Below, one piece after another: positions 1 to 64,000 of a stretch of 64,000 nucleotides of DNA; position 1 is the stretch's first letter; every line of letters starts with the position of its first letter. The stretch spans positions 512,001 through 576,000 of the forward strand of contig CAWDSK010000003.1 of assembly GCA_963804995.1 (NCBI GenBank). The letters run 5' to 3'. The notes beneath the pieces are model-generated. The model was not told the origin of the DNA, searched no databases, and saw only the letters and a list, made by a program, of their open reading frames with translations. The stretch comes from an uncultured Acidobacteriota bacterium. GTDB taxonomy: Bacteria; Acidobacteriota; Terriglobia; UBA7540. A program made the position numbers and the translations under genes.

Positions 1-270
1 AATCGGTCTTCCAATCTAAAATCCAAAATTGCCGCCCCGTCGTGACACTCCCCCGCATCGGTTATCGGCAGATTGCGACGCGAACTTGAACCTAACTCGA
101 CGGCTCGAAAACCCACAATCACACCATCATTAAATTGTCCGCTCACCCAATGATTCAATGTCCCGATGAATCAATGACCCAATCCGCGCTGTGACACTTC
201 CCTGTATCGGCTATCGGTGGGATTAACGCCGAGGATGAGACAAATTGAGCGGCCCGCGACAAACGACTTG

Positions 271-345
271 ACCCCTCACCCGTCCCGCCCCGGCTCGTAA
301 AAACGCCGGCGGCGGTCCACCCTCTCCCCTCGGAGAGGGCTATGC
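271..345. repeat. REP-like hairpin element (CCCCTCACCC...CCCTCTCCCCTCGGAGAGGG)
   Basis: Near-identical copy at ~945-1019; related elements at ~13175-13270 and 40156-40400. Confidence 0.75.
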
Positions 346-592
346 TCTTTCACTCTGGTGGTGGTGAAACGGAGAATTAATGACCCGATGGCCGGACCGC
401 CCGATCACCCGATTGCCAGACCTCGCCGTGACACTCCCCCGCATCGGTTATCGGTGGGATCGGCGCCGAGGATGAGGCAATTTGAGCGGCGCGTTGGGCG
501 ACGGGGTGGTTATCCTCTCCGCCGCGTGGCTTGACGCCACTCTCAGCACCACCCAATTTGTTTTGTCAGCACCGCACCTGCATTCCCCGGTT

Positions 593-740
593 CAGCACCA
601 CCCCGGCGCTCGGCCCCGATGATCAATTTGGAAAAAACGCGCTATCGGGGCTCGGCGCGCCTCCCCTCCTCATCTGAGGCGGGGAGTTCTTTAAAGCTCC
701 CCTCCTGATTCCTGTGGCGCCGAAGGCGACGGGGTGGTTA
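593..740. repeat. Dispersed palindromic repeat (CAGCACCACCCCG...CTCCCCTCCTGATT...CGGGGTGGTTA), copy 1
   Basis: Homologous copies at 52311-52459 and 63688-63803. Confidence 0.8.
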
Positions 741-1506
741 CGCGAGCGCCTGGGGCGACAGAGTCGTTACCCGCGGCGAAGCTTTCTTCCGCGGGCGGTA
801 ACGCCCCCCTTCCCGTTCGTGGCGAGAAATAAGGACTGGCGCCATACTGACCTCACCGCCGCCGTGACACACTTCCCCGTATCGGTTATCGGTAGGATCG
901 ACGCCAAGGATGAGGCAAATGAGCGGCCCGTCACAAACGACTTGACCCCTCACCCGTCCCGCCCCGGCTCGTAAAAACGCCGGCGGCGGTCCACCCTCTC
1001 CCCTCGGAGAGGGCTATGATTTTTGGCCTTGTACTGATGAACCAATAGCCTCGTCCCCCCGCCCCCGCCGTGACACACTTCCCCACATCGGTTATCGGTC
1101 GGTTGGCACACGAACCTTAGCCTAAAATCGACTTCGCAAATCACAAATCTGCCGGGCCGCCACGCCAATCCAAAATCGGAAATCGAAAATCTAAAATTGC
1201 TTGCCCCCGCTGTGCCACACTCCCCCGCATCGGTTATCGGCAGGCTTATCACCGAACATGAGCCCCATTCGGCACGCCGGAAAATCGCCGACCGCCCAAT
1301 CACCAATCACAAATCGCAAATGACCCAATGATCCGATGGCCCGATCTCCGATTTCCCTCCCCCTTGCCAACCTTCTCCCGGGTACAGCTCAACGCCCATA
1401 GTATAATGATGGGTTTGAATTTCGACGGCGAGGGTGGCTCCTTCGGTGGTCCCAACAAAAAGAGAGAGGGCCAAAGCTCACTTCGTCGCCGCGCCTAAAT
1501 AATAAT

Positions 1507-3304
1507 ATGAGATTCTCTCGCCGCAACTTTCTCGGATCTTCGACCGTCGCCCTGGGTTCAGGCATCCTGGATTTCCTCACCACTCCGCTCTGGAGATGGC
1601 CGGGCGCTCCCCTTCTCCACGCGGCCACCGCGCCCGACCCCGACGCGTCCTCCCCCGTCACCTACGTGGATGTGGCCAAGGAAGCTGGCCTCAATGTGGA
1701 GAACGTCTGGGGGGGAGTGAAGCGCAAGAAGTACATTGTCGAAGCCAAGGGAAGTGGGGTGGCGTTCTTCGATTACGACCAGGACGGCTGGCTCAACGTC
1801 TACCTGACCAACGGCATTCGGATGCCGGGCGAAGAGCCCAATCCCGGCGGGCAGACTCCCACCCAGCATCTTTTCAAGAACAACCGCGACGGCACCTTTA
1901 CCGACGTCACGGAAAAAGCCGGCTTGACGCGCACCGGGTGGGGCACCGGCGTGGGCGTGGGCGACTACGATAATGACGGCTGGGACGATCTGTTTTGCTG
2001 CTACTGGGGGCACAACGTCCTATGGCACAACAACGGCGACGGCACCTTTACGGACGTCACCAAACAGGCCGGCCTGTGGGAGGAGCGCGTACGGTGGGGT
2101 ACCGGCTGCACCTGGCTGGATTATGATCGCGACGGGTACCTTGACCTCTTCGTCTGTAATTACATCGAGCTCAACATTCAAAAAGTTCCTACGCCCGGAC
2201 AGACCGGCTATTGCCAGTGGAAAGGAATCCCAGTGATGTGTGGTCCCCGCGGCTTGCCCGCCGGGATGAATATCCTCTACCACAATAACGGCAACGGGAC
2301 GTTCACGGACGTCTCGAAAAAGGCCGGCATCCTCAAGCCCGGCCCCCGCTACTCGATTACCGCCGTCTCCTACGATTTCGATAACGACGGCTGGCCCGAC
2401 ATCTACGTGGCCATCGATTCCGAACCGAGCATTCTCTTCCATAACAAGCACGACGGAACGTTTGAGGATATCGCCGTCATGGCCGGCTGCGCTTACAACG
2501 AGGACGGTCAGGAACAGGCCGGCATGGGCGTGGGCGTGGGAGATTACGACTGCGACGGGTGGCTCGAACATCTACAAAACCAATTTCTCTGACGATACGC
2601 CGGACCTCTATCACAACAACGGCGACGGCACGTTCACCGACGTGACCTTTGCCGCCGGCTTGGGCGTGAATACGCAATACGTGTGCTGGGGCGCCGGATT
2701 CATTGACTACGACAACGACGGGTGGAAGGACATTTTTCAGGTCAATGGTCACGTCTACCCCGAAATCGAGGAGTACCACCTGGACGTGCTGTTCCGAGCC
2801 CAACGCCTGGTCTATCGGAACCTCGGCAATGGGAAGTTCAAGGATGTTTCGAAAGATATGGGCCCCGGAGTGATGGAGAAATTTTCCAGCCGCGGCTGCG
2901 CCTTCGGCGACTACGATAACGATGGCGACATGGACGTGCTGGTCTTGAACATGAATGATTTCCCCTCGCTCCTGCGCAATGATGGGGGCAACAAACTGAA
3001 TTGGATCAGCCTCAAGTTGCTCGGGACAAAGTGCAACCGCACGGCCATCGGGGCGCGCGTGCGCGTTGTGACGGGAAAACACGCGCAGATCGACGAGGTG
3101 CACTCGGGAGGCAGCGTCATGTCGCAGAGCGATTTGCGGCTGCACTTTGGTCTGGGTCAGGCCACCCAGGCGGACGTGATCGAGGTGAAGTGGCCCACCA
3201 CCCAAAAGGTGGAGCGCTTCACCAATATCCCGGCCAATCACTTCCTAACGATTAAAGAAGGAGCAGGAATTATTAAGACAGAAAGTCCGCCAGCGAGCGT
3301 TTAG
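1507..3304 (+). CDS. CRTAC1/ASPIC-UnbV family protein (FG-GAP-like repeats, Tat signal), split by a +1 frameshift near 2568
   Basis: SRRNFLG Tat motif, repeated DYDNDGW.D motifs, C-terminal UnbV-like SQSDLRLHFGLG. Removing one A from TGGCTCGAACATCTAC joins both ORFs (WLDIYKTNFSDD). Confidence 0.85.
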
Positions 3305-3307
3305 GCT

Positions 3308-3380
3308 GTCCCAGAAGTTGCGCTCCGCGGGGCATAGCGGGCGTTGTCCCACCAAAAACCCCGGACGTGGGACAGGAAAT
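3308..3380. repeat. Dispersed repeat (GTCCCAGA..TCCGCGGGGCATAGCGGGCG..GTCCCAC..TGGGACA)
   Basis: Second copy at ~61806-61880. Confidence 0.7.
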
Positions 3381-3679
3381 TTACTCGGGTAGGAAATGCG
3401 GGCTCAGAACTTGCGCGGCGAAAATCCCCAGGTGCGTGGCTTCGGATTTGATCAATCACGCCCGGCGACCTTTGAAGTATTCCGTTGTCGAGAATCCCGG
3501 CAGAGGATTAAACTAACGCACAGCGTGCCCAAGTTCCGGTCGAGTCGGACTGCCGCCGACCCGCGAGCAGACTCAGCAGCGATGGCTCGGTTGAAGGGAT
3601 AGACATGAGAGGAGGCAGTCTGAAGACGCACGTGGAAAGGGGGAAACTGAGTGCCGCCTTCGTGCAAAGAAACTAGGAC

Positions 3680-6220
3680 GTGGCGAGGAGCATGTTGATC
3701 CAGCGGTATCGACGGGTTATCACCATTCTGGCTTTAGGAACTGCATTCCTTCTGGCGGGCTTGTGCTTTCCGAGCACCCTTCCCTCCACCCAAAATCTTC
3801 ATGGCGAGGTTTTGAATGAGAAGGACCTCCCTCTCACGGAAGCCGTTTGCACCCTCAGCGGTTCCCTGCTCCCTCAAGAAGGACTCACCGCCACGATGGA
3901 TCACAAAGGGCAGTTCCAGTTCCTGGACCTTGAGCCCGGCGAGTACACCTTGCTGTGTGCCGCCTCGGGTTACCAACCCTTGAGGCGCACGGTGGACGTG
4001 ACGGACACCGCCCTGCCCCTGTTCCAAATCGTGTTGCCGCCCGATGTGGTGATTCACCAGAGGGTGGAAGTCCACGAACAGGCTCCTGCCATTTCTACGG
4101 AACAGGCTGCACCCCCGACCCAATTGGGCACGCCCGAACTCAGGAACCTGCCGCTGGTGGAGCAGAAGTTCAAGGCCGCCCTGCCCTTCGTCCCGGGCGT
4201 GGTGCGCACGACAGATGGCAAGATCAACATCAAAGGCGTTCCTGAAACCCAAGGCATGCTACTGGTAAACTCCGCGGAGACCTCTGACCCCGTTACGGGT
4301 AGCTTTTCGATCGACGTTCCGGTGGTGGCCATCGATTCCTTGCAGGTCTACAAAAACACCTACAATGCCCAATACGGCGGATTCTCCGGGGGGCTTGCCA
4401 CGATTCATATCCGGCCGCCTGGCGACCGCTGGCATTTCGAATTCCAGAACGTCACTCCCAATCCTCGCATCAAGAACGGCACGCTGGTGGGAATCGCGGA
4501 CTTCAACCCGATCCTCTACGTCACGGGGCCCATCATCACCAACCGGCTGAGCTTCTCTGAGACGCTGGCTTACGACATTGATAAGAACCCGGTGCGCGGA
4601 TTGGCCTGGCCGAACAACGAGATCAAGATTCACGACTTTAGTTCGTTTACCGATCTCCAATACGTTTTTTCGCCGCGCCATTTGGCGTCAGCCTCCGTCA
4701 ATGTCTTCCCGTTGCGCCGCCAGTTCGCAGACATCAACTCCCTGGTCCCGCAAACCGCCTCTTCCGATTATGGTCAGAAAGGCTTCGCCGTAGGTTTTAT
4801 GGACCAGAACATGACCACAGCCGGCGGCATCTTCACGACGCTCCTTCACGCCATGGAGTTCGACAGCAACGCCCATGGGCAAGGAGCGCTCAACATGCTG
4901 GTCACGCCCAATGGTTGGGGCGGAAACTTTTTCAATACTTACCGGCGCTACAGCGATCAGGAACAGGGCCAGGAAACTTACAAATTCCCTCAGCGGCATT
5001 GGTTGGGGAAGCACGAATTGACGCTGGGCGGAAGCTTGTTACACCGTTCCTACAGCGGTAGCAGTAATTCGCGGCCCGTACTCATTCTCAGAGCCGATGG
5101 TACGCTGGCGGAGAGAATCGATTTCCTGGGACCGGGTTCGCTTTCGGCGGGGGATTTTGAGGGCGCCTTCTTTGTGGCGGACCACTGGGCGCCGAGCGAG
5201 CCGGTTTCTTTCGATATCGGTGTGCGGTATTCCGGCCAGTCGCTGGGTAGCCATGGGAATGTGGCGCCTCGGATGGGAGTTGCTTACTCCCCCGGCCGGG
5301 AGGGGAAAACTGTTTTGCGGGCAGGGGTAGGCCTGTTCTACGACCACAGTCAATTGCTGGCGGAGGACTTCACCTCCAACCCCACACGTTCTGTGAGCTT
5401 CTTTGATGAAGCGGGAACTCTCCAGGGGCCGCCCCTCGTTTACCAGAACGGATACGCGCATGTGGACGAGTCAGGTGTGCTTTCAACCTCGCAAAACCCG
5501 CTGGGCAGCGTGCCTCACAACTGGAGTTGGAGTCTCGAAGCCGACCGCGAGTTGACTCCCCGAGTGGTGCTGCGCCTGAGCTACATTTCCAGCCGCACTT
5601 ACAGCCAGTTCATCGTCAATCCCTTGACCCAGCTCCCTACCGGCCCCTCTTTGCTGCTCACCGATCAAGGCGCCTCGCGTTATCAAGAGTTCGAATCCAC
5701 GGTGCGTTATCGCCGGAGTGACTCATCCGAATGGAATTTCTCCTACGTCTACAGCCTGGCCCGCGGCGACCTGAATACCTTGGCTGAAATCTACGTGCCC
5801 TTCGAAGCACCCGTCATCCGCCCCGACGCTTACGCCAATCTACCCTCTGACACACCCCAGCGCATAGTGACCTGGGGACGTTTCAAAACCCATATCTGGG
5901 GAATCTCCGCCGACCCCCTGATTGACTTCCATTCGGGACTTCCTTACTCGCCCGTCGATGTGTTACAGAACTACGTCGGTCCGCCCAACAGCGCCCGCTT
6001 CCCGCACTTCTTCTCGCTCAACCTGAAATTGAGCAAGGAATTCCACCTCCCCCTGCCCTGGATCAAGAACCACGTGATGCGCGGCGCGCTCACCATCTTC
6101 AACGTAACCGACCACACCAATCCGCGTGACGTTTACAACAACACCGCTTCCCCGTTCTTCGACCATTTCGTAGGGAATCAACACCGCTTTTTTGATACCG
6201 CCTTGGATGTCATTTACTGA
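3680..6220 (+). CDS. TonB-dependent-receptor-like outer membrane protein with N-terminal carboxypeptidase regulatory-like domain
   Basis: 846 aa; signal peptide; GQFQFLDLEPGEYTL beta-sandwich; plug-like AQYGGFSGG; APRMGVAYSP..KTVLRAGVGLFYD barrel motif; C-terminal aromatic residue. Confidence 0.8.
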   Translation: MARSMLIQRYRRVITILALGTAFLLAGLCFPSTLPSTQNLHGEVLNEKDLPLTEAVCTLSGSLLPQEGLTATMDHKGQFQFLDLEPGEYTLLCAASGYQPLRRTVDVTDTALPLFQIVLPPDVVIHQRVEVHEQAPAISTEQAAPPTQLGTPELRNLPLVEQKFKAALPFVPGVVRTTDGKINIKGVPETQGMLLVNSAETSDPVTGSFSIDVPVVAIDSLQVYKNTYNAQYGGFSGGLATIHIRPPGDRWHFEFQNVTPNPRIKNGTLVGIADFNPILYVTGPIITNRLSFSETLAYDIDKNPVRGLAWPNNEIKIHDFSSFTDLQYVFSPRHLASASVNVFPLRRQFADINSLVPQTASSDYGQKGFAVGFMDQNMTTAGGIFTTLLHAMEFDSNAHGQGALNMLVTPNGWGGNFFNTYRRYSDQEQGQETYKFPQRHWLGKHELTLGGSLLHRSYSGSSNSRPVLILRADGTLAERIDFLGPGSLSAGDFEGAFFVADHWAPSEPVSFDIGVRYSGQSLGSHGNVAPRMGVAYSPGREGKTVLRAGVGLFYDHSQLLAEDFTSNPTRSVSFFDEAGTLQGPPLVYQNGYAHVDESGVLSTSQNPLGSVPHNWSWSLEADRELTPRVVLRLSYISSRTYSQFIVNPLTQLPTGPSLLLTDQGASRYQEFESTVRYRRSDSSEWNFSYVYSLARGDLNTLAEIYVPFEAPVIRPDAYANLPSDTPQRIVTWGRFKTHIWGISADPLIDFHSGLPYSPVDVLQNYVGPPNSARFPHFFSLNLKLSKEFHLPLPWIKNHVMRGALTIFNVTDHTNPRDVYNNTASPFFDHFVGNQHRFFDTALDVIY

Positions 6221-6239
6221 TCCCCGTCCCGGCCCGCAC

Positions 6240-6316
6240 GGTAGCACAGGCACTCCTGCCTGTGAATGCGGCTCAACAATTGAGCTTAACGACACAGCCA
6301 GGAGTGGCTGTCCCAC
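6240..6316. repeat. REP-like doublet (GTAGCACAGGCACTCCTGCCTGTG...CACAGCCAGGAGTGGCTGTCCCAC)
   Basis: Two inverted hairpins just after the stop codon; same family as the REP targeted by the IS. Confidence 0.7.
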
Positions 6317-6349
6317 TTTACTCGGACAATTTGCTGCCCCCTTTGCATT

Positions 6350-6420
6350 TTTGGGCTACCGGTAGCCCAAACCTTTATATTGCCTATTGACATAGCCCAG
6401 TCGATGTAGAGCACAATAGA
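6350..6420 (+). promoter_or_regulatory. 22-bp palindrome + TTGACA-N19-CACAATAGA promoter-like module, copy A
   Basis: TTTGGGCTACCGGTAGCCCAAA, 15 nt, TTGACA (6387), 19 nt, CACAAT (6412). Identical spacing at 29847-29917. Confidence 0.6.
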
Positions 6421-6573
6421 AGTGACGAGGGTTTAGCGCCCCGACGTATCCAGGCAGCCCTTTCCAGCGAAGAACCACAGACCCCTGGGGGGGCATGCCA
6501 TACCCTGAATGCTTGTTGCAGCTCGAAACCTATCTCTGTAGCACTAAGCGCCAATGTCTTCGAGTGCCGCGCA

Positions 6574-6731
6574 GAAAAGATTCACCACAGAGTGCCAGAG
6601 GTCACGGAGAGTAGACGGAGAAAAAATTGCGGGTTAACAACCCAGGAAGCGGGATCTCTACCCGCGCCATCAGAAGCGCTTTTCTCTGTGGTCTCTCTGT
6701 GGTCTCTGTGGCCTCTGGGGTGAATCTTTTC
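6574..6731. mobile_element. MITE-like inverted-repeat element
   Basis: Ends GAAAAGATTCACCACAGAG / CTCTGGGGTGAATCTTTTC (1 mismatch) with internal CTCTGTGGT repeats; related element at ~49050-49128. Confidence 0.55.
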
Positions 6732-6877
6732 TTCGCTGGCCTACGGAGATTGGGTGGCACGGGCTTCCAGCCCGTGACTGGAGTTTCTACATTTAGGTCT
6801 GGCAAAGTAAGATTTCTATTGACAGACCTCCCTGATTTCCGTTACCTTCCTCCTGAGTCCTGGCTCCGGAGGTTAAC

Positions 6878-7213
6878 TTGCCTGACGATCTCAAGGATTC
6901 CATTCTTTCGATATTCGAGGCCTCACTGGATGCCCAGTTGCGGGCGGTTCGCCGTCTCCGCGGCGGTTCCCCAGCCCCCGCCCCGAGGCCGCGCCGCACA
7001 GGTCTGTCCCAAGTGGACATGGCGTACGACATACTCAAGAAGGCCCGTACCCCCTTGCACATTTCCGAACTCCTGGCGCGCCTCCGCGCCGCCTTCTACG
7101 TCACCGTCGATCGCGAGAGCCTGGTCTCTTCGCTGACCAAAAAAGTCGCCCGCGGCGATCGCTTCCTGCGTACCGGGAAGAACACTTTCGGCTTACGTCC
7201 GGAGGCCCGATGA
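6878..7213 (+). CDS. Winged-helix (HARE-HTH-like) protein carried inside the IS
   Basis: GGAGG RBS, TTG start; AYDILKKARTPLHISELL...FLRTGKNTFGL pattern; ATGA overlap with the transposase. Confidence 0.7.
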   Translation: MPDDLKDSILSIFEASLDAQLRAVRRLRGGSPAPAPRPRRTGLSQVDMAYDILKKARTPLHISELLARLRAAFYVTVDRESLVSSLTKKVARGDRFLRTGKNTFGLRPEAR

Positions 7214-8589
7214 CTCTGTTCGCCGCCTGGTCGGAGATCGTGGCGGACTGGGCCCCCACTTTTCCCCAGCAGCGCACCCTGCAGCGCGCCGTGCGCCAGG
7301 CCCTGGGCGCCTTGGTCTGCGTGGGTCGACGCTGTCTTTCGCGTATCCTCTGGACCCAGGGCCGCCAGCAGCGCAGTTGGTCGAGCGAATACTTTCTCCA
7401 CTCGCGTTGTCACTGGGAACCGCAGACGTTGTTTGCCGGCGTCTGGCGCCGCGCCTTGCCCTATTGTCCCGGCCGCCTGGTGGGCGTGGCCGTCGACGAC
7501 ACCCGCCTGCGCAAGACCGGCCGCGCCATTCCCCAGGCGCGTTATCACCGCGATCCCCTCTCGCCCCCCTTTCATGTCAACCTCCTGCGCGGCGTGCGCT
7601 TTCTGCAAGCTTCCCTGCTGCTGCCCCTGCATCGGTACGCCCCCGCCAGCTGCCGCGCTCTGCCCGTGCGCTTTGAAGAGGCGGCGCCGCTGAAAAAGCC
7701 CTCCCGCAAGGCGAAAGAGGAAGCCTGGCAGGAATATAAAAGGATGCGCAAGCTCCACAACCTCTCGCAGCGTTTTGTGCAGAGCGTGGCCCCCTTGCGC
7801 CAGGCGCTGGATGCGGCCGGGGGTGGGGCCAAGCTGCTGGTGCTGGCTCTGGATGGCAGCTTCTGCAACCGCACCTGTCTGCGCGCCCCCCGCGATCGCA
7901 CCGAGTTGATCGCCCGCGCCCGCAAGGATGCGCGCCTCGGCTTTCGCGCTCCCCAGCCTTCTCGCCGCTTTTACGCCCTCTCCACCTTTACCCCCGAACA
8001 GGTCCGGCAGGACGAGTCCCACCTCTGGCAGCAAACCAAGCTCTTCTACGGAGGCAAGCGCCGCCGCCTCCGTTATAAAGAGGTGTCGCAAGTCTACTGG
8101 CGTCGGGGCGCCGGCCAGATCCCCCTGCGGCTCTTCGTCGTGGCTCCTACCCCCTATCGCAAACGGAAGAGCTCCAGACTCTACTACCGTCAACCGGCCT
8201 ACCTGCTGACCACCGACCTGCGGCACTCTGCCCCTCAGTTGCTGCAAATCTACTTCGACCGCTGGCAGATCGAAGTCAACCACCGCGACGAGAAGGAGAC
8301 GCTGGGTGTCGGACAAGCCCAGTTATGGAACGTTAACGCCGTGCCCAAGCAACCTGCCCTGGTCGTGGCCGCCTACAGCGCGCTGCTCCTGGCTTCTCTC
8401 CAAGCCTTCGGCACCGAGCGTGGCACGGCCTATCAGGCTCTGCCCCGGTGGCGACGCAAGGCCCACCGCCCTTCCTGCCTCGACCTCGTCACCCTGCTGC
8501 GCCAAGAAATGGTCGACCACCCGGAATGTCCCCAATCTCTGGGCTTCCAACTCACCGACCGCGCCCTCACCCACGCCGCTGATGCATAA
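7210..8589 (+). CDS. DDE transposase (IS4 superfamily / IS701-like)
   Basis: AVDDTRLRKTG, LALDGSF and YFDRWQIEVNHRDEK (Y-x2-R-x3-E-x6-K) motifs. Confidence 0.9.
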   Translation: MTLFAAWSEIVADWAPTFPQQRTLQRAVRQALGALVCVGRRCLSRILWTQGRQQRSWSSEYFLHSRCHWEPQTLFAGVWRRALPYCPGRLVGVAVDDTRLRKTGRAIPQARYHRDPLSPPFHVNLLRGVRFLQASLLLPLHRYAPASCRALPVRFEEAAPLKKPSRKAKEEAWQEYKRMRKLHNLSQRFVQSVAPLRQALDAAGGGAKLLVLALDGSFCNRTCLRAPRDRTELIARARKDARLGFRAPQPSRRFYALSTFTPEQVRQDESHLWQQTKLFYGGKRRRLRYKEVSQVYWRRGAGQIPLRLFVVAPTPYRKRKSSRLYYRQPAYLLTTDLRHSAPQLLQIYFDRWQIEVNHRDEKETLGVGQAQLWNVNAVPKQPALVVAAYSALLLASLQAFGTERGTAYQALPRWRRKAHRPSCLDLVTLLRQEMVDHPECPQSLGFQLTDRALTHAADA

Positions 8590-8679
8590 TAAATGTAGAA
8601 ACTCCAGGCACGGGCTTCCAGCCCGTGAAGGGTCACGGCCAGGATGGCCGTGCCACAAAATCTTCGCAGGTTCTTTATC

Positions 8680-8945
8680 AAGCGGCCCAGGGTGAGTCTG
8701 GCGGTACGGGAAGCGGTCCGACTGGATATGCTATTACCCCTCACGAACACGTCGACAAACGTCCGGAACGGGGCACAGATCGTAGAGATGTTAAAAATGA
8801 AGGTCGATCCGGGGATGTGTATGAAAACACAGGAGAGGGGACGATTTGTCAGGCTATTTTTCGATCTTTTTGCAGAAAATTCCGGAGTTTTGTGACAATG
8901 AACGGCAATCGATCGGGTTTGTTGGCCGAAAATACACGGATTACC
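8680..8945 (+). repeat. Dispersed non-coding repeat, copy A distal part
   Basis: Strongly similar to 30040-30297 (GATCGTAGAGATGTTAAAAATGAAGGTCGATCCGG.GATGTGTATGAAAACACAGGAGA...AAATTCCGGAGTTTTG). Confidence 0.85.
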
Positions 8946-9194
8946 CCATAAATCGGGGCGTACCAGCGCCGACCTTTAGAGCCTGCCCTGAGCACCGCGA
9001 AGGGTCGGCGGCACATGCTGAACTGAAGTTCAGCGCTACAAAAGGCCCCGGCTCTCCACGATGTGCCAGAAAGCAAAGAGGGTTAGCGGTGAAGTGGGAG
9101 AATCCGGCAAAAACCTATGTAGCTGAAACTAAGATAGTTAGGTAAATCTGTGTGGCCGCGTGGCGAAAAACGCGGGGGAAAAAATGAAGGTTTC

Positions 9195-9310
9195 CTCCAC
9201 GATGTTATTGAAAACAAATGGTGGAAAAATATCACTTTCGAGGCTCTCCACGATGTTATTGAAAAAACAGGAGTTATAGTCGTCTCTCCACTATGTTTAT
9301 GAAAAGAAAA
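9195..9310. repeat. Three direct repeats of CTCCAC(G/T)ATGTT(AT/TA)TGAAAA
   Basis: Copies at 9195, 9246 and 9286. Confidence 0.8.
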
Positions 9311-9628
9311 GGGGTTATTGAACATGGCGGGCAGGAGGATTGAAACATGCATCGATCCGTACACAGGCTCAATATCCCGCTACCTGGTTACTGTGACGAT
9401 GAATGGGAAGTGGCAGGCTGGAATTCTGGGCGAGCGTCTGGGCACTCAGAAACAATGTGCGTGCTTCGGGATGGGAATCGCCTGCACCGAAGATGCGTAT
9501 GCTGCACCCCTACCCTCGTGGCGAGGCGACTTGACGTCGCACGGGAATCAGACAATCATCGATTTGAGAAGAACTACATTATTTGGGCGTAAGCGCCTGA
9601 GACGCGATAATAGCACTGAGGAGCAAGG

Positions 9629-10603
9629 ATGAAAACCATTCGCTATCACGCCATGGGCGGGCCGGAAGTTCTGGTCTTTGAGGAAGTGGAGAAGCCGGTT
9701 CCCGCCGCCGGTGAGGTCTTAGTACGCGTGCACGTAGCGGGAGTGAATTTTGCGGACACGCTGATGAGCCGCGGCCGATACGTGACGCCGCCCAACCTTC
9801 CGGAGACGCCAGGCCTCGAGGGGTCCGGAATCGTCGAGGGAGTTGGCTCCGGCGTCGAGCCGGTCTGGGTGGGGCAACGGGTCGGATTCGCGGGCCGGCG
9901 CACTTATGCCGAGTACACCACAGTACCGGCAACCGCCTTGATCCCCTTGCCCGACCAGGTTGGTTTTGAGGAAGGCGCAGCATTTCCTATTCAGGCCCCC
10001 ACCGCGTATCATTTGCTTTTCACCATGGACCACGTGCGCCCTGGCATGACAGTGTTGATTCATGCTGCGGCGGGCGGCATGGGCCTTCAGCTTATCCAGA
10101 TGGCCAAGCAGGCAGGGGCGCGCGTATTCGGCACAACCTCCACGGAAGAGAAAGCCAGCCTCGCGCGGCAGTATGGCGCGGACGAGGTAATCCTTTATAC
10201 TCAGACGGACTTCGCCGAACGAGTCAAGGAACTGACGGATGGCCGCGGAGTCGACTTGGCGCTCGATTCGGTGGGCCGCGCGACTTTTGCCGGCAGTCTG
10301 CGTGCCCTCGCGCCCTTTGGACATCTCATCATGTTCGGCGCGGCCAGTGGGTTGCCCGAAAAGCTGAATGTGATTGGAACGTTGATGGCAAAGTCGCAGA
10401 AAGTCAGTGCCTTCTGGTTGTTCACCACGCTGAAGACGCCTGGACTGGCTGAGCGCGGGGTTCGGCAGGTGCTGGAATGGCTCAGCAGCGGGCAGTTGAA
10501 AATCCACATCGGGTTGAAACTCCCGCTCGAGCAAGCCGCCGAAGCACATCGAAAGATGGAGGCGCGCGCGACGGTCGGAAAAGTTATTCTCACCGTGAAC
10601 TGA
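9629..10603 (+). CDS. qor: NADPH:quinone oxidoreductase (MDR family)
   Basis: GGPEVL, AGVNFAD, PGLEGSG, HAAAGGMG, GKVIL motifs. Confidence 0.85.
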   Translation: MKTIRYHAMGGPEVLVFEEVEKPVPAAGEVLVRVHVAGVNFADTLMSRGRYVTPPNLPETPGLEGSGIVEGVGSGVEPVWVGQRVGFAGRRTYAEYTTVPATALIPLPDQVGFEEGAAFPIQAPTAYHLLFTMDHVRPGMTVLIHAAAGGMGLQLIQMAKQAGARVFGTTSTEEKASLARQYGADEVILYTQTDFAERVKELTDGRGVDLALDSVGRATFAGSLRALAPFGHLIMFGAASGLPEKLNVIGTLMAKSQKVSAFWLFTTLKTPGLAERGVRQVLEWLSSGQLKIHIGLKLPLEQAAEAHRKMEARATVGKVILTVN

Positions 10604-10615
10604 GGGGATTCAAGC

Positions 10616-11914
10616 ATGGGTTTATTTGGGTCAAAGTCGAAAAAGTTGGGCGCGGCAAAGAAGCTCGAGGGCGCGGTGCAATTTCCGGGCGACAAATCGA
10701 TCTCGCATCGTTACGCGATGCTGGCCGCCCTCGCCGAGGGGCCAAGCGAAATCCATTTCTTTTCCACGAGCGCCGATTGCCAATCGACGCTCAACTGTCT
10801 GAAGGGTCTGGGAGTCAGCATTGAGCGCAAAGAGAATGTGGTGAACATTGCGGGGGCAGGCTTGACGGGCCTGCGCGCACCTTCCGGACCTCTCGACGCC
10901 AGCAATTCCGGCTCGACCATGCGCATGCTGGCGGGTGTGCTGGCCGGGCAGCCCTTTCGGACCGTCATGGGGGGTGACGCTTCGCTATCGCGCCGCCCCA
11001 TGAAACGCGTGGCCGATCCTCTCACCCTGATGGGCGCCCGCATCCAGACCGCCGAGGGCGGCCGCCCGCCGCTCGCAATCGAGGGGGGCAACCTTACTCC
11101 CATCCGTTATGAGATGCCCGTAGCGAGCGCGCAGGTTAAATCCGCCGTTCTGCTCGCCGGCTTGTTCGCCGAGGGAGAAACGCAAGTGGTGGAAAAGCTC
11201 CCCACCCGCGACCACACGGAAATTGCGCTCGAGCAGATGGGTGCGGACATCGGCCGCCATCAGCGTACTATCGCCGTGCGCGGCCGCGCCCGCCTGGAAG
11301 GAAAGAAGCTCTACGTTCCCGGCGACATCTCTTCCGCGGCATTCTTCATAGTAGCAGGCCTGATCGTGCCAAATTCCAACCTGGTGCTGCACAACGTCGG
11401 GCTGAATCCCACCCGCACCGCCTTGCTCGATGCGCTGGTCCCCATGGGCGGACACGTCAAAGTGATGAACCTCGAAATGCTCAACGGGGAACTGCTGGGC
11501 AACCTGCACGTGGAGTCGAGCCAGCTTGCGGGCGGTGAAATTCCCGCCGAGCTGGTACCGGGATTGATCGACGAACTGCCGGTGCTTTCCGTGCTGGGCA
11601 CGCAGACGGAGCAGGGCTTGTCGTTTCGCGGAGCGGCGGAATTGCGCGTTAAGGAAAGCGACCGCCTGGCGGCTGTGGCGGAAAACCTGCGTCGCATGGG
11701 AGCTGAGGTGGAGGAGTTTCCGGACGGGCTGCGCGTGGCTGGCCGGCAAAGATTGCGCGGCGCGGAAATCGATCCCCACGACAACCATCGCATCGCCATG
11801 GCCTTCGCAATTGCCGCCCTGGTCGCGGAAGGCACGACGGTTATTAAAAACAGCTCCTGTGTCGATATTTCCTTTCCCGATTTCTTCGATACACTGGCGC
11901 GCGTGGCCGGGTAA
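10616..11914 (+). CDS. aroA: 3-phosphoshikimate 1-carboxyvinyltransferase (EPSP synthase)
   Basis: PGDKSISHR, SAQVKSA, RDHTE, ELRVKESDR motifs. Confidence 0.97.
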   Translation: MGLFGSKSKKLGAAKKLEGAVQFPGDKSISHRYAMLAALAEGPSEIHFFSTSADCQSTLNCLKGLGVSIERKENVVNIAGAGLTGLRAPSGPLDASNSGSTMRMLAGVLAGQPFRTVMGGDASLSRRPMKRVADPLTLMGARIQTAEGGRPPLAIEGGNLTPIRYEMPVASAQVKSAVLLAGLFAEGETQVVEKLPTRDHTEIALEQMGADIGRHQRTIAVRGRARLEGKKLYVPGDISSAAFFIVAGLIVPNSNLVLHNVGLNPTRTALLDALVPMGGHVKVMNLEMLNGELLGNLHVESSQLAGGEIPAELVPGLIDELPVLSVLGTQTEQGLSFRGAAELRVKESDRLAAVAENLRRMGAEVEEFPDGLRVAGRQRLRGAEIDPHDNHRIAMAFAIAALVAEGTTVIKNSSCVDISFPDFFDTLARVAG

Positions 11915-12097
11915 ACTGCCCGGCACAGGTGGCAGAGCTGGAATCCTACAGGCTGAATCAGGACGCCGCCCGCATATCTCCGGGCGTTGTAATTTTGGGT
12001 TATACTGGCGCTGGCGTTACCCGGCTGTCCGTATCCGGTTGGCGAGACAGCGGGTTTCAGATGATCCCGAAGGCTCCCCGCAAGAAAGGACCCCGGC

Positions 12098-13093
12098 TTG
12101 GGATTCGATATCATTGATATCCGTCGGTTTGAGGCCGACGAATTCTCGACCCTCCTGGAAGCCGAATCCGACGCCTGGTACAAGACGCTGCACTGGGACT
12201 TTTCCGCCTCGGTTCGCGTCATCAACGCCTGCCTGCGTGAGAAACGCCTTTCCGGGTACGCCCTGGTACGCGACGGCCAGATTCGCGGTTATTGCTTCTT
12301 TTTTTATGACGGCGGGAAGTCCGTAATTGGCGACCTGTTTGTGCACCCGGAGATAGCAGGTCACGGCCACGAGTGCCGCCTGCTGGATCACGTGGTGGAA
12401 ACGCTCCTGGCCACGCCCGGCCTCTGCCGCATCGAGGCCCAGCTTCCGCATTTCGAGCGAGAAGACCTGGAAGCTCGCTTTCCGCCTTCCCACTTTCAAA
12501 GTTATCAGCGCCGCTTCATGAAACTCTCCTTGGGGAACCAGCCGCACTCGCTTGCGTCTGAAGGGAAGCAAACCGGCGAACCGGCCTCCTCAGAGACCTC
12601 GGCGCTCGATGAATTTGATTTCATCCCGTGGGAAAGGCGCTTCGATGAGGAAGCCGCGAATCTGCTCTATCTGGCCTACCGGAACCATGTCGACGCGATC
12701 ATCAACGACCAGTACGCCTCGGTCACCGGAGCCGCGCGCCTGATCGAAAACATCGTTGGCCTTCAGGGATGCGGCGAATTCCTGTCGCGAGTATCGCGCC
12801 TGGCTGTGCACCGGGCAAGCCAACAACTGGCCGGAATCCTCACCGTCACCCGCATTCGGCCTCATACCGCGCACATCCCGCAGGTCGCCGTGGGTGTAGA
12901 CTTTCAGGGACTCGGCGTGGGGACGGCCCTGATGGATGCGGCATTCCGTGACCTTCCGCAGGAGGGTTTCCAGGAAGTCACCCTGACCGTGACCGACTCA
13001 AACGCCGGTGCCCTGCGCCTCTACCAAAGGTTGGGGTTCGAGACCTTCAAGACCTTCGGTTCGTTCATCTACGGCCACGAGGAGGCTCTGTAG
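12098..13093 (+). CDS. Tandem GNAT-family N-acetyltransferase
   Basis: Two motif-A regions (LFVHPEIAGHG; VAVGVDFQGLGVG) and NAGALRLYQRLGF. Confidence 0.85.
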   Translation: MGFDIIDIRRFEADEFSTLLEAESDAWYKTLHWDFSASVRVINACLREKRLSGYALVRDGQIRGYCFFFYDGGKSVIGDLFVHPEIAGHGHECRLLDHVVETLLATPGLCRIEAQLPHFEREDLEARFPPSHFQSYQRRFMKLSLGNQPHSLASEGKQTGEPASSETSALDEFDFIPWERRFDEEAANLLYLAYRNHVDAIINDQYASVTGAARLIENIVGLQGCGEFLSRVSRLAVHRASQQLAGILTVTRIRPHTAHIPQVAVGVDFQGLGVGTALMDAAFRDLPQEGFQEVTLTVTDSNAGALRLYQRLGFETFKTFGSFIYGHEEAL

Positions 13094-13384
13094 GATTGCG
13101 GAATAGTGTGGCCGGGGCGCCCCTCGTGATTCCTGTCAGGCTGCTCACTTAAGCTTTGTAGTTCCATATTCGACCCTGGCCCCCCTGGGTGCAAAGCGGG
13201 AGTTGTTTTGAATTTACTACCCTCGCCCCCTTTGGAGGAGAGCGTGGCACGAAGCGCCGAGTAAGAGGGTCTGCCAAGAACCGCTTCAAAATTACTCTCC
13301 TGAGGCCCCTTAATCAGCCGATATTGGATTTGAGAACGGGCATGCGAAAAGGCCACTACCTGGTAACGGCCACAGGAGGTCACT

Positions 13385-14860
13385 ATGAAAATCCGCGGAC
13401 TTATCTCTCTTCTTTTACTGGCGGTGGTTTTCGCCGCTGCGGGGCCGCTTTTGGCGCAGCAAACCCCTTTCACAAAAGAGCAGGTCCAAAACCTGGTTCG
13501 CAGCCACCTTGGGGATGAGGAAGCCATCCCTGCCGTCTTGCGGCGAGGCCTCGACTTCCAGCCGGATACCGCCTTCCTCCAAAACCTCAAAGAGGCCGGT
13601 GCGAGTGGCGCGTTCCTTGCGGCGCTGGGTAATGCGAGGAGTGCGGTGCCTGCCGGGGAGCCGGCCAAGAAGCCCCTTAGTGAGGTGCAGATTCTCACCC
13701 TGCTGTCCGGTGAAGTGCCACCCCATCGTGTGGCCATGCTGGTAGAGGAGCGCGGCATTGACTTTGAGCCGGTACCCGCGCAACTGGCGACGATCCGCGG
13801 GGGAGGAGGTAACGAAGAACTTTCCAGAGCGCTCGCCTCCGCGCACGTGACGAAGCCCACGACCGTCGACCCGACGGCGGAGGCCAGGGTAGCCGAGTTG
13901 TATCAACATACGACGCGCGGAGCGGAATACTTTGGGAAGAAACAATTCGCGGAAGCGGAAACGGAGTTCCGTGCCGCAGTCCAGCTCGACCCGCAGGATT
14001 CCGATCTGCATGTCGCGCTTGCCAACACCCTGTCTCACCAGAGCAAAATGGATGACATGCTGGCCGAGGCTCGGGAGGCAGCGCGCTTGAATCCAAGAAA
14101 CGTGCAAGCCCACGTGATGATGGCCATGGCATTGGACGAAAAAGGAGACCTGGCTTCCGCCATTGCGGAGTATCGTGAAGCCGTGCGTTTGAACCCCGAC
14201 TATGAGGTGGCGCACTTTCGCCTGGCCACCGTGCTGAAAGACCACGGCGATGTGGATGGCGCGATTGCCGAGTATCGCGAAGCCCTGCGCCTGAACCCCG
14301 ATGACTCGGACAACCACCTTTTCCTGGGATTGGCGCTGCACGACAAGGGTGACCTGGACGGCGCCATCGCCGAGTACCGCCAGGCCGTGCGGCTGAAACC
14401 CGAAAACTTCCTTGCCCATTTTTCTCTGGGCGCCGCACTCAAGACGAAAGGTGACCAGGACGGTGCGCTTGCGGAAATCCGCGAAGCTGCACGCCTGGAG
14501 CCCACGAATAGCAGTGTGCACTTGGGCTTGGCGGCGGCGCTCTCCGACAAAGGCGACATTGACGGCGCCGTGGCCGAGTTACGCGAAGCCCTGCGCCTTA
14601 ATCCCAACAACGCCACGGCACACTTTGCCTTGGGCCAAATGCTGCTCATCAAGCACGATTTTGACGCCGCGCTGCCGGAGTTTCGCGAAGCCGTACGTCT
14701 GAAACCTGATTACGCTCCGGCCCACTATTTCCTCGGCCTCCTCCTGGACCGCCAAGGCGATCATGACGGCGCGCTTGCGGAGCTTCGCACGGCCACAACC
14801 CTTGACCCCGCTAATCCGGATTACAAGAAGGACTACGAACGCGTCTCGCAGCCAAAGTGA
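13385..14860 (+). CDS. Secreted tetratricopeptide repeat protein
   Basis: Signal peptide; about nine 34-aa repeats (GDLDGAIAEYREALRLNP). Confidence 0.9.
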   Translation: MKIRGLISLLLLAVVFAAAGPLLAQQTPFTKEQVQNLVRSHLGDEEAIPAVLRRGLDFQPDTAFLQNLKEAGASGAFLAALGNARSAVPAGEPAKKPLSEVQILTLLSGEVPPHRVAMLVEERGIDFEPVPAQLATIRGGGGNEELSRALASAHVTKPTTVDPTAEARVAELYQHTTRGAEYFGKKQFAEAETEFRAAVQLDPQDSDLHVALANTLSHQSKMDDMLAEAREAARLNPRNVQAHVMMAMALDEKGDLASAIAEYREAVRLNPDYEVAHFRLATVLKDHGDVDGAIAEYREALRLNPDDSDNHLFLGLALHDKGDLDGAIAEYRQAVRLKPENFLAHFSLGAALKTKGDQDGALAEIREAARLEPTNSSVHLGLAAALSDKGDIDGAVAELREALRLNPNNATAHFALGQMLLIKHDFDAALPEFREAVRLKPDYAPAHYFLGLLLDRQGDHDGALAELRTATTLDPANPDYKKDYERVSQPK

Positions 14861-14955
14861 GCAGGGAGATCAGCGAAGTCAGAGGCAAACCGGATAGAGG
14901 CGGTAAAAAGGGGTTCCAGACAAAGGAGTCTGTTTAGAAATCGGCCTCGCGATCT

Positions 14956-15020
14956 GTAGCGGCTATCTCTGATCGCCGAAGTTGATTCCAAAAGCCGGCG
15001 GTCGGAAACCGCCGTTACAA
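14956..15020. repeat. REP-like element (TGTAGCGGC...CCGCCGTTACA)
   Basis: Related to 38054-38129. Confidence 0.65.
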
Positions 15021-15296
15021 CCAGGATATTTTCACAACTTCGAGAGCCATGGGGGATAAAAGCAAGAGGAGGAGGGAAGCCTCGGCAGAGGGTACAGAGA
15101 AAATCCACCAATCTAAGTGAGTCTGACGCCCGCTGACACGAGCTGAAGGGTAAACAACTGCCGCTCTCCGACAGCCATCGCCGAGGCGCGTAGTCTGTCG
15201 GCCCTGAGGCTCTAAGCAGGCGTAGTAGGGACGCTTTGGGAGCCGCTCCCGCGAAATCGTATGCGATTGCTGACCAGCTCGGTTCGCTAACTGCGG

Positions 15297-15758
15297 CTAC
15301 TTCCCTTTCGCCTTAAGCAGGTCTTTCAACTCATCCATGAATTCGCGGACGTCCTTGAAGTCCAGGTAGACAGAGGCGAAGCGCACGTAGGCCACCTTAT
15401 CGAGCTTCTTCAGCCGGGCCATGACCAGTTCGCCGAGTTCCGTAGCGGAGCGTTCGCGGTCGGGCGACTCCGCCACGTGCGCTTCCACCTCGTTCACGAT
15501 CAGCTCGAGCTTGCCCATGGGCACCGGTCGCTTCTCGCAGGCCTTTAGCAAGCCCGCCAGCAATTTCTGGCGGTCAAATTTCTCCCGCCGGCCATCTTTC
15601 TTGATGACCATGTAGGGGATCTCGTCAATACGCTCGTAGGTGGTAAAGCGCCGGTGGCATTTCTCGCATTGACGGCGGCGGCGGATGGTATCGCCAATCT
15701 TCGCCTCGCGCGAGTCCACCACTTTATCTTCCACGTGACCGCAGAATGGACATCTCAT
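15297..15758 (-). CDS. nrdR: Transcriptional repressor NrdR
   Basis: MRCPFCG..DKVVDSR..RRRRQC zinc ribbon, ATP-cone, VAYVRFASVY. Confidence 0.97.
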   Translation of the reverse strand: MRCPFCGHVEDKVVDSREAKIGDTIRRRRQCEKCHRRFTTYERIDEIPYMVIKKDGRREKFDRQKLLAGLLKACEKRPVPMGKLELIVNEVEAHVAESPDRERSATELGELVMARLKKLDKVAYVRFASVYLDFKDVREFMDELKDLLKAKGK

Positions 15759-15827
15759 GGTGGCCGTTCACCTCGGGGAGTTGGAAACTTTCGCGCCGAA
15801 CCCAGGGGCCGGGCAGCCCGGTTCGGG

Positions 15828-16901
15828 TCAGATTTCTTCCATCGTCACAGCCTGTTTTTCCTCTTCCGCAATCTCCTCCAGCTTGCCGATCGACAGGCCT
15901 TCGTGAATCAGCAGGATCAGTCCGAGCCCCAAGCAGGGGACCGACATCATAATCCAGATCAGTATGCCAGCGCCGGTGGCAGGTTCAACAGCGACGTTGA
16001 AGATTTCGGTAAGGGCTAGAATCACCCCCACTTGGTAGCCACCTCCGATCCCTGGAAGCTGAACGATCAGGCCTAGGGCTGCGCAAAATAGCGTGAGGGC
16101 CGCGGCCAGCCAAGGCAAGCGCCCCAGTCCGTGCCGCACACTCTTGAACACCAACCAGAAAATCGTGACGTTGAGAGCCCACAAAACTACCGTCGTGACA
16201 ACGCTGCCGGCAAGCCCACCCCAGTCACGAATCACTCCCAGACCCTCGCTGAACGAGTGCAGGAACCTGCCGAGCGAGTGCAGCGCGGTTTCTGGGAGAA
16301 AGCGGAACACCTTGAGCGTCCAGGCGGTGATGGTCGCAGCCCTCAACCGGAAAAGCACGAGGCCTAACACCATCAAGCCCGTGAAGAAGAACAACACGTT
16401 GCCACCCTTGTGCATGGCGTGAAGCACAGAGACCCCTTTGGGGGTGGCAGGTCCTACGGGCTCGAAATAAAGGGCCGCTGCAAAGAGTATCACCATGGCG
16501 ATGGTGTCAAACACGCGCTCGAGCAGCCACACCCCAACCATGGCGCTCATGGGGACGTTTTCTTTCTTGGCGATGTAGGCCGGACGCACCAACTCGCCCG
16601 GGCGGCCAACCAGGTAAATCGAACTGAAGCCCAGAATCTGGCCGACGAACAAGACCCACAGGGAGGCGCGCTTAATATGATTCAGAAAAAATCGCCAGCG
16701 AATGGCCCGCAGGAAGTAAGTAGCGTAAACCCCCACCAGGGAAATCAGCAGATAGCCCAGCCGTGCCCCGACAATCGAAGCCCACAGGCGGTCCCAGCGA
16801 AAATTGCGCCACTCGGGATTCCTACTGAGGTTGTAAAAGATCAAGGCGATGACAACGGCTCCCACACCTAAGCCCGCCCATCGTCGCCACGCTTTTTTCA
16901 T
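15828..16901 (-). CDS. Lysylphosphatidylglycerol-synthase TM (flippase-like, UPF0104) membrane protein
   Basis: Multi-TM; LRAIRWR, GRPGELVRP, ERVFD, PGIGGGYQ motifs. Confidence 0.85.
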   Translation of the reverse strand: MKKAWRRWAGLGVGAVVIALIFYNLSRNPEWRNFRWDRLWASIVGARLGYLLISLVGVYATYFLRAIRWRFFLNHIKRASLWVLFVGQILGFSSIYLVGRPGELVRPAYIAKKENVPMSAMVGVWLLERVFDTIAMVILFAAALYFEPVGPATPKGVSVLHAMHKGGNVLFFFTGLMVLGLVLFRLRAATITAWTLKVFRFLPETALHSLGRFLHSFSEGLGVIRDWGGLAGSVVTTVVLWALNVTIFWLVFKSVRHGLGRLPWLAAALTLFCAALGLIVQLPGIGGGYQVGVILALTEIFNVAVEPATGAGILIWIMMSVPCLGLGLILLIHEGLSIGKLEEIAEEEKQAVTMEEI

Positions 16902-17031
16902 AGAAAGGATCCGCCGAGGTTGTTCTCAGCAAAACTATCCGAAGGGCTGGGGGATGTCAAGCAAGGGCGTGGTACAAAAACATCTCGGGCACACCTTCCC
17001 CCCTATGATACGGGCTGCACCCCTCGCTCTC

Positions 17032-19035
17032 TCATTGCCTCAAATACTTGTCATACCACTCCAGGATGCGCTGAAGCGAGTCAATCTGGTGCGGACGCTC
17101 GTGAAAGCCGTGGTGCTCGCGAGGGTAGGTCACCATCTCCACCGGCACGCCCAGCATCCGTAGACCGTTATAGAACTCCCACCCCTGCTCGGTGGGCACC
17201 CGCTCATCCGCTTCGCCGTGCAGAACCAACGAGGGCGTATGACAGTTCTTCAGAAAGGTCATGGCCGAGTGGCTGTCGTAGTCCGCCCGACGATTGAACG
17301 GGAGATCGAGAAAATAGTTGCGCAGGAAGGTGGGCGTGATATCGGTGTTGCCATCGAAGCTAAAGAGGTTGGTTACCGCTGCTCCGACCACCGCCGCCTT
17401 GAAGCGATTCGTCTGGGTCACCGCCCAGGAGGTCATATACCCACCATAACTTGCCCCACCGATGCCCAGACGATTCGGGTCGGCAATCTTTTGCGCAACC
17501 AATTCGTCGACGCCATCCATGATGTCGTGGAAGTCCCCGCCGCCCCAATCGTCGCGGTTGGCCTCCGCGAATCTCCAACCCTGTCCCGTGGAACCACGTG
17601 GATTCGGCATGAAAACCACGTAGCCGCGCGAGGCGAGCATTTGCGCCCACACGTTCGGAGTGCTCATCCACCCGCACCACCAGAATGAAGCGGGGCCGCC
17701 GTGAATCTGCACAACCGTCGGATAGGTCCGGCCCGGCTGGAAGTCGGGCGGCGTCACCAGCACGCCATAGATCGTGAGGCCGTCCTTCTTACTCTTCCAG
17801 CTGATTTCTTCGGCCTGGCCCAGCCGCCACTCCTTGACCTGGGGATTTAAGTCCGTAAGCTTGCGGGGCGTGCCCCCCGCAGCATAGGCCCAGACCTCCG
17901 GCGGTGAGTCCGCGGTCCCGCGGGCATAGGCGAGCGTCCTCCCATCGGGGCTGATAGAGAAACTGGGCGCCGGCACGGCCGTTTCAATAGGAATTTCCGT
18001 AATCGATCCATCCGAGGAATTCACCCGAAGAAATTTGTCGTGCGTGTGCACACTCGTTTCCGCCAGCAGGTGGTTCGAATCTGATTCCCATTCGAAAGAT
18101 CTTACAGTGCCCGCATAATCTTGGAGCAGCGGCCGGACAGCTCCGCCTTTGGCGGGCGCTACTACCAGCCAAGATGCGATTCCGCTCGGCGAACGTTCTT
18201 CGAAGGCAAGAGTTCTCCCATCAGGCGACCAGCGCAGCTCACTGTCCACTTTGTCACTCAGCGTGCGCACAATTTCTCCATCCAGCCGCCTCACGATCAC
18301 CAGGCGCGCGTGCCAGATGACATCGTCGTTGCGGGGAGTGGAGGAAACACGCGCCGCAAGCTCCGTACCGTCAGGCGACCAATCAAATCCGTTCACTTGT
18401 AAGTCCTGCTTGGTCACCTGCTCGGCTTTGCGATCGGCAAGCGTTACCACCCACAAGCGCGCGAATTTGTACTCGTGGTCGGCGAAGTGCTCGTCGAAAC
18501 CCTCCTTGTGCCTTTTCAGCTCGGCCTCCGTCTCTGGATCCAGAACCGTGAAGGCGATCATCTTCCCGTCGTGCGACCAGCGCAGGTCCTGAACGTCTCC
18601 CTTGACGTGAGTAAGTTGGTCTGCCTCGCCACCCTCGGTGGGTAAAAGGTAGACTTGGTTCTTCGCATCTTTTTCTTCGCCCGCGGGTTCGCCACGGTTC
18701 GAGAGGAACGCCAGGTAGTGGCCATCCGGGGACCAGCGGGGGTGCGTGTCGCTCTTGGGACTGGCAGCGAACAATCGTGCCGGCTCGCTGCCATCAACAG
18801 GCACAACCCAGATATTCGTGTCACCGGCTTTCTGAGGTTTGGCGGGATCGGCCGGTTCGGTCACGACGAAGGCCACCCGCTTGCCATCCGCCGAAATCTG
18901 CACGTCACTCAAGGTGCGGACATCGACCACGTCCTCCGGCGTAATGGCCCGCTTTTCCTGCCCGATCGCAAGGCTCGCCACCGCCAAGTAGAACCAGCAT
19001 GCAATACCCAGGACCCTATTAAGGCCAGGTATCAT
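17032..19035 (-). CDS. S9 family prolyl oligopeptidase / acylaminoacyl peptidase
   Basis: WSPDG (PD40) repeats, IHGGP, GASYGG nucleophile elbow, HGEADERVP, EHHGF. Confidence 0.92.
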   Translation of the reverse strand: MIPGLNRVLGIACWFYLAVASLAIGQEKRAITPEDVVDVRTLSDVQISADGKRVAFVVTEPADPAKPQKAGDTNIWVVPVDGSEPARLFAASPKSDTHPRWSPDGHYLAFLSNRGEPAGEEKDAKNQVYLLPTEGGEADQLTHVKGDVQDLRWSHDGKMIAFTVLDPETEAELKRHKEGFDEHFADHEYKFARLWVVTLADRKAEQVTKQDLQVNGFDWSPDGTELAARVSSTPRNDDVIWHARLVIVRRLDGEIVRTLSDKVDSELRWSPDGRTLAFEERSPSGIASWLVVAPAKGGAVRPLLQDYAGTVRSFEWESDSNHLLAETSVHTHDKFLRVNSSDGSITEIPIETAVPAPSFSISPDGRTLAYARGTADSPPEVWAYAAGGTPRKLTDLNPQVKEWRLGQAEEISWKSKKDGLTIYGVLVTPPDFQPGRTYPTVVQIHGGPASFWWCGWMSTPNVWAQMLASRGYVVFMPNPRGSTGQGWRFAEANRDDWGGGDFHDIMDGVDELVAQKIADPNRLGIGGASYGGYMTSWAVTQTNRFKAAVVGAAVTNLFSFDGNTDITPTFLRNYFLDLPFNRRADYDSHSAMTFLKNCHTPSLVLHGEADERVPTEQGWEFYNGLRMLGVPVEMVTYPREHHGFHERPHQIDSLQRILEWYDKYLRQ

Positions 19036-19273
19036 ACCGCCCTCCTGCCAGGAATGTGCTTTCAGCCCGTCGGCGCTTTGTAAGGTGTCGACGCGCCGAA
19101 GCTATCGCAAAGGGGGGGAACTGTCAATCTGCACGGGGGAGTTGACTTAAGTCGTTCCTTTGCTCGCCGCCTGCAGACACGCTCAGATGGGGCGGAATCT
19201 GGCAGGATTGTGCTGTTCATCTGCGGCGAGAGCCAAGTGGCTTGCGAGTTCACGGCTCTGCGAGGTTGCCGTT

Positions 19274-19732
19274 ATGGATTGGAAGGATTTTTTGCGGCGG
19301 GTATTTCTGCTTGACCTCGTCAAGGGTCTGCGACTGACGTTTTCCTACCAGCGGCCAGACGCAACTTACACGGAGCAGTATCCGCTGGAGCGGCTGCCTG
19401 TGGCGGAGCGTTATCGCGGTGCGCCGCGGCTGAACAACCATCCCGCGTCGGGCGAGACGCTGTGCATCGCCTGTAACTTATGCTCAATCGCCTGTCCGGA
19501 GAATTTGATCGTGGTGGGCTGGGCGCGCACGGAGGATCGCAAGAAGCGGTTGACCACTTTCACTTATGATCTTTCGCGCTGCATGTTCTGCGGGCTATGC
19601 GAGGACGCATGCCCCGTGGACGCGCTGGAGCTGACGCAGGATTTTGAGATCGCCTACTACTCGCGGGAAAGCATGATCTGGGACCGGCAGGCGCTTGAAG
19701 AAGGCCCCCAACCCGCGCGCTATACGTGCTAA
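19274..19732 (+). CDS. nuoI: NADH-quinone oxidoreductase subunit I (stand-alone copy)
   Basis: TEQYP..RYRG, CIACNLCSIACP and CMFCGLCEDACP. Confidence 0.88.
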   Translation: MDWKDFLRRVFLLDLVKGLRLTFSYQRPDATYTEQYPLERLPVAERYRGAPRLNNHPASGETLCIACNLCSIACPENLIVVGWARTEDRKKRLTTFTYDLSRCMFCGLCEDACPVDALELTQDFEIAYYSRESMIWDRQALEEGPQPARYTC

Positions 19733-19949
19733 TTATTCCCCGGCGGTGTAAAACCACTCTTCCAGAGTAATTTGCCGATTTCCTGACATGAGGAAAGGCA
19801 CCCGTGCGTCCGCTCAACCGCCCAGACACACCTATATGCAGACAAGCCTAGCGCCCGCACGGAAAAGCCTCTTTTTTATTGAGCCCTGAAATTCAGAGAG
19901 TCTTCCCCTATCGCAGACTTCGCCCTGTGACTTCCGCCGCAGGCAGGCG

Positions 19950-19976
19950 CCGCGGGTCGCCACGGCGACCCGCGGT
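19950..19976. terminator. GC-rich hairpin downstream of hup
   Basis: CCGCGGGTCGCC-AC-GGCGACCCGCGG between convergent genes. Confidence 0.5.
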
Positions 19977-19983
19977 TCAAACA

Positions 19984-20283
19984 CTATTTCTTCTTGGGGG
20001 GCACAACAGCGTCTTTGAACGCTTTGGCCAGACGGAACTTCACGACGGTCTTGGCCGGGATCTTGATCGGCTCGCCTGTCTGGGGGTTCCGACCCATCCG
20101 AGCCTTGCGGTTCGCCTTAACCGCTTTGCCTAGCCCTGGGATTACGAACTGACCCGAGCTCTTAGCTTCCTTGGTTGCCAATGAAACGAGCTCCTCCAGA
20201 ACTCCCGCTGCCGCCTTCTTCTGGATGCCCATCTTCTCTGCCAGGTGAGACACCACTTGTGATTTGGTCATCACTTTCGCCAT
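19984..20283 (-). CDS. hup: HU family DNA-binding protein
   Basis: MTKSQ.., RKARMGRNPQTGEPIKIPAK. Confidence 0.93.
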   Translation of the reverse strand: MAKVMTKSQVVSHLAEKMGIQKKAAAGVLEELVSLATKEAKSSGQFVIPGLGKAVKANRKARMGRNPQTGEPIKIPAKTVVKFRLAKAFKDAVVPPKKK

Positions 20284-20513
20284 TTGCTGCTCCTCCCTCA
20301 ATGCAGGTTTGTTGTTTGAGACCGTGACATGAATGCCGAGCCACAATGTAGACAATTACTATCAAGCTGTCAAGTGATTTTAACTCCGGGGTACTCGTGA
20401 AAGCCAGAGAAAATGCGGCTGCGGTAGAGGCCCACCGACCTTGAATTACGAAATCTGCCGGGTGACAATTGCAAACCTGCCGGGGTTTCGCTATATTCCA
20501 AGTGGAGGTCCGG

Positions 20514-20738
20514 ATGCCGCTCTTTGAATTTAAGTGTCGCGAGTGTGGAACTAAGTTCGAAAAGATCGTTCCCACTTCGTCAACCAAAGTTGTGTGCAAG
20601 CAGTGTAAGAGCCCACGCGTGGAAAAGCTGCTATCAGTGTTTGCTGTGGCGGGGTCGTCGCGCTCTGAGGCCTCCTTCGAATCCGGCCCCTGCGGTGCTT
20701 GCGGAGCGGCGCAACGCGGGATGTGCGGAGTCGAATAA
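20514..20738 (+). CDS. FmdB-family zinc-ribbon protein
   Basis: MPLFEFKCRECG..FE..CKQC..VEKLLS; GGAGG RBS. Confidence 0.88.
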   Translation: MPLFEFKCRECGTKFEKIVPTSSTKVVCKQCKSPRVEKLLSVFAVAGSSRSEASFESGPCGACGAAQRGMCGVE

Positions 20739-20824
20739 TTCTCGCTCCTTTCGTGAGCCCATGGAAGCCACCGACTTCCCCCATTGAGATTTCAGCTTTC
20801 GTCGCGTAGACCCGCGAGCCTAAC

Positions 20825-21665
20825 TTGAATCAGCCACGCATTCCCAACCTGCGTCTCGGCACCTCGAGTTGGTCAAGCGAAGACTGGGTGGGAACCTTCT
20901 ACCCACCCGGCACGCCTCCTGCCGATTTTCTCAGCCACTACGCGCAGCACTTTGACACCGTAGAAGTCGACTCCACCTACTATCGGATTCCCTCTGAGTC
21001 GATGGTCAGAAACTGGCGCGCCCGCACTCCGGCGGGTTTCAGCTTCGCCGCCAAGTTTCCGCAAGTGATCACACACGAAAAGGTTATGCAGGATTGCCGC
21101 AAAGATGTGGAGGATTTCTTGCGCACCATGGCGCTGCTCGAAGACCGCCTGGGGCCACTCCTGTTGCAGTTCCCCTACTTCAACAAGAAGGCGTTCGGGC
21201 GCCTGGAAGATTTTCTCGCGCGGCTCGAGCCTTTTCTCGATGGACTTCCCGAACGTCTTCTCCTATGCGGTCGAGGTGCGCAACAAATACTGGGTCGACG
21301 CGCGCCTACTCGATGCACTCCGCAAGCGGAAAGTGGCGTTTGCCTTAATCGATCACCCCTGGATGACACCCATACCCCCCTTGATGAGCAAGCTGGATCT
21401 GGTCACCGCTGACTTCGCTTACGTCCGATGGCTCGGCGACCGGAAGGGCATCGAAGAAAAGACCCGGCATTGGGACCGCATCATCGTCGACCGCGAACAT
21501 GAAATGCAGACCTGGATTCCGGTGATCCGCCAGCTTCTGAAACGTGGCATCAAGGTCATGGGATACTTCAACAACCATTACGCCGGCTTCGCCCCCGGGT
21601 CGATCGAACTTTTTCATCGCGAATGGGAACGACTGCGCAACGACATGAGCCCCCACAGCGGATAG
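20825..21665 (+). CDS. DUF72 family protein, +1 frameshift near 21249
   Basis: GTSSWS, VEVDSTYY, LLQFP, then YAVEVRN and YFNNHYAG in the next frame; removing one C from CTTCCCGAAC joins them. Confidence 0.85.
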
Positions 21666-21742
21666 AGGCCCAGGGGTGGTCACGACATAACAATTCCGCC
21701 AATCTTGATGAGAGGCGACCACGGTTACGGGAGTCATTGGGA

Positions 21743-22570
21743 ATGCCGTCAATTCGGATGGAAATCAGGCTGCTGAAGGACCCCGACGAGTACCGTCAAT
21801 GCGAGCGACTCCAGAGGCACGCTTGGGGGACGCTCGACGTGGGCGCCGGTGTCCTTACGGCAATGCAGAAGGCTGGTGGGGTCGTCATTGGAACGATTGT
21901 CAACGGTTGAGTGGCAGGTTTCCTCTGTGCGTTTCTCGCCCGTTACGACGGCCGCCTGATTCACTGGTCACACATGATGGCCGTGGAAGCCAGGCTTCGC
22001 AACCAAGGCTGCGGCTTTCGGATGAAACTCCTGCACCGCGAGCTGGCGCTCGAACGTGGCATCAAGTGCATCTGCTGGACGTACGACCCTTTACAGAGCC
22101 GGAATGCCAAGTTGAATATTTCGCGCCTGGGTGGCGTTGTAGAAGAATATACGCCGGACTGTTACGGCCACTTTCCCAGTGTGATCGAAAAGGGCTTGCC
22201 CAGCGATCGTTTCGTGGTCAACTGGCGCATTGGAACCTCGCGTGTTGCGCAGCGGCTCCGCGGTGAAACTCCGCCCTTCGATCTATCGCTCGCACGAGTG
22301 AACGAAACTCGGATGAACACACGGGGCTTTCCGGAGAATCTTAACCTTCAACTCAACCTGACCCATCCGCTTTTGCTGGTAGAGATTCCCGCCCAGACCG
22401 ATCACATGCGGTCGCGCGCTCTGCCATTGGCGCGCCGCTGGCGCCTGGAAACGCGGCGCATCTTCTCGCATTATTTCTCGGCAGGATATCGCGTGGAGGA
22501 TTTCTATCCGCCGGACCCAGCAACCGATGGCAGATGCTTCTATTTGTTGCGCCGCACTCAGCGCCGCTGA
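21743..22570 (+). pseudogene. GNAT-family acetyltransferase with in-frame TGA at 21908-21910
   Basis: CERLQRHAWG..GGVVIG..NG*VAGF..SHMMAV..WTYDPLQSRNA..N all lie in one frame. Confidence 0.75.
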
Positions 22571-22594
22571 AAATCAATTTCACATCCTTAAAAC

Positions 22595-23743
22595 CTACTC
22601 GGGAAAAGGCGCCCCAGCACGGACGATACGAATGCGGTGGTCCGTGTATGAGGAGTGCGAGCCCGGTACTTCAACCTGCTGCATATGGCAGAGCACACAG
22701 TTCTGCTTGCCAACTGGGCAGGGCTTCCCCGGCTGAGCTTTGCTCGACGTTGCGCCAGCCTGCGAGGCGTGACAAGACAAGCACTTGGCGTCGTAGGCCG
22801 CAGTTTCCTGCACGAGAGCACTGTGAGGGTTGTGGCAGAACGTGCACCGGCTGCGCTTGTCGTTGGGATTCCAGCAGCGGCTCTTGGTCAGGCGATAGGG
22901 CTGCGAAAGCACGGTACGGATTCCGCGCAGGGCGCCATTTTTAACGTCCTGAAAATGATGACACTCACCGCAGAACTCCATCTCCTCGTCGGGCTTGAGC
23001 CGCCCGGGATCAAATATCTGCGCATGTTGGAGATTCCCGGCTTTCATGGCCGCAGCGTGCTTCGCTCCAGGTCCATGGCAGGCTTCGCAGGTAATCCCAA
23101 GGGCCAGACGGTCACTATCAAGAGGAGCATCGACGCCGTTCACTGTGCCATGACATCCCAGGCAAGACCGGATGCGGTCAGATGTGAGACGGTCTCCAAG
23201 GGCAGCTTCGAGCGATGGCGCCGTGGCCGTCGGGGGGCTGCCCACAAATAAGAGCTTCCCCATTCCCGAGTAATAACTGACCGGCACCTGGTAGTAGCCA
23301 CCATTGTGCTGAATCAAGTAGCTCTGGTGAACAATCCCCGTCCCCACAGCCAGGACAACGGGCTCCGTGATTTTGCCGTGCGTGTCACTTACCGAAAAGA
23401 GGACCTGCTTGCCCTCATTGCTGATCAAATATGTATAGGGTCCTTGCTCAACGCTTAATGTGGGATGCTGGCGGAGAATAGCCGATTCGGCCGGCCGCGT
23501 GGCGGCATTCGCCATGTCGGTTATCTTTTGCGTTGCATGTATCGCACCGTGACATTCCGCACAAGTCTGCCCGCCGATGTAGTCCGCAGGTTGGGCGGTG
23601 GTACTGTTAGACTTCCAGGTCACATTCTCATCGCCGCCGCGGCTTCGCGCCCAAGCGTGTAAGGGCCCAAACTCGCCCAGAACGCTACTCACTGCAAACG
23701 CGGCAATGGCCAGGATTACAAATCTTCTGCTTGCGATCTGCAT
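22595..23743 (-). CDS. Secreted heptaheme c-type cytochrome (c554-like motif set)
   Basis: Seven CxxCH; YIGGQTCAECH, GITCEACHGPGAKH, TDHRI; signal peptide. Confidence 0.85.
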   Translation of the reverse strand: MQIASRRFVILAIAAFAVSSVLGEFGPLHAWARSRGGDENVTWKSNSTTAQPADYIGGQTCAECHGAIHATQKITDMANAATRPAESAILRQHPTLSVEQGPYTYLISNEGKQVLFSVSDTHGKITEPVVLAVGTGIVHQSYLIQHNGGYYQVPVSYYSGMGKLLFVGSPPTATAPSLEAALGDRLTSDRIRSCLGCHGTVNGVDAPLDSDRLALGITCEACHGPGAKHAAAMKAGNLQHAQIFDPGRLKPDEEMEFCGECHHFQDVKNGALRGIRTVLSQPYRLTKSRCWNPNDKRSRCTFCHNPHSALVQETAAYDAKCLSCHASQAGATSSKAQPGKPCPVGKQNCVLCHMQQVEVPGSHSSYTDHRIRIVRAGAPFPE

Positions 23744-23911
23744 CGAAAAACCCCCGGTATGACGAAATAGTTGAGGTCTCGGAGAAGAAGGTTGACAATC
23801 TCCGCCCAAACCATACGCTCGTTTCCCAATCCGCGTCAACCGTTTCTCCTGTAGGCTTGAATCCCAGCCCACTTCCCAATAGAATCGTGGTCCTCAACAT
23901 GAAGGGATACG

Positions 23912-24364
23912 ATGGAAGTGAAATTCGCGGGAAACGAATCCGTCGCGGAGGCCATTATGCGCCTGCTCCGCAGTGCGTCCGGCTCCATTGACGCGGCGCT
24001 TTATCGCGTGAACCATCCCCGCCTGGTGCAGGTGTTGGAAGAGGCCGTGCAGCGAGGAGTTCGCGTCCGCCTGCTAGTCGACGGCAACAAGTACAATGAA
24101 AGCCGCTCCACGCAGGCCCTTCTCAGTAGTGCCATCATCCCGTTTCGCCTGGCCTATGGCCGGCGGGGGCTCGGTTCTAAGATGCACCACAAGTTCGTAA
24201 TTGTAGATCGGCAGACGGTACTCACCGGGAGCTACAACTGGACCCTGGAATCTGAAAGCGAAAACCATGAGAACCTCGTCATTCTGGAAGGCGGGCAGCC
24301 GGTCGAGGCCTACGCGCGGGAGTTCGAGACCTTGTGGAGTGGCACAGGAAACCTTGACGTGTAA
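23912..24364 (+). CDS. Phospholipase D-like (single HKD) nuclease-domain protein
   Basis: MHHKFVIVD...TGSYNWT...NHEN. Confidence 0.88.
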   Translation: MEVKFAGNESVAEAIMRLLRSASGSIDAALYRVNHPRLVQVLEEAVQRGVRVRLLVDGNKYNESRSTQALLSSAIIPFRLAYGRRGLGSKMHHKFVIVDRQTVLTGSYNWTLESESENHENLVILEGGQPVEAYAREFETLWSGTGNLDV

Positions 24365-24409
24365 GAGTCCGGATGGCGTCTATTCAAATTCTTGTTCGGG
24401 GTGCGACAA

Positions 24410-24958
24410 ATGACCACCAAGGAATCTGATGAGGGCCGGGTGGAACTTCCGGCCAGCTACGAGCTCTACATCATGCGGCATGGGATCGCCGTGGTGCGAG
24501 GTGGTACCACCCTTCTCGATGATGCCAAGCGCCCCCTCACGCCGGAAGGCAAACAGAAGATGCGGGATATTGTTGCTGGCCTCGTGCGCATCGGGTTTGA
24601 CGTGGATTGGATCATCTCAAGCCCCCTGGTGCGCGCGGTGGAAACCGCAGAAATCGTGGGTGAGGCATTGAGTTCGAAGCCTCCTTTGGAATTTTGTGAG
24701 GCGCTCCGTCCCGGCGGATCCGGCGAGGCGCTGATCGCCTTTATTGCCAAGCGGCCCAATCGCCGGCGAGTGCTTGTGGTCGGTCACGAGCCTGACCTGG
24801 GAGAACTGGCAGCAAGACTGATGGGCGCCGGCCGCAACGCCAACATGGCATTCAAGAAGGGGGGGTGCTGCCTGATCACTTTCAATGAATTCCCACCCAA
24901 GTCACCCGGCCGATTGATGTGGTGGCTGCCGCCTCGCATCATGCGAAAACTGGGGTGA
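24410..24958 (+). CDS. sixA: Phosphohistidine phosphatase SixA
   Basis: MRHGIA, RPLT.EG, SSPLVRA.ETA, VGHEP motifs. Confidence 0.9.
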   Translation: MTTKESDEGRVELPASYELYIMRHGIAVVRGGTTLLDDAKRPLTPEGKQKMRDIVAGLVRIGFDVDWIISSPLVRAVETAEIVGEALSSKPPLEFCEALRPGGSGEALIAFIAKRPNRRRVLVVGHEPDLGELAARLMGAGRNANMAFKKGGCCLITFNEFPPKSPGRLMWWLPPRIMRKLG

Positions 24959-25306
24959 CTCATCGACCCTTCGAAAACCCCATGACCGTGGCCGAGCGGC
25001 AACCGCGTGAGCCCTCGAGAGGGAAGGAAGACTTCCGACCGTACATTCCCTACGACCCGACGAGCGAGCCGGCAGCACCGCGGAAGGTTTTACTCCCGAA
25101 GCGCCCCTCGACCCGACAATCCGCTGGCCTGTTGCATCCGCGCGCGTGTCGAGTCAGAATAGGGCCTCGCGGAATTGTCTGGTCATGCGTCATCGAGGTG
25201 AGCGCTGACCGCGAAAGAAACTTCTACAGCTAGCAAGGACCGCGAAACGTCGCTGCCTTAGGGCAGGAACCACCGAGGGCCATCATAGATTGAAGAAGGA
25301 GAAGTT

Positions 25307-25687
25307 ATGAAAGCAGTAGGAGGCGTCCTGGGATTGGTGATCGTAGTCGCGATCATTTGGTTCGTGATGAAGTCGCAGTTCACACAGGGACCCATGGGCG
25401 GGCAGCCCCCCAAGGAGGTCATCGACGTGGTGGGGGTAAAGAACGATCTGCTGGCCATCGCGCAGTCTGAGCGGATGTATCTGGCCAGCCACGGGTCCTA
25501 TGCCTCGATCGAACAGCTTCAACAGGAAGGCTCGTTACTGTTCTCCGGCTCGAACCATCGCGGTTATAGCTTTACCGCGGATGTGGATGGCGGACAGCAC
25601 TTCAAAATTACGGCCGCACCTGCCGACCCCGCCAAGGCCGGATGGCCAACCCTCTCGATCGACGAGACGATGGAGGTAACGCAGTAA
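25307..25687 (+). CDS. Pilin/pseudopilin-like hypothetical protein
   Basis: N-terminal TM; LLAIAQSERMY..HGSYA..L, FKITAAP, LSIDET. Confidence 0.5.
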   Translation: MKAVGGVLGLVIVVAIIWFVMKSQFTQGPMGGQPPKEVIDVVGVKNDLLAIAQSERMYLASHGSYASIEQLQQEGSLLFSGSNHRGYSFTADVDGGQHFKITAAPADPAKAGWPTLSIDETMEVTQ

Positions 25688-25839
25688 AGCCTTGCCCGTG
25701 GTCCGTTGTCCCTGATCCTTGGCAAGCCTTCAGTCCTCAGTTGTAAATAAAGAACCCGAGGAGGAAAGCAGGCTGATCAGCAACGAATGAGAACTGACAG
25801 CAGACCCGGAACCTAGCACACCGAAACCAAGGAGACCCC

Positions 25840-26868
25840 ATGCGTGTCGAAGCGCGAGCCCCAGCGCGAGTTGATCTGGCGGGCGGAACGGTGGACATCT
25901 GGCCGCTCTACCTGTTTCATCCCGGCGCACAAACAGTTAATATTGCTATACGTTGTTATGCCTCTTGTGTGATTGAAACGCGGGCCGACCGGCGCATTGT
26001 CCTGGCCTCGCAGGACCAGGGGTTGCGGGAAAGCTGGGAGAACCTGACCGACCTCTCCCTGGGCAAGTCGCAATTACCGCTGCTCCGTGAGCTCGTGATG
26101 TTTTTTGAGCCGCGCCGCGGACTGAACATTCGCACCAGCTCGCAAGTGCCGGCCGGAGCGGGTCTGGGCGGCTCGTCAGCGCTGAACATCGCCCTGTGCG
26201 GCGCCCTGGCGCGGGTAACGGGCAAGCGCTGCACGCGTGGCGCGATCCTGGAGATTGCCAAGAATGTGGAGGCCATTGTCATCCGCGTGCCCACCGGCTG
26301 GCAGGACTACTTCCCGGCGCTTTACGGTGGCGCCAATTCCGTGCATCTCAAGCGCGACGGGGTAAAAGTCGAACGCCTGCCCCTTCCCTTCCCCGACGTG
26401 GAGAAACGTTTTGTGCTCTGTTATACGGGCCAGCCGCGCAACTCCGCTATCAACAATTGGGAAGTCATGAAAGCCCACATCGACAACGACGAGCGAGTGC
26501 TTAAGAACTTTGACGAAATCACCACCATCGCCAGCCAGATGCGCGAAGCCTTGGTGGCCAGAGATTGGAACGATGTGGCCGAACTCCTGGCGCTCGAATG
26601 GGAGAATCGCAAGCGCAATTTCAAAGGCATCTCCACACCCAAGATCGATCGCATGATCGAACAGACTCGCAAGCATGGGACCCTGGCCGCCAAGGTTTGT
26701 GGCGCCGGGGGCGGCGGATGCGTTGTGTTCATGGTCCGCCCAGGGACCAAACCGGCCGTCGAAGGCGTCCTGACCCGCTTGGGGGGTGAAATCATCAACT
26801 TCGGCATCTCGCGTACAGGCCTGGAAGTTCATGCCGATCCGATGGAACGAACCCGGGAAGTTCGATGA
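25840..26868 (+). CDS. GHMP-family sugar kinase (HddA-like)
   Basis: APARVDLAGG, PAGAGLGGSS, GWQD, KVCGAGGGG. Confidence 0.88.
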   Translation: MRVEARAPARVDLAGGTVDIWPLYLFHPGAQTVNIAIRCYASCVIETRADRRIVLASQDQGLRESWENLTDLSLGKSQLPLLRELVMFFEPRRGLNIRTSSQVPAGAGLGGSSALNIALCGALARVTGKRCTRGAILEIAKNVEAIVIRVPTGWQDYFPALYGGANSVHLKRDGVKVERLPLPFPDVEKRFVLCYTGQPRNSAINNWEVMKAHIDNDERVLKNFDEITTIASQMREALVARDWNDVAELLALEWENRKRNFKGISTPKIDRMIEQTRKHGTLAAKVCGAGGGGCVVFMVRPGTKPAVEGVLTRLGGEIINFGISRTGLEVHADPMERTREVR

Positions 26869-27827
26869 ATTGGGATCAACTCTTTATTGTTGACGACCGC
26901 TTGCGCCCCATCTGGCGCTTCTTCATTTCCGTCATCCTCCTCTTGCTTGCCTACGTGTTTGCCGGAGACTTTGCGGGGTTGGTATTCCGCGCCTTGCGGG
27001 TCCATCCCGAGCCCTTGGTGGGCTTCCTCGCGATAAGTCTGGTGAGCCTGCTTTTGATTCTCACCGCCTTCAAGTTTCTGACAGCGGTTTTCGAGCGGCG
27101 CTCCCTGGGCTCTGTAGGATTGGCCTTTCACCCCCGCTGGGGAATCGAACTCGGTCACGGGCTGGTGTTGGGCGCGGCGATGACCTTCGCCGCCGTCGCG
27201 CTCGAGTGGGCTGGCGGCTGGGCGCGCTTTACCTATGTGCCGCACCCCATGCTGCGGGCAGGGACCTTCACCTTCCTGCTGTTTGCTGTGGCGGCCATCA
27301 GTGAGGAGGCCACCTTCCGCGGGTACCCCTTCCAAAGGCTGGTGGAATCCATCACCCCGGGGTGCGCCATTGCCGTCACCTCCGCCGTGTTTGGTCTTTT
27401 GCATCTAGGAAACCCCCACCACACCTGGATCTCCACCCTCAACACCATGCTGGTAGGAGTCCCCTTCGCTATCGCTTACTTGCGAACGCGCTCGCTGTGG
27501 ATGCCTATCGGGATGCATTTTATTTGGAATTTCCTTCTGGGTTTCGTAGTGGGGCTGCCCGTGAGCGGCCTCAATCTTCCTGGCAGCCTCCTTGAGGCGC
27601 AGGTGCACGGCGCACCCTGGTTGACGGGCGCCGAGTACGGACCGGAAGGCGGCTTGCTGGCAACGGGCGTAATTGTGCTTGCCACGGTGTACGTGATGTC
27701 CTCAAAAGGCATCTATACAACGGAGGAAATGAACGCCCTGGTCTCGGGGCCCCCTCCGCTGCCCAAACCTGATGAGCCGCTCTCGATCTTCGCAACGGCC
27801 GCGGAGGATGAGTCGAAACGAGCCTGA
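26865..27827 (+). CDS. CPBP (CAAX/Abi) intramembrane metalloprotease
   Basis: EEATFRG, FGLLH, HFIWN motifs. Confidence 0.9.
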   Translation: MNWDQLFIVDDRLRPIWRFFISVILLLLAYVFAGDFAGLVFRALRVHPEPLVGFLAISLVSLLLILTAFKFLTAVFERRSLGSVGLAFHPRWGIELGHGLVLGAAMTFAAVALEWAGGWARFTYVPHPMLRAGTFTFLLFAVAAISEEATFRGYPFQRLVESITPGCAIAVTSAVFGLLHLGNPHHTWISTLNTMLVGVPFAIAYLRTRSLWMPIGMHFIWNFLLGFVVGLPVSGLNLPGSLLEAQVHGAPWLTGAEYGPEGGLLATGVIVLATVYVMSSKGIYTTEEMNALVSGPPPLPKPDEPLSIFATAAEDESKRA

Positions 27828-27870
27828 CCCTATGTCTTTCCGGTATGGTGGCCAACCCGCCTGCCTTGAA

Positions 27871-28629
27871 ATGGCCAGCCTCAGCCGGCTCGAACGCTGC
27901 TTGTGGCTGGTCGCTGCCTTGCTGGTGATCCCCGGTGGCTTCTCCAAAGAACCCATGGACCGCAATGCGCGCGAAGATTTGATTCGCGGTTTGCTCAAGG
28001 AAGTGGCGGTGAGCAAAGTCCCCATGCCGCGCGGGAAAAAGGGCTTGCGCGTGGATACCCAGGGGAGGATCGATCAACGCGATGCCGAATCGGAAATCCG
28101 CACCAACGGTATGGCCATTCGTCCCGGCATGCCGGTGGAGATTACTAGAATCGCTTTCAAGTCAGACGAAGTAATTTTCGAGCTCAATGGAGGCGGCAAA
28201 TCCGGAAAAAAATGGTATCAGCACATCGAAATCGGCATGGGAACCCAGACCAGCCCCATCGGTTCGCAGCAACCGCCCACGCTCGCCTATGGGTCATCCA
28301 TCACGGTGGCCTTGGGCAAGTCCTCGCCGGACCTCACCGTCCCCCAGGTAAAGAAAATCCTCGCTGGGGTCCTCGATTTTGAACGTCACTCGCCTACGGT
28401 GCTGTACTCACCCGTCGTTCCACCCAAGGTCAAAGAAGCCATTAAGAAACACGAAGTCCTGGTGGGAATGGACCGCGACGCCGTGCTTTCTGCCAAAGGG
28501 ACGCCGGACCGGCGGGTGCGCGAGACCCGGGACGGGGTCGAGCAGGAGGATTGGATTTACGGAATCCCCCCTCACGTCCTCTTTGTGACCTTCGATGGTG
28601 ACCAGGTTGTGTCGGTAAAGCAATTTTAA
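27871..28629 (+). CDS. Exported hypothetical protein
   Basis: Signal-like N-terminus; C-terminal VGMDRDAV..AKG.P..EDWIYG. Start uncertain. Confidence 0.65.
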   Translation: MASLSRLERCLWLVAALLVIPGGFSKEPMDRNAREDLIRGLLKEVAVSKVPMPRGKKGLRVDTQGRIDQRDAESEIRTNGMAIRPGMPVEITRIAFKSDEVIFELNGGGKSGKKWYQHIEIGMGTQTSPIGSQQPPTLAYGSSITVALGKSSPDLTVPQVKKILAGVLDFERHSPTVLYSPVVPPKVKEAIKKHEVLVGMDRDAVLSAKGTPDRRVRETRDGVEQEDWIYGIPPHVLFVTFDGDQVVSVKQF

Positions 28630-28676
28630 GGGGAAAACCGATTGTTTCCTTCCTCAAAACATGGTGAACTGAACGC

Positions 28677-29801
28677 ATGAAAACTGAACTTCCGAGAATT
28701 GTTTTTGGTCTGACCCTGGGGTTCATCTGTTTAGTCTGCGCTGCCGCCGGGCCCCGCCCCACCAAGCACAATACGGCCCCGGAGGCCTCCACGCCTGGTG
28801 CGAAGACTTGTCCAAGCCCTGAGGAGAGCGCGAAGAGTGTTGCCGAAGAACCCGTGGCCCTGGTAGCCGGGCAGCCCATCTATGAGCGGGACATCGCAAA
28901 TAGGGTTGCGTCACAAGTCCTCCAACTCCACCAACAGGAATATCAGATCAAAAGCAAGGCGCTTGAGGACCTGATTCGCCAGAAGCTCGTCGAAGCCGAA
29001 GCCAAGAAGCGGGGGCTCAGCGTCGACAAGCTGTACGTGGAGGAAGTTGATGCCAAAGTTCCCACCCCGAGCGACGACGAGGTGGAGGGTTACTATCTGG
29101 CCGTCAAGGCTCAGCTCAACCAGCCTCTCCAGCAGGTTAAGCCGCAGCTTCAAAATGCTTTGAAAACACTCAAGACTCAGCAAGCGCGGCAGGAGTACGC
29201 GGATTCCCTGCGCGCCAAAGCAGACGTTGCCGTGCTGCTGCGGCCACCCAAAGTCAATGTGACCTATGACCCGGCCCGCCTGCGAGGAGACCCCAAGGCT
29301 CCCATAACCATCGTGGAGTTTTCGGATTTTCAATGCCCCTACTGCAAGCAGACTGAGGCCACCCTGAAAAACGTACTCAGCAAGTACAATGGCCAAGTAA
29401 ACGTGGCCTTCCGTGACTTTCCCCTGGGACCTGTCCACCCCCATGCGGAGATGGCCGCGGAGGCTGCCCGCTGCGCCGGTGAACAGGGTAAGTTCTGGGA
29501 ATTTCACGACGCGCTGTTCGACGATCAGTCCAAGCTGGATGAGCCCGGCCTCAACGCAACCGCCCAGAAGCTCGGCCTGGATGCGAACTCGTTCCAGTCT
29601 TGCCTGACATCCGGAAAGTACAAGGTCCAAGTCTCGCAGGATGAAGAAGACGGAAAGAAGGCGGGAGTCACCGGCACGCCGGGCTTTTTCGTTGCGGGGA
29701 TCTTTGTCAACGGCGCGCAACCGGAGGCAGAGTTCGACAAAATCATCGATGCCGAATTGGTGGCCCTCAAAAACCAAACCTCCGTGCGGGCCTCCCACTG
29801 A
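28677..29801 (+). CDS. DsbA-family thioredoxin-domain protein with SurA-like N-terminal region
   Basis: IVEFSDFQCPYC, FRDFPL, GVTGTPGFF. Confidence 0.88.
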   Translation: MKTELPRIVFGLTLGFICLVCAAAGPRPTKHNTAPEASTPGAKTCPSPEESAKSVAEEPVALVAGQPIYERDIANRVASQVLQLHQQEYQIKSKALEDLIRQKLVEAEAKKRGLSVDKLYVEEVDAKVPTPSDDEVEGYYLAVKAQLNQPLQQVKPQLQNALKTLKTQQARQEYADSLRAKADVAVLLRPPKVNVTYDPARLRGDPKAPITIVEFSDFQCPYCKQTEATLKNVLSKYNGQVNVAFRDFPLGPVHPHAEMAAEAARCAGEQGKFWEFHDALFDDQSKLDEPGLNATAQKLGLDANSFQSCLTSGKYKVQVSQDEEDGKKAGVTGTPGFFVAGIFVNGAQPEAEFDKIIDAELVALKNQTSVRASH

Positions 29802-29846
29802 GTATATTGTCTTCGAAAAGAGATAATATGCCGCCCTACCTTCACT

Positions 29847-30297
29847 TTTGGGCTGCCGGTAGCCCAAAGGTGTGTTTATCCCATTGACATACACTACTCG
29901 GTTAAGCGCACAATAGAGATGGGGAAGCGTGGCGAAGGCTCCGTCATGGTCCGCAGCATGAGAAGACCCGCGGACGCCATAATCGGGGCATGCGCCACAC
30001 GCTTCCTCCCCTCTGGAGCCTCGAATGTCCTTCCTAAAGCAGACGGTTATCGAGTCTGGCGGAAGTAGTGGCGTTCCAACTGGATTCGCCCTCACAAACC
30101 CGCCGACAAACGTCCGGGAAGGGGCACTGATCGTAGAGATGTTAAAAATGAAGGTCGATCCGGCGATGTGTATGAAAACACAGGAGAAGGGACAAAATGT
30201 CAGGCTATTATTCGAGCCTTTTTGCAGAAAATTCCGGAGTTTTGCGAGAAATGATGACAATCGATCAGGATTGTGGGGCGAGAAAACACGGATTACT
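29847..30297 (+). repeat. Dispersed palindrome-promoter element, uninterrupted copy B
   Basis: Matches 6350-6420 at its start and 8680-8945 at its end. Confidence 0.75.
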
Positions 30298-30444
30298 TCA
30301 TTAATCAAGTAAGCGCGATGAAGGCTGTTTCATGAATTTGGAATTATGGATGCGACATTCTCTTGAAGCCCTTATCGTTTGAGCCTTTTCGCGCAGACAG
30401 TGTAGGGACAATCTGTACAACCGTGCCTTTAGACTTTGACTTAG

Positions 30445-31518
<1,074 letters not shown>

Positions 31519-31744
31519 AAGAGCAGTAGGCAGTAAGCAGTAAGCACTAGGCAGTAGGCAGCGGGCGGCTTTCCGTAGTTCGTGGTCAGTCGTCCGTTGC
31601 CCACTGTCGGACCTGTTTCCCGCAGGCGAACCAAGGTTGGCGAATGGTATCTTGCTCCCCACCAGGGGACCACCCTTGCAACGGACCACGGACTACTGGA
31701 CCCCGTCCAACTCGCTTCACATCCTGATATGAGGAATCATACCT

Positions 31745-32932
31745 ATGCCCAAACTTTCAGTTCGTGACCTCGACCCCAAAGGTAAGCGCATCTTCATGCG
31801 CGTGGATTTCAACGTGCCCATGAATGATGCTGGTGAGATTACCGATGACACTCGCATTCAAGCTTCTCTGCCCACCATCAAGCTGATTTTGGAGCGCGGC
31901 GGCCGCCTGATTCTGGCTTCGCACCTGGGGCGGCCCAAAGGGAAGCCCAATCCGAAAATGAGCTTACAACCGGCCGCGATGCGGCTCGGTTTAATGCTCG
32001 GCAAACCCGTGGCGTTTGCGCCGGACTGCATCGGCCCCGCTGCTGAGGCTGCGGCTAAAGGTCTCCAGAATGGCGACGTCCTGCTGCTCGAAAACGTGCG
32101 CTTCCATCCGGAAGAGGAAAAGAACGATCCCGCCTTCTCCCAACAACTAGCGGCGCTGGCGGAAGTTTATGTAGACGATGCCTTCGGCTCCGCCCACCGC
32201 GCCCACGCCTCCACCGAGGGCATCACGCACTATCTTTCTCCCTGCGCGGCGGGGTTGCTGATGGAAAAGGAGCTCGAATACCTGGGCAAGGCTGTCGAAA
32301 ACGTGGCGCGCCCGTATGTGGCGATCGTGGGTGGCGCCAAAGTTTCCGACAAGATTGAATTGCTCCAAAACTTTCTGAAAATTGCCGATACCGTGCTGGT
32401 GGGCGGCGCCATGGCTTATACGTTCCTAAAGGCGCAGGGCGTCGAAACCGGGCTGTCGAAGACGGAAGACGACAAGCTCGAACTTGCGAAGACTCTTTTG
32501 CAGGACGCCGCGGCGCGCGGGAAGAAATTCCTGCTGCCTACCGATCACATCGTGGCTGAGAAGTTCGACGCTTCGGCTGCAGCAGAAACCGTTACGTCGC
32601 GCGCCATTCCAGCAAACCGCATCGGGCTCGATATCGGCCCCGCCACTCGTGCCGCCTACGCCGCAGAGATCGCCACGGCGAAGACAATTGTATGGAACGG
32701 TCCCATGGGCGTATTTGAAATGAAACAGTTCGCCGAAGGCACACTCGCCATTGCCAAAGCCGTGGCAGCGTCCTCCGCAGTGTCGATTGTGGGCGGTGGA
32801 GACTCCGTTTCAGCCGTCAAGAAGATGGGCGTTGCCGATAAGATCAGCCACATCTCGACCGGCGGCGGCGCTTCTCTCGAATTCCTGTCGGGGCTCACGC
32901 TGCCCGGAGTCGCAGCGCTGACGGAAAAGTAG
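31745..32932 (+). CDS. pgk: Phosphoglycerate kinase
   Basis: [30 protein letters not shown]. Confidence 0.98.
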
Positions 32933-32940
32933 GCAGTAGG

Positions 32941-33576
32941 ACCCCGGAGGGGTCCAAGATCATTAGCCGTGGGTGAAACCCACGGAAATGGTCACCCCAA
33001 AAATTACCCAACCCCGAAGGGGTTGAATGATGTCGTCTTACACACAGATCCTTTATCACATCGTTTTCGCGACCAAGGATCGTCATCCTGCACTTTCGGA
33101 CTCACGGCGCGATGATCTTTTCAAATACATGCATGGTGTGATTAAGAACAAACACTGCCGGCCCGTTTGGATCAACGGCGTGAAAGACCATGTCCACATT
33201 CTGCTGAGCCTCCACCCGACGGTCGCGCTGGCGGAACTGCTGAAGGACGTCAAGGTTGCGTCATCGGTTTGGATCAAAGGAAATAATGTATTCCCCAACT
33301 TTGTAGGCTGGCAGGAGGGATATGGGGCTTTCACATTTTCCCTCCGTGAGGAACCGGCACTGATCGAGTACCTCAAGGCGCAGGAGGAACACCACCGGAA
33401 GACATCGTTTCTGGATGAGTACCGGAAGTTGTTGCTTGATGCCGGAATCAAGCTCGATGAAAGGTTTTTGCCTTGAGTGGGTTCGACCCCTTCGGGGTCG
33501 ATTGGGATTTTTGTTGCGTGGTCAGGGTCCGTAGGTTGCACCTACGGCTAATGCTATTGTCCCCCTTCGGGGAACA
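32941..33576 (+). mobile_element. IS200-like/REPtron-like unit: Y1 transposase between inverted triple-hairpin flanks
   Basis: Left: ACCCCGGAGGGGT, TAGCCGTGGGTGAAACCCACGG, ACCCCGAAGGGGT. The right flank is an imperfect inverted copy. Confidence 0.75.
33027..33476 (+). CDS. tnpA: IS200/IS605-family Y1 (HUH) transposase
   Basis: YHIVFATK, DHVHIL, WQEGYGAF, EYLKAQEEHH. Confidence 0.92.
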   Translation: MMSSYTQILYHIVFATKDRHPALSDSRRDDLFKYMHGVIKNKHCRPVWINGVKDHVHILLSLHPTVALAELLKDVKVASSVWIKGNNVFPNFVGWQEGYGAFTFSLREEPALIEYLKAQEEHHRKTSFLDEYRKLLLDAGIKLDERFLP

Positions 33577-33620
33577 TGCGGAGACCACGGACAACCGAAA
33601 CTTAATTCAAAGGACTCAAC

Positions 33621-34379
33621 ATGCGAATACCCGTAATTGCTGGAAACTGGAAGATGTACAAGACCATCGCGGAAACGGTGGATTTTTTCGAGAAGATCAA
33701 ACCCGTGGCGGAGAAGGCCGAGCACTGCGAGGTAGTAGTGTCACCGCCTTTCACGGCACTGGCGGCGGCTGCGCAAGCGGCCAAAGGCAGCAAGGTGAAG
33801 GTAGCCGCTCAGGACATGCATTGGGATAAGGATGGCGCGCACACCGGTGACATTTCCACAATCATGCTGCTGGATGCCGGTTGCACGCACGTCATCATTG
33901 GCCACTCGGAGCGCCGGCACGATCATGGCGAAACCGACGAGCAGGTAAATCGCAAGGTCAAGACGGCGCTGGCTGCGGGACTCACGCCCATCGTCTGCGT
34001 TGGGGAAACGCTTGCCGAGCGCGAGTCCGGCCGCACCGGCGAAGTTCTTAAGACCCAGTTTGAAGGTGGACTTGCCGGATTGACCCCCTCGGACTTTTCC
34101 CGTATCATAATTGCATACGAGCCGGTTTGGGCGATTGGCACGGGACGTACCGCGACGCCGGCGATGGCCGCGGAAAGTCACGGAGTATTACGCGACCTGG
34201 CCCGGCAAAAGTTCGGAGAAAAAGAAGCCAGCGCCGTGCGCATTCTCTACGGCGGCAGCGTCAAGCCCGACAATGTCGGTGGCCTGATGGCCCAGGAAGA
34301 CATTGACGGCGCGCTGGTAGGCGGGGCGAGCCTGAAGGTAGACTCGTTCACCGCCCTGGTGAATTTCCCCCGCGAGTAA
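33621..34379 (+). CDS. tpiA: Triosephosphate isomerase
   Basis: AGNWKM, GHSERR, AYEPVWAIGTG, YGGSVK, LVGGASL. Confidence 0.98.
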   Translation: MRIPVIAGNWKMYKTIAETVDFFEKIKPVAEKAEHCEVVVSPPFTALAAAAQAAKGSKVKVAAQDMHWDKDGAHTGDISTIMLLDAGCTHVIIGHSERRHDHGETDEQVNRKVKTALAAGLTPIVCVGETLAERESGRTGEVLKTQFEGGLAGLTPSDFSRIIIAYEPVWAIGTGRTATPAMAAESHGVLRDLARQKFGEKEASAVRILYGGSVKPDNVGGLMAQEDIDGALVGGASLKVDSFTALVNFPRE

Positions 34380-34404
34380 GTGCCGCGGGCTGGTAAGGAG
34401 CGGA

Positions 34405-34704
34405 ATGATTACTGTCGTTGAGGTTCTTCATATACTTATTTGCATCTTGCTGGTGGGAGCGGTGCTCCTGCAGGGCGGCGAGAATGCGGATATCACTGCG
34501 GCCTTCGGGGGAACGAGTCAGGCGGCCTTTGGCCCGCGCGGCTCGGTCACCCTGCTGGCCAAGATTACCTGGGTGCTGGCAGCGATCTTCATTTTCACTT
34601 CGGTTACACTGGCCGTGCACGCCTCGAAGGGTGGCGTCGGCTCGATCATGGAGCATGCGCCTGTCAAGACCGCGCCGGCTGTACCCGCACCCGTGAAGAA
34701 ATAG
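34405..34704 (+). CDS. secG: Preprotein translocase subunit SecG
   Basis: Two TMs, VLLQGG..AAFGG..FG.RG..L.KIT; follows tpiA. Confidence 0.92.
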   Translation: MITVVEVLHILICILLVGAVLLQGGENADITAAFGGTSQAAFGPRGSVTLLAKITWVLAAIFIFTSVTLAVHASKGGVGSIMEHAPVKTAPAVPAPVKK

Positions 34705-34839
34705 CTAAAGCAGCTCTCAGCTATCAGCCGTCAGCTATCAACGTTCAGCAAAGGCCCGAGTTTTCCAATTGCTCGCCGGTCTGACGGATAGTTCCTACCA
34801 CAGCAAAGAACATCAGCACTTCAATTGTTTTCTGTGACC

Positions 34840-34975
34840 GGAGCTGTAGGTTCGCCTTGGCGAGCGGAAGCCTGGCTTCACGGCGGTCGCGGTGTTGACG
34901 CTCGCGCTCGTTATCGGCTCCGTCACCATGATCTTTAGCGCCATGAAGTGCGTCATGCTCAACCCCTCGCCTTAA
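34840..34975 (+). pseudogene. Remnant of an ADOP/MacB-type ABC permease N-terminus
   Basis: Manual translation [36 protein letters not shown] resembles the ADOP motif [23 protein letters not shown]. Confidence 0.7.
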
Positions 34976-35030
34976 AAGGACAGCCCTCGGCTCGCGGCAT
35001 TCGCGATCAGAGATCCAAGAAAGTCTGGTG

Positions 35031-37008
35031 TTATCGGACTTGATTCCTTATCGCTCCGCTTGGGGCAACGCCAAGACGATTGCCTCTCGACAACCGCCCG
35101 GCCGTCGACAGATTCATGGGAGAAGCAATAGGGCTATAAGTGGCGGGGTTGTGGTCTTTGCCGTGGCAGGTGAGGTAGCAGGTGCCGCTGCGGGAGCCGA
35201 GGCGCTGATATTGCAGGATGCCGCCGCTGCTGGGCCCCACAATGGTGCGGTCAAAATCAATGAGCATGGGCCCCTGTGAGGCATGCGGAGCGTGGCAGGT
35301 GGAGCAGGCCGCATTTGCGCCACGGACGTGAATGGAATGGTAGGTGAAGCTCTGGTCCCGCAGGACGCTTCCCTCCACGTCATGACACTTGTCGCACAGA
35401 GCGTAATTGGTCACCGCGTAGGAGACGCCCGTCGACGAACCTCCGGGCGCCGCCGGCGGCGGTTCTAAGGAGCTTTCCCGTTCGAGCAGATGCGGCAGGT
35501 TCGAGCCGTGCGGTCCTGCAGGGCCGCTGGATGTTCCCAAGTTGCGCCCTGTGTCGTTGTTGTGGCAATCGCTACAGTAGATGTAAGTGACGGCCGAAAG
35601 TTGGCGGCTGGTCATGGTAGCTCCGCCCGGCGTGATGGGCTGCGGTCGCAGACTGGGGACGTCACCCCCCAACCCCGTGGCCAAATTCCGGGGGCGTGTC
35701 ACAGGATGAAAGGAGGGGCTGAACTGGAACTGCATGCGCGTGTTGAAGCGGTTGGGACTGCTCGCCTCGAACATGCGCTGGGGATTGCGCCCGTAACCCA
35801 CGCCCACCACACTGAAATCGGTGGATTGAGGCTTATTCCCGCTATCGGCATGACACTTAAAGCAGATCTCGTATTCGTTGTTGCTTTGGAGTATGTGTGC
35901 ATTGCCAGTGGATTGGCCTTTGACACCTAGCAACGACCCCTTCACCAGCGGCGGCTGCGCCGATACGCTGTTGGCGAAGTGGGGGTTATGGCAGTCGACG
36001 CACGCGGCGTGGCGGGGCGTGCCACTCCCCGTTTCGGGAAGCGGGTGCTGCGTGGAAGTCGGACTCTCCGCAGCATCGTGGACCGTGGGCGTGATTTGCA
36101 CCGGGTGCCGGTAAGTTTTGGCGGTGAATTCGCCTTCGACGTTCAGAGTGGTTACGCTCCCATTGTGGCACTGGTAGCACGTGGACGATTCCACAAACTT
36201 GACTAACCTCTGGGCGGTGGCGGGAGCGTGCGGCCGATGGCAGCTTTCGCAGCCATTCTTATTAACCCCGACGTACCCCGTGTGCGCGCCTTGCGCCGCG
36301 GTATATTTCACATCCTCGCGCGGGTCGGGCGGCATTCGGTGTACGGAGTCTTCCCAGCCCGCCTGGACGTGGCAGGTTAAGCAGAGCGCGGATTCGGAGT
36401 TCGGGGTCACAAGGAATTTCCAGAACCGTCGGATCCAGATTTTCCTGGTGAGGATCGTGGCAACTGGTGCACTGTACCTTTCCTGCGCCATCCAGGCGGA
36501 CCGGGCCGGTGGCGGTAAGGGGTTTGATCCCACTTGTGTGCGCAGGAGCAAAACCAAACGGATGGTCGTCTGTGAATCCCTTGTTCGCTGCCAGGTTGGA
36601 AGCAGAACTCGCCGGAAGGGCATACGCCGAGCCTTGTACAAATCGAAGCTGTCCATCATTGACGGTGTCGCCCAGGGCAATCGTCCCATCGTGGCAACTC
36701 AGGCACAGCTTGGAGACATCCTGCGGCTGAATAGGCGCGACGCTGGACGCTTGCGTCGTACTGGAGTAAGCCGGGAACTGCGCCGTTGACACTTTCTGGT
36801 TCCACAAATAGCTCCCGGGGTTCGAGTTGTGCGAGGTGTGACAAAAGGCGCAGGGGTCGCGGCCGGAAACCGAGCGTACGGTGGCTGGCGAAGAAGCCCG
36901 AAAATCGTGCTTGGAATTCAGCACAGCAGATATCTTATCGCCTCCCAACGCCGGCAGTACCATGGCCGCCCAGAGCGCCAGCAACGAGATGTAATTCACC
37001 CTACGCAA
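35031..37008 (-). CDS. ~658-aa multiheme cytochrome c (11 CxxCH + 1 CxxxCH) with OmcE-like N-terminal module; +1 frameshift near 36420
   Basis: Joining ORFs 36262..37008 and 35031..36689 by removing one base gives DPTVLKFLVTPNSESALCLTCH; signal peptide present. Confidence 0.85.
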
Positions 37009-38154
37009 CTACTGTCCTCCGCTGGGAGCTGTACCATCCGGCCGCAAACGAAACATCTGCACGCGGCGGTTGAACCCATCCGCCACGTAAATCCGGTTTT
37101 CGCTGTCCAAGGCGATGGCGGTGGGGAGGAAGAACTCTCCGGCCCCGGCTCCAGTTGAACCGAAGACAAATAATAAATGACCTTCCGCGTCGTAGACCTG
37201 CACGCGGTCGTTGCGGCCCTCAACTACGTAGACCCGTCCATGCTCGTCCACAGCGATACCCTTGGCCTTGTCGAAATCGCCCGGGCCGCTGCCCGCATTG
37301 CCAAATGCGGATAGAAACTTCCCCTCGGGGTCAAAGTGCTGGACACGGAAATTCAACGAATCGGTGACCCAGAGGGAGCCATCGGGGGCCACGGCGATGT
37401 AGGTCGGATAATTGAACTCGCCGGGTCCATCCCCACGTTCGCCAAAGCGGCCCACCACCTTGCCCTCGAGCGTCATCATCACCACTCGCATGGCAACGGT
37501 GTCCACGACGTAAAGGCGGTCGCGCTCGCTGTCGACGGCGATTCCCGTCGAGCGCTTGAAGATGCTCTCCTGGCGGTCCAACGCGCCCAGCGCCCGCAGG
37601 TACTTGCCTTGGGGATTAAAAAGGAAGATGCGCGCCCGCACGGCGTCGGAAACATAAATCCGCCCCTGCGCATCGCAGGCCACCGCTATGGGCGCGAGGA
37701 AAGGATCGGAATCGGGCGGGTGGAATTCTTGATACCGCCGGCGCGCCGGGTCAAATACGTGCAGGACTCGCTCCTTGGTATCGGCTACCAGAATCCTTCC
37801 TTGCGGGTCCACCGCGACGCCGTTGGGCGCCAGCATGGCTTTCTGCTGCTCCTCCAGCCCGATGATCGCCTTCAATACCCGCTTGCCCCAGGAGGGCTTG
37901 CCTTTAACATCGGCGGCGCTGCGCAGCTCGCCCACCCAGTCCACCGCGCCCAAGGCGATGGGATTGATGGGCGATTTCGGACTATCGGCGACCATCAGCC
38001 GCCCCAGCCCAACCGCCAGAAAGCAACAAACTGCCACCACTCGCGGGAGCTTATTGCTGTAACGGCGGTCTCTGACCGCCGCCTTTTGGTTCAACAGATT
38101 CCGGCGGTCAGAGACCGCCGCTACAGCAAGGCGAATTGGGTTAAGGCGCGACAA
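37009..38154 (-). CDS. NHL-repeat 6-bladed beta-propeller protein
   Basis: G..PGEFNYPT.IAV..DG.L.V.DS.N.RVQ.FD repeats; start uncertain. Confidence 0.88.
   Translation of the reverse strand: MSRLNPIRLAVAAVSDRRNLLNQKAAVRDRRYSNKLPRVVAVCCFLAVGLGRLMVADSPKSPINPIALGAVDWVGELRSAADVKGKPSWGKRVLKAIIGLEEQQKAMLAPNGVAVDPQGRILVADTKERVLHVFDPARRRYQEFHPPDSDPFLAPIAVACDAQGRIYVSDAVRARIFLFNPQGKYLRALGALDRQESIFKRSTGIAVDSERDRLYVVDTVAMRVVMMTLEGKVVGRFGERGDGPGEFNYPTYIAVAPDGSLWVTDSLNFRVQHFDPEGKFLSAFGNAGSGPGDFDKAKGIAVDEHGRVYVVEGRNDRVQVYDAEGHLLFVFGSTGAGAGEFFLPTAIALDSENRIYVADGFNRRVQMFRLRPDGTAPSGGQ
38054..38129. repeat. REP-like long hairpin
   Basis: GCTGTAACGGCGGTCTCTGACCGCCG ... CGGCGGTCAGAGACCGCCGCTACAGC. Confidence 0.8.
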
Positions 38155-38163
38155 CGTTGACCC

Positions 38164-40038
38164 TCACAATATCTTGAAGTCTCTCGTTATACGAAAGAAG
38201 TAGCGGTTCAGGAGGTTGCCTGTCTGGACGGGAACGGTTATGTTCTCGATCTCGTAGGATCCGAAGCCAACCTGTATTCTGATTTTGCCCACACGGTAGC
38301 GAGCGCTGATATCCGCTGTGCGGAATTTCGCTTGCGAGCTGCTGAGCAGGTCCCTTTCCGACATGTAATCGGCCGCCACATCCAATTGCGCACGCACCCG
38401 GAGCGCGGCCGTCGCCGTGTCGACGCGCGAGATCCGGTTGAGCAAGGGGGTGGCCACCAACTCGCTCAAGGGCAGCGGAACGCTCAGAAACTGCTCGGCG
38501 TTAATGATGGCGGGAAATAGCGCGCCCGCGCCCACTAAGTCCTGGTGACCCGCGCTCAGCGACAACCGTTGGTGCTGGACCTGCGCCGCATAGTTCGTCG
38601 TATCCGATTTGATGTCGCCGCTTACGCCCAGGTACTCCAAGCGAGCCCGTTCGGCGGTTCCCCGCACATACCAGCCAAAGAGGCGGGATGATTCCGCCTG
38701 CAGGCGCAGGCTGCGGGTGGAGGAAAATCCGCCGAGTTCATCGACGAGGTTGTACCTGGAATCCATCCCGGTAGCAAGCAGACGAAGGCGACCGGGGTCG
38801 CCCCAGCCAACTCTCCCCTGCAGGTCATTGGAGAACGTTGTCGGGTGGTGCCCCAGGGTCGTCCCCAGCAATTGGTAGTGGCCGGTGTATGTCCCCCCCA
38901 ATTCCAGCCCCCGCCAGGTTCTCCCAAAAGAGACGCCACTCAGAGAATCGAACTCGGAGGTCTCCGCCTCCGCCACCCCTTCGACCGCCGTTACACGATA
39001 TTCCTGAACTTGTTGAAACAGGTTCACGCTGGGGATGACCTGATAATTCACTCCCGCCCCAAGGCTATTCGAAGTGAACGCGGGAACCTGAATCAGGCTG
39101 AGGTTGCTGCCAGTGCCCTCTGTTCCGGTCAGGGAATTGGCACCACTCTGGGAGATGTTGGTGAAAGTGTAATAGTAGTTCGAGGAAAGTTTGGGCGTGT
39201 GCTTGATCTGGAGTTGGGAAGTGACATAAGCGTCCGTGAACTGCCCGGCGGGCTGGCCCAAAAAACTTTCCTGCTGCCATTCCAGGCGATCCGCAATGTT
39301 TAACCGGGCCTTGTCGTCCCAAAACTTGCGTGAAACAAAAAGGTCCTGCAATTTCAGATTTTCCCGGAACGGACTGGAAAGAGCGAAAGCCCCAACCGCG
39401 TTGGTCGTGGTGGAGAAGTCGTTGAAGCCGCCGTTCCATTTCCAACTCTTCCACTCGTCGGAAGCATCGATACTGAGCTCGTTCAGGCGGTAGCTCGAAT
39501 TGGTGAGCGAGGTGGGCAGTTGCACTTCGTTGGCTTGGTTAAGGTAGCGGACGGTCAGGTGAGGCAGGCGGCGGGTGCGAAGTTCCCACGTGAATCCGAA
39601 TGAGGAGGTGTCTGAATTCTCACCAAAACCCGTGCCATTGGCCCCGTACTCACTCTTCCGGTAGAAAATCTGGAGCGGAAACGAGCGTTCGGGCAGGAAA
39701 GATGCGCTGAAACCGACATCATAGACGTTGTCTCGAAACCCGCCCAGAGCTACCGCGTTTGAGGCGTGCTCGCCGCTGTAGTTAATGGTGAAGGGAATGA
39801 ATTTGGGATTCTTCAGGTACCCGCCCGCGAGAAGGTTCCAATCAAAGCCGGCGGTCGAATAATCGGAAGTATTGTTGGGACTGGAAGGCGTGAATAACGA
39901 CGTGTCGGTGGTTTTGCTGAGGTCGGCGCCCAGGGCGCCTTGCAATCGCCAATGTTCAGGGGTCGGGTCCTGTGCGAAACTCGGCAGCGCGGCCGCTAAG
40001 GCAATCGTCACGAGTTGAATTGCCAGTCTTGCTCTCAT
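38164..40038 (-). CDS. Predicted outer-membrane beta-barrel protein
   Basis: 624 aa, signal peptide, no Cys, S/T/N/Y/F/G-rich alternating strands, ends RYFFRITRDFKIL. Confidence 0.7.
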   Translation of the reverse strand: MRARLAIQLVTIALAAALPSFAQDPTPEHWRLQGALGADLSKTTDTSLFTPSSPNNTSDYSTAGFDWNLLAGGYLKNPKFIPFTINYSGEHASNAVALGGFRDNVYDVGFSASFLPERSFPLQIFYRKSEYGANGTGFGENSDTSSFGFTWELRTRRLPHLTVRYLNQANEVQLPTSLTNSSYRLNELSIDASDEWKSWKWNGGFNDFSTTTNAVGAFALSSPFRENLKLQDLFVSRKFWDDKARLNIADRLEWQQESFLGQPAGQFTDAYVTSQLQIKHTPKLSSNYYYTFTNISQSGANSLTGTEGTGSNLSLIQVPAFTSNSLGAGVNYQVIPSVNLFQQVQEYRVTAVEGVAEAETSEFDSLSGVSFGRTWRGLELGGTYTGHYQLLGTTLGHHPTTFSNDLQGRVGWGDPGRLRLLATGMDSRYNLVDELGGFSSTRSLRLQAESSRLFGWYVRGTAERARLEYLGVSGDIKSDTTNYAAQVQHQRLSLSAGHQDLVGAGALFPAIINAEQFLSVPLPLSELVATPLLNRISRVDTATAALRVRAQLDVAADYMSERDLLSSSQAKFRTADISARYRVGKIRIQVGFGSYEIENITVPVQTGNLLNRYFFRITRDFKIL

Positions 40039-40155
40039 TGTCTCTCCGCTTGTTCACGGGCACGTTGCCTTCCAAAGATGCAGATGCAAACGAAACCAGA
40101 GTCCTGAGTTAGGAGTTCGCGATCAAAGTCGCCCTTTCAATTTATTCCAGGGCGA

Positions 40156-40400
40156 CCCCCTCACCCGACTGCGGGCCGAAGCTGAACTTGTTTACTGCTC
40201 CCAGGTACCCCTTCGGAGGGAGTAGGCCCGGCCCGCCCCGGCTGATGAAAACGCCGGTTGCGATCCACCCTCTCCCCCAAGGGGGCGAGGGCAAAGAAAA
40301 ATAAATCAACTCTCCCCTCGCCCCCCTTGGAGGAGAGGGCAAAAAAATCAAACCAACTCTCCCCTCGCCCCCTTGGGGGAGAGGGGCCGGGGGTGAGGGG
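40156..40400. repeat. Cluster of REP-like hairpins (CCCTCTCCCCCAAGGGGGCGAGGG type)
   Basis: Three such hairpins bounded by CCCCTCACCC / GGGTGAGGGG. Confidence 0.75.
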
Positions 40401-40553
40401 GTTCGCGAACAATCAACAAACTTCTGACCCCGGACACCAGGGTGATGCGGACCAGCCGACAGCGGAGGCCGGAGGTAGGTTGCCCAGACCTCCACCGCCG
40501 GGAAAATAAGAATGAACTTCCGACTCAGGACACTACCGCCCCCTCGATGGGTA

Positions 40554-41327
40554 TTACTTGTGGCAGTAGGTGCACCAGTTGGTCGTCGCAACGAGCAAAG
40601 CTCGTCCGTAAGGGAAAGTAGTGCTCGCCCCTGCCGACGCCCCATTGTGAGGGTCATGGCAAGTCGCGCACTCCATCATGTAATTGTTGCCGTAAAGGGG
40701 TACATATCCGTTCGCGTCAACCCCATTAGCGCCGGCTGGAGCTGTCATCGAGGCTGCTGCCGCCAGGGCGGCGGTATATTGGAAGTGGACAGGGTGCGAC
40801 TTGGTCAGGTCCGAGATCGTCATGGTACTCGGCATGAAGGTTGCGCCGCTGACACCTAAACCAGTGCTCGTAAAAGTTGAGCCAGTGGCTGGAAGCCCCA
40901 ATGTCGACTCATAGAAGCTGGCAACCGCGACCGTACCATCGTGGCAGCTTAGACACAGGTTGCTGACCGTCAGCGTAGTAATGGTGTTGTCAGTCCCGAG
41001 CTCGGTGGGGCCGGCAGCCGCACCCAGGTGAGCGGTGAAGGTGTCGCTGCTGTAAACGCCGTAGGTCACTGAGGGGGAAGAAATAGTGTGGTTCCAGAGC
41101 AAATAACCCGGCGCCGAAGCAGAGTTATTTGCTGTTTTGTGCGTGATGTGGCAAAAGAAGCAAAGATTGGTTGAGGGAGCACTGGTTGCCGAGCCGAAGG
41201 TATAGCCGGACGTCAAATCGTGCGGTGTACCGACGATGCTTGCTTTGGTAGCCTGCTGGGCCGAGGCGGTTACGGTCAGAGCCGTCACCATCATCATCGC
41301 CAGTAGGAGTCTTTTTAGATTTGTCAT
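40554..41327 (-). CDS. OmcE-like tetraheme cytochrome c, paralog 2
   Basis: Signal peptide; HDL, CFFCHITH, LWN, CLSCHDG, HPV, ECATCHDPH, terminal CTYCHK. Confidence 0.85.
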   Translation of the reverse strand: MTNLKRLLLAMMMVTALTVTASAQQATKASIVGTPHDLTSGYTFGSATSAPSTNLCFFCHITHKTANNSASAPGYLLWNHTISSPSVTYGVYSSDTFTAHLGAAAGPTELGTDNTITTLTVSNLCLSCHDGTVAVASFYESTLGLPATGSTFTSTGLGVSGATFMPSTMTISDLTKSHPVHFQYTAALAAAASMTAPAGANGVDANGYVPLYGNNYMMECATCHDPHNGASAGASTTFPYGRALLVATTNWCTYCHK

Positions 41328-41459
41328 AATGACCTCTCGATAGAATTTTATTACTGAGGCCGCAGAATGTTTCTCCGCGGTTGAGAAAAAACTTGCTTAC
41401 CACCTGCCTTCAAAAATCATGAGGACGCGCCAAATACCCTGGCGCCCCCTCGCTGGGGA

Positions 41460-42248
41460 TTAAGTGTGGCAGTAAGTGCACATACCGCCGCTAGCCGCAT
41501 AAGTGAAAAAGAACTGCCGGGCAAAGGGCATAGTACTGCCGTTCCCTACTGACGCCCCATTGTGCGGGTCATGGCAAGTCGTGCATTCCAACATGTAATT
41601 GCCGCCGTAAAGGGGTACTGCTCCGGCCCCGTCAACCGAATTAGCGTTGGCCGGAGTTTTCATCGCGGCCGCATTCGCCAGGTTAGTGGTATATTGGAAG
41701 TGGACAGGGTGCTGCTTGGTCAGGTCCTTAATCTCAAGTCCGTTATACGGAAACATCTTGGTGGTATAACCCAACGCCACCCCTGGAAGCCCGCCTACGT
41801 TCTCATAAAAGCTATTCATTGCGACCGTACCATCGTGGCAGCTCAGACACAGGTTGCTGGTCGTCGCCGAAGTGACGGAGTTGCTAGCCCCGAGGTCAGT
41901 GGGTGGGGCGGCGGTGGCCGCAGCCAGCACAGCGGTGAACGAGTCGCTGCTATAAACGCCGTAGGTTGGTGTGGAGGAGAGAGTTTTGTTCCAGAGTAAA
42001 TAACCCGGCGCCGAGGAAGCGACATCCGCGGTCTTGTGTGCGATGTGGCAAAAATAGCAAAGATTGGTCGTGACCGGCGCAGTTACACCGCCTTTGGTAT
42101 AGGTAGCTATAGTTCCAGTGTGTGCGGTCCAGGTCAAATCGTGCGCTGAATGGACGATGCCTGCTTTTGTAGCCTGCTGGGCCCAGGCCGTTGCGGTCAG
42201 AGCCCCCAGCACAAGCATCGCCAGGAGAAGTCTTTTAAGAATTACCAT
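41460..42248 (-). CDS. OmcE-like tetraheme cytochrome c, paralog 1
   Basis: Signal peptide; HDL, CYFCHIAH, LWN, CLSCHDG, HPV, ECTTCHDPH, terminal CTYCHT. Confidence 0.85.
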   Translation of the reverse strand: MVILKRLLLAMLVLGALTATAWAQQATKAGIVHSAHDLTWTAHTGTIATYTKGGVTAPVTTNLCYFCHIAHKTADVASSAPGYLLWNKTLSSTPTYGVYSSDSFTAVLAAATAAPPTDLGASNSVTSATTSNLCLSCHDGTVAMNSFYENVGGLPGVALGYTTKMFPYNGLEIKDLTKQHPVHFQYTTNLANAAAMKTPANANSVDGAGAVPLYGGNYMLECTTCHDPHNGASVGNGSTMPFARQFFFTYAASGGMCTYCHT

Positions 42249-42329
42249 AATCACCTCTCAACAAAATTTCCTTCGTGAAGCTGGTGAATGTTTCTCTGTA
42301 CTTGCGGAAAAGCTTTCTCACCTCCTTTC

Positions 42330-43436
42330 TCATGGCTTTCGCGGCGAGCCCGGATGGTCGCCGCCCAGGAACTGAAAAATTTGCACGCGGGAATTGAGCG
42401 CATCCGCGACGTAAACGCGGTCCTGCCTGTCAATGGAGATTCCCAGGGGCAGGTTAAAGCCACCCGGCGCCTTGCCGAAATTGCCCACGAACATCAGGAC
42501 CGTTCCTTTGGGATCGAAGATCTGGACGTTGTTGAAGGCGGCGTCCACCACCCAGATGTTGCCTTCACTGTCGAACGCCACGCCCTTGGGCCGCGTAAAG
42601 TAGCCAGGCCGATCGCCACGCCCGCCAAAGCGCCGCACAAATTTGAAGTCGGGGGAGAAAATCTGGACGGAGCAGCTTCCCGTATCGGTCACCGCAATGT
42701 AGCCGTCCCGGTTCACCCCCACTCCGATCGGATAGTTGAATTCCCCGTTTTTAGTGCCCCGCTTACCTACCGTGGCGATGTTTTGCAGCGTTTCCATGTT
42801 GTAGACCAGGACCTGATGGAGGTGGCTATCCACCACAAAAAGCCTGCGCCGGTTTTCATCCAGCGCCAGCAGCGCAGGGTTCTGGAGCGCCGGGGTCTGC
42901 CCGATCATGGCTTGCAAGTGGCCATCGCGGTCGAACTTCAGGACGCTGTGCAGCGACGGGTCGGAAACGTAGATATTGTCGTGGCTGTCCACGGCCAGGC
43001 CGAGGGGCATCTTGAGCACAATTCCCCGGTCACCTTTGATTCGGATGACTTGGTGATGATCCTTGTCCAGCACATAAAGTGTGGCGCTCTGGGCCGAGGT
43101 GAGCAAAATTCGTCCCTTGGAATCACTGGCCACGTCGGAGGCCCGCTTGAAGAACTCGACTCTGTTGGGGTCGGGATTGCCCACCATGCGATCCACCATA
43201 CTGAGCTTCTTGCGCGGCTCGATGTCGAAGTTGTTGGAAAACATCTCGAGGAACCGGACGCGCGGCTTGTCGGGAGACAGAGGCCAAACCATGGTGGGCT
43301 GGTCAGACGCGGAATAGCCAGGCGGCGCCTTTTCTTTGCCTCCCCCTCCCGCCACCCCCGGCGCGCCCCAAAGCATTACCAGGACGGCGGCCAAAACTAG
43401 GCCGGTTCCATTTAACTTCGGCAGGCTGACTCTCAT
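42330..43436 (-). CDS. NHL-repeat 6-bladed beta-propeller protein
   Basis: VWPLSPDKPRVRFL N-terminal motif, GEFNYPIGV, FTRPKGVAFDSEGNI, NSRVQIFQ. Confidence 0.9.
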   Translation of the reverse strand: MRVSLPKLNGTGLVLAAVLVMLWGAPGVAGGGGKEKAPPGYSASDQPTMVWPLSPDKPRVRFLEMFSNNFDIEPRKKLSMVDRMVGNPDPNRVEFFKRASDVASDSKGRILLTSAQSATLYVLDKDHHQVIRIKGDRGIVLKMPLGLAVDSHDNIYVSDPSLHSVLKFDRDGHLQAMIGQTPALQNPALLALDENRRRLFVVDSHLHQVLVYNMETLQNIATVGKRGTKNGEFNYPIGVGVNRDGYIAVTDTGSCSVQIFSPDFKFVRRFGGRGDRPGYFTRPKGVAFDSEGNIWVVDAAFNNVQIFDPKGTVLMFVGNFGKAPGGFNLPLGISIDRQDRVYVADALNSRVQIFQFLGGDHPGSPRKP

Positions 43437-44347
43437 GGGTTCACCTTCTCTCCAGGCTTCGCCGGGGTATCCGGCATCTTCTTGGTTTGCTGCCCCGTTG
43501 GCGGCGCTTGGCTCTTGTTTTTGGCTGCCTTTTGCTCATCGATTATTTGGTGGCAGGTGGTGCAAACGTCCCGACCGCCCTTCACCGAAACAATGAGGTT
43601 TTCGTCCCCCGAGGCATGATGAGCATGGCAACTCAGGCACGACATTTTTTCTCCCGCGCGCAACAGGTCCGGTACCACGGCAACCGGATGGGTCACCCAG
43701 GGATGTCCGAAGCGCTGCGTGGGGTCAAGATCGATTTTCGGAATGGCGTCAAAATCGGCCTTCGAGATTTTCTGTGAGCCGAAAAGGGTTACCGTCTCGG
43801 CCGGGGCTTGGACATCGGCGTGGCAGGCGAGGCAGAGTGCATTTCCCGCCGCCCGTGTCTGTGCCTTGAATTCCGAGGAATGTGGATCGTGGCAAGTCAG
43901 GCACTGGCCACTCTTAAAGGGGCCGTGCAGCACAGGGTCCTTGGGGGCCTCATGGCACATCACGCAAAGATCGCCCCCGGTGGCGACCAAAGTGATGGTT
44001 GTCTTGTTTTTTTCTGACGTGGTTTGGTGGCAGTTCTCACACCCCATCCCCACTGCCGTGTGTACGAATTTCCCCTGGTTTTTGTCGGGATGGCACTGGA
44101 GGCAGGTCTCGCTTTTCAGGCCCTTGGTTTCAACAAAGGGATGCTCCGTGGAGTCGGCAGCAGAAAGTTTGCTAATCCTCAAAACCAAAACTGCCGATAT
44201 AACGAGAAGGAGTAAAAGTCCGCGTAGGGGCCCAACCGCTAACCGAATTCTAATAGAATTACCCGCTTGTCCCATTGTCCCAAGACCTGCTGTGCGTGGC
44301 ATAGAGAGCAAGGGATTCGCCAAAGGCGTGAATATTTTGTCTGCCAA
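43433..44347 (-). CDS. Heptaheme c-type cytochrome
   Basis: CLQCH, CENCH, CVMCH, CLTCH, CLACH, CLSCH, CTTCH; hydrophobic signal/anchor; true start may be downstream (~44302 or ~44275). Confidence 0.88.
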   Translation of the reverse strand: MADKIFTPLANPLLSMPRTAGLGTMGQAGNSIRIRLAVGPLRGLLLLLVISAVLVLRISKLSAADSTEHPFVETKGLKSETCLQCHPDKNQGKFVHTAVGMGCENCHQTTSEKNKTTITLVATGGDLCVMCHEAPKDPVLHGPFKSGQCLTCHDPHSSEFKAQTRAAGNALCLACHADVQAPAETVTLFGSQKISKADFDAIPKIDLDPTQRFGHPWVTHPVAVVPDLLRAGEKMSCLSCHAHHASGDENLIVSVKGGRDVCTTCHQIIDEQKAAKNKSQAPPTGQQTKKMPDTPAKPGEKVNP

Positions 44348-44754
44348 TGTCGTTAGAAACCGTTAAGATTCTATACTTTCCAGTTGGGTACAATTTGGCA
44401 TCTGTAGAAGTGTGGTGTTTTGCAGCATAGTGCGTTAATTTGCACAATAGTTCGTATTCTAATGGGGTTACTCACGTATATGGGTTGGCATTGAAGTTAT
44501 GTGACGTGTTGTTACATCGATAGCTGGGGATTTGCCCTTTATCCACCTTCGCTTCTGCCCTAAGAGGGGCTCCCCTTCTCGTAAGTGCGCTGGGATGTGA
44601 ACTGACGGGGATATGGAAGGCGCAGACCCCGAAGGTTCTTGCCCATAGCTACAGTAAGTCCAGGAGCAGCGGGGTCAATCAAGCAACTTTTCGAATCGCG
44701 CCATCAAACCCTATGGTACAATCGCGTTGGAAATCTGGTTCGCAGTCACGTCGT

Positions 44755-44841
44755 GCGGAAGTGGCGGAACTGGCAGACGCACCAGCTTGAGGGGCTGACG
44801 CTCGCAAGAGCGTGGGGGTTCGAATCCCCCCTTCCGCACCA
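44755..44841 (+). tRNA. tRNA-Leu (GAG)
   Basis: Acceptor GCGGAAG/CTTCCGC, anticodon loop TTGAGGG, long variable arm, GGGGG-TTCGAAT-CCCCC, encoded CCA. Confidence 0.95.
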
Positions 44842-44851
44842 TACCCAGCCT

Positions 44852-46156
44852 TCAGAGGGCGCGGAGCCAGGCAAGCATCGCGTCAGCCTTGGCGGCAGGC
44901 ACGCCTTCTGCCCACAAGCAATCACTGTCCTTCCGTAGCAGAACGGTCACGCCGTTCGCCGCCGAACCGACAAACAGGTCCGTGGTCGAGCGCTTGTCTG
45001 TCGCGAGATCCGGGTACTTGTGCCCCAGTATCGTGTGGTAGTCACGGAAAAACGCCAAGGCGGTTTCCGGGCTTGTCCAGCGCGTGCGCGCCACCAGAGT
45101 ATATTCACCCCCGCTGGAATGCTCATAGAGCAGGTAGCGATCAGCGAGCCAGGCGTGGCTAAGGTTCTTCGCTTCATCTTCGGAAATGAGTTGGCCGAGA
45201 AACGCATAATAGCCGAGTTCGCCCATCGTATTCTCGGCAAGGAAATTGAGGCCTGCCACTCCGTCCAGCGCCGCCGGATGGGCCAGCGCCAAGGTGGGTA
45301 GAGCCTGATGGTCAAAGTAGGCGCCAGGCTCAAAGATTTGTTTGGTGACAGTCGGAGGGTTATCAAATACCGCGTTGAGACCTTTCCATCCGCCCCGCTG
45401 GATGGCGCCTTGCGCGAAGCCCATGCCTTGCATATACGGGAACAGGGCCTGCATGCGGAAGAAATAGGGCGCGCTCAAGAAGGTGGGGTACTCTTCGAAC
45501 TGCTGGTGGATGACCATCTCCATCAGCGGCCCTAAGGAAGGCAATTCCGCCAGACTCAGCGGTGCCGTCATTTGTTGGATCATGGCCGCCGTGGCGTAGC
45601 CCTCCACCAGGGCCTGGCGAGCGTTCGAGGCGTCGTCATTGTCGCGAACCGCATGCAGGAATCTATCCAGATCCCAGTTCTGATCCTGCAGGGCGTGCGT
45701 GAGTTCATGCGAAAGCACCATGGTTTGGGTTTCCGCCGGGATCCAATCGGCGATGAACATGGTCTTTTCCTTGGGGTCATAGAAGCCCGCGGCCTGCTCC
45801 GTGTAAAAGCTGATCAGAAACTTCTGCAGGTTGAAGTCCCGTGACACCAGGCCAAAGGCGCGCAACTGTGCCTCCTGCGCGTGGACTTCGGCGGGCGTCA
45901 TCTCCGTGTGCAGATTCTCGGTCAGGTATTTCTGGATTTCCGCGCGGCTGACCACTTGTTTCTTCAGCGGCCCTTTGATGGGCAGGCCGGTGATCTCACT
46001 CATCTGGTGAAGAACCTGGTCGGCCTGCGACAGCAGGTCCTGGGCCGGCGCCTGCTGCCCATACGCAATGGCCGCCGGGGCGCCCAGCAAGCTGACGGCT
46101 ATCAGCAGCCGCAGGAATTGGAATCCATACCGTTTAATCGGCTTCAAGATATGCAT
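44852..46156 (-). CDS. Secreted zincin-like (HExxH) hypothetical protein
   Basis: Signal peptide; AGFYDP, SHELTHALQDQ, ALVEG.A. Confidence 0.75.
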   Translation of the reverse strand: MHILKPIKRYGFQFLRLLIAVSLLGAPAAIAYGQQAPAQDLLSQADQVLHQMSEITGLPIKGPLKKQVVSRAEIQKYLTENLHTEMTPAEVHAQEAQLRAFGLVSRDFNLQKFLISFYTEQAAGFYDPKEKTMFIADWIPAETQTMVLSHELTHALQDQNWDLDRFLHAVRDNDDASNARQALVEGYATAAMIQQMTAPLSLAELPSLGPLMEMVIHQQFEEYPTFLSAPYFFRMQALFPYMQGMGFAQGAIQRGGWKGLNAVFDNPPTVTKQIFEPGAYFDHQALPTLALAHPAALDGVAGLNFLAENTMGELGYYAFLGQLISEDEAKNLSHAWLADRYLLYEHSSGGEYTLVARTRWTSPETALAFFRDYHTILGHKYPDLATDKRSTTDLFVGSAANGVTVLLRKDSDCLWAEGVPAAKADAMLAWLRAL

Positions 46157-46335
46157 GGTGTCGAACGTCCCGTCTGTAAGGCTAGAAGCAAGAGTGTTCA
46201 CTTCATGGGTTTCAGGGAATCACTTGTTCCTGGGTAAGCAGAGAACCGTTTCGTTGACCGTGTCTAAGCAAACCACCTGCTCCCCCACCCGCGTCCAGTT
46301 TGACCCGCCCCTTTATCGAGACTATCATAAATCCT

Positions 46336-46797
46336 GCGTGAGCAAGCCGGGTGATCGCTGCTTCGCCTTAGCGCCCCGCTCCTCGGGGCTGGCAGGGGCG
46401 AGGGAGAGGAAAGTCCGAACTCCGCAGGGCAGTGTGCTCGCTAACGGCGAGGGCCGGAGGAGGATGTTCGAGAAATCGGACCGTACGCCTCTGGTACGGA
46501 AAGTGCCACAGAAAATATACCGCCGTGTTCTCGCCTTCGGGCTGCAGGATGCGGTAAGGGTGAAAAGGTGCGGTCCCGGTTGCCGGGAATTAAAGTAAGA
46601 GCGCACCGCCTCGGTGGTGACATCGAGGGCAGGGTAAACCCCACACGGAGCAAGACCAAATAGGAGGGGAGGGGCGGCCCGTTCCGTTACAACCCTCGGG
46701 TAGGTCGCTGGACCCCACGAGCAATCGAGGGGCTAGAGGAATGATCGCCACCCCGATTTGTCGGGGAACAGAATTCGGCTTACAGGCTTGCTCGCGC
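46336..46797 (+). ncRNA. rnpB: RNase P RNA, bacterial type A
   Basis: GAGGAAAGTCCG, AGTGCCACAGAAA, GGTAAACCCC..GGAGCAAG, ACAGAATTCGGCTTA; 5' and 3' ends pair (P1). Confidence 0.96.
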
Positions 46798-46996
46798 TCT
46801 CTCCTTGATTTCCTTGGCGACACCATCTAGAGCCGCCGCGTCCCCTACATGGGGTATACTCTCCACCGGCGAGAGCCGAAAAGTTAATTCCGGATAACAT
46901 TGGGAACTTCGAAGTCGCAGCGCCTTCGCTCCGCGGATCATGCATTTGCATTCTTCTTCCAGGGGTTCCCTTAAGCGATCGCAGGGGGTACGCACC

Positions 46997-48430
46997 ATGC
47001 GCAACTCATTGGCAAGTTTCGAGAACGTGAGAAAGTCCGCATTTCTCCTGCTGGCGACGGCTGTTACCATCGCGGCGCAGCTCGTGGCGGCCGACCGATC
47101 CGTCCAATATCCCTTGAAGGTCAGTTCCAATCATCGGTACCTTGTTGACCAGAAGGGCCAGCCCTACCTCATTCAGGGCGACGCCCCGTGGTCACTGATT
47201 GTGGGAGCCAGCAACGACGAGGTGGAGCGGTATCTTGCGGATCGCCACGCCAAGGGCTTCAACACCCTGTTAATTAACCTCATCGAACACAAGTTCTGCA
47301 CCAGCCCGCCGAAAAATAAGGATGGCGTAGCTCCCTTCACCGTGCCGGCAGATTTCTCCACTCCCAACGAAAAGTACTTCGTGCATGCCGACTGGGTCAT
47401 CAAAAGGGCAGGCGAGTATGGCATGCAAGTCTTACTGGCTCCGTTGTACTTGGGAGCGAAAGGAACGGACGAGGGATTCTATGAGGAGACACTCGCCAAT
47501 GGTCCGGAGAAATGCCGAATTTACGGCGAGTATCTGGGAAAGCGTTACTCGCATTTTGACAACATCATCTGGGTGATGGGTGGCGATCGTGATCCCGACC
47601 GGGCTTGGGACGACGTGAACGCCCTCGCCGCCGGGATCAAGCGTTTTGACCCGCGCCATATCTTCACAGCGCATTGCCAGTCGGAACACTCCGCTGTGGA
47701 AGATTATGGACAAACCGCGTGGCTGGACCTCAACAGCACGTACACCTACGCACTCATCCATCCCAAATTGCTGGATGATTACCATCGCAAGCCAGTCCGT
47801 CCCTTCTTTCTGATCGAGACGACATACGAGGGAGAGCATAATTCCACGCCGGTGCAAATCAGACGGCAGGCTTATTGGGCCGATCTTTCCGGGTCCACCG
47901 GCCAGGTCATGGGAAATTGTCCCGTATGGGGCTTTGATTATTACGCGGACTGGGAAAAGGGAGACGAAACGATTCACAATGGCACGCTGTACCAATTCCG
48001 CAACTTCGATATCCTTCCCGGGTTGAAGCGCGGCCTCGATAGCACCGCTTCGCGCGAGATGGCCGTGCTTTCTCAGGTGTTTCGGTCGCGGCCGTGGTAC
48101 GCGCTGATTCCTGACGAGGCGCACTCCGTCCTGACCGCAGGACTGGGCGAATTCCGTGGGCTCGATCACGTTATGGCGGCGCGGGCGGACGATGGGAGTA
48201 CAGTCATCGCGTACACGCCCACCGCGCGCACGGTTACTGTCGATATGACGAAAATCTCTGGAACCGAAGCCAAGGTGTGGTGGGTGGACCCGCAGAGTGG
48301 ACAGGCAAGGAGCGCCGGCACTTTCCCCACTCGCGGAGCGCATGAATTTACGCCGCCGCAAGCGGGCGATTGGGTCCTGGTACTTGACGATGCTGCGAAG
48401 CAATTCTCAATTCCAGGGAAATCCAACTGA
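46997..48430 (+). CDS. GH140/apiosidase-like (DUF4038) glycoside hydrolase with C-terminal collagen-binding-like domain
   Basis: RYLVDQ.G.P...GD..W, NIIWVMGGD, ETTYEGEH, IRRQAYW, DWVLVL. Confidence 0.8.
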   Translation: MRNSLASFENVRKSAFLLLATAVTIAAQLVAADRSVQYPLKVSSNHRYLVDQKGQPYLIQGDAPWSLIVGASNDEVERYLADRHAKGFNTLLINLIEHKFCTSPPKNKDGVAPFTVPADFSTPNEKYFVHADWVIKRAGEYGMQVLLAPLYLGAKGTDEGFYEETLANGPEKCRIYGEYLGKRYSHFDNIIWVMGGDRDPDRAWDDVNALAAGIKRFDPRHIFTAHCQSEHSAVEDYGQTAWLDLNSTYTYALIHPKLLDDYHRKPVRPFFLIETTYEGEHNSTPVQIRRQAYWADLSGSTGQVMGNCPVWGFDYYADWEKGDETIHNGTLYQFRNFDILPGLKRGLDSTASREMAVLSQVFRSRPWYALIPDEAHSVLTAGLGEFRGLDHVMAARADDGSTVIAYTPTARTVTVDMTKISGTEAKVWWVDPQSGQARSAGTFPTRGAHEFTPPQAGDWVLVLDDAAKQFSIPGKSN

Positions 48431-48475
48431 CCTTTTGGGAAATTCCATATTTCAAATTGACGTGGGCCCCCAAAC

Positions 48476-48979
48476 ATGACCTACCACCGATTTGAGGACC
48501 TTCCTGTCTGGCAAGCGGGCTTGGAACTGGCCCGGCGAGTGTATCAGCTTACCGCTGGCCCGCCCTTCCGCCGGAATCGCAGCCTGCGCGACCAAATCGA
48601 GCGGGCGGCCGTCTCCGTCTCGAATAATATCGCCGAGGGTTTCGAGCGGGGTACGACGCAGGAGTTGCTGACCTTTCTCTACATTGCCCGCGGCTCGGGA
48701 GGAGAAATCCGCTCCATGCTCTGTCTGCTGGCCACGCTCGAGGATTTCGCCCATCTCAAATCTGAAATTTCAAATTTGAAATCCATGGCCGAAGGCGTTT
48801 CCCGCCAGTTGCGTGCCTGGGCCGATTCCTTGCAGAATTCCCCTATCACCGGTCAGCGGTATCTCACCGAAAAGTCCCGGCGCGCCAGCAAGGCCCGCAC
48901 TGAGCGTGATGAATTCCTAAGGAGCCTTCAAGATATTCGAGAGGGAAAAACGCCAGGTAGGAATTTACCTAACACGTAA
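48476..48979 (+). CDS. Four-helix-bundle protein (23S rRNA-IVP/S23 family), intact copy
   Basis: FEDLPVWQ, LRDQIERAAVSVSNNIAEGFER, FLYIARGS.GE.RS. Confidence 0.9.
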   Translation: MTYHRFEDLPVWQAGLELARRVYQLTAGPPFRRNRSLRDQIERAAVSVSNNIAEGFERGTTQELLTFLYIARGSGGEIRSMLCLLATLEDFAHLKSEISNLKSMAEGVSRQLRAWADSLQNSPITGQRYLTEKSRRASKARTERDEFLRSLQDIREGKTPGRNLPNT

Positions 48980-49193
48980 AGGCAGGGGGACATCTGAAAT
49001 TTCAAATGCCTCCCCGGCAGAGCCGGGGAAGGTGTGAAAAAATACCATTTTCACCGCTGAGTCGCTGAGACGCAGAGAAATGACCCTTTGTTTTCAAACC
49101 TCTGCGCCTCCGCGTCTCCGCGGTGAAAGGTTTGATGGGATTTTTTCACAGCTTCGGGGGGGCTCCCAACGGACCAGGGGGAGGTATACCTAC

Positions 49194-50108
49194 ATGAAAG
49201 ATACCGTAAAGTTGCTGGAAAGCACCGCCAAGTGGCTGGCCTTGTTCATGCTCGTCTTCTGCGTGGCGCTTCCAAGCTACGCCCAGTTGGGCATGTTCAC
49301 CAAGGAGCAACGCATCGACTTGACGCGCGAATGGAAGGGAGACCGCTTCGACGACGGCCGCCCCAAGGTGCCTGACTCCGTACTCGAGGGTCTGAAGGAT
49401 GTGGATGCCGAGGAAGCCTGGCGCGTGTTGCGGTCGCACGGATACAGGTTGCAGTTCGAAGGCGGGTGGCACGAGATCAATCATGGTGATCGGATGGTGG
49501 GCCGCGTATTTACCGCCGCCTTTATGCCCGAGCGGCCTGACGTGGCTGGTTTAATCAATGATAAGGGCAAGGCGGAAGGGCGCATCGGGCCTCAGAACTC
49601 CTGGCCGATTGACATGCTCTCGCCCGGCGACGTGCTGGTAGTCGACATGTTCGGAAAATTCCCGTTCGCGGGTGACAACCTTTGCACGGCGATTTTTGCC
49701 CATAGCCACAACGGGCTGGTGGTCGATGGCGGCGTGCGCGACGAAACGGGTATTTCCGAAATTAAGGGCCTGCACGTATTCGTGCGCTACGTTGACCCTG
49801 ATGTGATCCGCGACGTTACGCTGGTAGGCATCAACGTGCCCGTCCGTATCGGTCACGTGATGGTGCTGCCTGGTGATGTGGCGGTGAGTGATGTCGAGGG
49901 AATCAGCTTTATCCCTCCCCAACTCGCCCAGGAGGTGATCGATAAGGCCCAAATGACCCACGCGGTGGACCAATGGGGGCACCAGATGTTGCGCGAGGGT
50001 AGATACACGCCCGGCCAGATCGATCGCAAGTGGACAAAGTCCATGATCGAAGAGTTCAACAAGTGGCTGGAACAGAAAGGCTCGAAATTGCGGATGCCGG
50101 AAGAATAG
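49194..50108 (+). CDS. RraA/HMG-aldolase family protein with signal peptide
   Basis: GRPKV, PGDVLVVD, GDNL, VVDGGVRD, PGDVAVSD.EG. Confidence 0.82.
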   Translation: MKDTVKLLESTAKWLALFMLVFCVALPSYAQLGMFTKEQRIDLTREWKGDRFDDGRPKVPDSVLEGLKDVDAEEAWRVLRSHGYRLQFEGGWHEINHGDRMVGRVFTAAFMPERPDVAGLINDKGKAEGRIGPQNSWPIDMLSPGDVLVVDMFGKFPFAGDNLCTAIFAHSHNGLVVDGGVRDETGISEIKGLHVFVRYVDPDVIRDVTLVGINVPVRIGHVMVLPGDVAVSDVEGISFIPPQLAQEVIDKAQMTHAVDQWGHQMLREGRYTPGQIDRKWTKSMIEEFNKWLEQKGSKLRMPEE

Positions 50109-50145
50109 CCGCCCGGCAACTCATTCTTACCTTGGAGACCAAGTC

Positions 50146-51504
50146 ATGATCAATAAATCCGGGTCGTTTCAAATGAACCGGCGTGGTGTGTTGAAGGGCT
50201 CAGCGGCCGCGCTGGGAGGCGCGCTCTTAAGCGGTGAGCCCATGGAGGCGTATCCCTTTAATACTCATTCCAGTCCTTCGGCGCTACGCATTACGGACCT
50301 GCGTGTCGCGCACATCACCAACGCTCCTTTTGACGTCCCCCTCATCCGAATCGATACCAACCAGGGAGTGTATGGACTCGGCGAAGTGCAAGCTGCGGCG
50401 AGCCCCACTTACGCTTTAATGCTGAAGAGCCGGTTGCTCGGCGAAAACCCCCTGCAAGTGGATCGAATCTTCCGCAAGATCAAGCAATTCGGCCACACGG
50501 CCCGTCAAGGCGGAGGCGTAAGCGGCATCGAGATGGCCCTCTGGGACCTCGCCGGCAAGGTGTACAACGTCCCCGTCTATGTGATGCTGGGCGGCAAGCT
50601 TCGCGACAAGATCCGCATCTACGCGGACACCGAGGAATCCAAGGACCCCAAGATTTATGCCGAGAGATTGAAGGAGCGCAAAGAAGTCCTGGGCCTTACC
50701 TGGCTCAAAATGGACTTGGGGGTTGAATTGGTTTGGGACAAACCCGGTACCGTGACCAGGCGCTCCGGCCTGAGTGAATGGGAAATGGATCAGGTCCCTC
50801 ATCCCCTGCTCGCGATGGAGGTCACCGATAAGGGCATCGCTCTGCTTGAAGAGTATGTGGCGGCTGTGCGCGACGCCGTGGGCATGGAGATTCCGCTTTC
50901 CATGGACCACCTCGGCCACCTTGGCGTCCACTCCATCATCCGTCTGGCTAAAGCGTACGAGAAGTACAACCTCTCCTGGTTGGAAGATGTGATTCCCTGG
51001 CAGTACACGGACCTGCTGAAACACATCACGGACCAGAGTCCAACGCCGATCTGCACGGGCGAGGACATTTACCTCAAAGAGGGCTTCCAGGTCCTTTGCG
51101 CGAATCATGCCGTCAGCAAAATCCATCCGGATCTGGCGGTGGCTGGCGGCATCCTCGAAACCCACAAAATCGGCGATTTGGCGTGGGAATACGGCGTGCC
51201 GATGGCCATGCACTTTGGCGGATCGCCCGTGAGCTGTATGGCAAACGTGCATTGTGCGGCGGCGACACTCAACTTTTTGGCGCTCGAAAACCACTCTCTG
51301 GATGTGCCCTGGTGGAGCGACTTGGTGGAGGGCATAGAAAAACCGATCATCAATCACGGGTTCATCACCGTGCCTGACAAACCAGGGCTGGGCGTCACTC
51401 TGAACGAAGATGCCGTGCGGCGGCACCTGATTCCCGGAACGGGTTACTTTGAACCCACGACACAGTGGGACCACGAACAATCTTGGGACCGCCAGTGGAG
51501 TTAA
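50146..51504 (+). CDS. Mandelate racemase/muconate lactonizing enzyme family protein with Tat-like signal
   Basis: NRRGVLK, SGIEMALWDLAGK, KMD, WLED, TGED, PGLGV. Confidence 0.88.
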   Translation: MINKSGSFQMNRRGVLKGSAAALGGALLSGEPMEAYPFNTHSSPSALRITDLRVAHITNAPFDVPLIRIDTNQGVYGLGEVQAAASPTYALMLKSRLLGENPLQVDRIFRKIKQFGHTARQGGGVSGIEMALWDLAGKVYNVPVYVMLGGKLRDKIRIYADTEESKDPKIYAERLKERKEVLGLTWLKMDLGVELVWDKPGTVTRRSGLSEWEMDQVPHPLLAMEVTDKGIALLEEYVAAVRDAVGMEIPLSMDHLGHLGVHSIIRLAKAYEKYNLSWLEDVIPWQYTDLLKHITDQSPTPICTGEDIYLKEGFQVLCANHAVSKIHPDLAVAGGILETHKIGDLAWEYGVPMAMHFGGSPVSCMANVHCAAATLNFLALENHSLDVPWWSDLVEGIEKPIINHGFITVPDKPGLGVTLNEDAVRRHLIPGTGYFEPTTQWDHEQSWDRQWS

Positions 51505-51565
51505 GCGCAGGAAGCCCCCCGTCACCCGCAGAAGAGCGAAGGTTCATGAATACGAGGTGCTAAAT

Positions 51566-52079
51566 ATGACCTACAACCGATTTGAGGATCTTCCTGTCTG
51601 GCAAGCGGGCTTGGAACTGGCCCAGCGAGTGTATCAGCTTACCGCTGGCCCGCCCTTCCGCCGGAATCGCAGCACAAATCGAGCGGGCTGCCGTCTCTGT
51701 CTCGAATAACATCGCCGAGGGTTTCGAGCGTGGTACGACCCAGGAGCTGCTGACCTTTCTCTACATTGCCCGCGGCTCAGCGGGAGAGGTCCGCTCCATG
51801 CTCTGTCTGCTGGTCACACTCGACGATTTCGCCCATCTCAAATCTGAAATTTCAAATTTGAAATCCATGGCCGAAGGCGTTTCCCGCCAGTTACGCGCCT
51901 GGGCCGATTCCTTGCAGAATTCCCCTATCACAGGTCAGCGGTATCTCACGGAAAAGTCCCGGCGCGCCAGCAAGACCCGCACTGAGTGTGATGAATTTCT
52001 AAGAAAGCTTCAGAATATTCGAGAGGGAAAAGAGCCGGGCGGGAATCTACCTAACACGAAAAGGCAGGGGGACACCTGA
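51566..52079 (+). pseudogene. Second four-helix-bundle gene, frameshifted by a net 8-nt deletion near 51673
   Basis: AGCACAAATC versus AGCCTGCGCGACCAAATC in the 48476 copy; otherwise highly similar. Confidence 0.85.
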
Positions 52080-52310
52080 AATTTCAAATGCGCGAATGCA
52101 GACTGGCTGGCGCAGGGCCAGTCCAGCCCTGCGACTCACGTGGCTGACCATGCCCGGCGATATTCCTCCGATCCAGAAAACAAGCTTCCAAATTCTATTA
52201 TCGGAACGATTCGTTCGTCTTGACCAGGAACCGGCTGGCTTGACCAAATCGCAGAGCTGCGCTCGATCTGCGCTAGCCTGTCTACCTCTGATGCGCTATC
52301 GGTTCCTGCT

Positions 52311-52459
52311 CAGCACCACCCCGTCGCTCTGAGCGCCACCCCTCCTTATCTGAGGAGGGAGTGTTTTAAGGAACTCCCCTCCTGATTTCCGTGGCGCGCC
52401 GTGCCCCGCTAGCGCGTTCTTTCCAAATTGATCATCGGGGCCAAGCGACGGGGTGGTTA
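52311..52459. repeat. Dispersed palindromic repeat, copy 2
   Basis: Homologous to 593-740. Confidence 0.8.
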
Positions 52460-52570
52460 CAGTCGCACCCTGAGATCCGGTGTGGTTATGGTGCCGGGAC
52501 GGTTGTTCGTGGTGGGGCTAAGGTGGCAAACTCGCTTGACACTCCTGTTTGCAGCGAATAGTTTGCTGCT

Positions 52571-54859
52571 ATGAGAACAACATTTCTTGCCATTGCCACA
52601 GCCTTTTTGCTGGCCGCGGCCAACTTAGCAGGCCAGTCGGCATCATCTCCCGTCACGGCTACGGAATTTGACGCCCAGGCTTTTGCCGCGCTTCCCATAG
52701 AGCCGCCCTATGCTTTTCATCAAGCCCTCGGGCAAGGACAAGACGAGGCGCAGTGGCGAGATCCCGCCGCCCAGCCTAATGCCGATGAACTCTCCATCGC
52801 GTCAAGCGGCTGGAAGCTTCTGATGCCAGCAAACGCGGGGGCTCCCCTGCGCAACGCTGCGGAGGACTTTACGCGCTTCCTCGAGCGCGTGATGAAAGTC
52901 CACATTGCGCTCGAACCTTCCTCATCCTTGAGTAGCTGGGACAAGTTGACGAAAGCCATAATTGTGGCGCCGCGCGAACAGCTTGCCGGGTGTGGTCAAG
53001 CCCTCACAGGCCCCAAGGACTATCAGATCACGGTCGCTCCCGAGCGAGTTGTAGTTTGCGGATTCGATGAGCGCGGCTCGATATTCGGGCTCTACAACTT
53101 GGAAGAACGCATGGCCCTGCGCGAAGCTCCCTTCTTGCCCCTCCGCCTCAACACGGTCCGGCACAGTTTGTACAAGGCGCGCATGACCGTGACGGGCCTG
53201 GGTTGGATGGAGTGGCCTGACAAGTACCTCGCGATCCTTCCTCGCTATGGGATCGACGCCATCTACGCGTCCCTGTATGCCAATCCCAATGGCGTGCCCG
53301 CCACCCCGCCCGAGTACGACCGCATGAGACGGAATGATCCGGCGGCAATGCACGAACTACTTCGCCATGCCGCGGAGCATGGGCTGGACGTCTACGCTCC
53401 CCTCCTGTACGTGTACACGGGCGACTCCGAAAGCGAAGCGGGCTTGCGGAAACTCGTCCGCGACGTGGCCACGGAGTTTCCGACCCTGCGTGGCTATGTG
53501 CTGCTGACCGAGGGGTTCCTCTACAAGACCCGGACTTGGGATTGGCCTGAGAACAGCATCCGCGATTACATTAAGGGGTGGACCCACGGCGTGGCCATCG
53601 CGGCGGAAGAGTTCCACAAAGTCAATCCCGCCATCGAGGTTTTGCCGTGGGATTACAATGTGGATTTCCGCGCCGAGGCGGTGGACCTGAAGCGCTTTCT
53701 TACCAGCCAACTTCCTCTCGATACGATCCCCCTTCTGACTTTTGAGAACGGAACGAGCTTCGAGCGTGGCGGTGAGCGAGGCCACCTGAAGGACTATGCC
53801 ATCAGTGAAATCGGGCCCTCCGAGGTAACCCAGGCGCAGCTTGCCGAAGCGCGCCAGCGGCGTATGCCGGGGGTTTACGCCAAGGCCGATACCTGGGCCA
53901 CCTGGCAATACGGCACTTTCCCGTACTTGCCCTTTCCCTACCAGTGGTACGCGCGCTATCAGGCGATTGAGAAGTCCGGCGTGGACGGGACCATGGAGAG
54001 CTGGTCATACGGCTTCAAGCCCAACTACATCGCGGAATTGCGCGGATGGACTAGCTGGAGTGATGCGCCCCCTCTCGATACCTTGCTCCGGCAAATCGCG
54101 CGTCGCGAGTTTGGACTGCATGCCGAAGCGCAGGTCTTGAGCGCTTGGGACCACTTCAGCCGAGCCATCCGACTGGTTCCGGACACCGGCTGGGGGACGA
54201 TGGGGACCTGCAACGCTGTCGCAGCGCCACTTTTCTTCTCCCTGCCGGAGCCGCGCACGCTGACTTACCTCCATTCCTTTTGGGATCAGGAAGCCATGCT
54301 GAAAGATGCTGACATCAATCCCTACTGGCCTTACGTTCCCACTCGCTTCATCTTGTTCCCTGACTTCACGAACCGGGTGAACAAAGCGGAAGCCTATGCG
54401 AAACCCTTCACGCTTCCGGTCTTTACCAAGTACTTGTTGGCAGCCGCCGACGAGATGGAGAAAGGCCTCGAAAGCTACCGCGCCGCGGCACTTCAAGCAC
54501 CGGCGGCCAAGAAGCTTCACGCCTTCCGGGAAGTTCTGCTTGCCGAACAACTCGAACGGATGATGCGCAGCGAGGTCGCGGTATTGCAGTTTGAGGACCT
54601 GCGGTTCCATCTCGCCCAAGCCACGCTGGGCGCAGAGCAAGCCAGACTGCTGGATCAGATGACGGCTCTCCTAAAGGACGAGATTCCACGGACCGAAGCC
54701 GCGCGTGAAACGGCGCGGCGCGACTCCCGCCTCGGTTATGAATGGGAGCAGGACTACCTCTACTCGCCCAAGATTATGGAGGAGAAACTTAAGCTACTGC
54801 GCAAGACCCTGAGGGATGAAATCCCGGCTTATCGCCGTGAGCATAAGGTCCCATTTTAG
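52571..54859 (+). CDS. Large secreted hypothetical protein, possibly glycoside-hydrolase-like
   Basis: Signal peptide; YQITV..VVVCG.DERG..FGLY.L resembles the GH20/GH67 N-terminal domain. Confidence 0.6.
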   Translation: MRTTFLAIATAFLLAAANLAGQSASSPVTATEFDAQAFAALPIEPPYAFHQALGQGQDEAQWRDPAAQPNADELSIASSGWKLLMPANAGAPLRNAAEDFTRFLERVMKVHIALEPSSSLSSWDKLTKAIIVAPREQLAGCGQALTGPKDYQITVAPERVVVCGFDERGSIFGLYNLEERMALREAPFLPLRLNTVRHSLYKARMTVTGLGWMEWPDKYLAILPRYGIDAIYASLYANPNGVPATPPEYDRMRRNDPAAMHELLRHAAEHGLDVYAPLLYVYTGDSESEAGLRKLVRDVATEFPTLRGYVLLTEGFLYKTRTWDWPENSIRDYIKGWTHGVAIAAEEFHKVNPAIEVLPWDYNVDFRAEAVDLKRFLTSQLPLDTIPLLTFENGTSFERGGERGHLKDYAISEIGPSEVTQAQLAEARQRRMPGVYAKADTWATWQYGTFPYLPFPYQWYARYQAIEKSGVDGTMESWSYGFKPNYIAELRGWTSWSDAPPLDTLLRQIARREFGLHAEAQVLSAWDHFSRAIRLVPDTGWGTMGTCNAVAAPLFFSLPEPRTLTYLHSFWDQEAMLKDADINPYWPYVPTRFILFPDFTNRVNKAEAYAKPFTLPVFTKYLLAAADEMEKGLESYRAAALQAPAAKKLHAFREVLLAEQLERMMRSEVAVLQFEDLRFHLAQATLGAEQARLLDQMTALLKDEIPRTEAARETARRDSRLGYEWEQDYLYSPKIMEEKLKLLRKTLRDEIPAYRREHKVPF

Positions 54860-55046
54860 ATGCGTCGGGGGCGCGCACCTCGATATCGAGGTGTGCGATA
54901 AACCCAACTAACCCGGCGTTTGGAGCGCCGGGGTGGTGCTGAGCAGTAGGGTAGCGAAGCGCGGCGTGCCCGAAAATCAAAAGGCAAAGCGCAAATGTCA
55001 AAACGCAAAAGTGAAAAGCCCTTGCTAACGATGGTTGTCCGCTGTC

Positions 55047-55212
55047 CCCTGTTACCTGTTCCCTATTCCCTGTTCCGTGTTCCCTCCTCTCTGTTCCCTG
55101 TTCCCTATTCCCTGTTCCCTATTCCGTGTTCCCTATTCCCAGTTCCCTGTCCCCTATTCCCAATTCCCTGTCTGCTGTTCCCTTTTCCCTGTTCCCTTCC
55201 CAGTTCCCTTCC
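55047..55212. repeat. Heptamer tandem repeat TTCCCT(G/A)
   Basis: About 20 degenerate 7-nt units. Confidence 0.9.
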
Positions 55213-55776
55213 AGGACTCACGCGTCGAAATGGCTTGGGCCGTTCGACTTGTCAGAAGTGGCGACAACGGTTTTGCAGGACTTCTGGATGGGTAGTTCGG
55301 AGCCGATGATGCTGACTGAAGAGAAAAAGTGTCCTAGTTTGATTTTCTGGGGCGTGCGCAGTTAACTGTGTTGGTTCAGCCTGAAATGGAGAGGAGGCGC
55401 TCTCCGTTAGTGAGTTTTCCGCCCCTCGGGCGGGGATTTTCAAGGCATCGCTGCGACCACCAAGCTACCCCTCACCATGGTTGCGTCCCCGCAGAGCCCG
55501 CTTCCGTTTCGCCAGGCACGATCATTGTAGCTCCACCACGTCCATCCGTCTCAATTTCCGGTTACCCCGTCATCCGGGAGTTGAGTGGCGGTTAGATATA
55601 CGACATGGCGACTTACCGTCAAGTGGCAGCGGGTTGCGCAAAACGGTACCAAACGAAGCCTTACCGATTGGCACTTACGGACTGGGATATGGTTACGCGA
55701 CTGCCGAGGCCACACGATAAAATTGTTGTTGACTTCAACTCAACATATGCATATCCTACATGCGGAGAGATACAAC

Positions 55777-56151
55777 GTGACCTTTGGAAAGCGCCTTCGT
55801 CAGGCCAGAAAGGAACAGGGGCTAACTTTACGCCGACTCGCAGAGGAAGCCGGCGTCAATTTCACCTACTTGTCAAAGATCGAGAACGAGCGGGTCCCAT
55901 ACACACCGGCGGCAGAGACGATTCGCAATCTTGCCCGAATACTAAAGGTCGACTCCATGGAGTTTCTTAAATTAGCCAATAAGCTGCCAAAGGAACTGGA
56001 ACCCCTAAATGCGAATGTGCACGCCCGGCGGTTTTTTGACAGAGCAAGTCAAGTGGCATCGCCCGCCGACTGGGAGGCTCTGCTTGAATTGTTAGAAAAG
56101 CGCCAGACCGGCAAAAAGGTCGGCAGAAAGGACGCCAAGAAGGGGCGATAG
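55777..56151 (+). CDS. XRE-family HTH transcriptional regulator
   Basis: FGKRLRQARKEQGLTLRRLAEEAGVNFTYLSKIEN; GGAGAG RBS before GTG. Confidence 0.88.
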   Translation: MTFGKRLRQARKEQGLTLRRLAEEAGVNFTYLSKIENERVPYTPAAETIRNLARILKVDSMEFLKLANKLPKELEPLNANVHARRFFDRASQVASPADWEALLELLEKRQTGKKVGRKDAKKGR

Positions 56152-56289
56152 ATGGGACTTGACTGGTCTTTTTCGACCGACAGACGAATGCGTCGATGCG
56201 CGCGGCAGTTGTACTTCGCCGATGTCGCAGCTTGGCACAATGCCCCGGATCCCCTGCGCCGCGAGGCCTTTTTGCTTACTGGCACTTAG
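56152..56289 (+). pseudogene. Truncated N-terminus of a probable PD-(D/E)XK (RecB-like) nuclease
   Basis: Manual translation MGLDWSFSTDRRMRRCARQLYFADVAAWHNAPDPLRREAFLLTGT*; WSxS-x7-CxRxxYF pattern; starts right after the XRE stop. Confidence 0.5.
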
Positions 56290-56317
56290 CTTTGGATCTC
56301 CAACTGGTGAAACTCAC

Positions 56318-58621
56318 ATGGCCAATCAAAGTCCTCATGAAGAAACAGCAAGGGTACAGCTGCAGATTTGGACACTAATGGAGGAAATACGTTGTGTGAA
56401 GGGCTTTTTGGATCCTGCGGCAGTAGCGACTGCCGCCCAACAGAAGGGCATGCAGTGGGAAGACATTTTCGCGGCGTTTTCACTCGCTTTCAGCAAGTCA
56501 TTTGGGGAATTGTGGGTACCGCCTTACATTTCCAGGTTCGTAGCAGCGTACTTGAAGGGCAAAGAGGTCAGGCGAGCGCTCGATTTCCATGCTGGAGTTG
56601 GCTCGCTCCTGGCTCCCATTGTTCGGATACATGGAATTCAAGAGGCATTGGGCGTTGTTCGCACAGAAAAACAACTGAAGATAACCCAAGCGATGAGCCA
56701 GGGCCTGCCAATTAAGTGGGTACTTGGAGAGCCCCAGAAGATACTGGGCGAGCATGGGCAATTTGACTTGGTAGTGTCGTCGCCTCCATTTGGTATGCCG
56801 GCTACAAATGAGGAGATTCCCATAGATGGCGGCAGCATTAAGCTGCATGACTCTGCGACCAATCTCCTCGTGCTAAGGGCTTGTCTGCTGCTGGAGGGCG
56901 GGGGTGAAGGTGTTTTCCTGCTGCCTAACGCGTTTCTACGCAGCCAAGTTGCAGCAAACCTTTCCAAGTTCGGCCTATTTATTAACGCAGTACTTGCTCT
57001 TCCTGAGCGCGCATTTGCTCCCTTGACTGGAATTGACTTATACCTGGTCCTTATTAGTCGGCAGTCGACTGCAAGCTGGTTCGTTGGCCAACTCGAGCCC
57101 GAACGCGACCCGAATCCACTTCTTAAGAATTTGCGCGAACGGAAGGCCGGGCCGGCTCCCGAGCTTGGAAGAATTGTTGCCCCTGAAACATTCGTGTCTT
57201 GGCGGGCTCTCGTCAACTCTGAGGAAATTGAGAGGCTCGTTCAGCGGGGCGGTCTGAAGCCGATGCTGCTCGCCGACATCGTGGAAGTGATAAACCTAGG
57301 GAACCGCTCCGAGGACGGGGGATTTGTGGACCTTCCGAATGCGGTCTACCTACCTCTAATTGGGACATCGGCAGCGGCGACAAACCTATCTGCAATCCAG
57401 ATCAAACCACAGAACTGTGCCCAGCTTGTTCTCCGGCCTGACAAGGTGTTCGCGGAGTTCCTTGCTGGATTTTTCAATTCTTCCTTGGGCCGAAAAGTGC
57501 GAGGCCAGCTTCTCAGCGGAACCTTCATACCTAAAATCACCAAACATAGCTTGCTGGAAGGGACAGTCTACCTTCCTCTGATCGAGGCGCAAAAGGAAGT
57601 CGTGGATGTCCAACGAGAGATCCGTGACTTGACACTTCGCCTTGGCGATTTGCAGCAGACCCTTTGGAACCGGCCGACCGACGCTACAAAAGTGCGAAAG
57701 AGTCTCAGCTCCATCAACCAAAAGGAAAGCTTCGAAATATGGCTGGAGGCCCTTCCCTTCCCTTTGGCTTCGATTCTTTGGCGTTTTCACGCAACAAATG
57801 CCATCGAGGAGAAGAATACTCATCTGCTGAACTTTTTTGAAGCCGCCGCGCAGTTCTTCGCGACGATGATGCTAAGTGCCTTCCATACCAGTCAGCCCTT
57901 CTTCCAAGAGAATAAGCGTACCTGGTGTGAAGCTGGCGACAGCGACCACTCTCTGGTCCGAAGTAATTTCGGCGAGTGGGTGGTACGCGGACAGCGACTG
58001 GCCAAGACGACGCGGACGATGCTCTCTGACAAGGAAAAACGAAGCTTCTGCCTGGAATTGTTCGGAACTCAGAATCCGGAAAACGTGGAAGCAGTGGCGA
58101 GCAAGGATTTGCATGGGCTTTTGGATCTTGCCAACCAGTACCGCATTGATTGGAAGGGCCACGGCGGCATAGTCAGCCAGGGTGAGTACGACCGAAGGCT
58201 AACGCTGCTCCAAGGGCAACTCACCCGGATGCGGGAAGTTGTGGGATCAATCTTCGAAAACTGGGTGCTATTACGCCCCGGAAGAAGTGAATACTCCAAA
58301 GGAATGTATCGCTTCTCTGCTGCGAAACTGATGGGGAGCCGTCAGATTTTCAAGGAACTCGAAGTTGAGACGCCAACTGTGATGGACAAAAATGAACTAT
58401 ACCTTTTTGACTTCACCACGCGACATCCAATCCAACTTCTTCCATTCTTGCGAATATTGCCAAGCCCCCGAACCGAGGAGAACGCCTGCTATTTCTATAA
58501 CCGCGTGCAAAAAGATGGTGTCCGATGGGTCTCATACCATTTTGAACAGGAAGCTGAACTTGTCTGCTCCGACGATGCCTTGCTCAAAGTGATAAAAGAG
58601 ATCGAGAGCGATACGGGGTAG
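56318..58621 (+). CDS. Amino-methyltransferase-like + TRD (HsdS-like) + unknown C-terminal domain fusion
   Basis: ALDFHAGVGSLL (motif I-like), FDLVVSSPPFG (motif IV-like), FFNSSLG..GTFIPKI..LPLIEAQ (TRD/coiled-coil-like). Confidence 0.72.
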   Translation: MANQSPHEETARVQLQIWTLMEEIRCVKGFLDPAAVATAAQQKGMQWEDIFAAFSLAFSKSFGELWVPPYISRFVAAYLKGKEVRRALDFHAGVGSLLAPIVRIHGIQEALGVVRTEKQLKITQAMSQGLPIKWVLGEPQKILGEHGQFDLVVSSPPFGMPATNEEIPIDGGSIKLHDSATNLLVLRACLLLEGGGEGVFLLPNAFLRSQVAANLSKFGLFINAVLALPERAFAPLTGIDLYLVLISRQSTASWFVGQLEPERDPNPLLKNLRERKAGPAPELGRIVAPETFVSWRALVNSEEIERLVQRGGLKPMLLADIVEVINLGNRSEDGGFVDLPNAVYLPLIGTSAAATNLSAIQIKPQNCAQLVLRPDKVFAEFLAGFFNSSLGRKVRGQLLSGTFIPKITKHSLLEGTVYLPLIEAQKEVVDVQREIRDLTLRLGDLQQTLWNRPTDATKVRKSLSSINQKESFEIWLEALPFPLASILWRFHATNAIEEKNTHLLNFFEAAAQFFATMMLSAFHTSQPFFQENKRTWCEAGDSDHSLVRSNFGEWVVRGQRLAKTTRTMLSDKEKRSFCLELFGTQNPENVEAVASKDLHGLLDLANQYRIDWKGHGGIVSQGEYDRRLTLLQGQLTRMREVVGSIFENWVLLRPGRSEYSKGMYRFSAAKLMGSRQIFKELEVETPTVMDKNELYLFDFTTRHPIQLLPFLRILPSPRTEENACYFYNRVQKDGVRWVSYHFEQEAELVCSDDALLKVIKEIESDTG

Positions 58622-58690
58622 GTGCCGGAAAGTGGCAGAGATACGAAACCGGCCGGCTTGTGAATTTTTCCGGAAGGGAGGTGGCTTCAT

Positions 58691-59101
58691 ATGAGCGACA
58701 TTTCTACGTTGTCCCACGAATATGAAGCTTCAGCAAAGTTAGCGGAAGAGCTAAATGAGGCGATATTAGCCATCAAGAAGTCACGATTACATCGGCGAGC
58801 CGGGTTGAGCGCAGATCAAATGAAATCTCTCGCCAACACTATTGAGTCGCTTCGGCAGCAAGTGGAGGCCGATCGAGACCTCGGCCAGTCTGAATTCATT
58901 CCGCAGGAAATGGTCGACCGTGTGCGTGAGCGAAATCGACTGCACATGGCCTATTTCCTGGATGATCTGTCTCGCACGGTAAGCGTGCTGGACTCCGGCT
59001 CCGGGCCGCTCGACGATACCGTCGTACGGACATTGGATGAAATCTGTGATGCAGCGGATGAAACGGCATCTGCCGTGTTTCGGCGTATGCGTAGGCGCTA
59101 A
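58691..59101 (+). CDS. Small alpha-helical hypothetical protein
   Basis: 136 aa, strong GGAGGT RBS, abuts the next gene. Confidence 0.7.
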   Translation: MSDISTLSHEYEASAKLAEELNEAILAIKKSRLHRRAGLSADQMKSLANTIESLRQQVEADRDLGQSEFIPQEMVDRVRERNRLHMAYFLDDLSRTVSVLDSGSGPLDDTVVRTLDEICDAADETASAVFRRMRRR

Positions 59102-60208
59102 ATGGCGAACTTTCTCGAACCTCTCCTTCACGATTTGGCGGAGAGGTTTCGGTTTTTGAATGAAGAACTTGCGAGAATAGCAGCGGCTCCGGAGGCGGAG
59201 CCATGCCGCCAGCAAATTCAGCGGCTGGTGAGTCGAGGAAAGGGCAGAATAGACACAGTCTTGACTGATCCGGATATTGCGAGGCCGGACTTTGCCAAGA
59301 ACTTTTACCATACGTTCAAACGCCTTTCTGAGTTGGCCCAGGCGGTCGAAGAGGGCCCACTCTTTGTGTTAAGCCGGTTTCGGCTGGAGGATCGCTTCCT
59401 GACCAGGGTGGTGGGCGCAGTTTGCCAGGAATCTGGCTTTTCAGACCCGGCACCCATATGTGCCGCTATGAGTTCTCAATACTATTTCTCCATGCCGGGC
59501 ATGGATCTGATTCTTGTTCCACACGGTGAGGCAACCCATCTACTCGCTTGGGCGGACCTTTACCACGAACTGGGCCACTTCATTCTTGCGCGAGATCCAG
59601 TTCGGTTGCTTCAACCGCTGCGCAAACGTGTCAGTAAGCACTTCGTGACCGCCGTTCATGATGCTACACGACAGGGATTGACAGCGAACGCAATCGAGGA
59701 ACTAAATGCATACCGTGGACTCTGGCTTGGGGATTGGATTCTTGAATTTGCGTGCGACTGGTTTGCCACATTCGCAGTGGGGCCTAGCTTTGCTTGGGCT
59801 AATTTGAGGTTGTGTGCGCGCATGAGCACGGACCTATTTGGGATTGCGAGTTCACACCCAGCGGACGCTGCGCGGACACAGGCTATCGTCGAAATGCTGA
59901 AATTGGTTGCTGGTGACGCCTCAACGCACCAGATTGAGAACCAGTGGCAAGAGCTGCTGGGAACGGTTGCCGCGAAAGAACCCCAGTATTTTCGGATTGC
60001 TTATCCTCCTGATTTGATCCGTGAACTGGCGGCTGAAGCCAGTCAACTTTTCAGGAACTCGGGTTTCCATTCGTACAACCCAGGGTCCAAACCGATTGGC
60101 GACTTGCTTACTGAAGCGTGGAATTATTTCCAAACTAACCCCTCGGGTTTCCCCGAGTGGGAACGCGGACAATTGCAGCAACTACGGAAAGCTTTCAACC
60201 TCATCTGA
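59102..60208 (+). CDS. Cytoplasmic HExxH (gluzincin-like) hypothetical protein
   Basis: LYHELGH, WILEFACD, SSHP motifs; no signal peptide. Confidence 0.7.
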   Translation: MANFLEPLLHDLAERFRFLNEELARIAAAPEAEPCRQQIQRLVSRGKGRIDTVLTDPDIARPDFAKNFYHTFKRLSELAQAVEEGPLFVLSRFRLEDRFLTRVVGAVCQESGFSDPAPICAAMSSQYYFSMPGMDLILVPHGEATHLLAWADLYHELGHFILARDPVRLLQPLRKRVSKHFVTAVHDATRQGLTANAIEELNAYRGLWLGDWILEFACDWFATFAVGPSFAWANLRLCARMSTDLFGIASSHPADAARTQAIVEMLKLVAGDASTHQIENQWQELLGTVAAKEPQYFRIAYPPDLIRELAAEASQLFRNSGFHSYNPGSKPIGDLLTEAWNYFQTNPSGFPEWERGQLQQLRKAFNLI

Positions 60209-60409
60209 TCTGGCGTAAGGTAGCCGACAGCGGTTTACTGCTTGGTGTTCAATTCCTTCATCGATGCAAGAACCTATTGGCTATCCGAACAGCTCGAAAC
60301 CAACCACTTTGACGGTAAACGGCCTATGCTCGGATGTGCCGCCCGGTGTTTTCGGGCGTATGGTCGGCCAAACGGAAGTAATCCGTTTCATCAGTCACGC
60401 GGCCGACCG

Positions 60410-61582
60410 TTAGGTTTTTGCCGGCACGGCGCGCCGCGCCATTTCCGTTATACTCACCCATTCCATGCTGTTGCCGAACACCGATTGAATCCTCTCGGCC
60501 AAGGCGCTCAAGCCCTCCAACCCGAGGCCAGTACCCTGCGTATAAAGCGACTGCCAGTGGGTGAGCAGGATGACGGGATGCCCGGAATCAATCAACTGGC
60601 GGATTCTTCCCGTGCGGCCGTCCGCAGAAAGCACCTTATCGATGTTGTCCTTGATGAACTGCCGGCGCTCGCTTACCGGCTTCTCCATGCTCCAGAAGAG
60701 GTCCACAAAATTCGCCGGCACGCTGACCACCGACTGCCCGCGCTCCGCGTCCTGGTATTCCACCGTGCAATGGCGCGGCTCCTTCCAACCCGTAACGTAG
60801 AGGAAATACCAGGTAAACTTGCGATTGAAGACCTTCCACTGGGCGTCGGCCAGCGCCTTGGCGTACTTCTTCTCCACATCGATTCCCGATTCCCAGGGCG
60901 AGGTGATGCCCGGAGCGTTCAGGCCCACGTTCTTGAGAATCGTGAAAGCCAGCACGAAGTACTCAACAATCTCCTCGGGCGGCGCCCCGGTGATCCAGAC
61001 GTCTTCGTAGATGTGCTGGTATTGCCCTCGCTTCAGATCGTAGGCGCGCAGGTGAGTGAGGAATTCCGGGGTGATGTCGAAACGGGGTTGGATCCTGTCG
61101 CGCACCACTTCGAGGAAATCCTGCAAATGGTCGGCGGGCACGCGCTTCAGCGACTGGTCCAGCCGCCCCAGACAACTGGGCATGGGAATCATCGTCAGTT
61201 TGCCGCGCAGGTCGTACTTATCGAACGTGTCGGCGACGCGCTGGGTGAAGGCGCGAGGAACCAGGAAAGGGGTCTCATAACCGGGAATTTCGTAGAAGAG
61301 CGGATCGACCGGCGAGCCGTCGTCAATAATCAAGGAGAATGGAATCTTGCGGAGCGCTCGCCGGGGCCGGCGGTGGTGTGCCTTCGGTCCACGCGGCGCT
61401 GCCGGGCTGAGCGTAGGCCACGCGCTTCGCCAGATTGCCTGCCAAACGAGGCCCGCTGCCATGCCCGCGCCTGCGCGTGTCAGTAATTCCCGCCTTGAGA
61501 GAGTTCGCTCCGCCGGCGCTCCTTCCGCCGCGCCTTGGTCGACTCCGGCTTTCCTCCGGGTCCAACACGCCGTATTGGTCAT
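60410..61582 (-). CDS. Tat-exported hypothetical protein, polysaccharide-deacetylase-like fold possible
   Basis: SRRELL Tat motif; LIIDDG, PEFLTH, GITSPW, LTHWQ; start uncertain. Confidence 0.6.
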   Translation of the reverse strand: MTNTACWTRRKAGVDQGAAEGAPAERTLSRRELLTRAGAGMAAGLVWQAIWRSAWPTLSPAAPRGPKAHHRRPRRALRKIPFSLIIDDGSPVDPLFYEIPGYETPFLVPRAFTQRVADTFDKYDLRGKLTMIPMPSCLGRLDQSLKRVPADHLQDFLEVVRDRIQPRFDITPEFLTHLRAYDLKRGQYQHIYEDVWITGAPPEEIVEYFVLAFTILKNVGLNAPGITSPWESGIDVEKKYAKALADAQWKVFNRKFTWYFLYVTGWKEPRHCTVEYQDAERGQSVVSVPANFVDLFWSMEKPVSERRQFIKDNIDKVLSADGRTGRIRQLIDSGHPVILLTHWQSLYTQGTGLGLEGLSALAERIQSVFGNSMEWVSITEMARRAVPAKT

Positions 61583-61972
61583 CACTCGCCATGTTCGCCC
61601 CCCATTTTCACGCATGAATGTTCCGGCCATCATGCGCAAAACTTATCGGCTGGTCAAGCGCGTCGCAACGGACCGTAGCTTCCCGGCCGTCGGCGCATCA
61701 AATCCGGAAAGGTGGATAGTCCGCAAATCCCCGCCAGTGGCCCCTACACACTGGCCGAGCGAGACAAAATGTCACGGAAAAGCACGTGGGACAAGGCGCG
61801 TGGATGTCCCAGATGTTCGCTTCCGCGGGGCATAGCGGGCGAGGTCCCACTTATTTCCCCACACCTGGGACACGCAAAAATCTTGAAATCCGGTTTGCAG
61901 CGCAGAACCACGCGAGCCAATCCAATGCGTGGCAACCGCCAAACTATTCTGCCTTGCAAACCTGCCGCTGCG

Positions 61973-63555
61973 TCAGGATTGTTCCGTCCGGCGCGTGGCG
62001 GCAGTCATGGTGAGACCCGTGTCGTAATCCAGTTCGCGGGGAAGATAGCCATCGTCTTCACGCTGGCGGGTGTATCCGTCGTCGGCCCAGGAGACGGGGT
62101 AGTCCGGTCTCCAGGCGCGGCGTCCCCAGTAATAGCCTCGGAAGGGATCGCGTGAGACGTTCATCCAGTTCAGCAGGCGATCATGCAGGTCATTGCGAAT
62201 AGCCGCGTGCTTTTCCGATTCAATCAGGTTGACCATTTCGTACGGATCAGTCTCAAGATCGTAGAGCTCGTCGGTGGTCATCAGATTGATAGCCAGCTTG
62301 TAGCGGCCATCGCAGACGCAGCGGATCGGCTGGAAGGCGCCGTAGCCGTCGTGGTCCACTTCATAGCGGCCAAATTCGATGAAGACTTCTTTGCGGACGT
62401 GAGCGGTGGGGTCCTTCAGCAGCGCCAACATGCTGCCGCCTTCGAGGGTTTTGGGAATCTCGAACCCGAAGAATTCCATCAGCGTGCCGCTGAGGTCCAG
62501 ATGCGAGACCAGGCTGGAGGACTTGACATTAGCGGGCGTGTGACCAGGCCACATGGCGATAAAGGGCACGCGCGTGATCTCGTCATACATGGCGGGACCC
62601 TTATCGGTCAGGTGGTGCGAATCAAGAAACACGCCGTGGTCGCTGGTGTAGAGAACCAGGGCGCCGGGCGCGCGGGTTTCCGCGGAATCGAGCACGCGGC
62701 CGATTTCATTGTCGATAAAGGTGTGTGACCCAAAGAACTGGGCACTCTGAATAGGCCCTGGCGACCGGTGCAATCTTGGCCCGGCCCACACGCGCTGCTC
62801 TTCGGGCTTGTGGCGCAGATCGTCCTGGAGGTTCGGGTGCGACGGGAATGTATAGTCCTTGTACATGCGGGTGTATTCAATGGGGCAAAGGCAGGGACCG
62901 TGCGGCTCGTCGTACGAGATTACAAGCAAGAAGTCCTCGTTATGGTGCTTCTCAGAAAATCCAGGGCGCGATTGGTGCAGCGGTGGCCGTAGCAATACTC
63001 CGCCGTCCAGGAAGGATCGTTGCCCGTGGCGCGGTCGCGTGAACGCACGCGGTCGGCGGGAGAAAGCTCCGAGAGGTAGTCGCGCATGTCATACCAGTAG
63101 TCTTTGTCCCAACCGGCAACAGGACGCCCTGTATCAAAGTAATCGGTGCCGGTAAGGTGCCACTTGCCCATGAAGGCGCAGTGAATGCCCTTGTCGGTGA
63201 GGCGCTGGCCAATGGTGTGCGTGGTGTCGCCCAGCGGCATGCAGTTTCCCCAGACGCCGTTGGTGTGGGGAGTAAGCCCTGTCCAGAGGGCGGAGCGGGC
63301 GGGCGAACAAACAGGCTGGCAGTTGTAGGCGCGCTCAAACGTGACACCACGCGCCGCAATGCGGTCAAGGTTGGGGGTGTGCAGCCCGGTGTTCACATTG
63401 CAATTCAGCATGTCGTAGCGGACGGATTCACCCAGGATTACGATCGCCTGGCGCAGCGGCCCCTTCTCAGTGCGGCTCGATACGGGTACAGGTTTTTGGG
63501 CGACGGTGGCCATGCTTGCGGCGCCGGCCAGTCTAATGAAATCTCTGCGCTTCAT
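61973..63555 (-). CDS. Formylglycine-dependent sulfatase (YidJ-like), Tat signal; -1 frameshift near 62953
   Basis: KRRDFIR, CSPARS, GKWHL, TSDHG, ELYDLETDPYE; restoring one base gives ALDFLEKHHNEDF. Confidence 0.88.
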
Positions 63556-63687
63556 GGGAGATGACCTCGGAATTGATGCGTTTCGGTTCAGGCATTCTAC
63601 AGCCTATCCACTTGCCAGCACCATCGCTTAATCGTGCCTGCACCACGCCTTTGTTCCCTTATCACGACTACACCATGATGTACTGCT

Positions 63688-63803
63688 CAGCACCACCCCG
63701 GCGCTCAGCGCGCCACCCCTCCTCATCTGAGGCGGGGAGTTCTTGTTTTAAACAACTCCCCTCCTGATTCAGGAGGGGTGGCGCGTTGAGCGACGGGGTG
63801 GTT
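63688..63803. repeat. Dispersed palindromic repeat, copy 3
   Basis: Homologous to 593-740. Confidence 0.8.
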
Positions 63804-63999
63804 ACTGCCGGCGGGCGCAGCAGTGCTTGAACTTTCGGCCGCTTCCACAAGGGCAAGGATCATTGCGTCCGGGCGTAGCCTTTCCTGACCGACGCAAGTC
63901 CGCCTGGGCCGCATACTCCATCACATTCGCGGGGGGACGGCCGGCTTGCAACTCACTCGCCATCATCTTCATGTAGGGATCAATGTGGTGGAAGAACAG
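63802..63999 (-). CDS. C-terminus of a probable anaerobic sulfatase maturase (anSME/AslB-like) with SEC-C motif; partial
   Basis: Manual translation [27 protein letters not shown]...[18 protein letters not shown]; lies upstream of the sulfatase. Confidence 0.8.
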
Positions 64000-64000
64000 C

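Follow-up and report, generated by a model that had tools for sequence, protein, structure and literature searches.

The seven-gene operon described here is a further member of the known omcE/uet family of gene clusters, and we put at about 0.6 the probability that it builds a head-to-tail chain of hemes outside the outer membrane, with a 12-heme cytochrome capping one end, as protein profiles and structural models suggest. Clusters of this type have already been described as omcE (Petersen 2026) and uet (Eddie 2022), and probably also as the EET1 system of Acidobacteriota (Fiorito 2026); one more example is in itself a small advance. Its interest lies in extending OmcE-type wiring to an abundant uncultured lineage of soil and peat, and in the 12-heme protein, a specific and conserved in-operon candidate for a filament cap with a predicted interface and polarity.

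The window (the whole 64,000-nucleotide stretch analysed) belongs to a member of the Terriglobia (Acidobacteriota), and seven genes lie in the same orientation on its minus strand (Table 1), with intergenic gaps, in reading order, of -4, 75, 132, 515, 9 and 0 bp. A preliminary description of this DNA had proposed an acidobacterial host and a gene order of 7-heme cytochrome, NHL propeller, two tetrahemes, beta-barrel, second propeller and 12-heme cytochrome, with export-signal-like N-termini throughout, and on these points it holds: Coordinates and order are as it gave them, both propellers match the Pfam NHL family (E 6e-31 and 1e-30), and all seven N-termini look by eye like plain Sec signals, with a lipobox in none of the seven. 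Its total of 27 heme motifs is also correct, although only 26 are CxxCH (7 + 4 + 4 + 11), the last being a CX3CH (CYLTCH); in 1480 residues, chance alone would give about 0.06 CxxCH. Two of its gene models need revision. The first gene encodes seven hemes as proposed, but because a previously overlooked sigma-54-type site lies at 44322-44308, it probably starts at ATG 44275 rather than at TTG 44347; and the 12-heme gene, which is a single reading frame in most close relatives, is split here by one extra base, a frameshift that had been missed along with the OmcE domain at the head of its product. For g5, ATG 42248 is the likely start.

Table 1. Features of the operon and its flank, in window coordinates.
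Feature	Position	Strand	Remarks
g1, UetJ-type 12-heme cytochrome (N-terminal OmcE domain + 8 hemes)	35031..37008	-	frameshifted at ~36421-36427
g2, NHL beta-propeller	37009..38154	-	PF01436; class directly before 12-heme gene
g3, predicted outer-membrane beta-barrel, 624 aa, plug-less	38164..40038	-	28 strands predicted
Spacer, 515 bp	40039..40553	.	REP-like inverted repeats at 40268-40385
g4, OmcE-like tetraheme, copy 2	40554..41327	-	7TFS E 1.6e-9; 4 CxxCH
g5, OmcE-like tetraheme, copy 1	41460..42254	-	7TFS E 2.4e-6, only match; 4 CxxCH
Leader + 5' end of g5	42133..42326	-	duplicated at 41212-41405
g6, NHL beta-propeller	42330..43436	-	PF01436; class adjoining free tetrahemes
g7, 7-heme paired-CxxCH cytochrome	43433..44347	-	7 CxxCH; PF09699 E 2e-29
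Sigma-54-type (-24/-12) promoter site, TGGC-N7-TTGC	44308..44322	-	pattern match
tRNA-Leu(GAG)	44755..44841	+	upstream flank; context, outside the system

The arrangement is widely shared: Of 20 relative loci, 17 show the full cytochrome/NHL order and three are cut by contig ends, the omcE/uet-type module is present in many phyla, and a sample of 251 Acidobacteriota genomes yielded the 12-heme gene in 26. In 12 of 23 related loci, the first cytochrome gene has at its 5' end the TGGC-N7-TTGC pattern, which we take to be a sigma-54-type (-24/-12) site; the background is about 1.4% per 400 bp. The genome contains rpoN, and the operon would be transcribed from this site.

By profile and by structural model, g4 and g5 are homologues of OmcE, in agreement with what had been proposed from their motif order, which is present in both. 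The significant matches of the family profile are the two solved OmcE filaments only (7TFS, E 5e-24; 9YUQ, E 8.5e-20), and an AF2 model of g4 (pLDDT 76) finds 7TFS as its sole Foldseek match (TM 0.52/0.64). The eight ligand histidines are conserved in 119-120 of 120 aligned rows, and the subfamily has a ninth conserved histidine, H80, in 119 of 120. The two copies are 57-58% identical; the duplicated leader of g5 forms a 194-nt direct repeat (78% identity) and also aligns with the leaders of four related loci (L119, L122, L123, L128). Compared with close loci, the tetraheme (44-59% identity) changes fastest among the genes (NHL, 74-91%; 12-heme, 62-85%), as would fit an exposed subunit.

The supposition that the 624-aa protein is an outer-membrane barrel is borne out by prediction: Its AF2 model (pLDDT 90.9, pTM 0.76) has 28 strands, which supersede a count of 32 derived from hydrophobic periodicity peaks, its fold matches are outer-membrane barrels throughout, with MtrB the best (6R2Q_B, TM 0.50, 8% identity), and 76 of 113 homologues end in Phe. 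By sequence g3 matches no Pfam or NCBIfam family and its profile has weak matches in the PDB (best E 0.012); a homologue at E <= 5e-6 is found in 15 of 19 relative loci. The propellers form classes that follow their neighbours, in that 64 of 68 test NHL genes beside a free tetraheme are scored higher by the g6 class, and 49 of 60 lying immediately ahead of a 12-heme gene by the g2 class. The 7-heme protein has 14 histidines for its seven hemes (2n), retained in all 12 aligned rows; two conserved histidines precede its sixth heme, and its last heme has no downstream histidine, as in most first cytochromes of related clusters. A role for it as a histidine-deficient chain starter was considered but is not claimed here. 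We predict it to be a relay, either periplasmic or within the barrel. Maturation genes are represented by four PF01578 matches.

Among described systems, the closest in gene content is the minimal omcE cluster, which consists of two multiheme cytochromes, two propellers, OmcE and a large barrel (PMC13712944), all of them present here. The likeness to the Desulfuromonadia form, whose OmcE proteins are known from G. sulfurreducens (7TFS) and D. soudanensis (9YUQ), extends to the homologous tetraheme with its four CxxCH and four conserved distal histidines. In contrast to that form, there are two tandem tetrahemes, the barrel is 624 aa rather than the 720-807 aa of the Geobacter-type omcE loci fetched, and the OmcE-headed 12-heme gene lies within the operon, whereas in three Geobacter-type genomes (L163, L170, L172) it is split and at another locus. 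The omcE propellers are lipoproteins, but a simple pattern finds no lipobox in g2 or g6, nor in 60 of the 63 NHL proteins from the acidobacterial loci; the cluster is thus a relative of the Desulfuromonadia form and no exact copy. Acidobacteriota are not among the five phyla that the omcE paper names (PMC13712944).

In architecture and counts, the operon also resembles uet of Tenderiales and Gallionella (tetraheme UetA, 28-strand barrel UetC, NHL proteins UetH/I and a terminal UetJ with 11 CxxCH), but the PPIase UetB, trihemes UetDEG and cupredoxin UetF are absent and there is a 7-heme gene instead. UetJ is described as an extracellular cytochrome, and the authors raise the possibility that it interacts or polymerises with UetA; the same paper gives no other domain for UetJ and leaves OmcE unmentioned (bioRxiv 10.1101/2022.05.06.490989; PMC10734462). 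The comparison with EET1, a 'porin-scaffold-cytochrome system' of peat Acidobacteriota with Terriglobales and UBA7540 hosts, follows the main-text description of its porin, scaffold and cytochromes. That main text reports OmcE-like cytochromes of 8-13 hemes among four systems and expression in peat, models EET1 as an Mtr-like conduit, and does not use the word 'nanowire' (bioRxiv 10.64898/2026.05.27.727921). With uet and Acidobacteriota porin-cytochrome clusters bearing OmcE-like cytochromes in print, and the module in many phyla, the surprise voiced in the preliminary description, that the lineage was not known for nanowires, finds no support. Membership in MtrAB/MtoAB was considered and rejected: As in MtrAB (6R2Q), a large plug-less barrel stands next to paired-CxxCH cytochromes, but g7 is only weakly similar to DmsE/GSU2203 (59 bits, where the cut-off is 192), the barrel combines its 8% identity to MtrB with 28 modelled strands and no Pfam/NCBIfam match, the operon has no decaheme, and OmcE-domain proteins and NHL propellers are foreign to Mtr.

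How OmcE filaments start and stop is a question raised in the omcE paper, which considers nine histidines with four hemes an ideal anchor and saw no tip candidate in omcE operons (PMC13712944). Profile comparison places a complete OmcE domain at the head of the 12-heme protein, with 7TFS matched over its full length (E 2.2e-49) and 9YUQ at 4e-39, and the C-terminal part of the protein resembles OcwA (6I5B, E 7e-12). In a quick tree, 44 of 44 of these N-domains fall into one 47-row clade (SH-aLRT 95). Across 87 sequences, 28 histidines are conserved at >=0.87, three in excess of 2n+1, with H60 and H260 present in every sequence, and the protein appears to close its own fourth heme. Split versions supply the ligand once in five of five cases: In three, the C-half has lost its histidine and the tetraheme has gained a ninth, and in two the C-half keeps it and the tetraheme has no ninth. 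Because the three ninth-histidine cases are probably kin, they perhaps reflect one event; some histidine falls in the same 9-residue stretch in 10 of 115 free tetrahemes. The histidine tally also tells against the cap scheme, given the three surplus histidines of the 12-heme protein, the conserved H80 of the tetraheme subfamily, and g7, whose 14 histidines leave it with no deficit.

The complex model is of the native tetraheme and 12-heme heterodimer from a related contig (L119), not of the window's own pair, and was judged by a score mark that 116 of 157 solved pairs and 2 of 215 mismatched pairs reach. The L119 pair docks head-to-tail with a score of 0.68, against 0.00 for the best of three controls; at least 88% of contacts recur between runs, the partner pLDDT is at least 82, and the interface sets tetraheme residues 183-185 and 258-267 against 12-heme residues 53-68. 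This score may stem from resemblance to the solved OmcE filament. The OmcE head, the retained donor histidine, the apparently closed heme 4 and the docking model together make the 12-heme protein a candidate for the filament cap, with the distal tip somewhat likelier than a basal anchor. To a broader proposal we give slightly less than even odds: UetJ-type 12-heme proteins would be OmcE subunits with a closed heme 4 that dock on the open end of a filament and add eight hemes, and would fill the vacant place of tip or terminator in the OmcE-type nanowires of many phyla; every OmcE-domain protein would be paired with an NHL propeller of its own, and the nine-histidine anchor candidate of Desulfuromonadia would be the split-off N-half. 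We found neither a cap or tip proposal for the 12-heme protein nor an OmcE domain in UetJ in the openly accessible literature searched, and split homologues make the idea testable in cultured Geobacter-type strains.

Under the filament reading, the products of sigma-54 transcription would be exported by Sec and receive hemes from the cell's cytochrome c maturation system, after which the OmcE-like tetrahemes would polymerise, with the 28-strand barrel as outlet and socket and each propeller escorting or docking its own OmcE-domain neighbour. The second histidine of the heme-1 CxxCHxxH (H63 in g4) would serve as ligand to the next subunit's open heme 4; the 12-heme protein would offer the same histidine (H60) and close its own heme 4 through H260, so that it could attach to the heme-4 end alone and would stop the chain. 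The 7-heme cytochrome would connect the chain to the periplasm. Electron export to solid or humic acceptors is a likelier use than uptake. What cytochrome filaments do physiologically is a matter of dispute (PMC11077965), and for the soil and peat lineage the main text of the EET1 paper proposes that extracellular respiration of organic matter competes with methane formation (bioRxiv 10.64898/2026.05.27.727921).

A possible alternative is a short, fixed porin-cytochrome conduit, in which the 7-heme protein occupies the barrel or lies beneath it, one or two tetrahemes act as adaptors, and the 12-heme protein is a surface terminal reductase or oxidase, with the same head-to-tail interface and no long filament. 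The heterodimer suits the complex model equally well, MtrB is the barrel's best fold match, the C-part of the 12-heme protein is OcwA-like, and the authors of uet and EET1 both model a porin-cytochrome conduit. Nonetheless, we consider it rather unlikely, since the tetraheme retains a donor histidine and an open terminal heme, like both solved OmcE filaments, and has its own conserved leader, duplicated here, and since the 20 kb fetched around each of four Geobacter-type omcE loci (L164, L166, L167, L171) lacks a 12-heme gene.

The frameshift raises another alternative, that g1 is a true pseudogene and the system, real in relatives, is decaying in this strain. Relative to 10 of 10 aligned orthologous loci, g1 has one extra base, which separates a frame at 37008-36262 (signal peptide and 3 CxxCH) from one at 36689-35031 (8 CxxCH and the CX3CH), whereas 7 of the 8 close loci holding the whole gene have a single ORF of 651-652 aa. 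The extra base stands in the assembly and lies away from TCGA, the motif marking most other shifts in this genome, and the 12-heme gene of one close locus (L128) is also split, at another place. But shifts affect 14 of the 149 orthologues that could be tested in this genome, atpG and gltB included, 9 of the 14 lie within 31 nt of TCGA (13% background), and both halves of g1 remain 75-85% identical to full-length close orthologues with all motifs kept. The extra base is, on these sequence comparisons, likely an assembly error and genuine decay quite improbable; if the frameshift were real, the 12-heme protein would be lost in this strain. Least probable is a function confined to the periplasm, as a multiheme redox enzyme or electron store, which the three extra conserved histidines of the 12-heme protein (a potential metal site) and the lack of lipid anchors would allow, but against which stand the large plug-less barrel, with its homologues in relative loci, and the nearest solved relatives, which are extracellular filaments.

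A tRNA-anchored island finds no support as an explanation of the locus, whose GC content is 0.565-0.612 where the genome has 0.58; all 10 related loci scanned lack a tRNA. In many relatives the place of the 515-bp spacer is taken by a PPIase-like gene, that of L022 being SurA/PrsA-like, and g2 contains an in-frame palindrome (inverted repeat) at 38054-38129.

The gene cluster is real and belongs to a cluster type that is already known. Its seven minus-strand genes follow the order proposed in the preliminary description, reading from a 7-heme cytochrome (g7) through an NHL protein (g6), two tetrahemes (g5, g4), a 624-aa protein (g3) and a second NHL protein (g2) to a large cytochrome (g1); the 27 heme motifs counted there comprise 26 CxxCH and one CX3CH, against a chance expectation of about 0.06. 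Matches occur in 20 of 28 same-genus genomes, and synteny in relatives is borne out by a complete cytochrome/NHL order in 17 of the 20 loci fetched, the other three ending at contig edges. Many relative loci have a PPIase-like gene ahead of the barrel gene, and a pattern that we take to be of sigma-54 type, by its consensus, is shared by 12 of the 23 related loci. The in-frame element in g2, together with orthologue lengths of 359 to 407 aa, suggests repeated insertion at the 5' end of this gene.

Features of the window and of related loci, with positions where available
Sequence	Position	Feature
Window	1507-2592 / 2462-3304	split ORF pair, TCGA at overlap (about 2560-2600)
Window	7210-8589	additional ORF, presumably transposase-like (by eye)
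Window	22595-23872	another 7-CxxCH cytochrome gene, unrelated to cluster by BLAST
Window	33027-33476	presumed IS200-like transposase between pgk and tpi (by eye)
Window	34405-34704	secG, flank of cluster
Window	near 36421-36427	extra base in 12-heme gene
Window	38054-38129	in-frame 28-nt inverted-repeat element, 5' end of g2
Window	40268-40385	REP-like C/G-rich inverted repeats in spacer, at place of PPIase-like gene in many relatives
Window	44322-44308	presumed sigma-54-type site
Window	44755-44841	tRNA-Leu, opposite flank
Window	48476-48979; 51582-52079	similar ORF pair, presumably four-helix-bundle type (by eye)
L169; L182	10587-17772; 10421	OmcE-like tetrahemes after 900-1060-aa NHL proteins, then 46-heme and 23-heme cytochromes
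L163; L170; L172	11001-14559; 4788-10171; 6658-10248	second locus, Geobacter-type genomes: NHL, ninth-His tetraheme, 7+1-heme C-half, triheme
G441:C161; G287:C85; G454:C17; G289:C25		acidobacterial 12-heme homologues with one in-frame TGA, possibly selenocysteine
L207 (own genome)	5313-9005	DmsE-type decaheme fused to GSU2204-like region, 1231 aa
L204 (own genome)	5211-8267	19-heme cytochrome with cytochrome b domain

The large cytochrome, described at first as a 12-heme gene, is spread here over two frames by one base that is extra relative to all ten orthologous loci aligned, and seven of eight close loci with the whole gene have a single ORF of 651-652 aa; the extra base is likely an assembly error. 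A survey with 628 query ORFs from relatives, restricted to close matches spanning most of the query, found 135 loci intact and 18 rows with a shift; some of the shifts could belong to the relative rather than to the window's own genome. Three of these rows are the 12-heme gene and two are one locus, leaving 14 others (atpG and gltB among them). Because TCGA lies within 31 nt of nine of the 14 shifts (background 13%), the pattern suggests a systematic base-calling error in this genome at a possibly methylated motif.

The tetrahemes are of OmcE type, as first proposed. The G. sulfurreducens OmcE filament structure (7TFS) is the only significant match of g4 and g5 alike, and a profile of 120 homologues finds it at 5e-24 and D. 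soudanensis OmcE (9YUQ) at 8.5e-20; an apo AF2 model (pLDDT 76, C-terminus weak) has 7TFS as its single Foldseek match (TM 0.52/0.64). Eight ligand histidines are kept in 119-120 of the 120 rows, and a ninth (H80), absent from g5 and OmcE, in 119. The two copies are 57-58% identical, each with its own leader; since all nine close metagenome loci spanning the region have one tetraheme, the duplication is local.

The prediction that the 624-aa protein is a beta-barrel is supported by modelling. Protein family searches gave no match, and homologues number 134 representatives at E 0.001, the nearest Atlas clusters being for the most part acidobacterial. A 28-strand barrel without a plug is predicted from 113 sequences (pLDDT 90.9), its nearest match being MtrB (TM 0.50); retrieved portions of PMC7399161 report other porin-cytochrome complexes in Acidobacteria. 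That the cluster is a short conduit seems unlikely to us, and we put the probability that it works as an OmcE wire system at roughly 0.6.

A wider genome scan confirmed at least 597 of 638 stretches. Its best 78 loci come from Verrucomicrobiota, Planctomycetota, Calditrichota, Bacteroidota, Ignavibacteriota, Pseudomonadota and others; among them, 59 have the 12-heme gene (directly preceded by an NHL gene in 52), 58 a free tetraheme and 43 both. At least 26 of 251 sampled Acidobacteriota genomes carry the 12-heme gene. The two NHL genes belong to separate classes that go with their neighbours; in loci outside the training set, 49/60 NHL genes directly before a 12-heme gene and 64/68 beside a free tetraheme were assigned accordingly. 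A cluster on a contig labelled Thermoplasmata archaeon is nearly identical to a Nitrospinota one (L118/L099; short branches in the tree), through misbinning or transfer, and L041, labelled Chlamydiota, falls with the acidobacterial set.

The interest of the locus rests mainly on a testable hypothesis, that the 12-heme protein caps a chain of OmcE-like tetrahemes. The 12-heme profile (67 rows) covers all of OmcE at E 2.2e-49, more strongly than does the tetraheme profile, and 28 histidines (12 proximal, 16 others) are conserved at 0.87 or above in 87 sequences. Retrieved portions of PMC9473688 and PMC12954529 have one OmcE heme ligated across subunits, leaving the histidine unstated. If the second histidine of CxxCHxxH ligates the preceding heme, H60 of the 12-heme protein would be donor to the preceding subunit and H260 would close its own heme 4, so that the protein could join only at an open heme-4 end. 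The gene occurs in two pieces in five loci, one an OmcE-like tetraheme and the other a C-half (E 1e-68 to 1e-81): in L163, L170 and L172 the heme-4-closing histidine is gone from the C-half and a ninth is gained in the tetraheme directly ahead of heme 4, whereas L075 and L111 retain it in the C-half and their tetrahemes lack a ninth. A quick tree (109 rows) covered two of these five loci, L163 and L170, whose tetrahemes cluster with the N-domains of 12-heme proteins. A predicted tetraheme/12-heme complex from a related contig (L119) scored 0.68 (best control 0.00), passing a threshold that 116 of 157 solved pairs and 2 of 215 mismatched pairs attain, with contact agreement of at least 88% and partner pLDDT of at least 82; it sets the tetraheme's C-terminal heme region against partner residues 53-68, although the pass may stem from resemblance to 7TFS. 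Against capping, the 12-heme protein has three surplus histidines, the window's tetraheme subfamily has a ninth histidine of its own (H80), the three histidine-gain loci are probably kin, and g7 has no histidine deficit.

The minimal omcE cluster is defined in PMC13712944, whose retrieved portions name five phyla, Acidobacteriota not among them, and propose as anchor a protein with nine histidines and four hemes (Dsoud_2415) outside the cluster; the second-locus ninth-His tetrahemes are candidate orthologues. None of the four Geobacter-type omcE loci retrieved contains the 12-heme gene, in agreement with those portions, where a tip candidate is not seen in omcE operons. Related clusters are described, as far as the retrieved portions extend, as uet (bioRxiv 10.1101/2022.05.06.490989; PMC10734462) and EET1 (bioRxiv 10.64898/2026.05.27.727921), and supplements to the latter may already cover the window's cluster type and OmcE-like domain.

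At 90% clustering, PGK, GAPDH and TPI from the window fall together with members labelled 'Terriglobia bacterium'. The genome measures 7.55 Mb in 9 contigs, at 92% completeness. It carries rpoN, four matches for cytochrome c maturation and 23 ORFs in which at least three heme motifs occur; among the latter are DmsE-type decahemes and QrcA/NrfH-like proteins, which could supply the locus with electrons.
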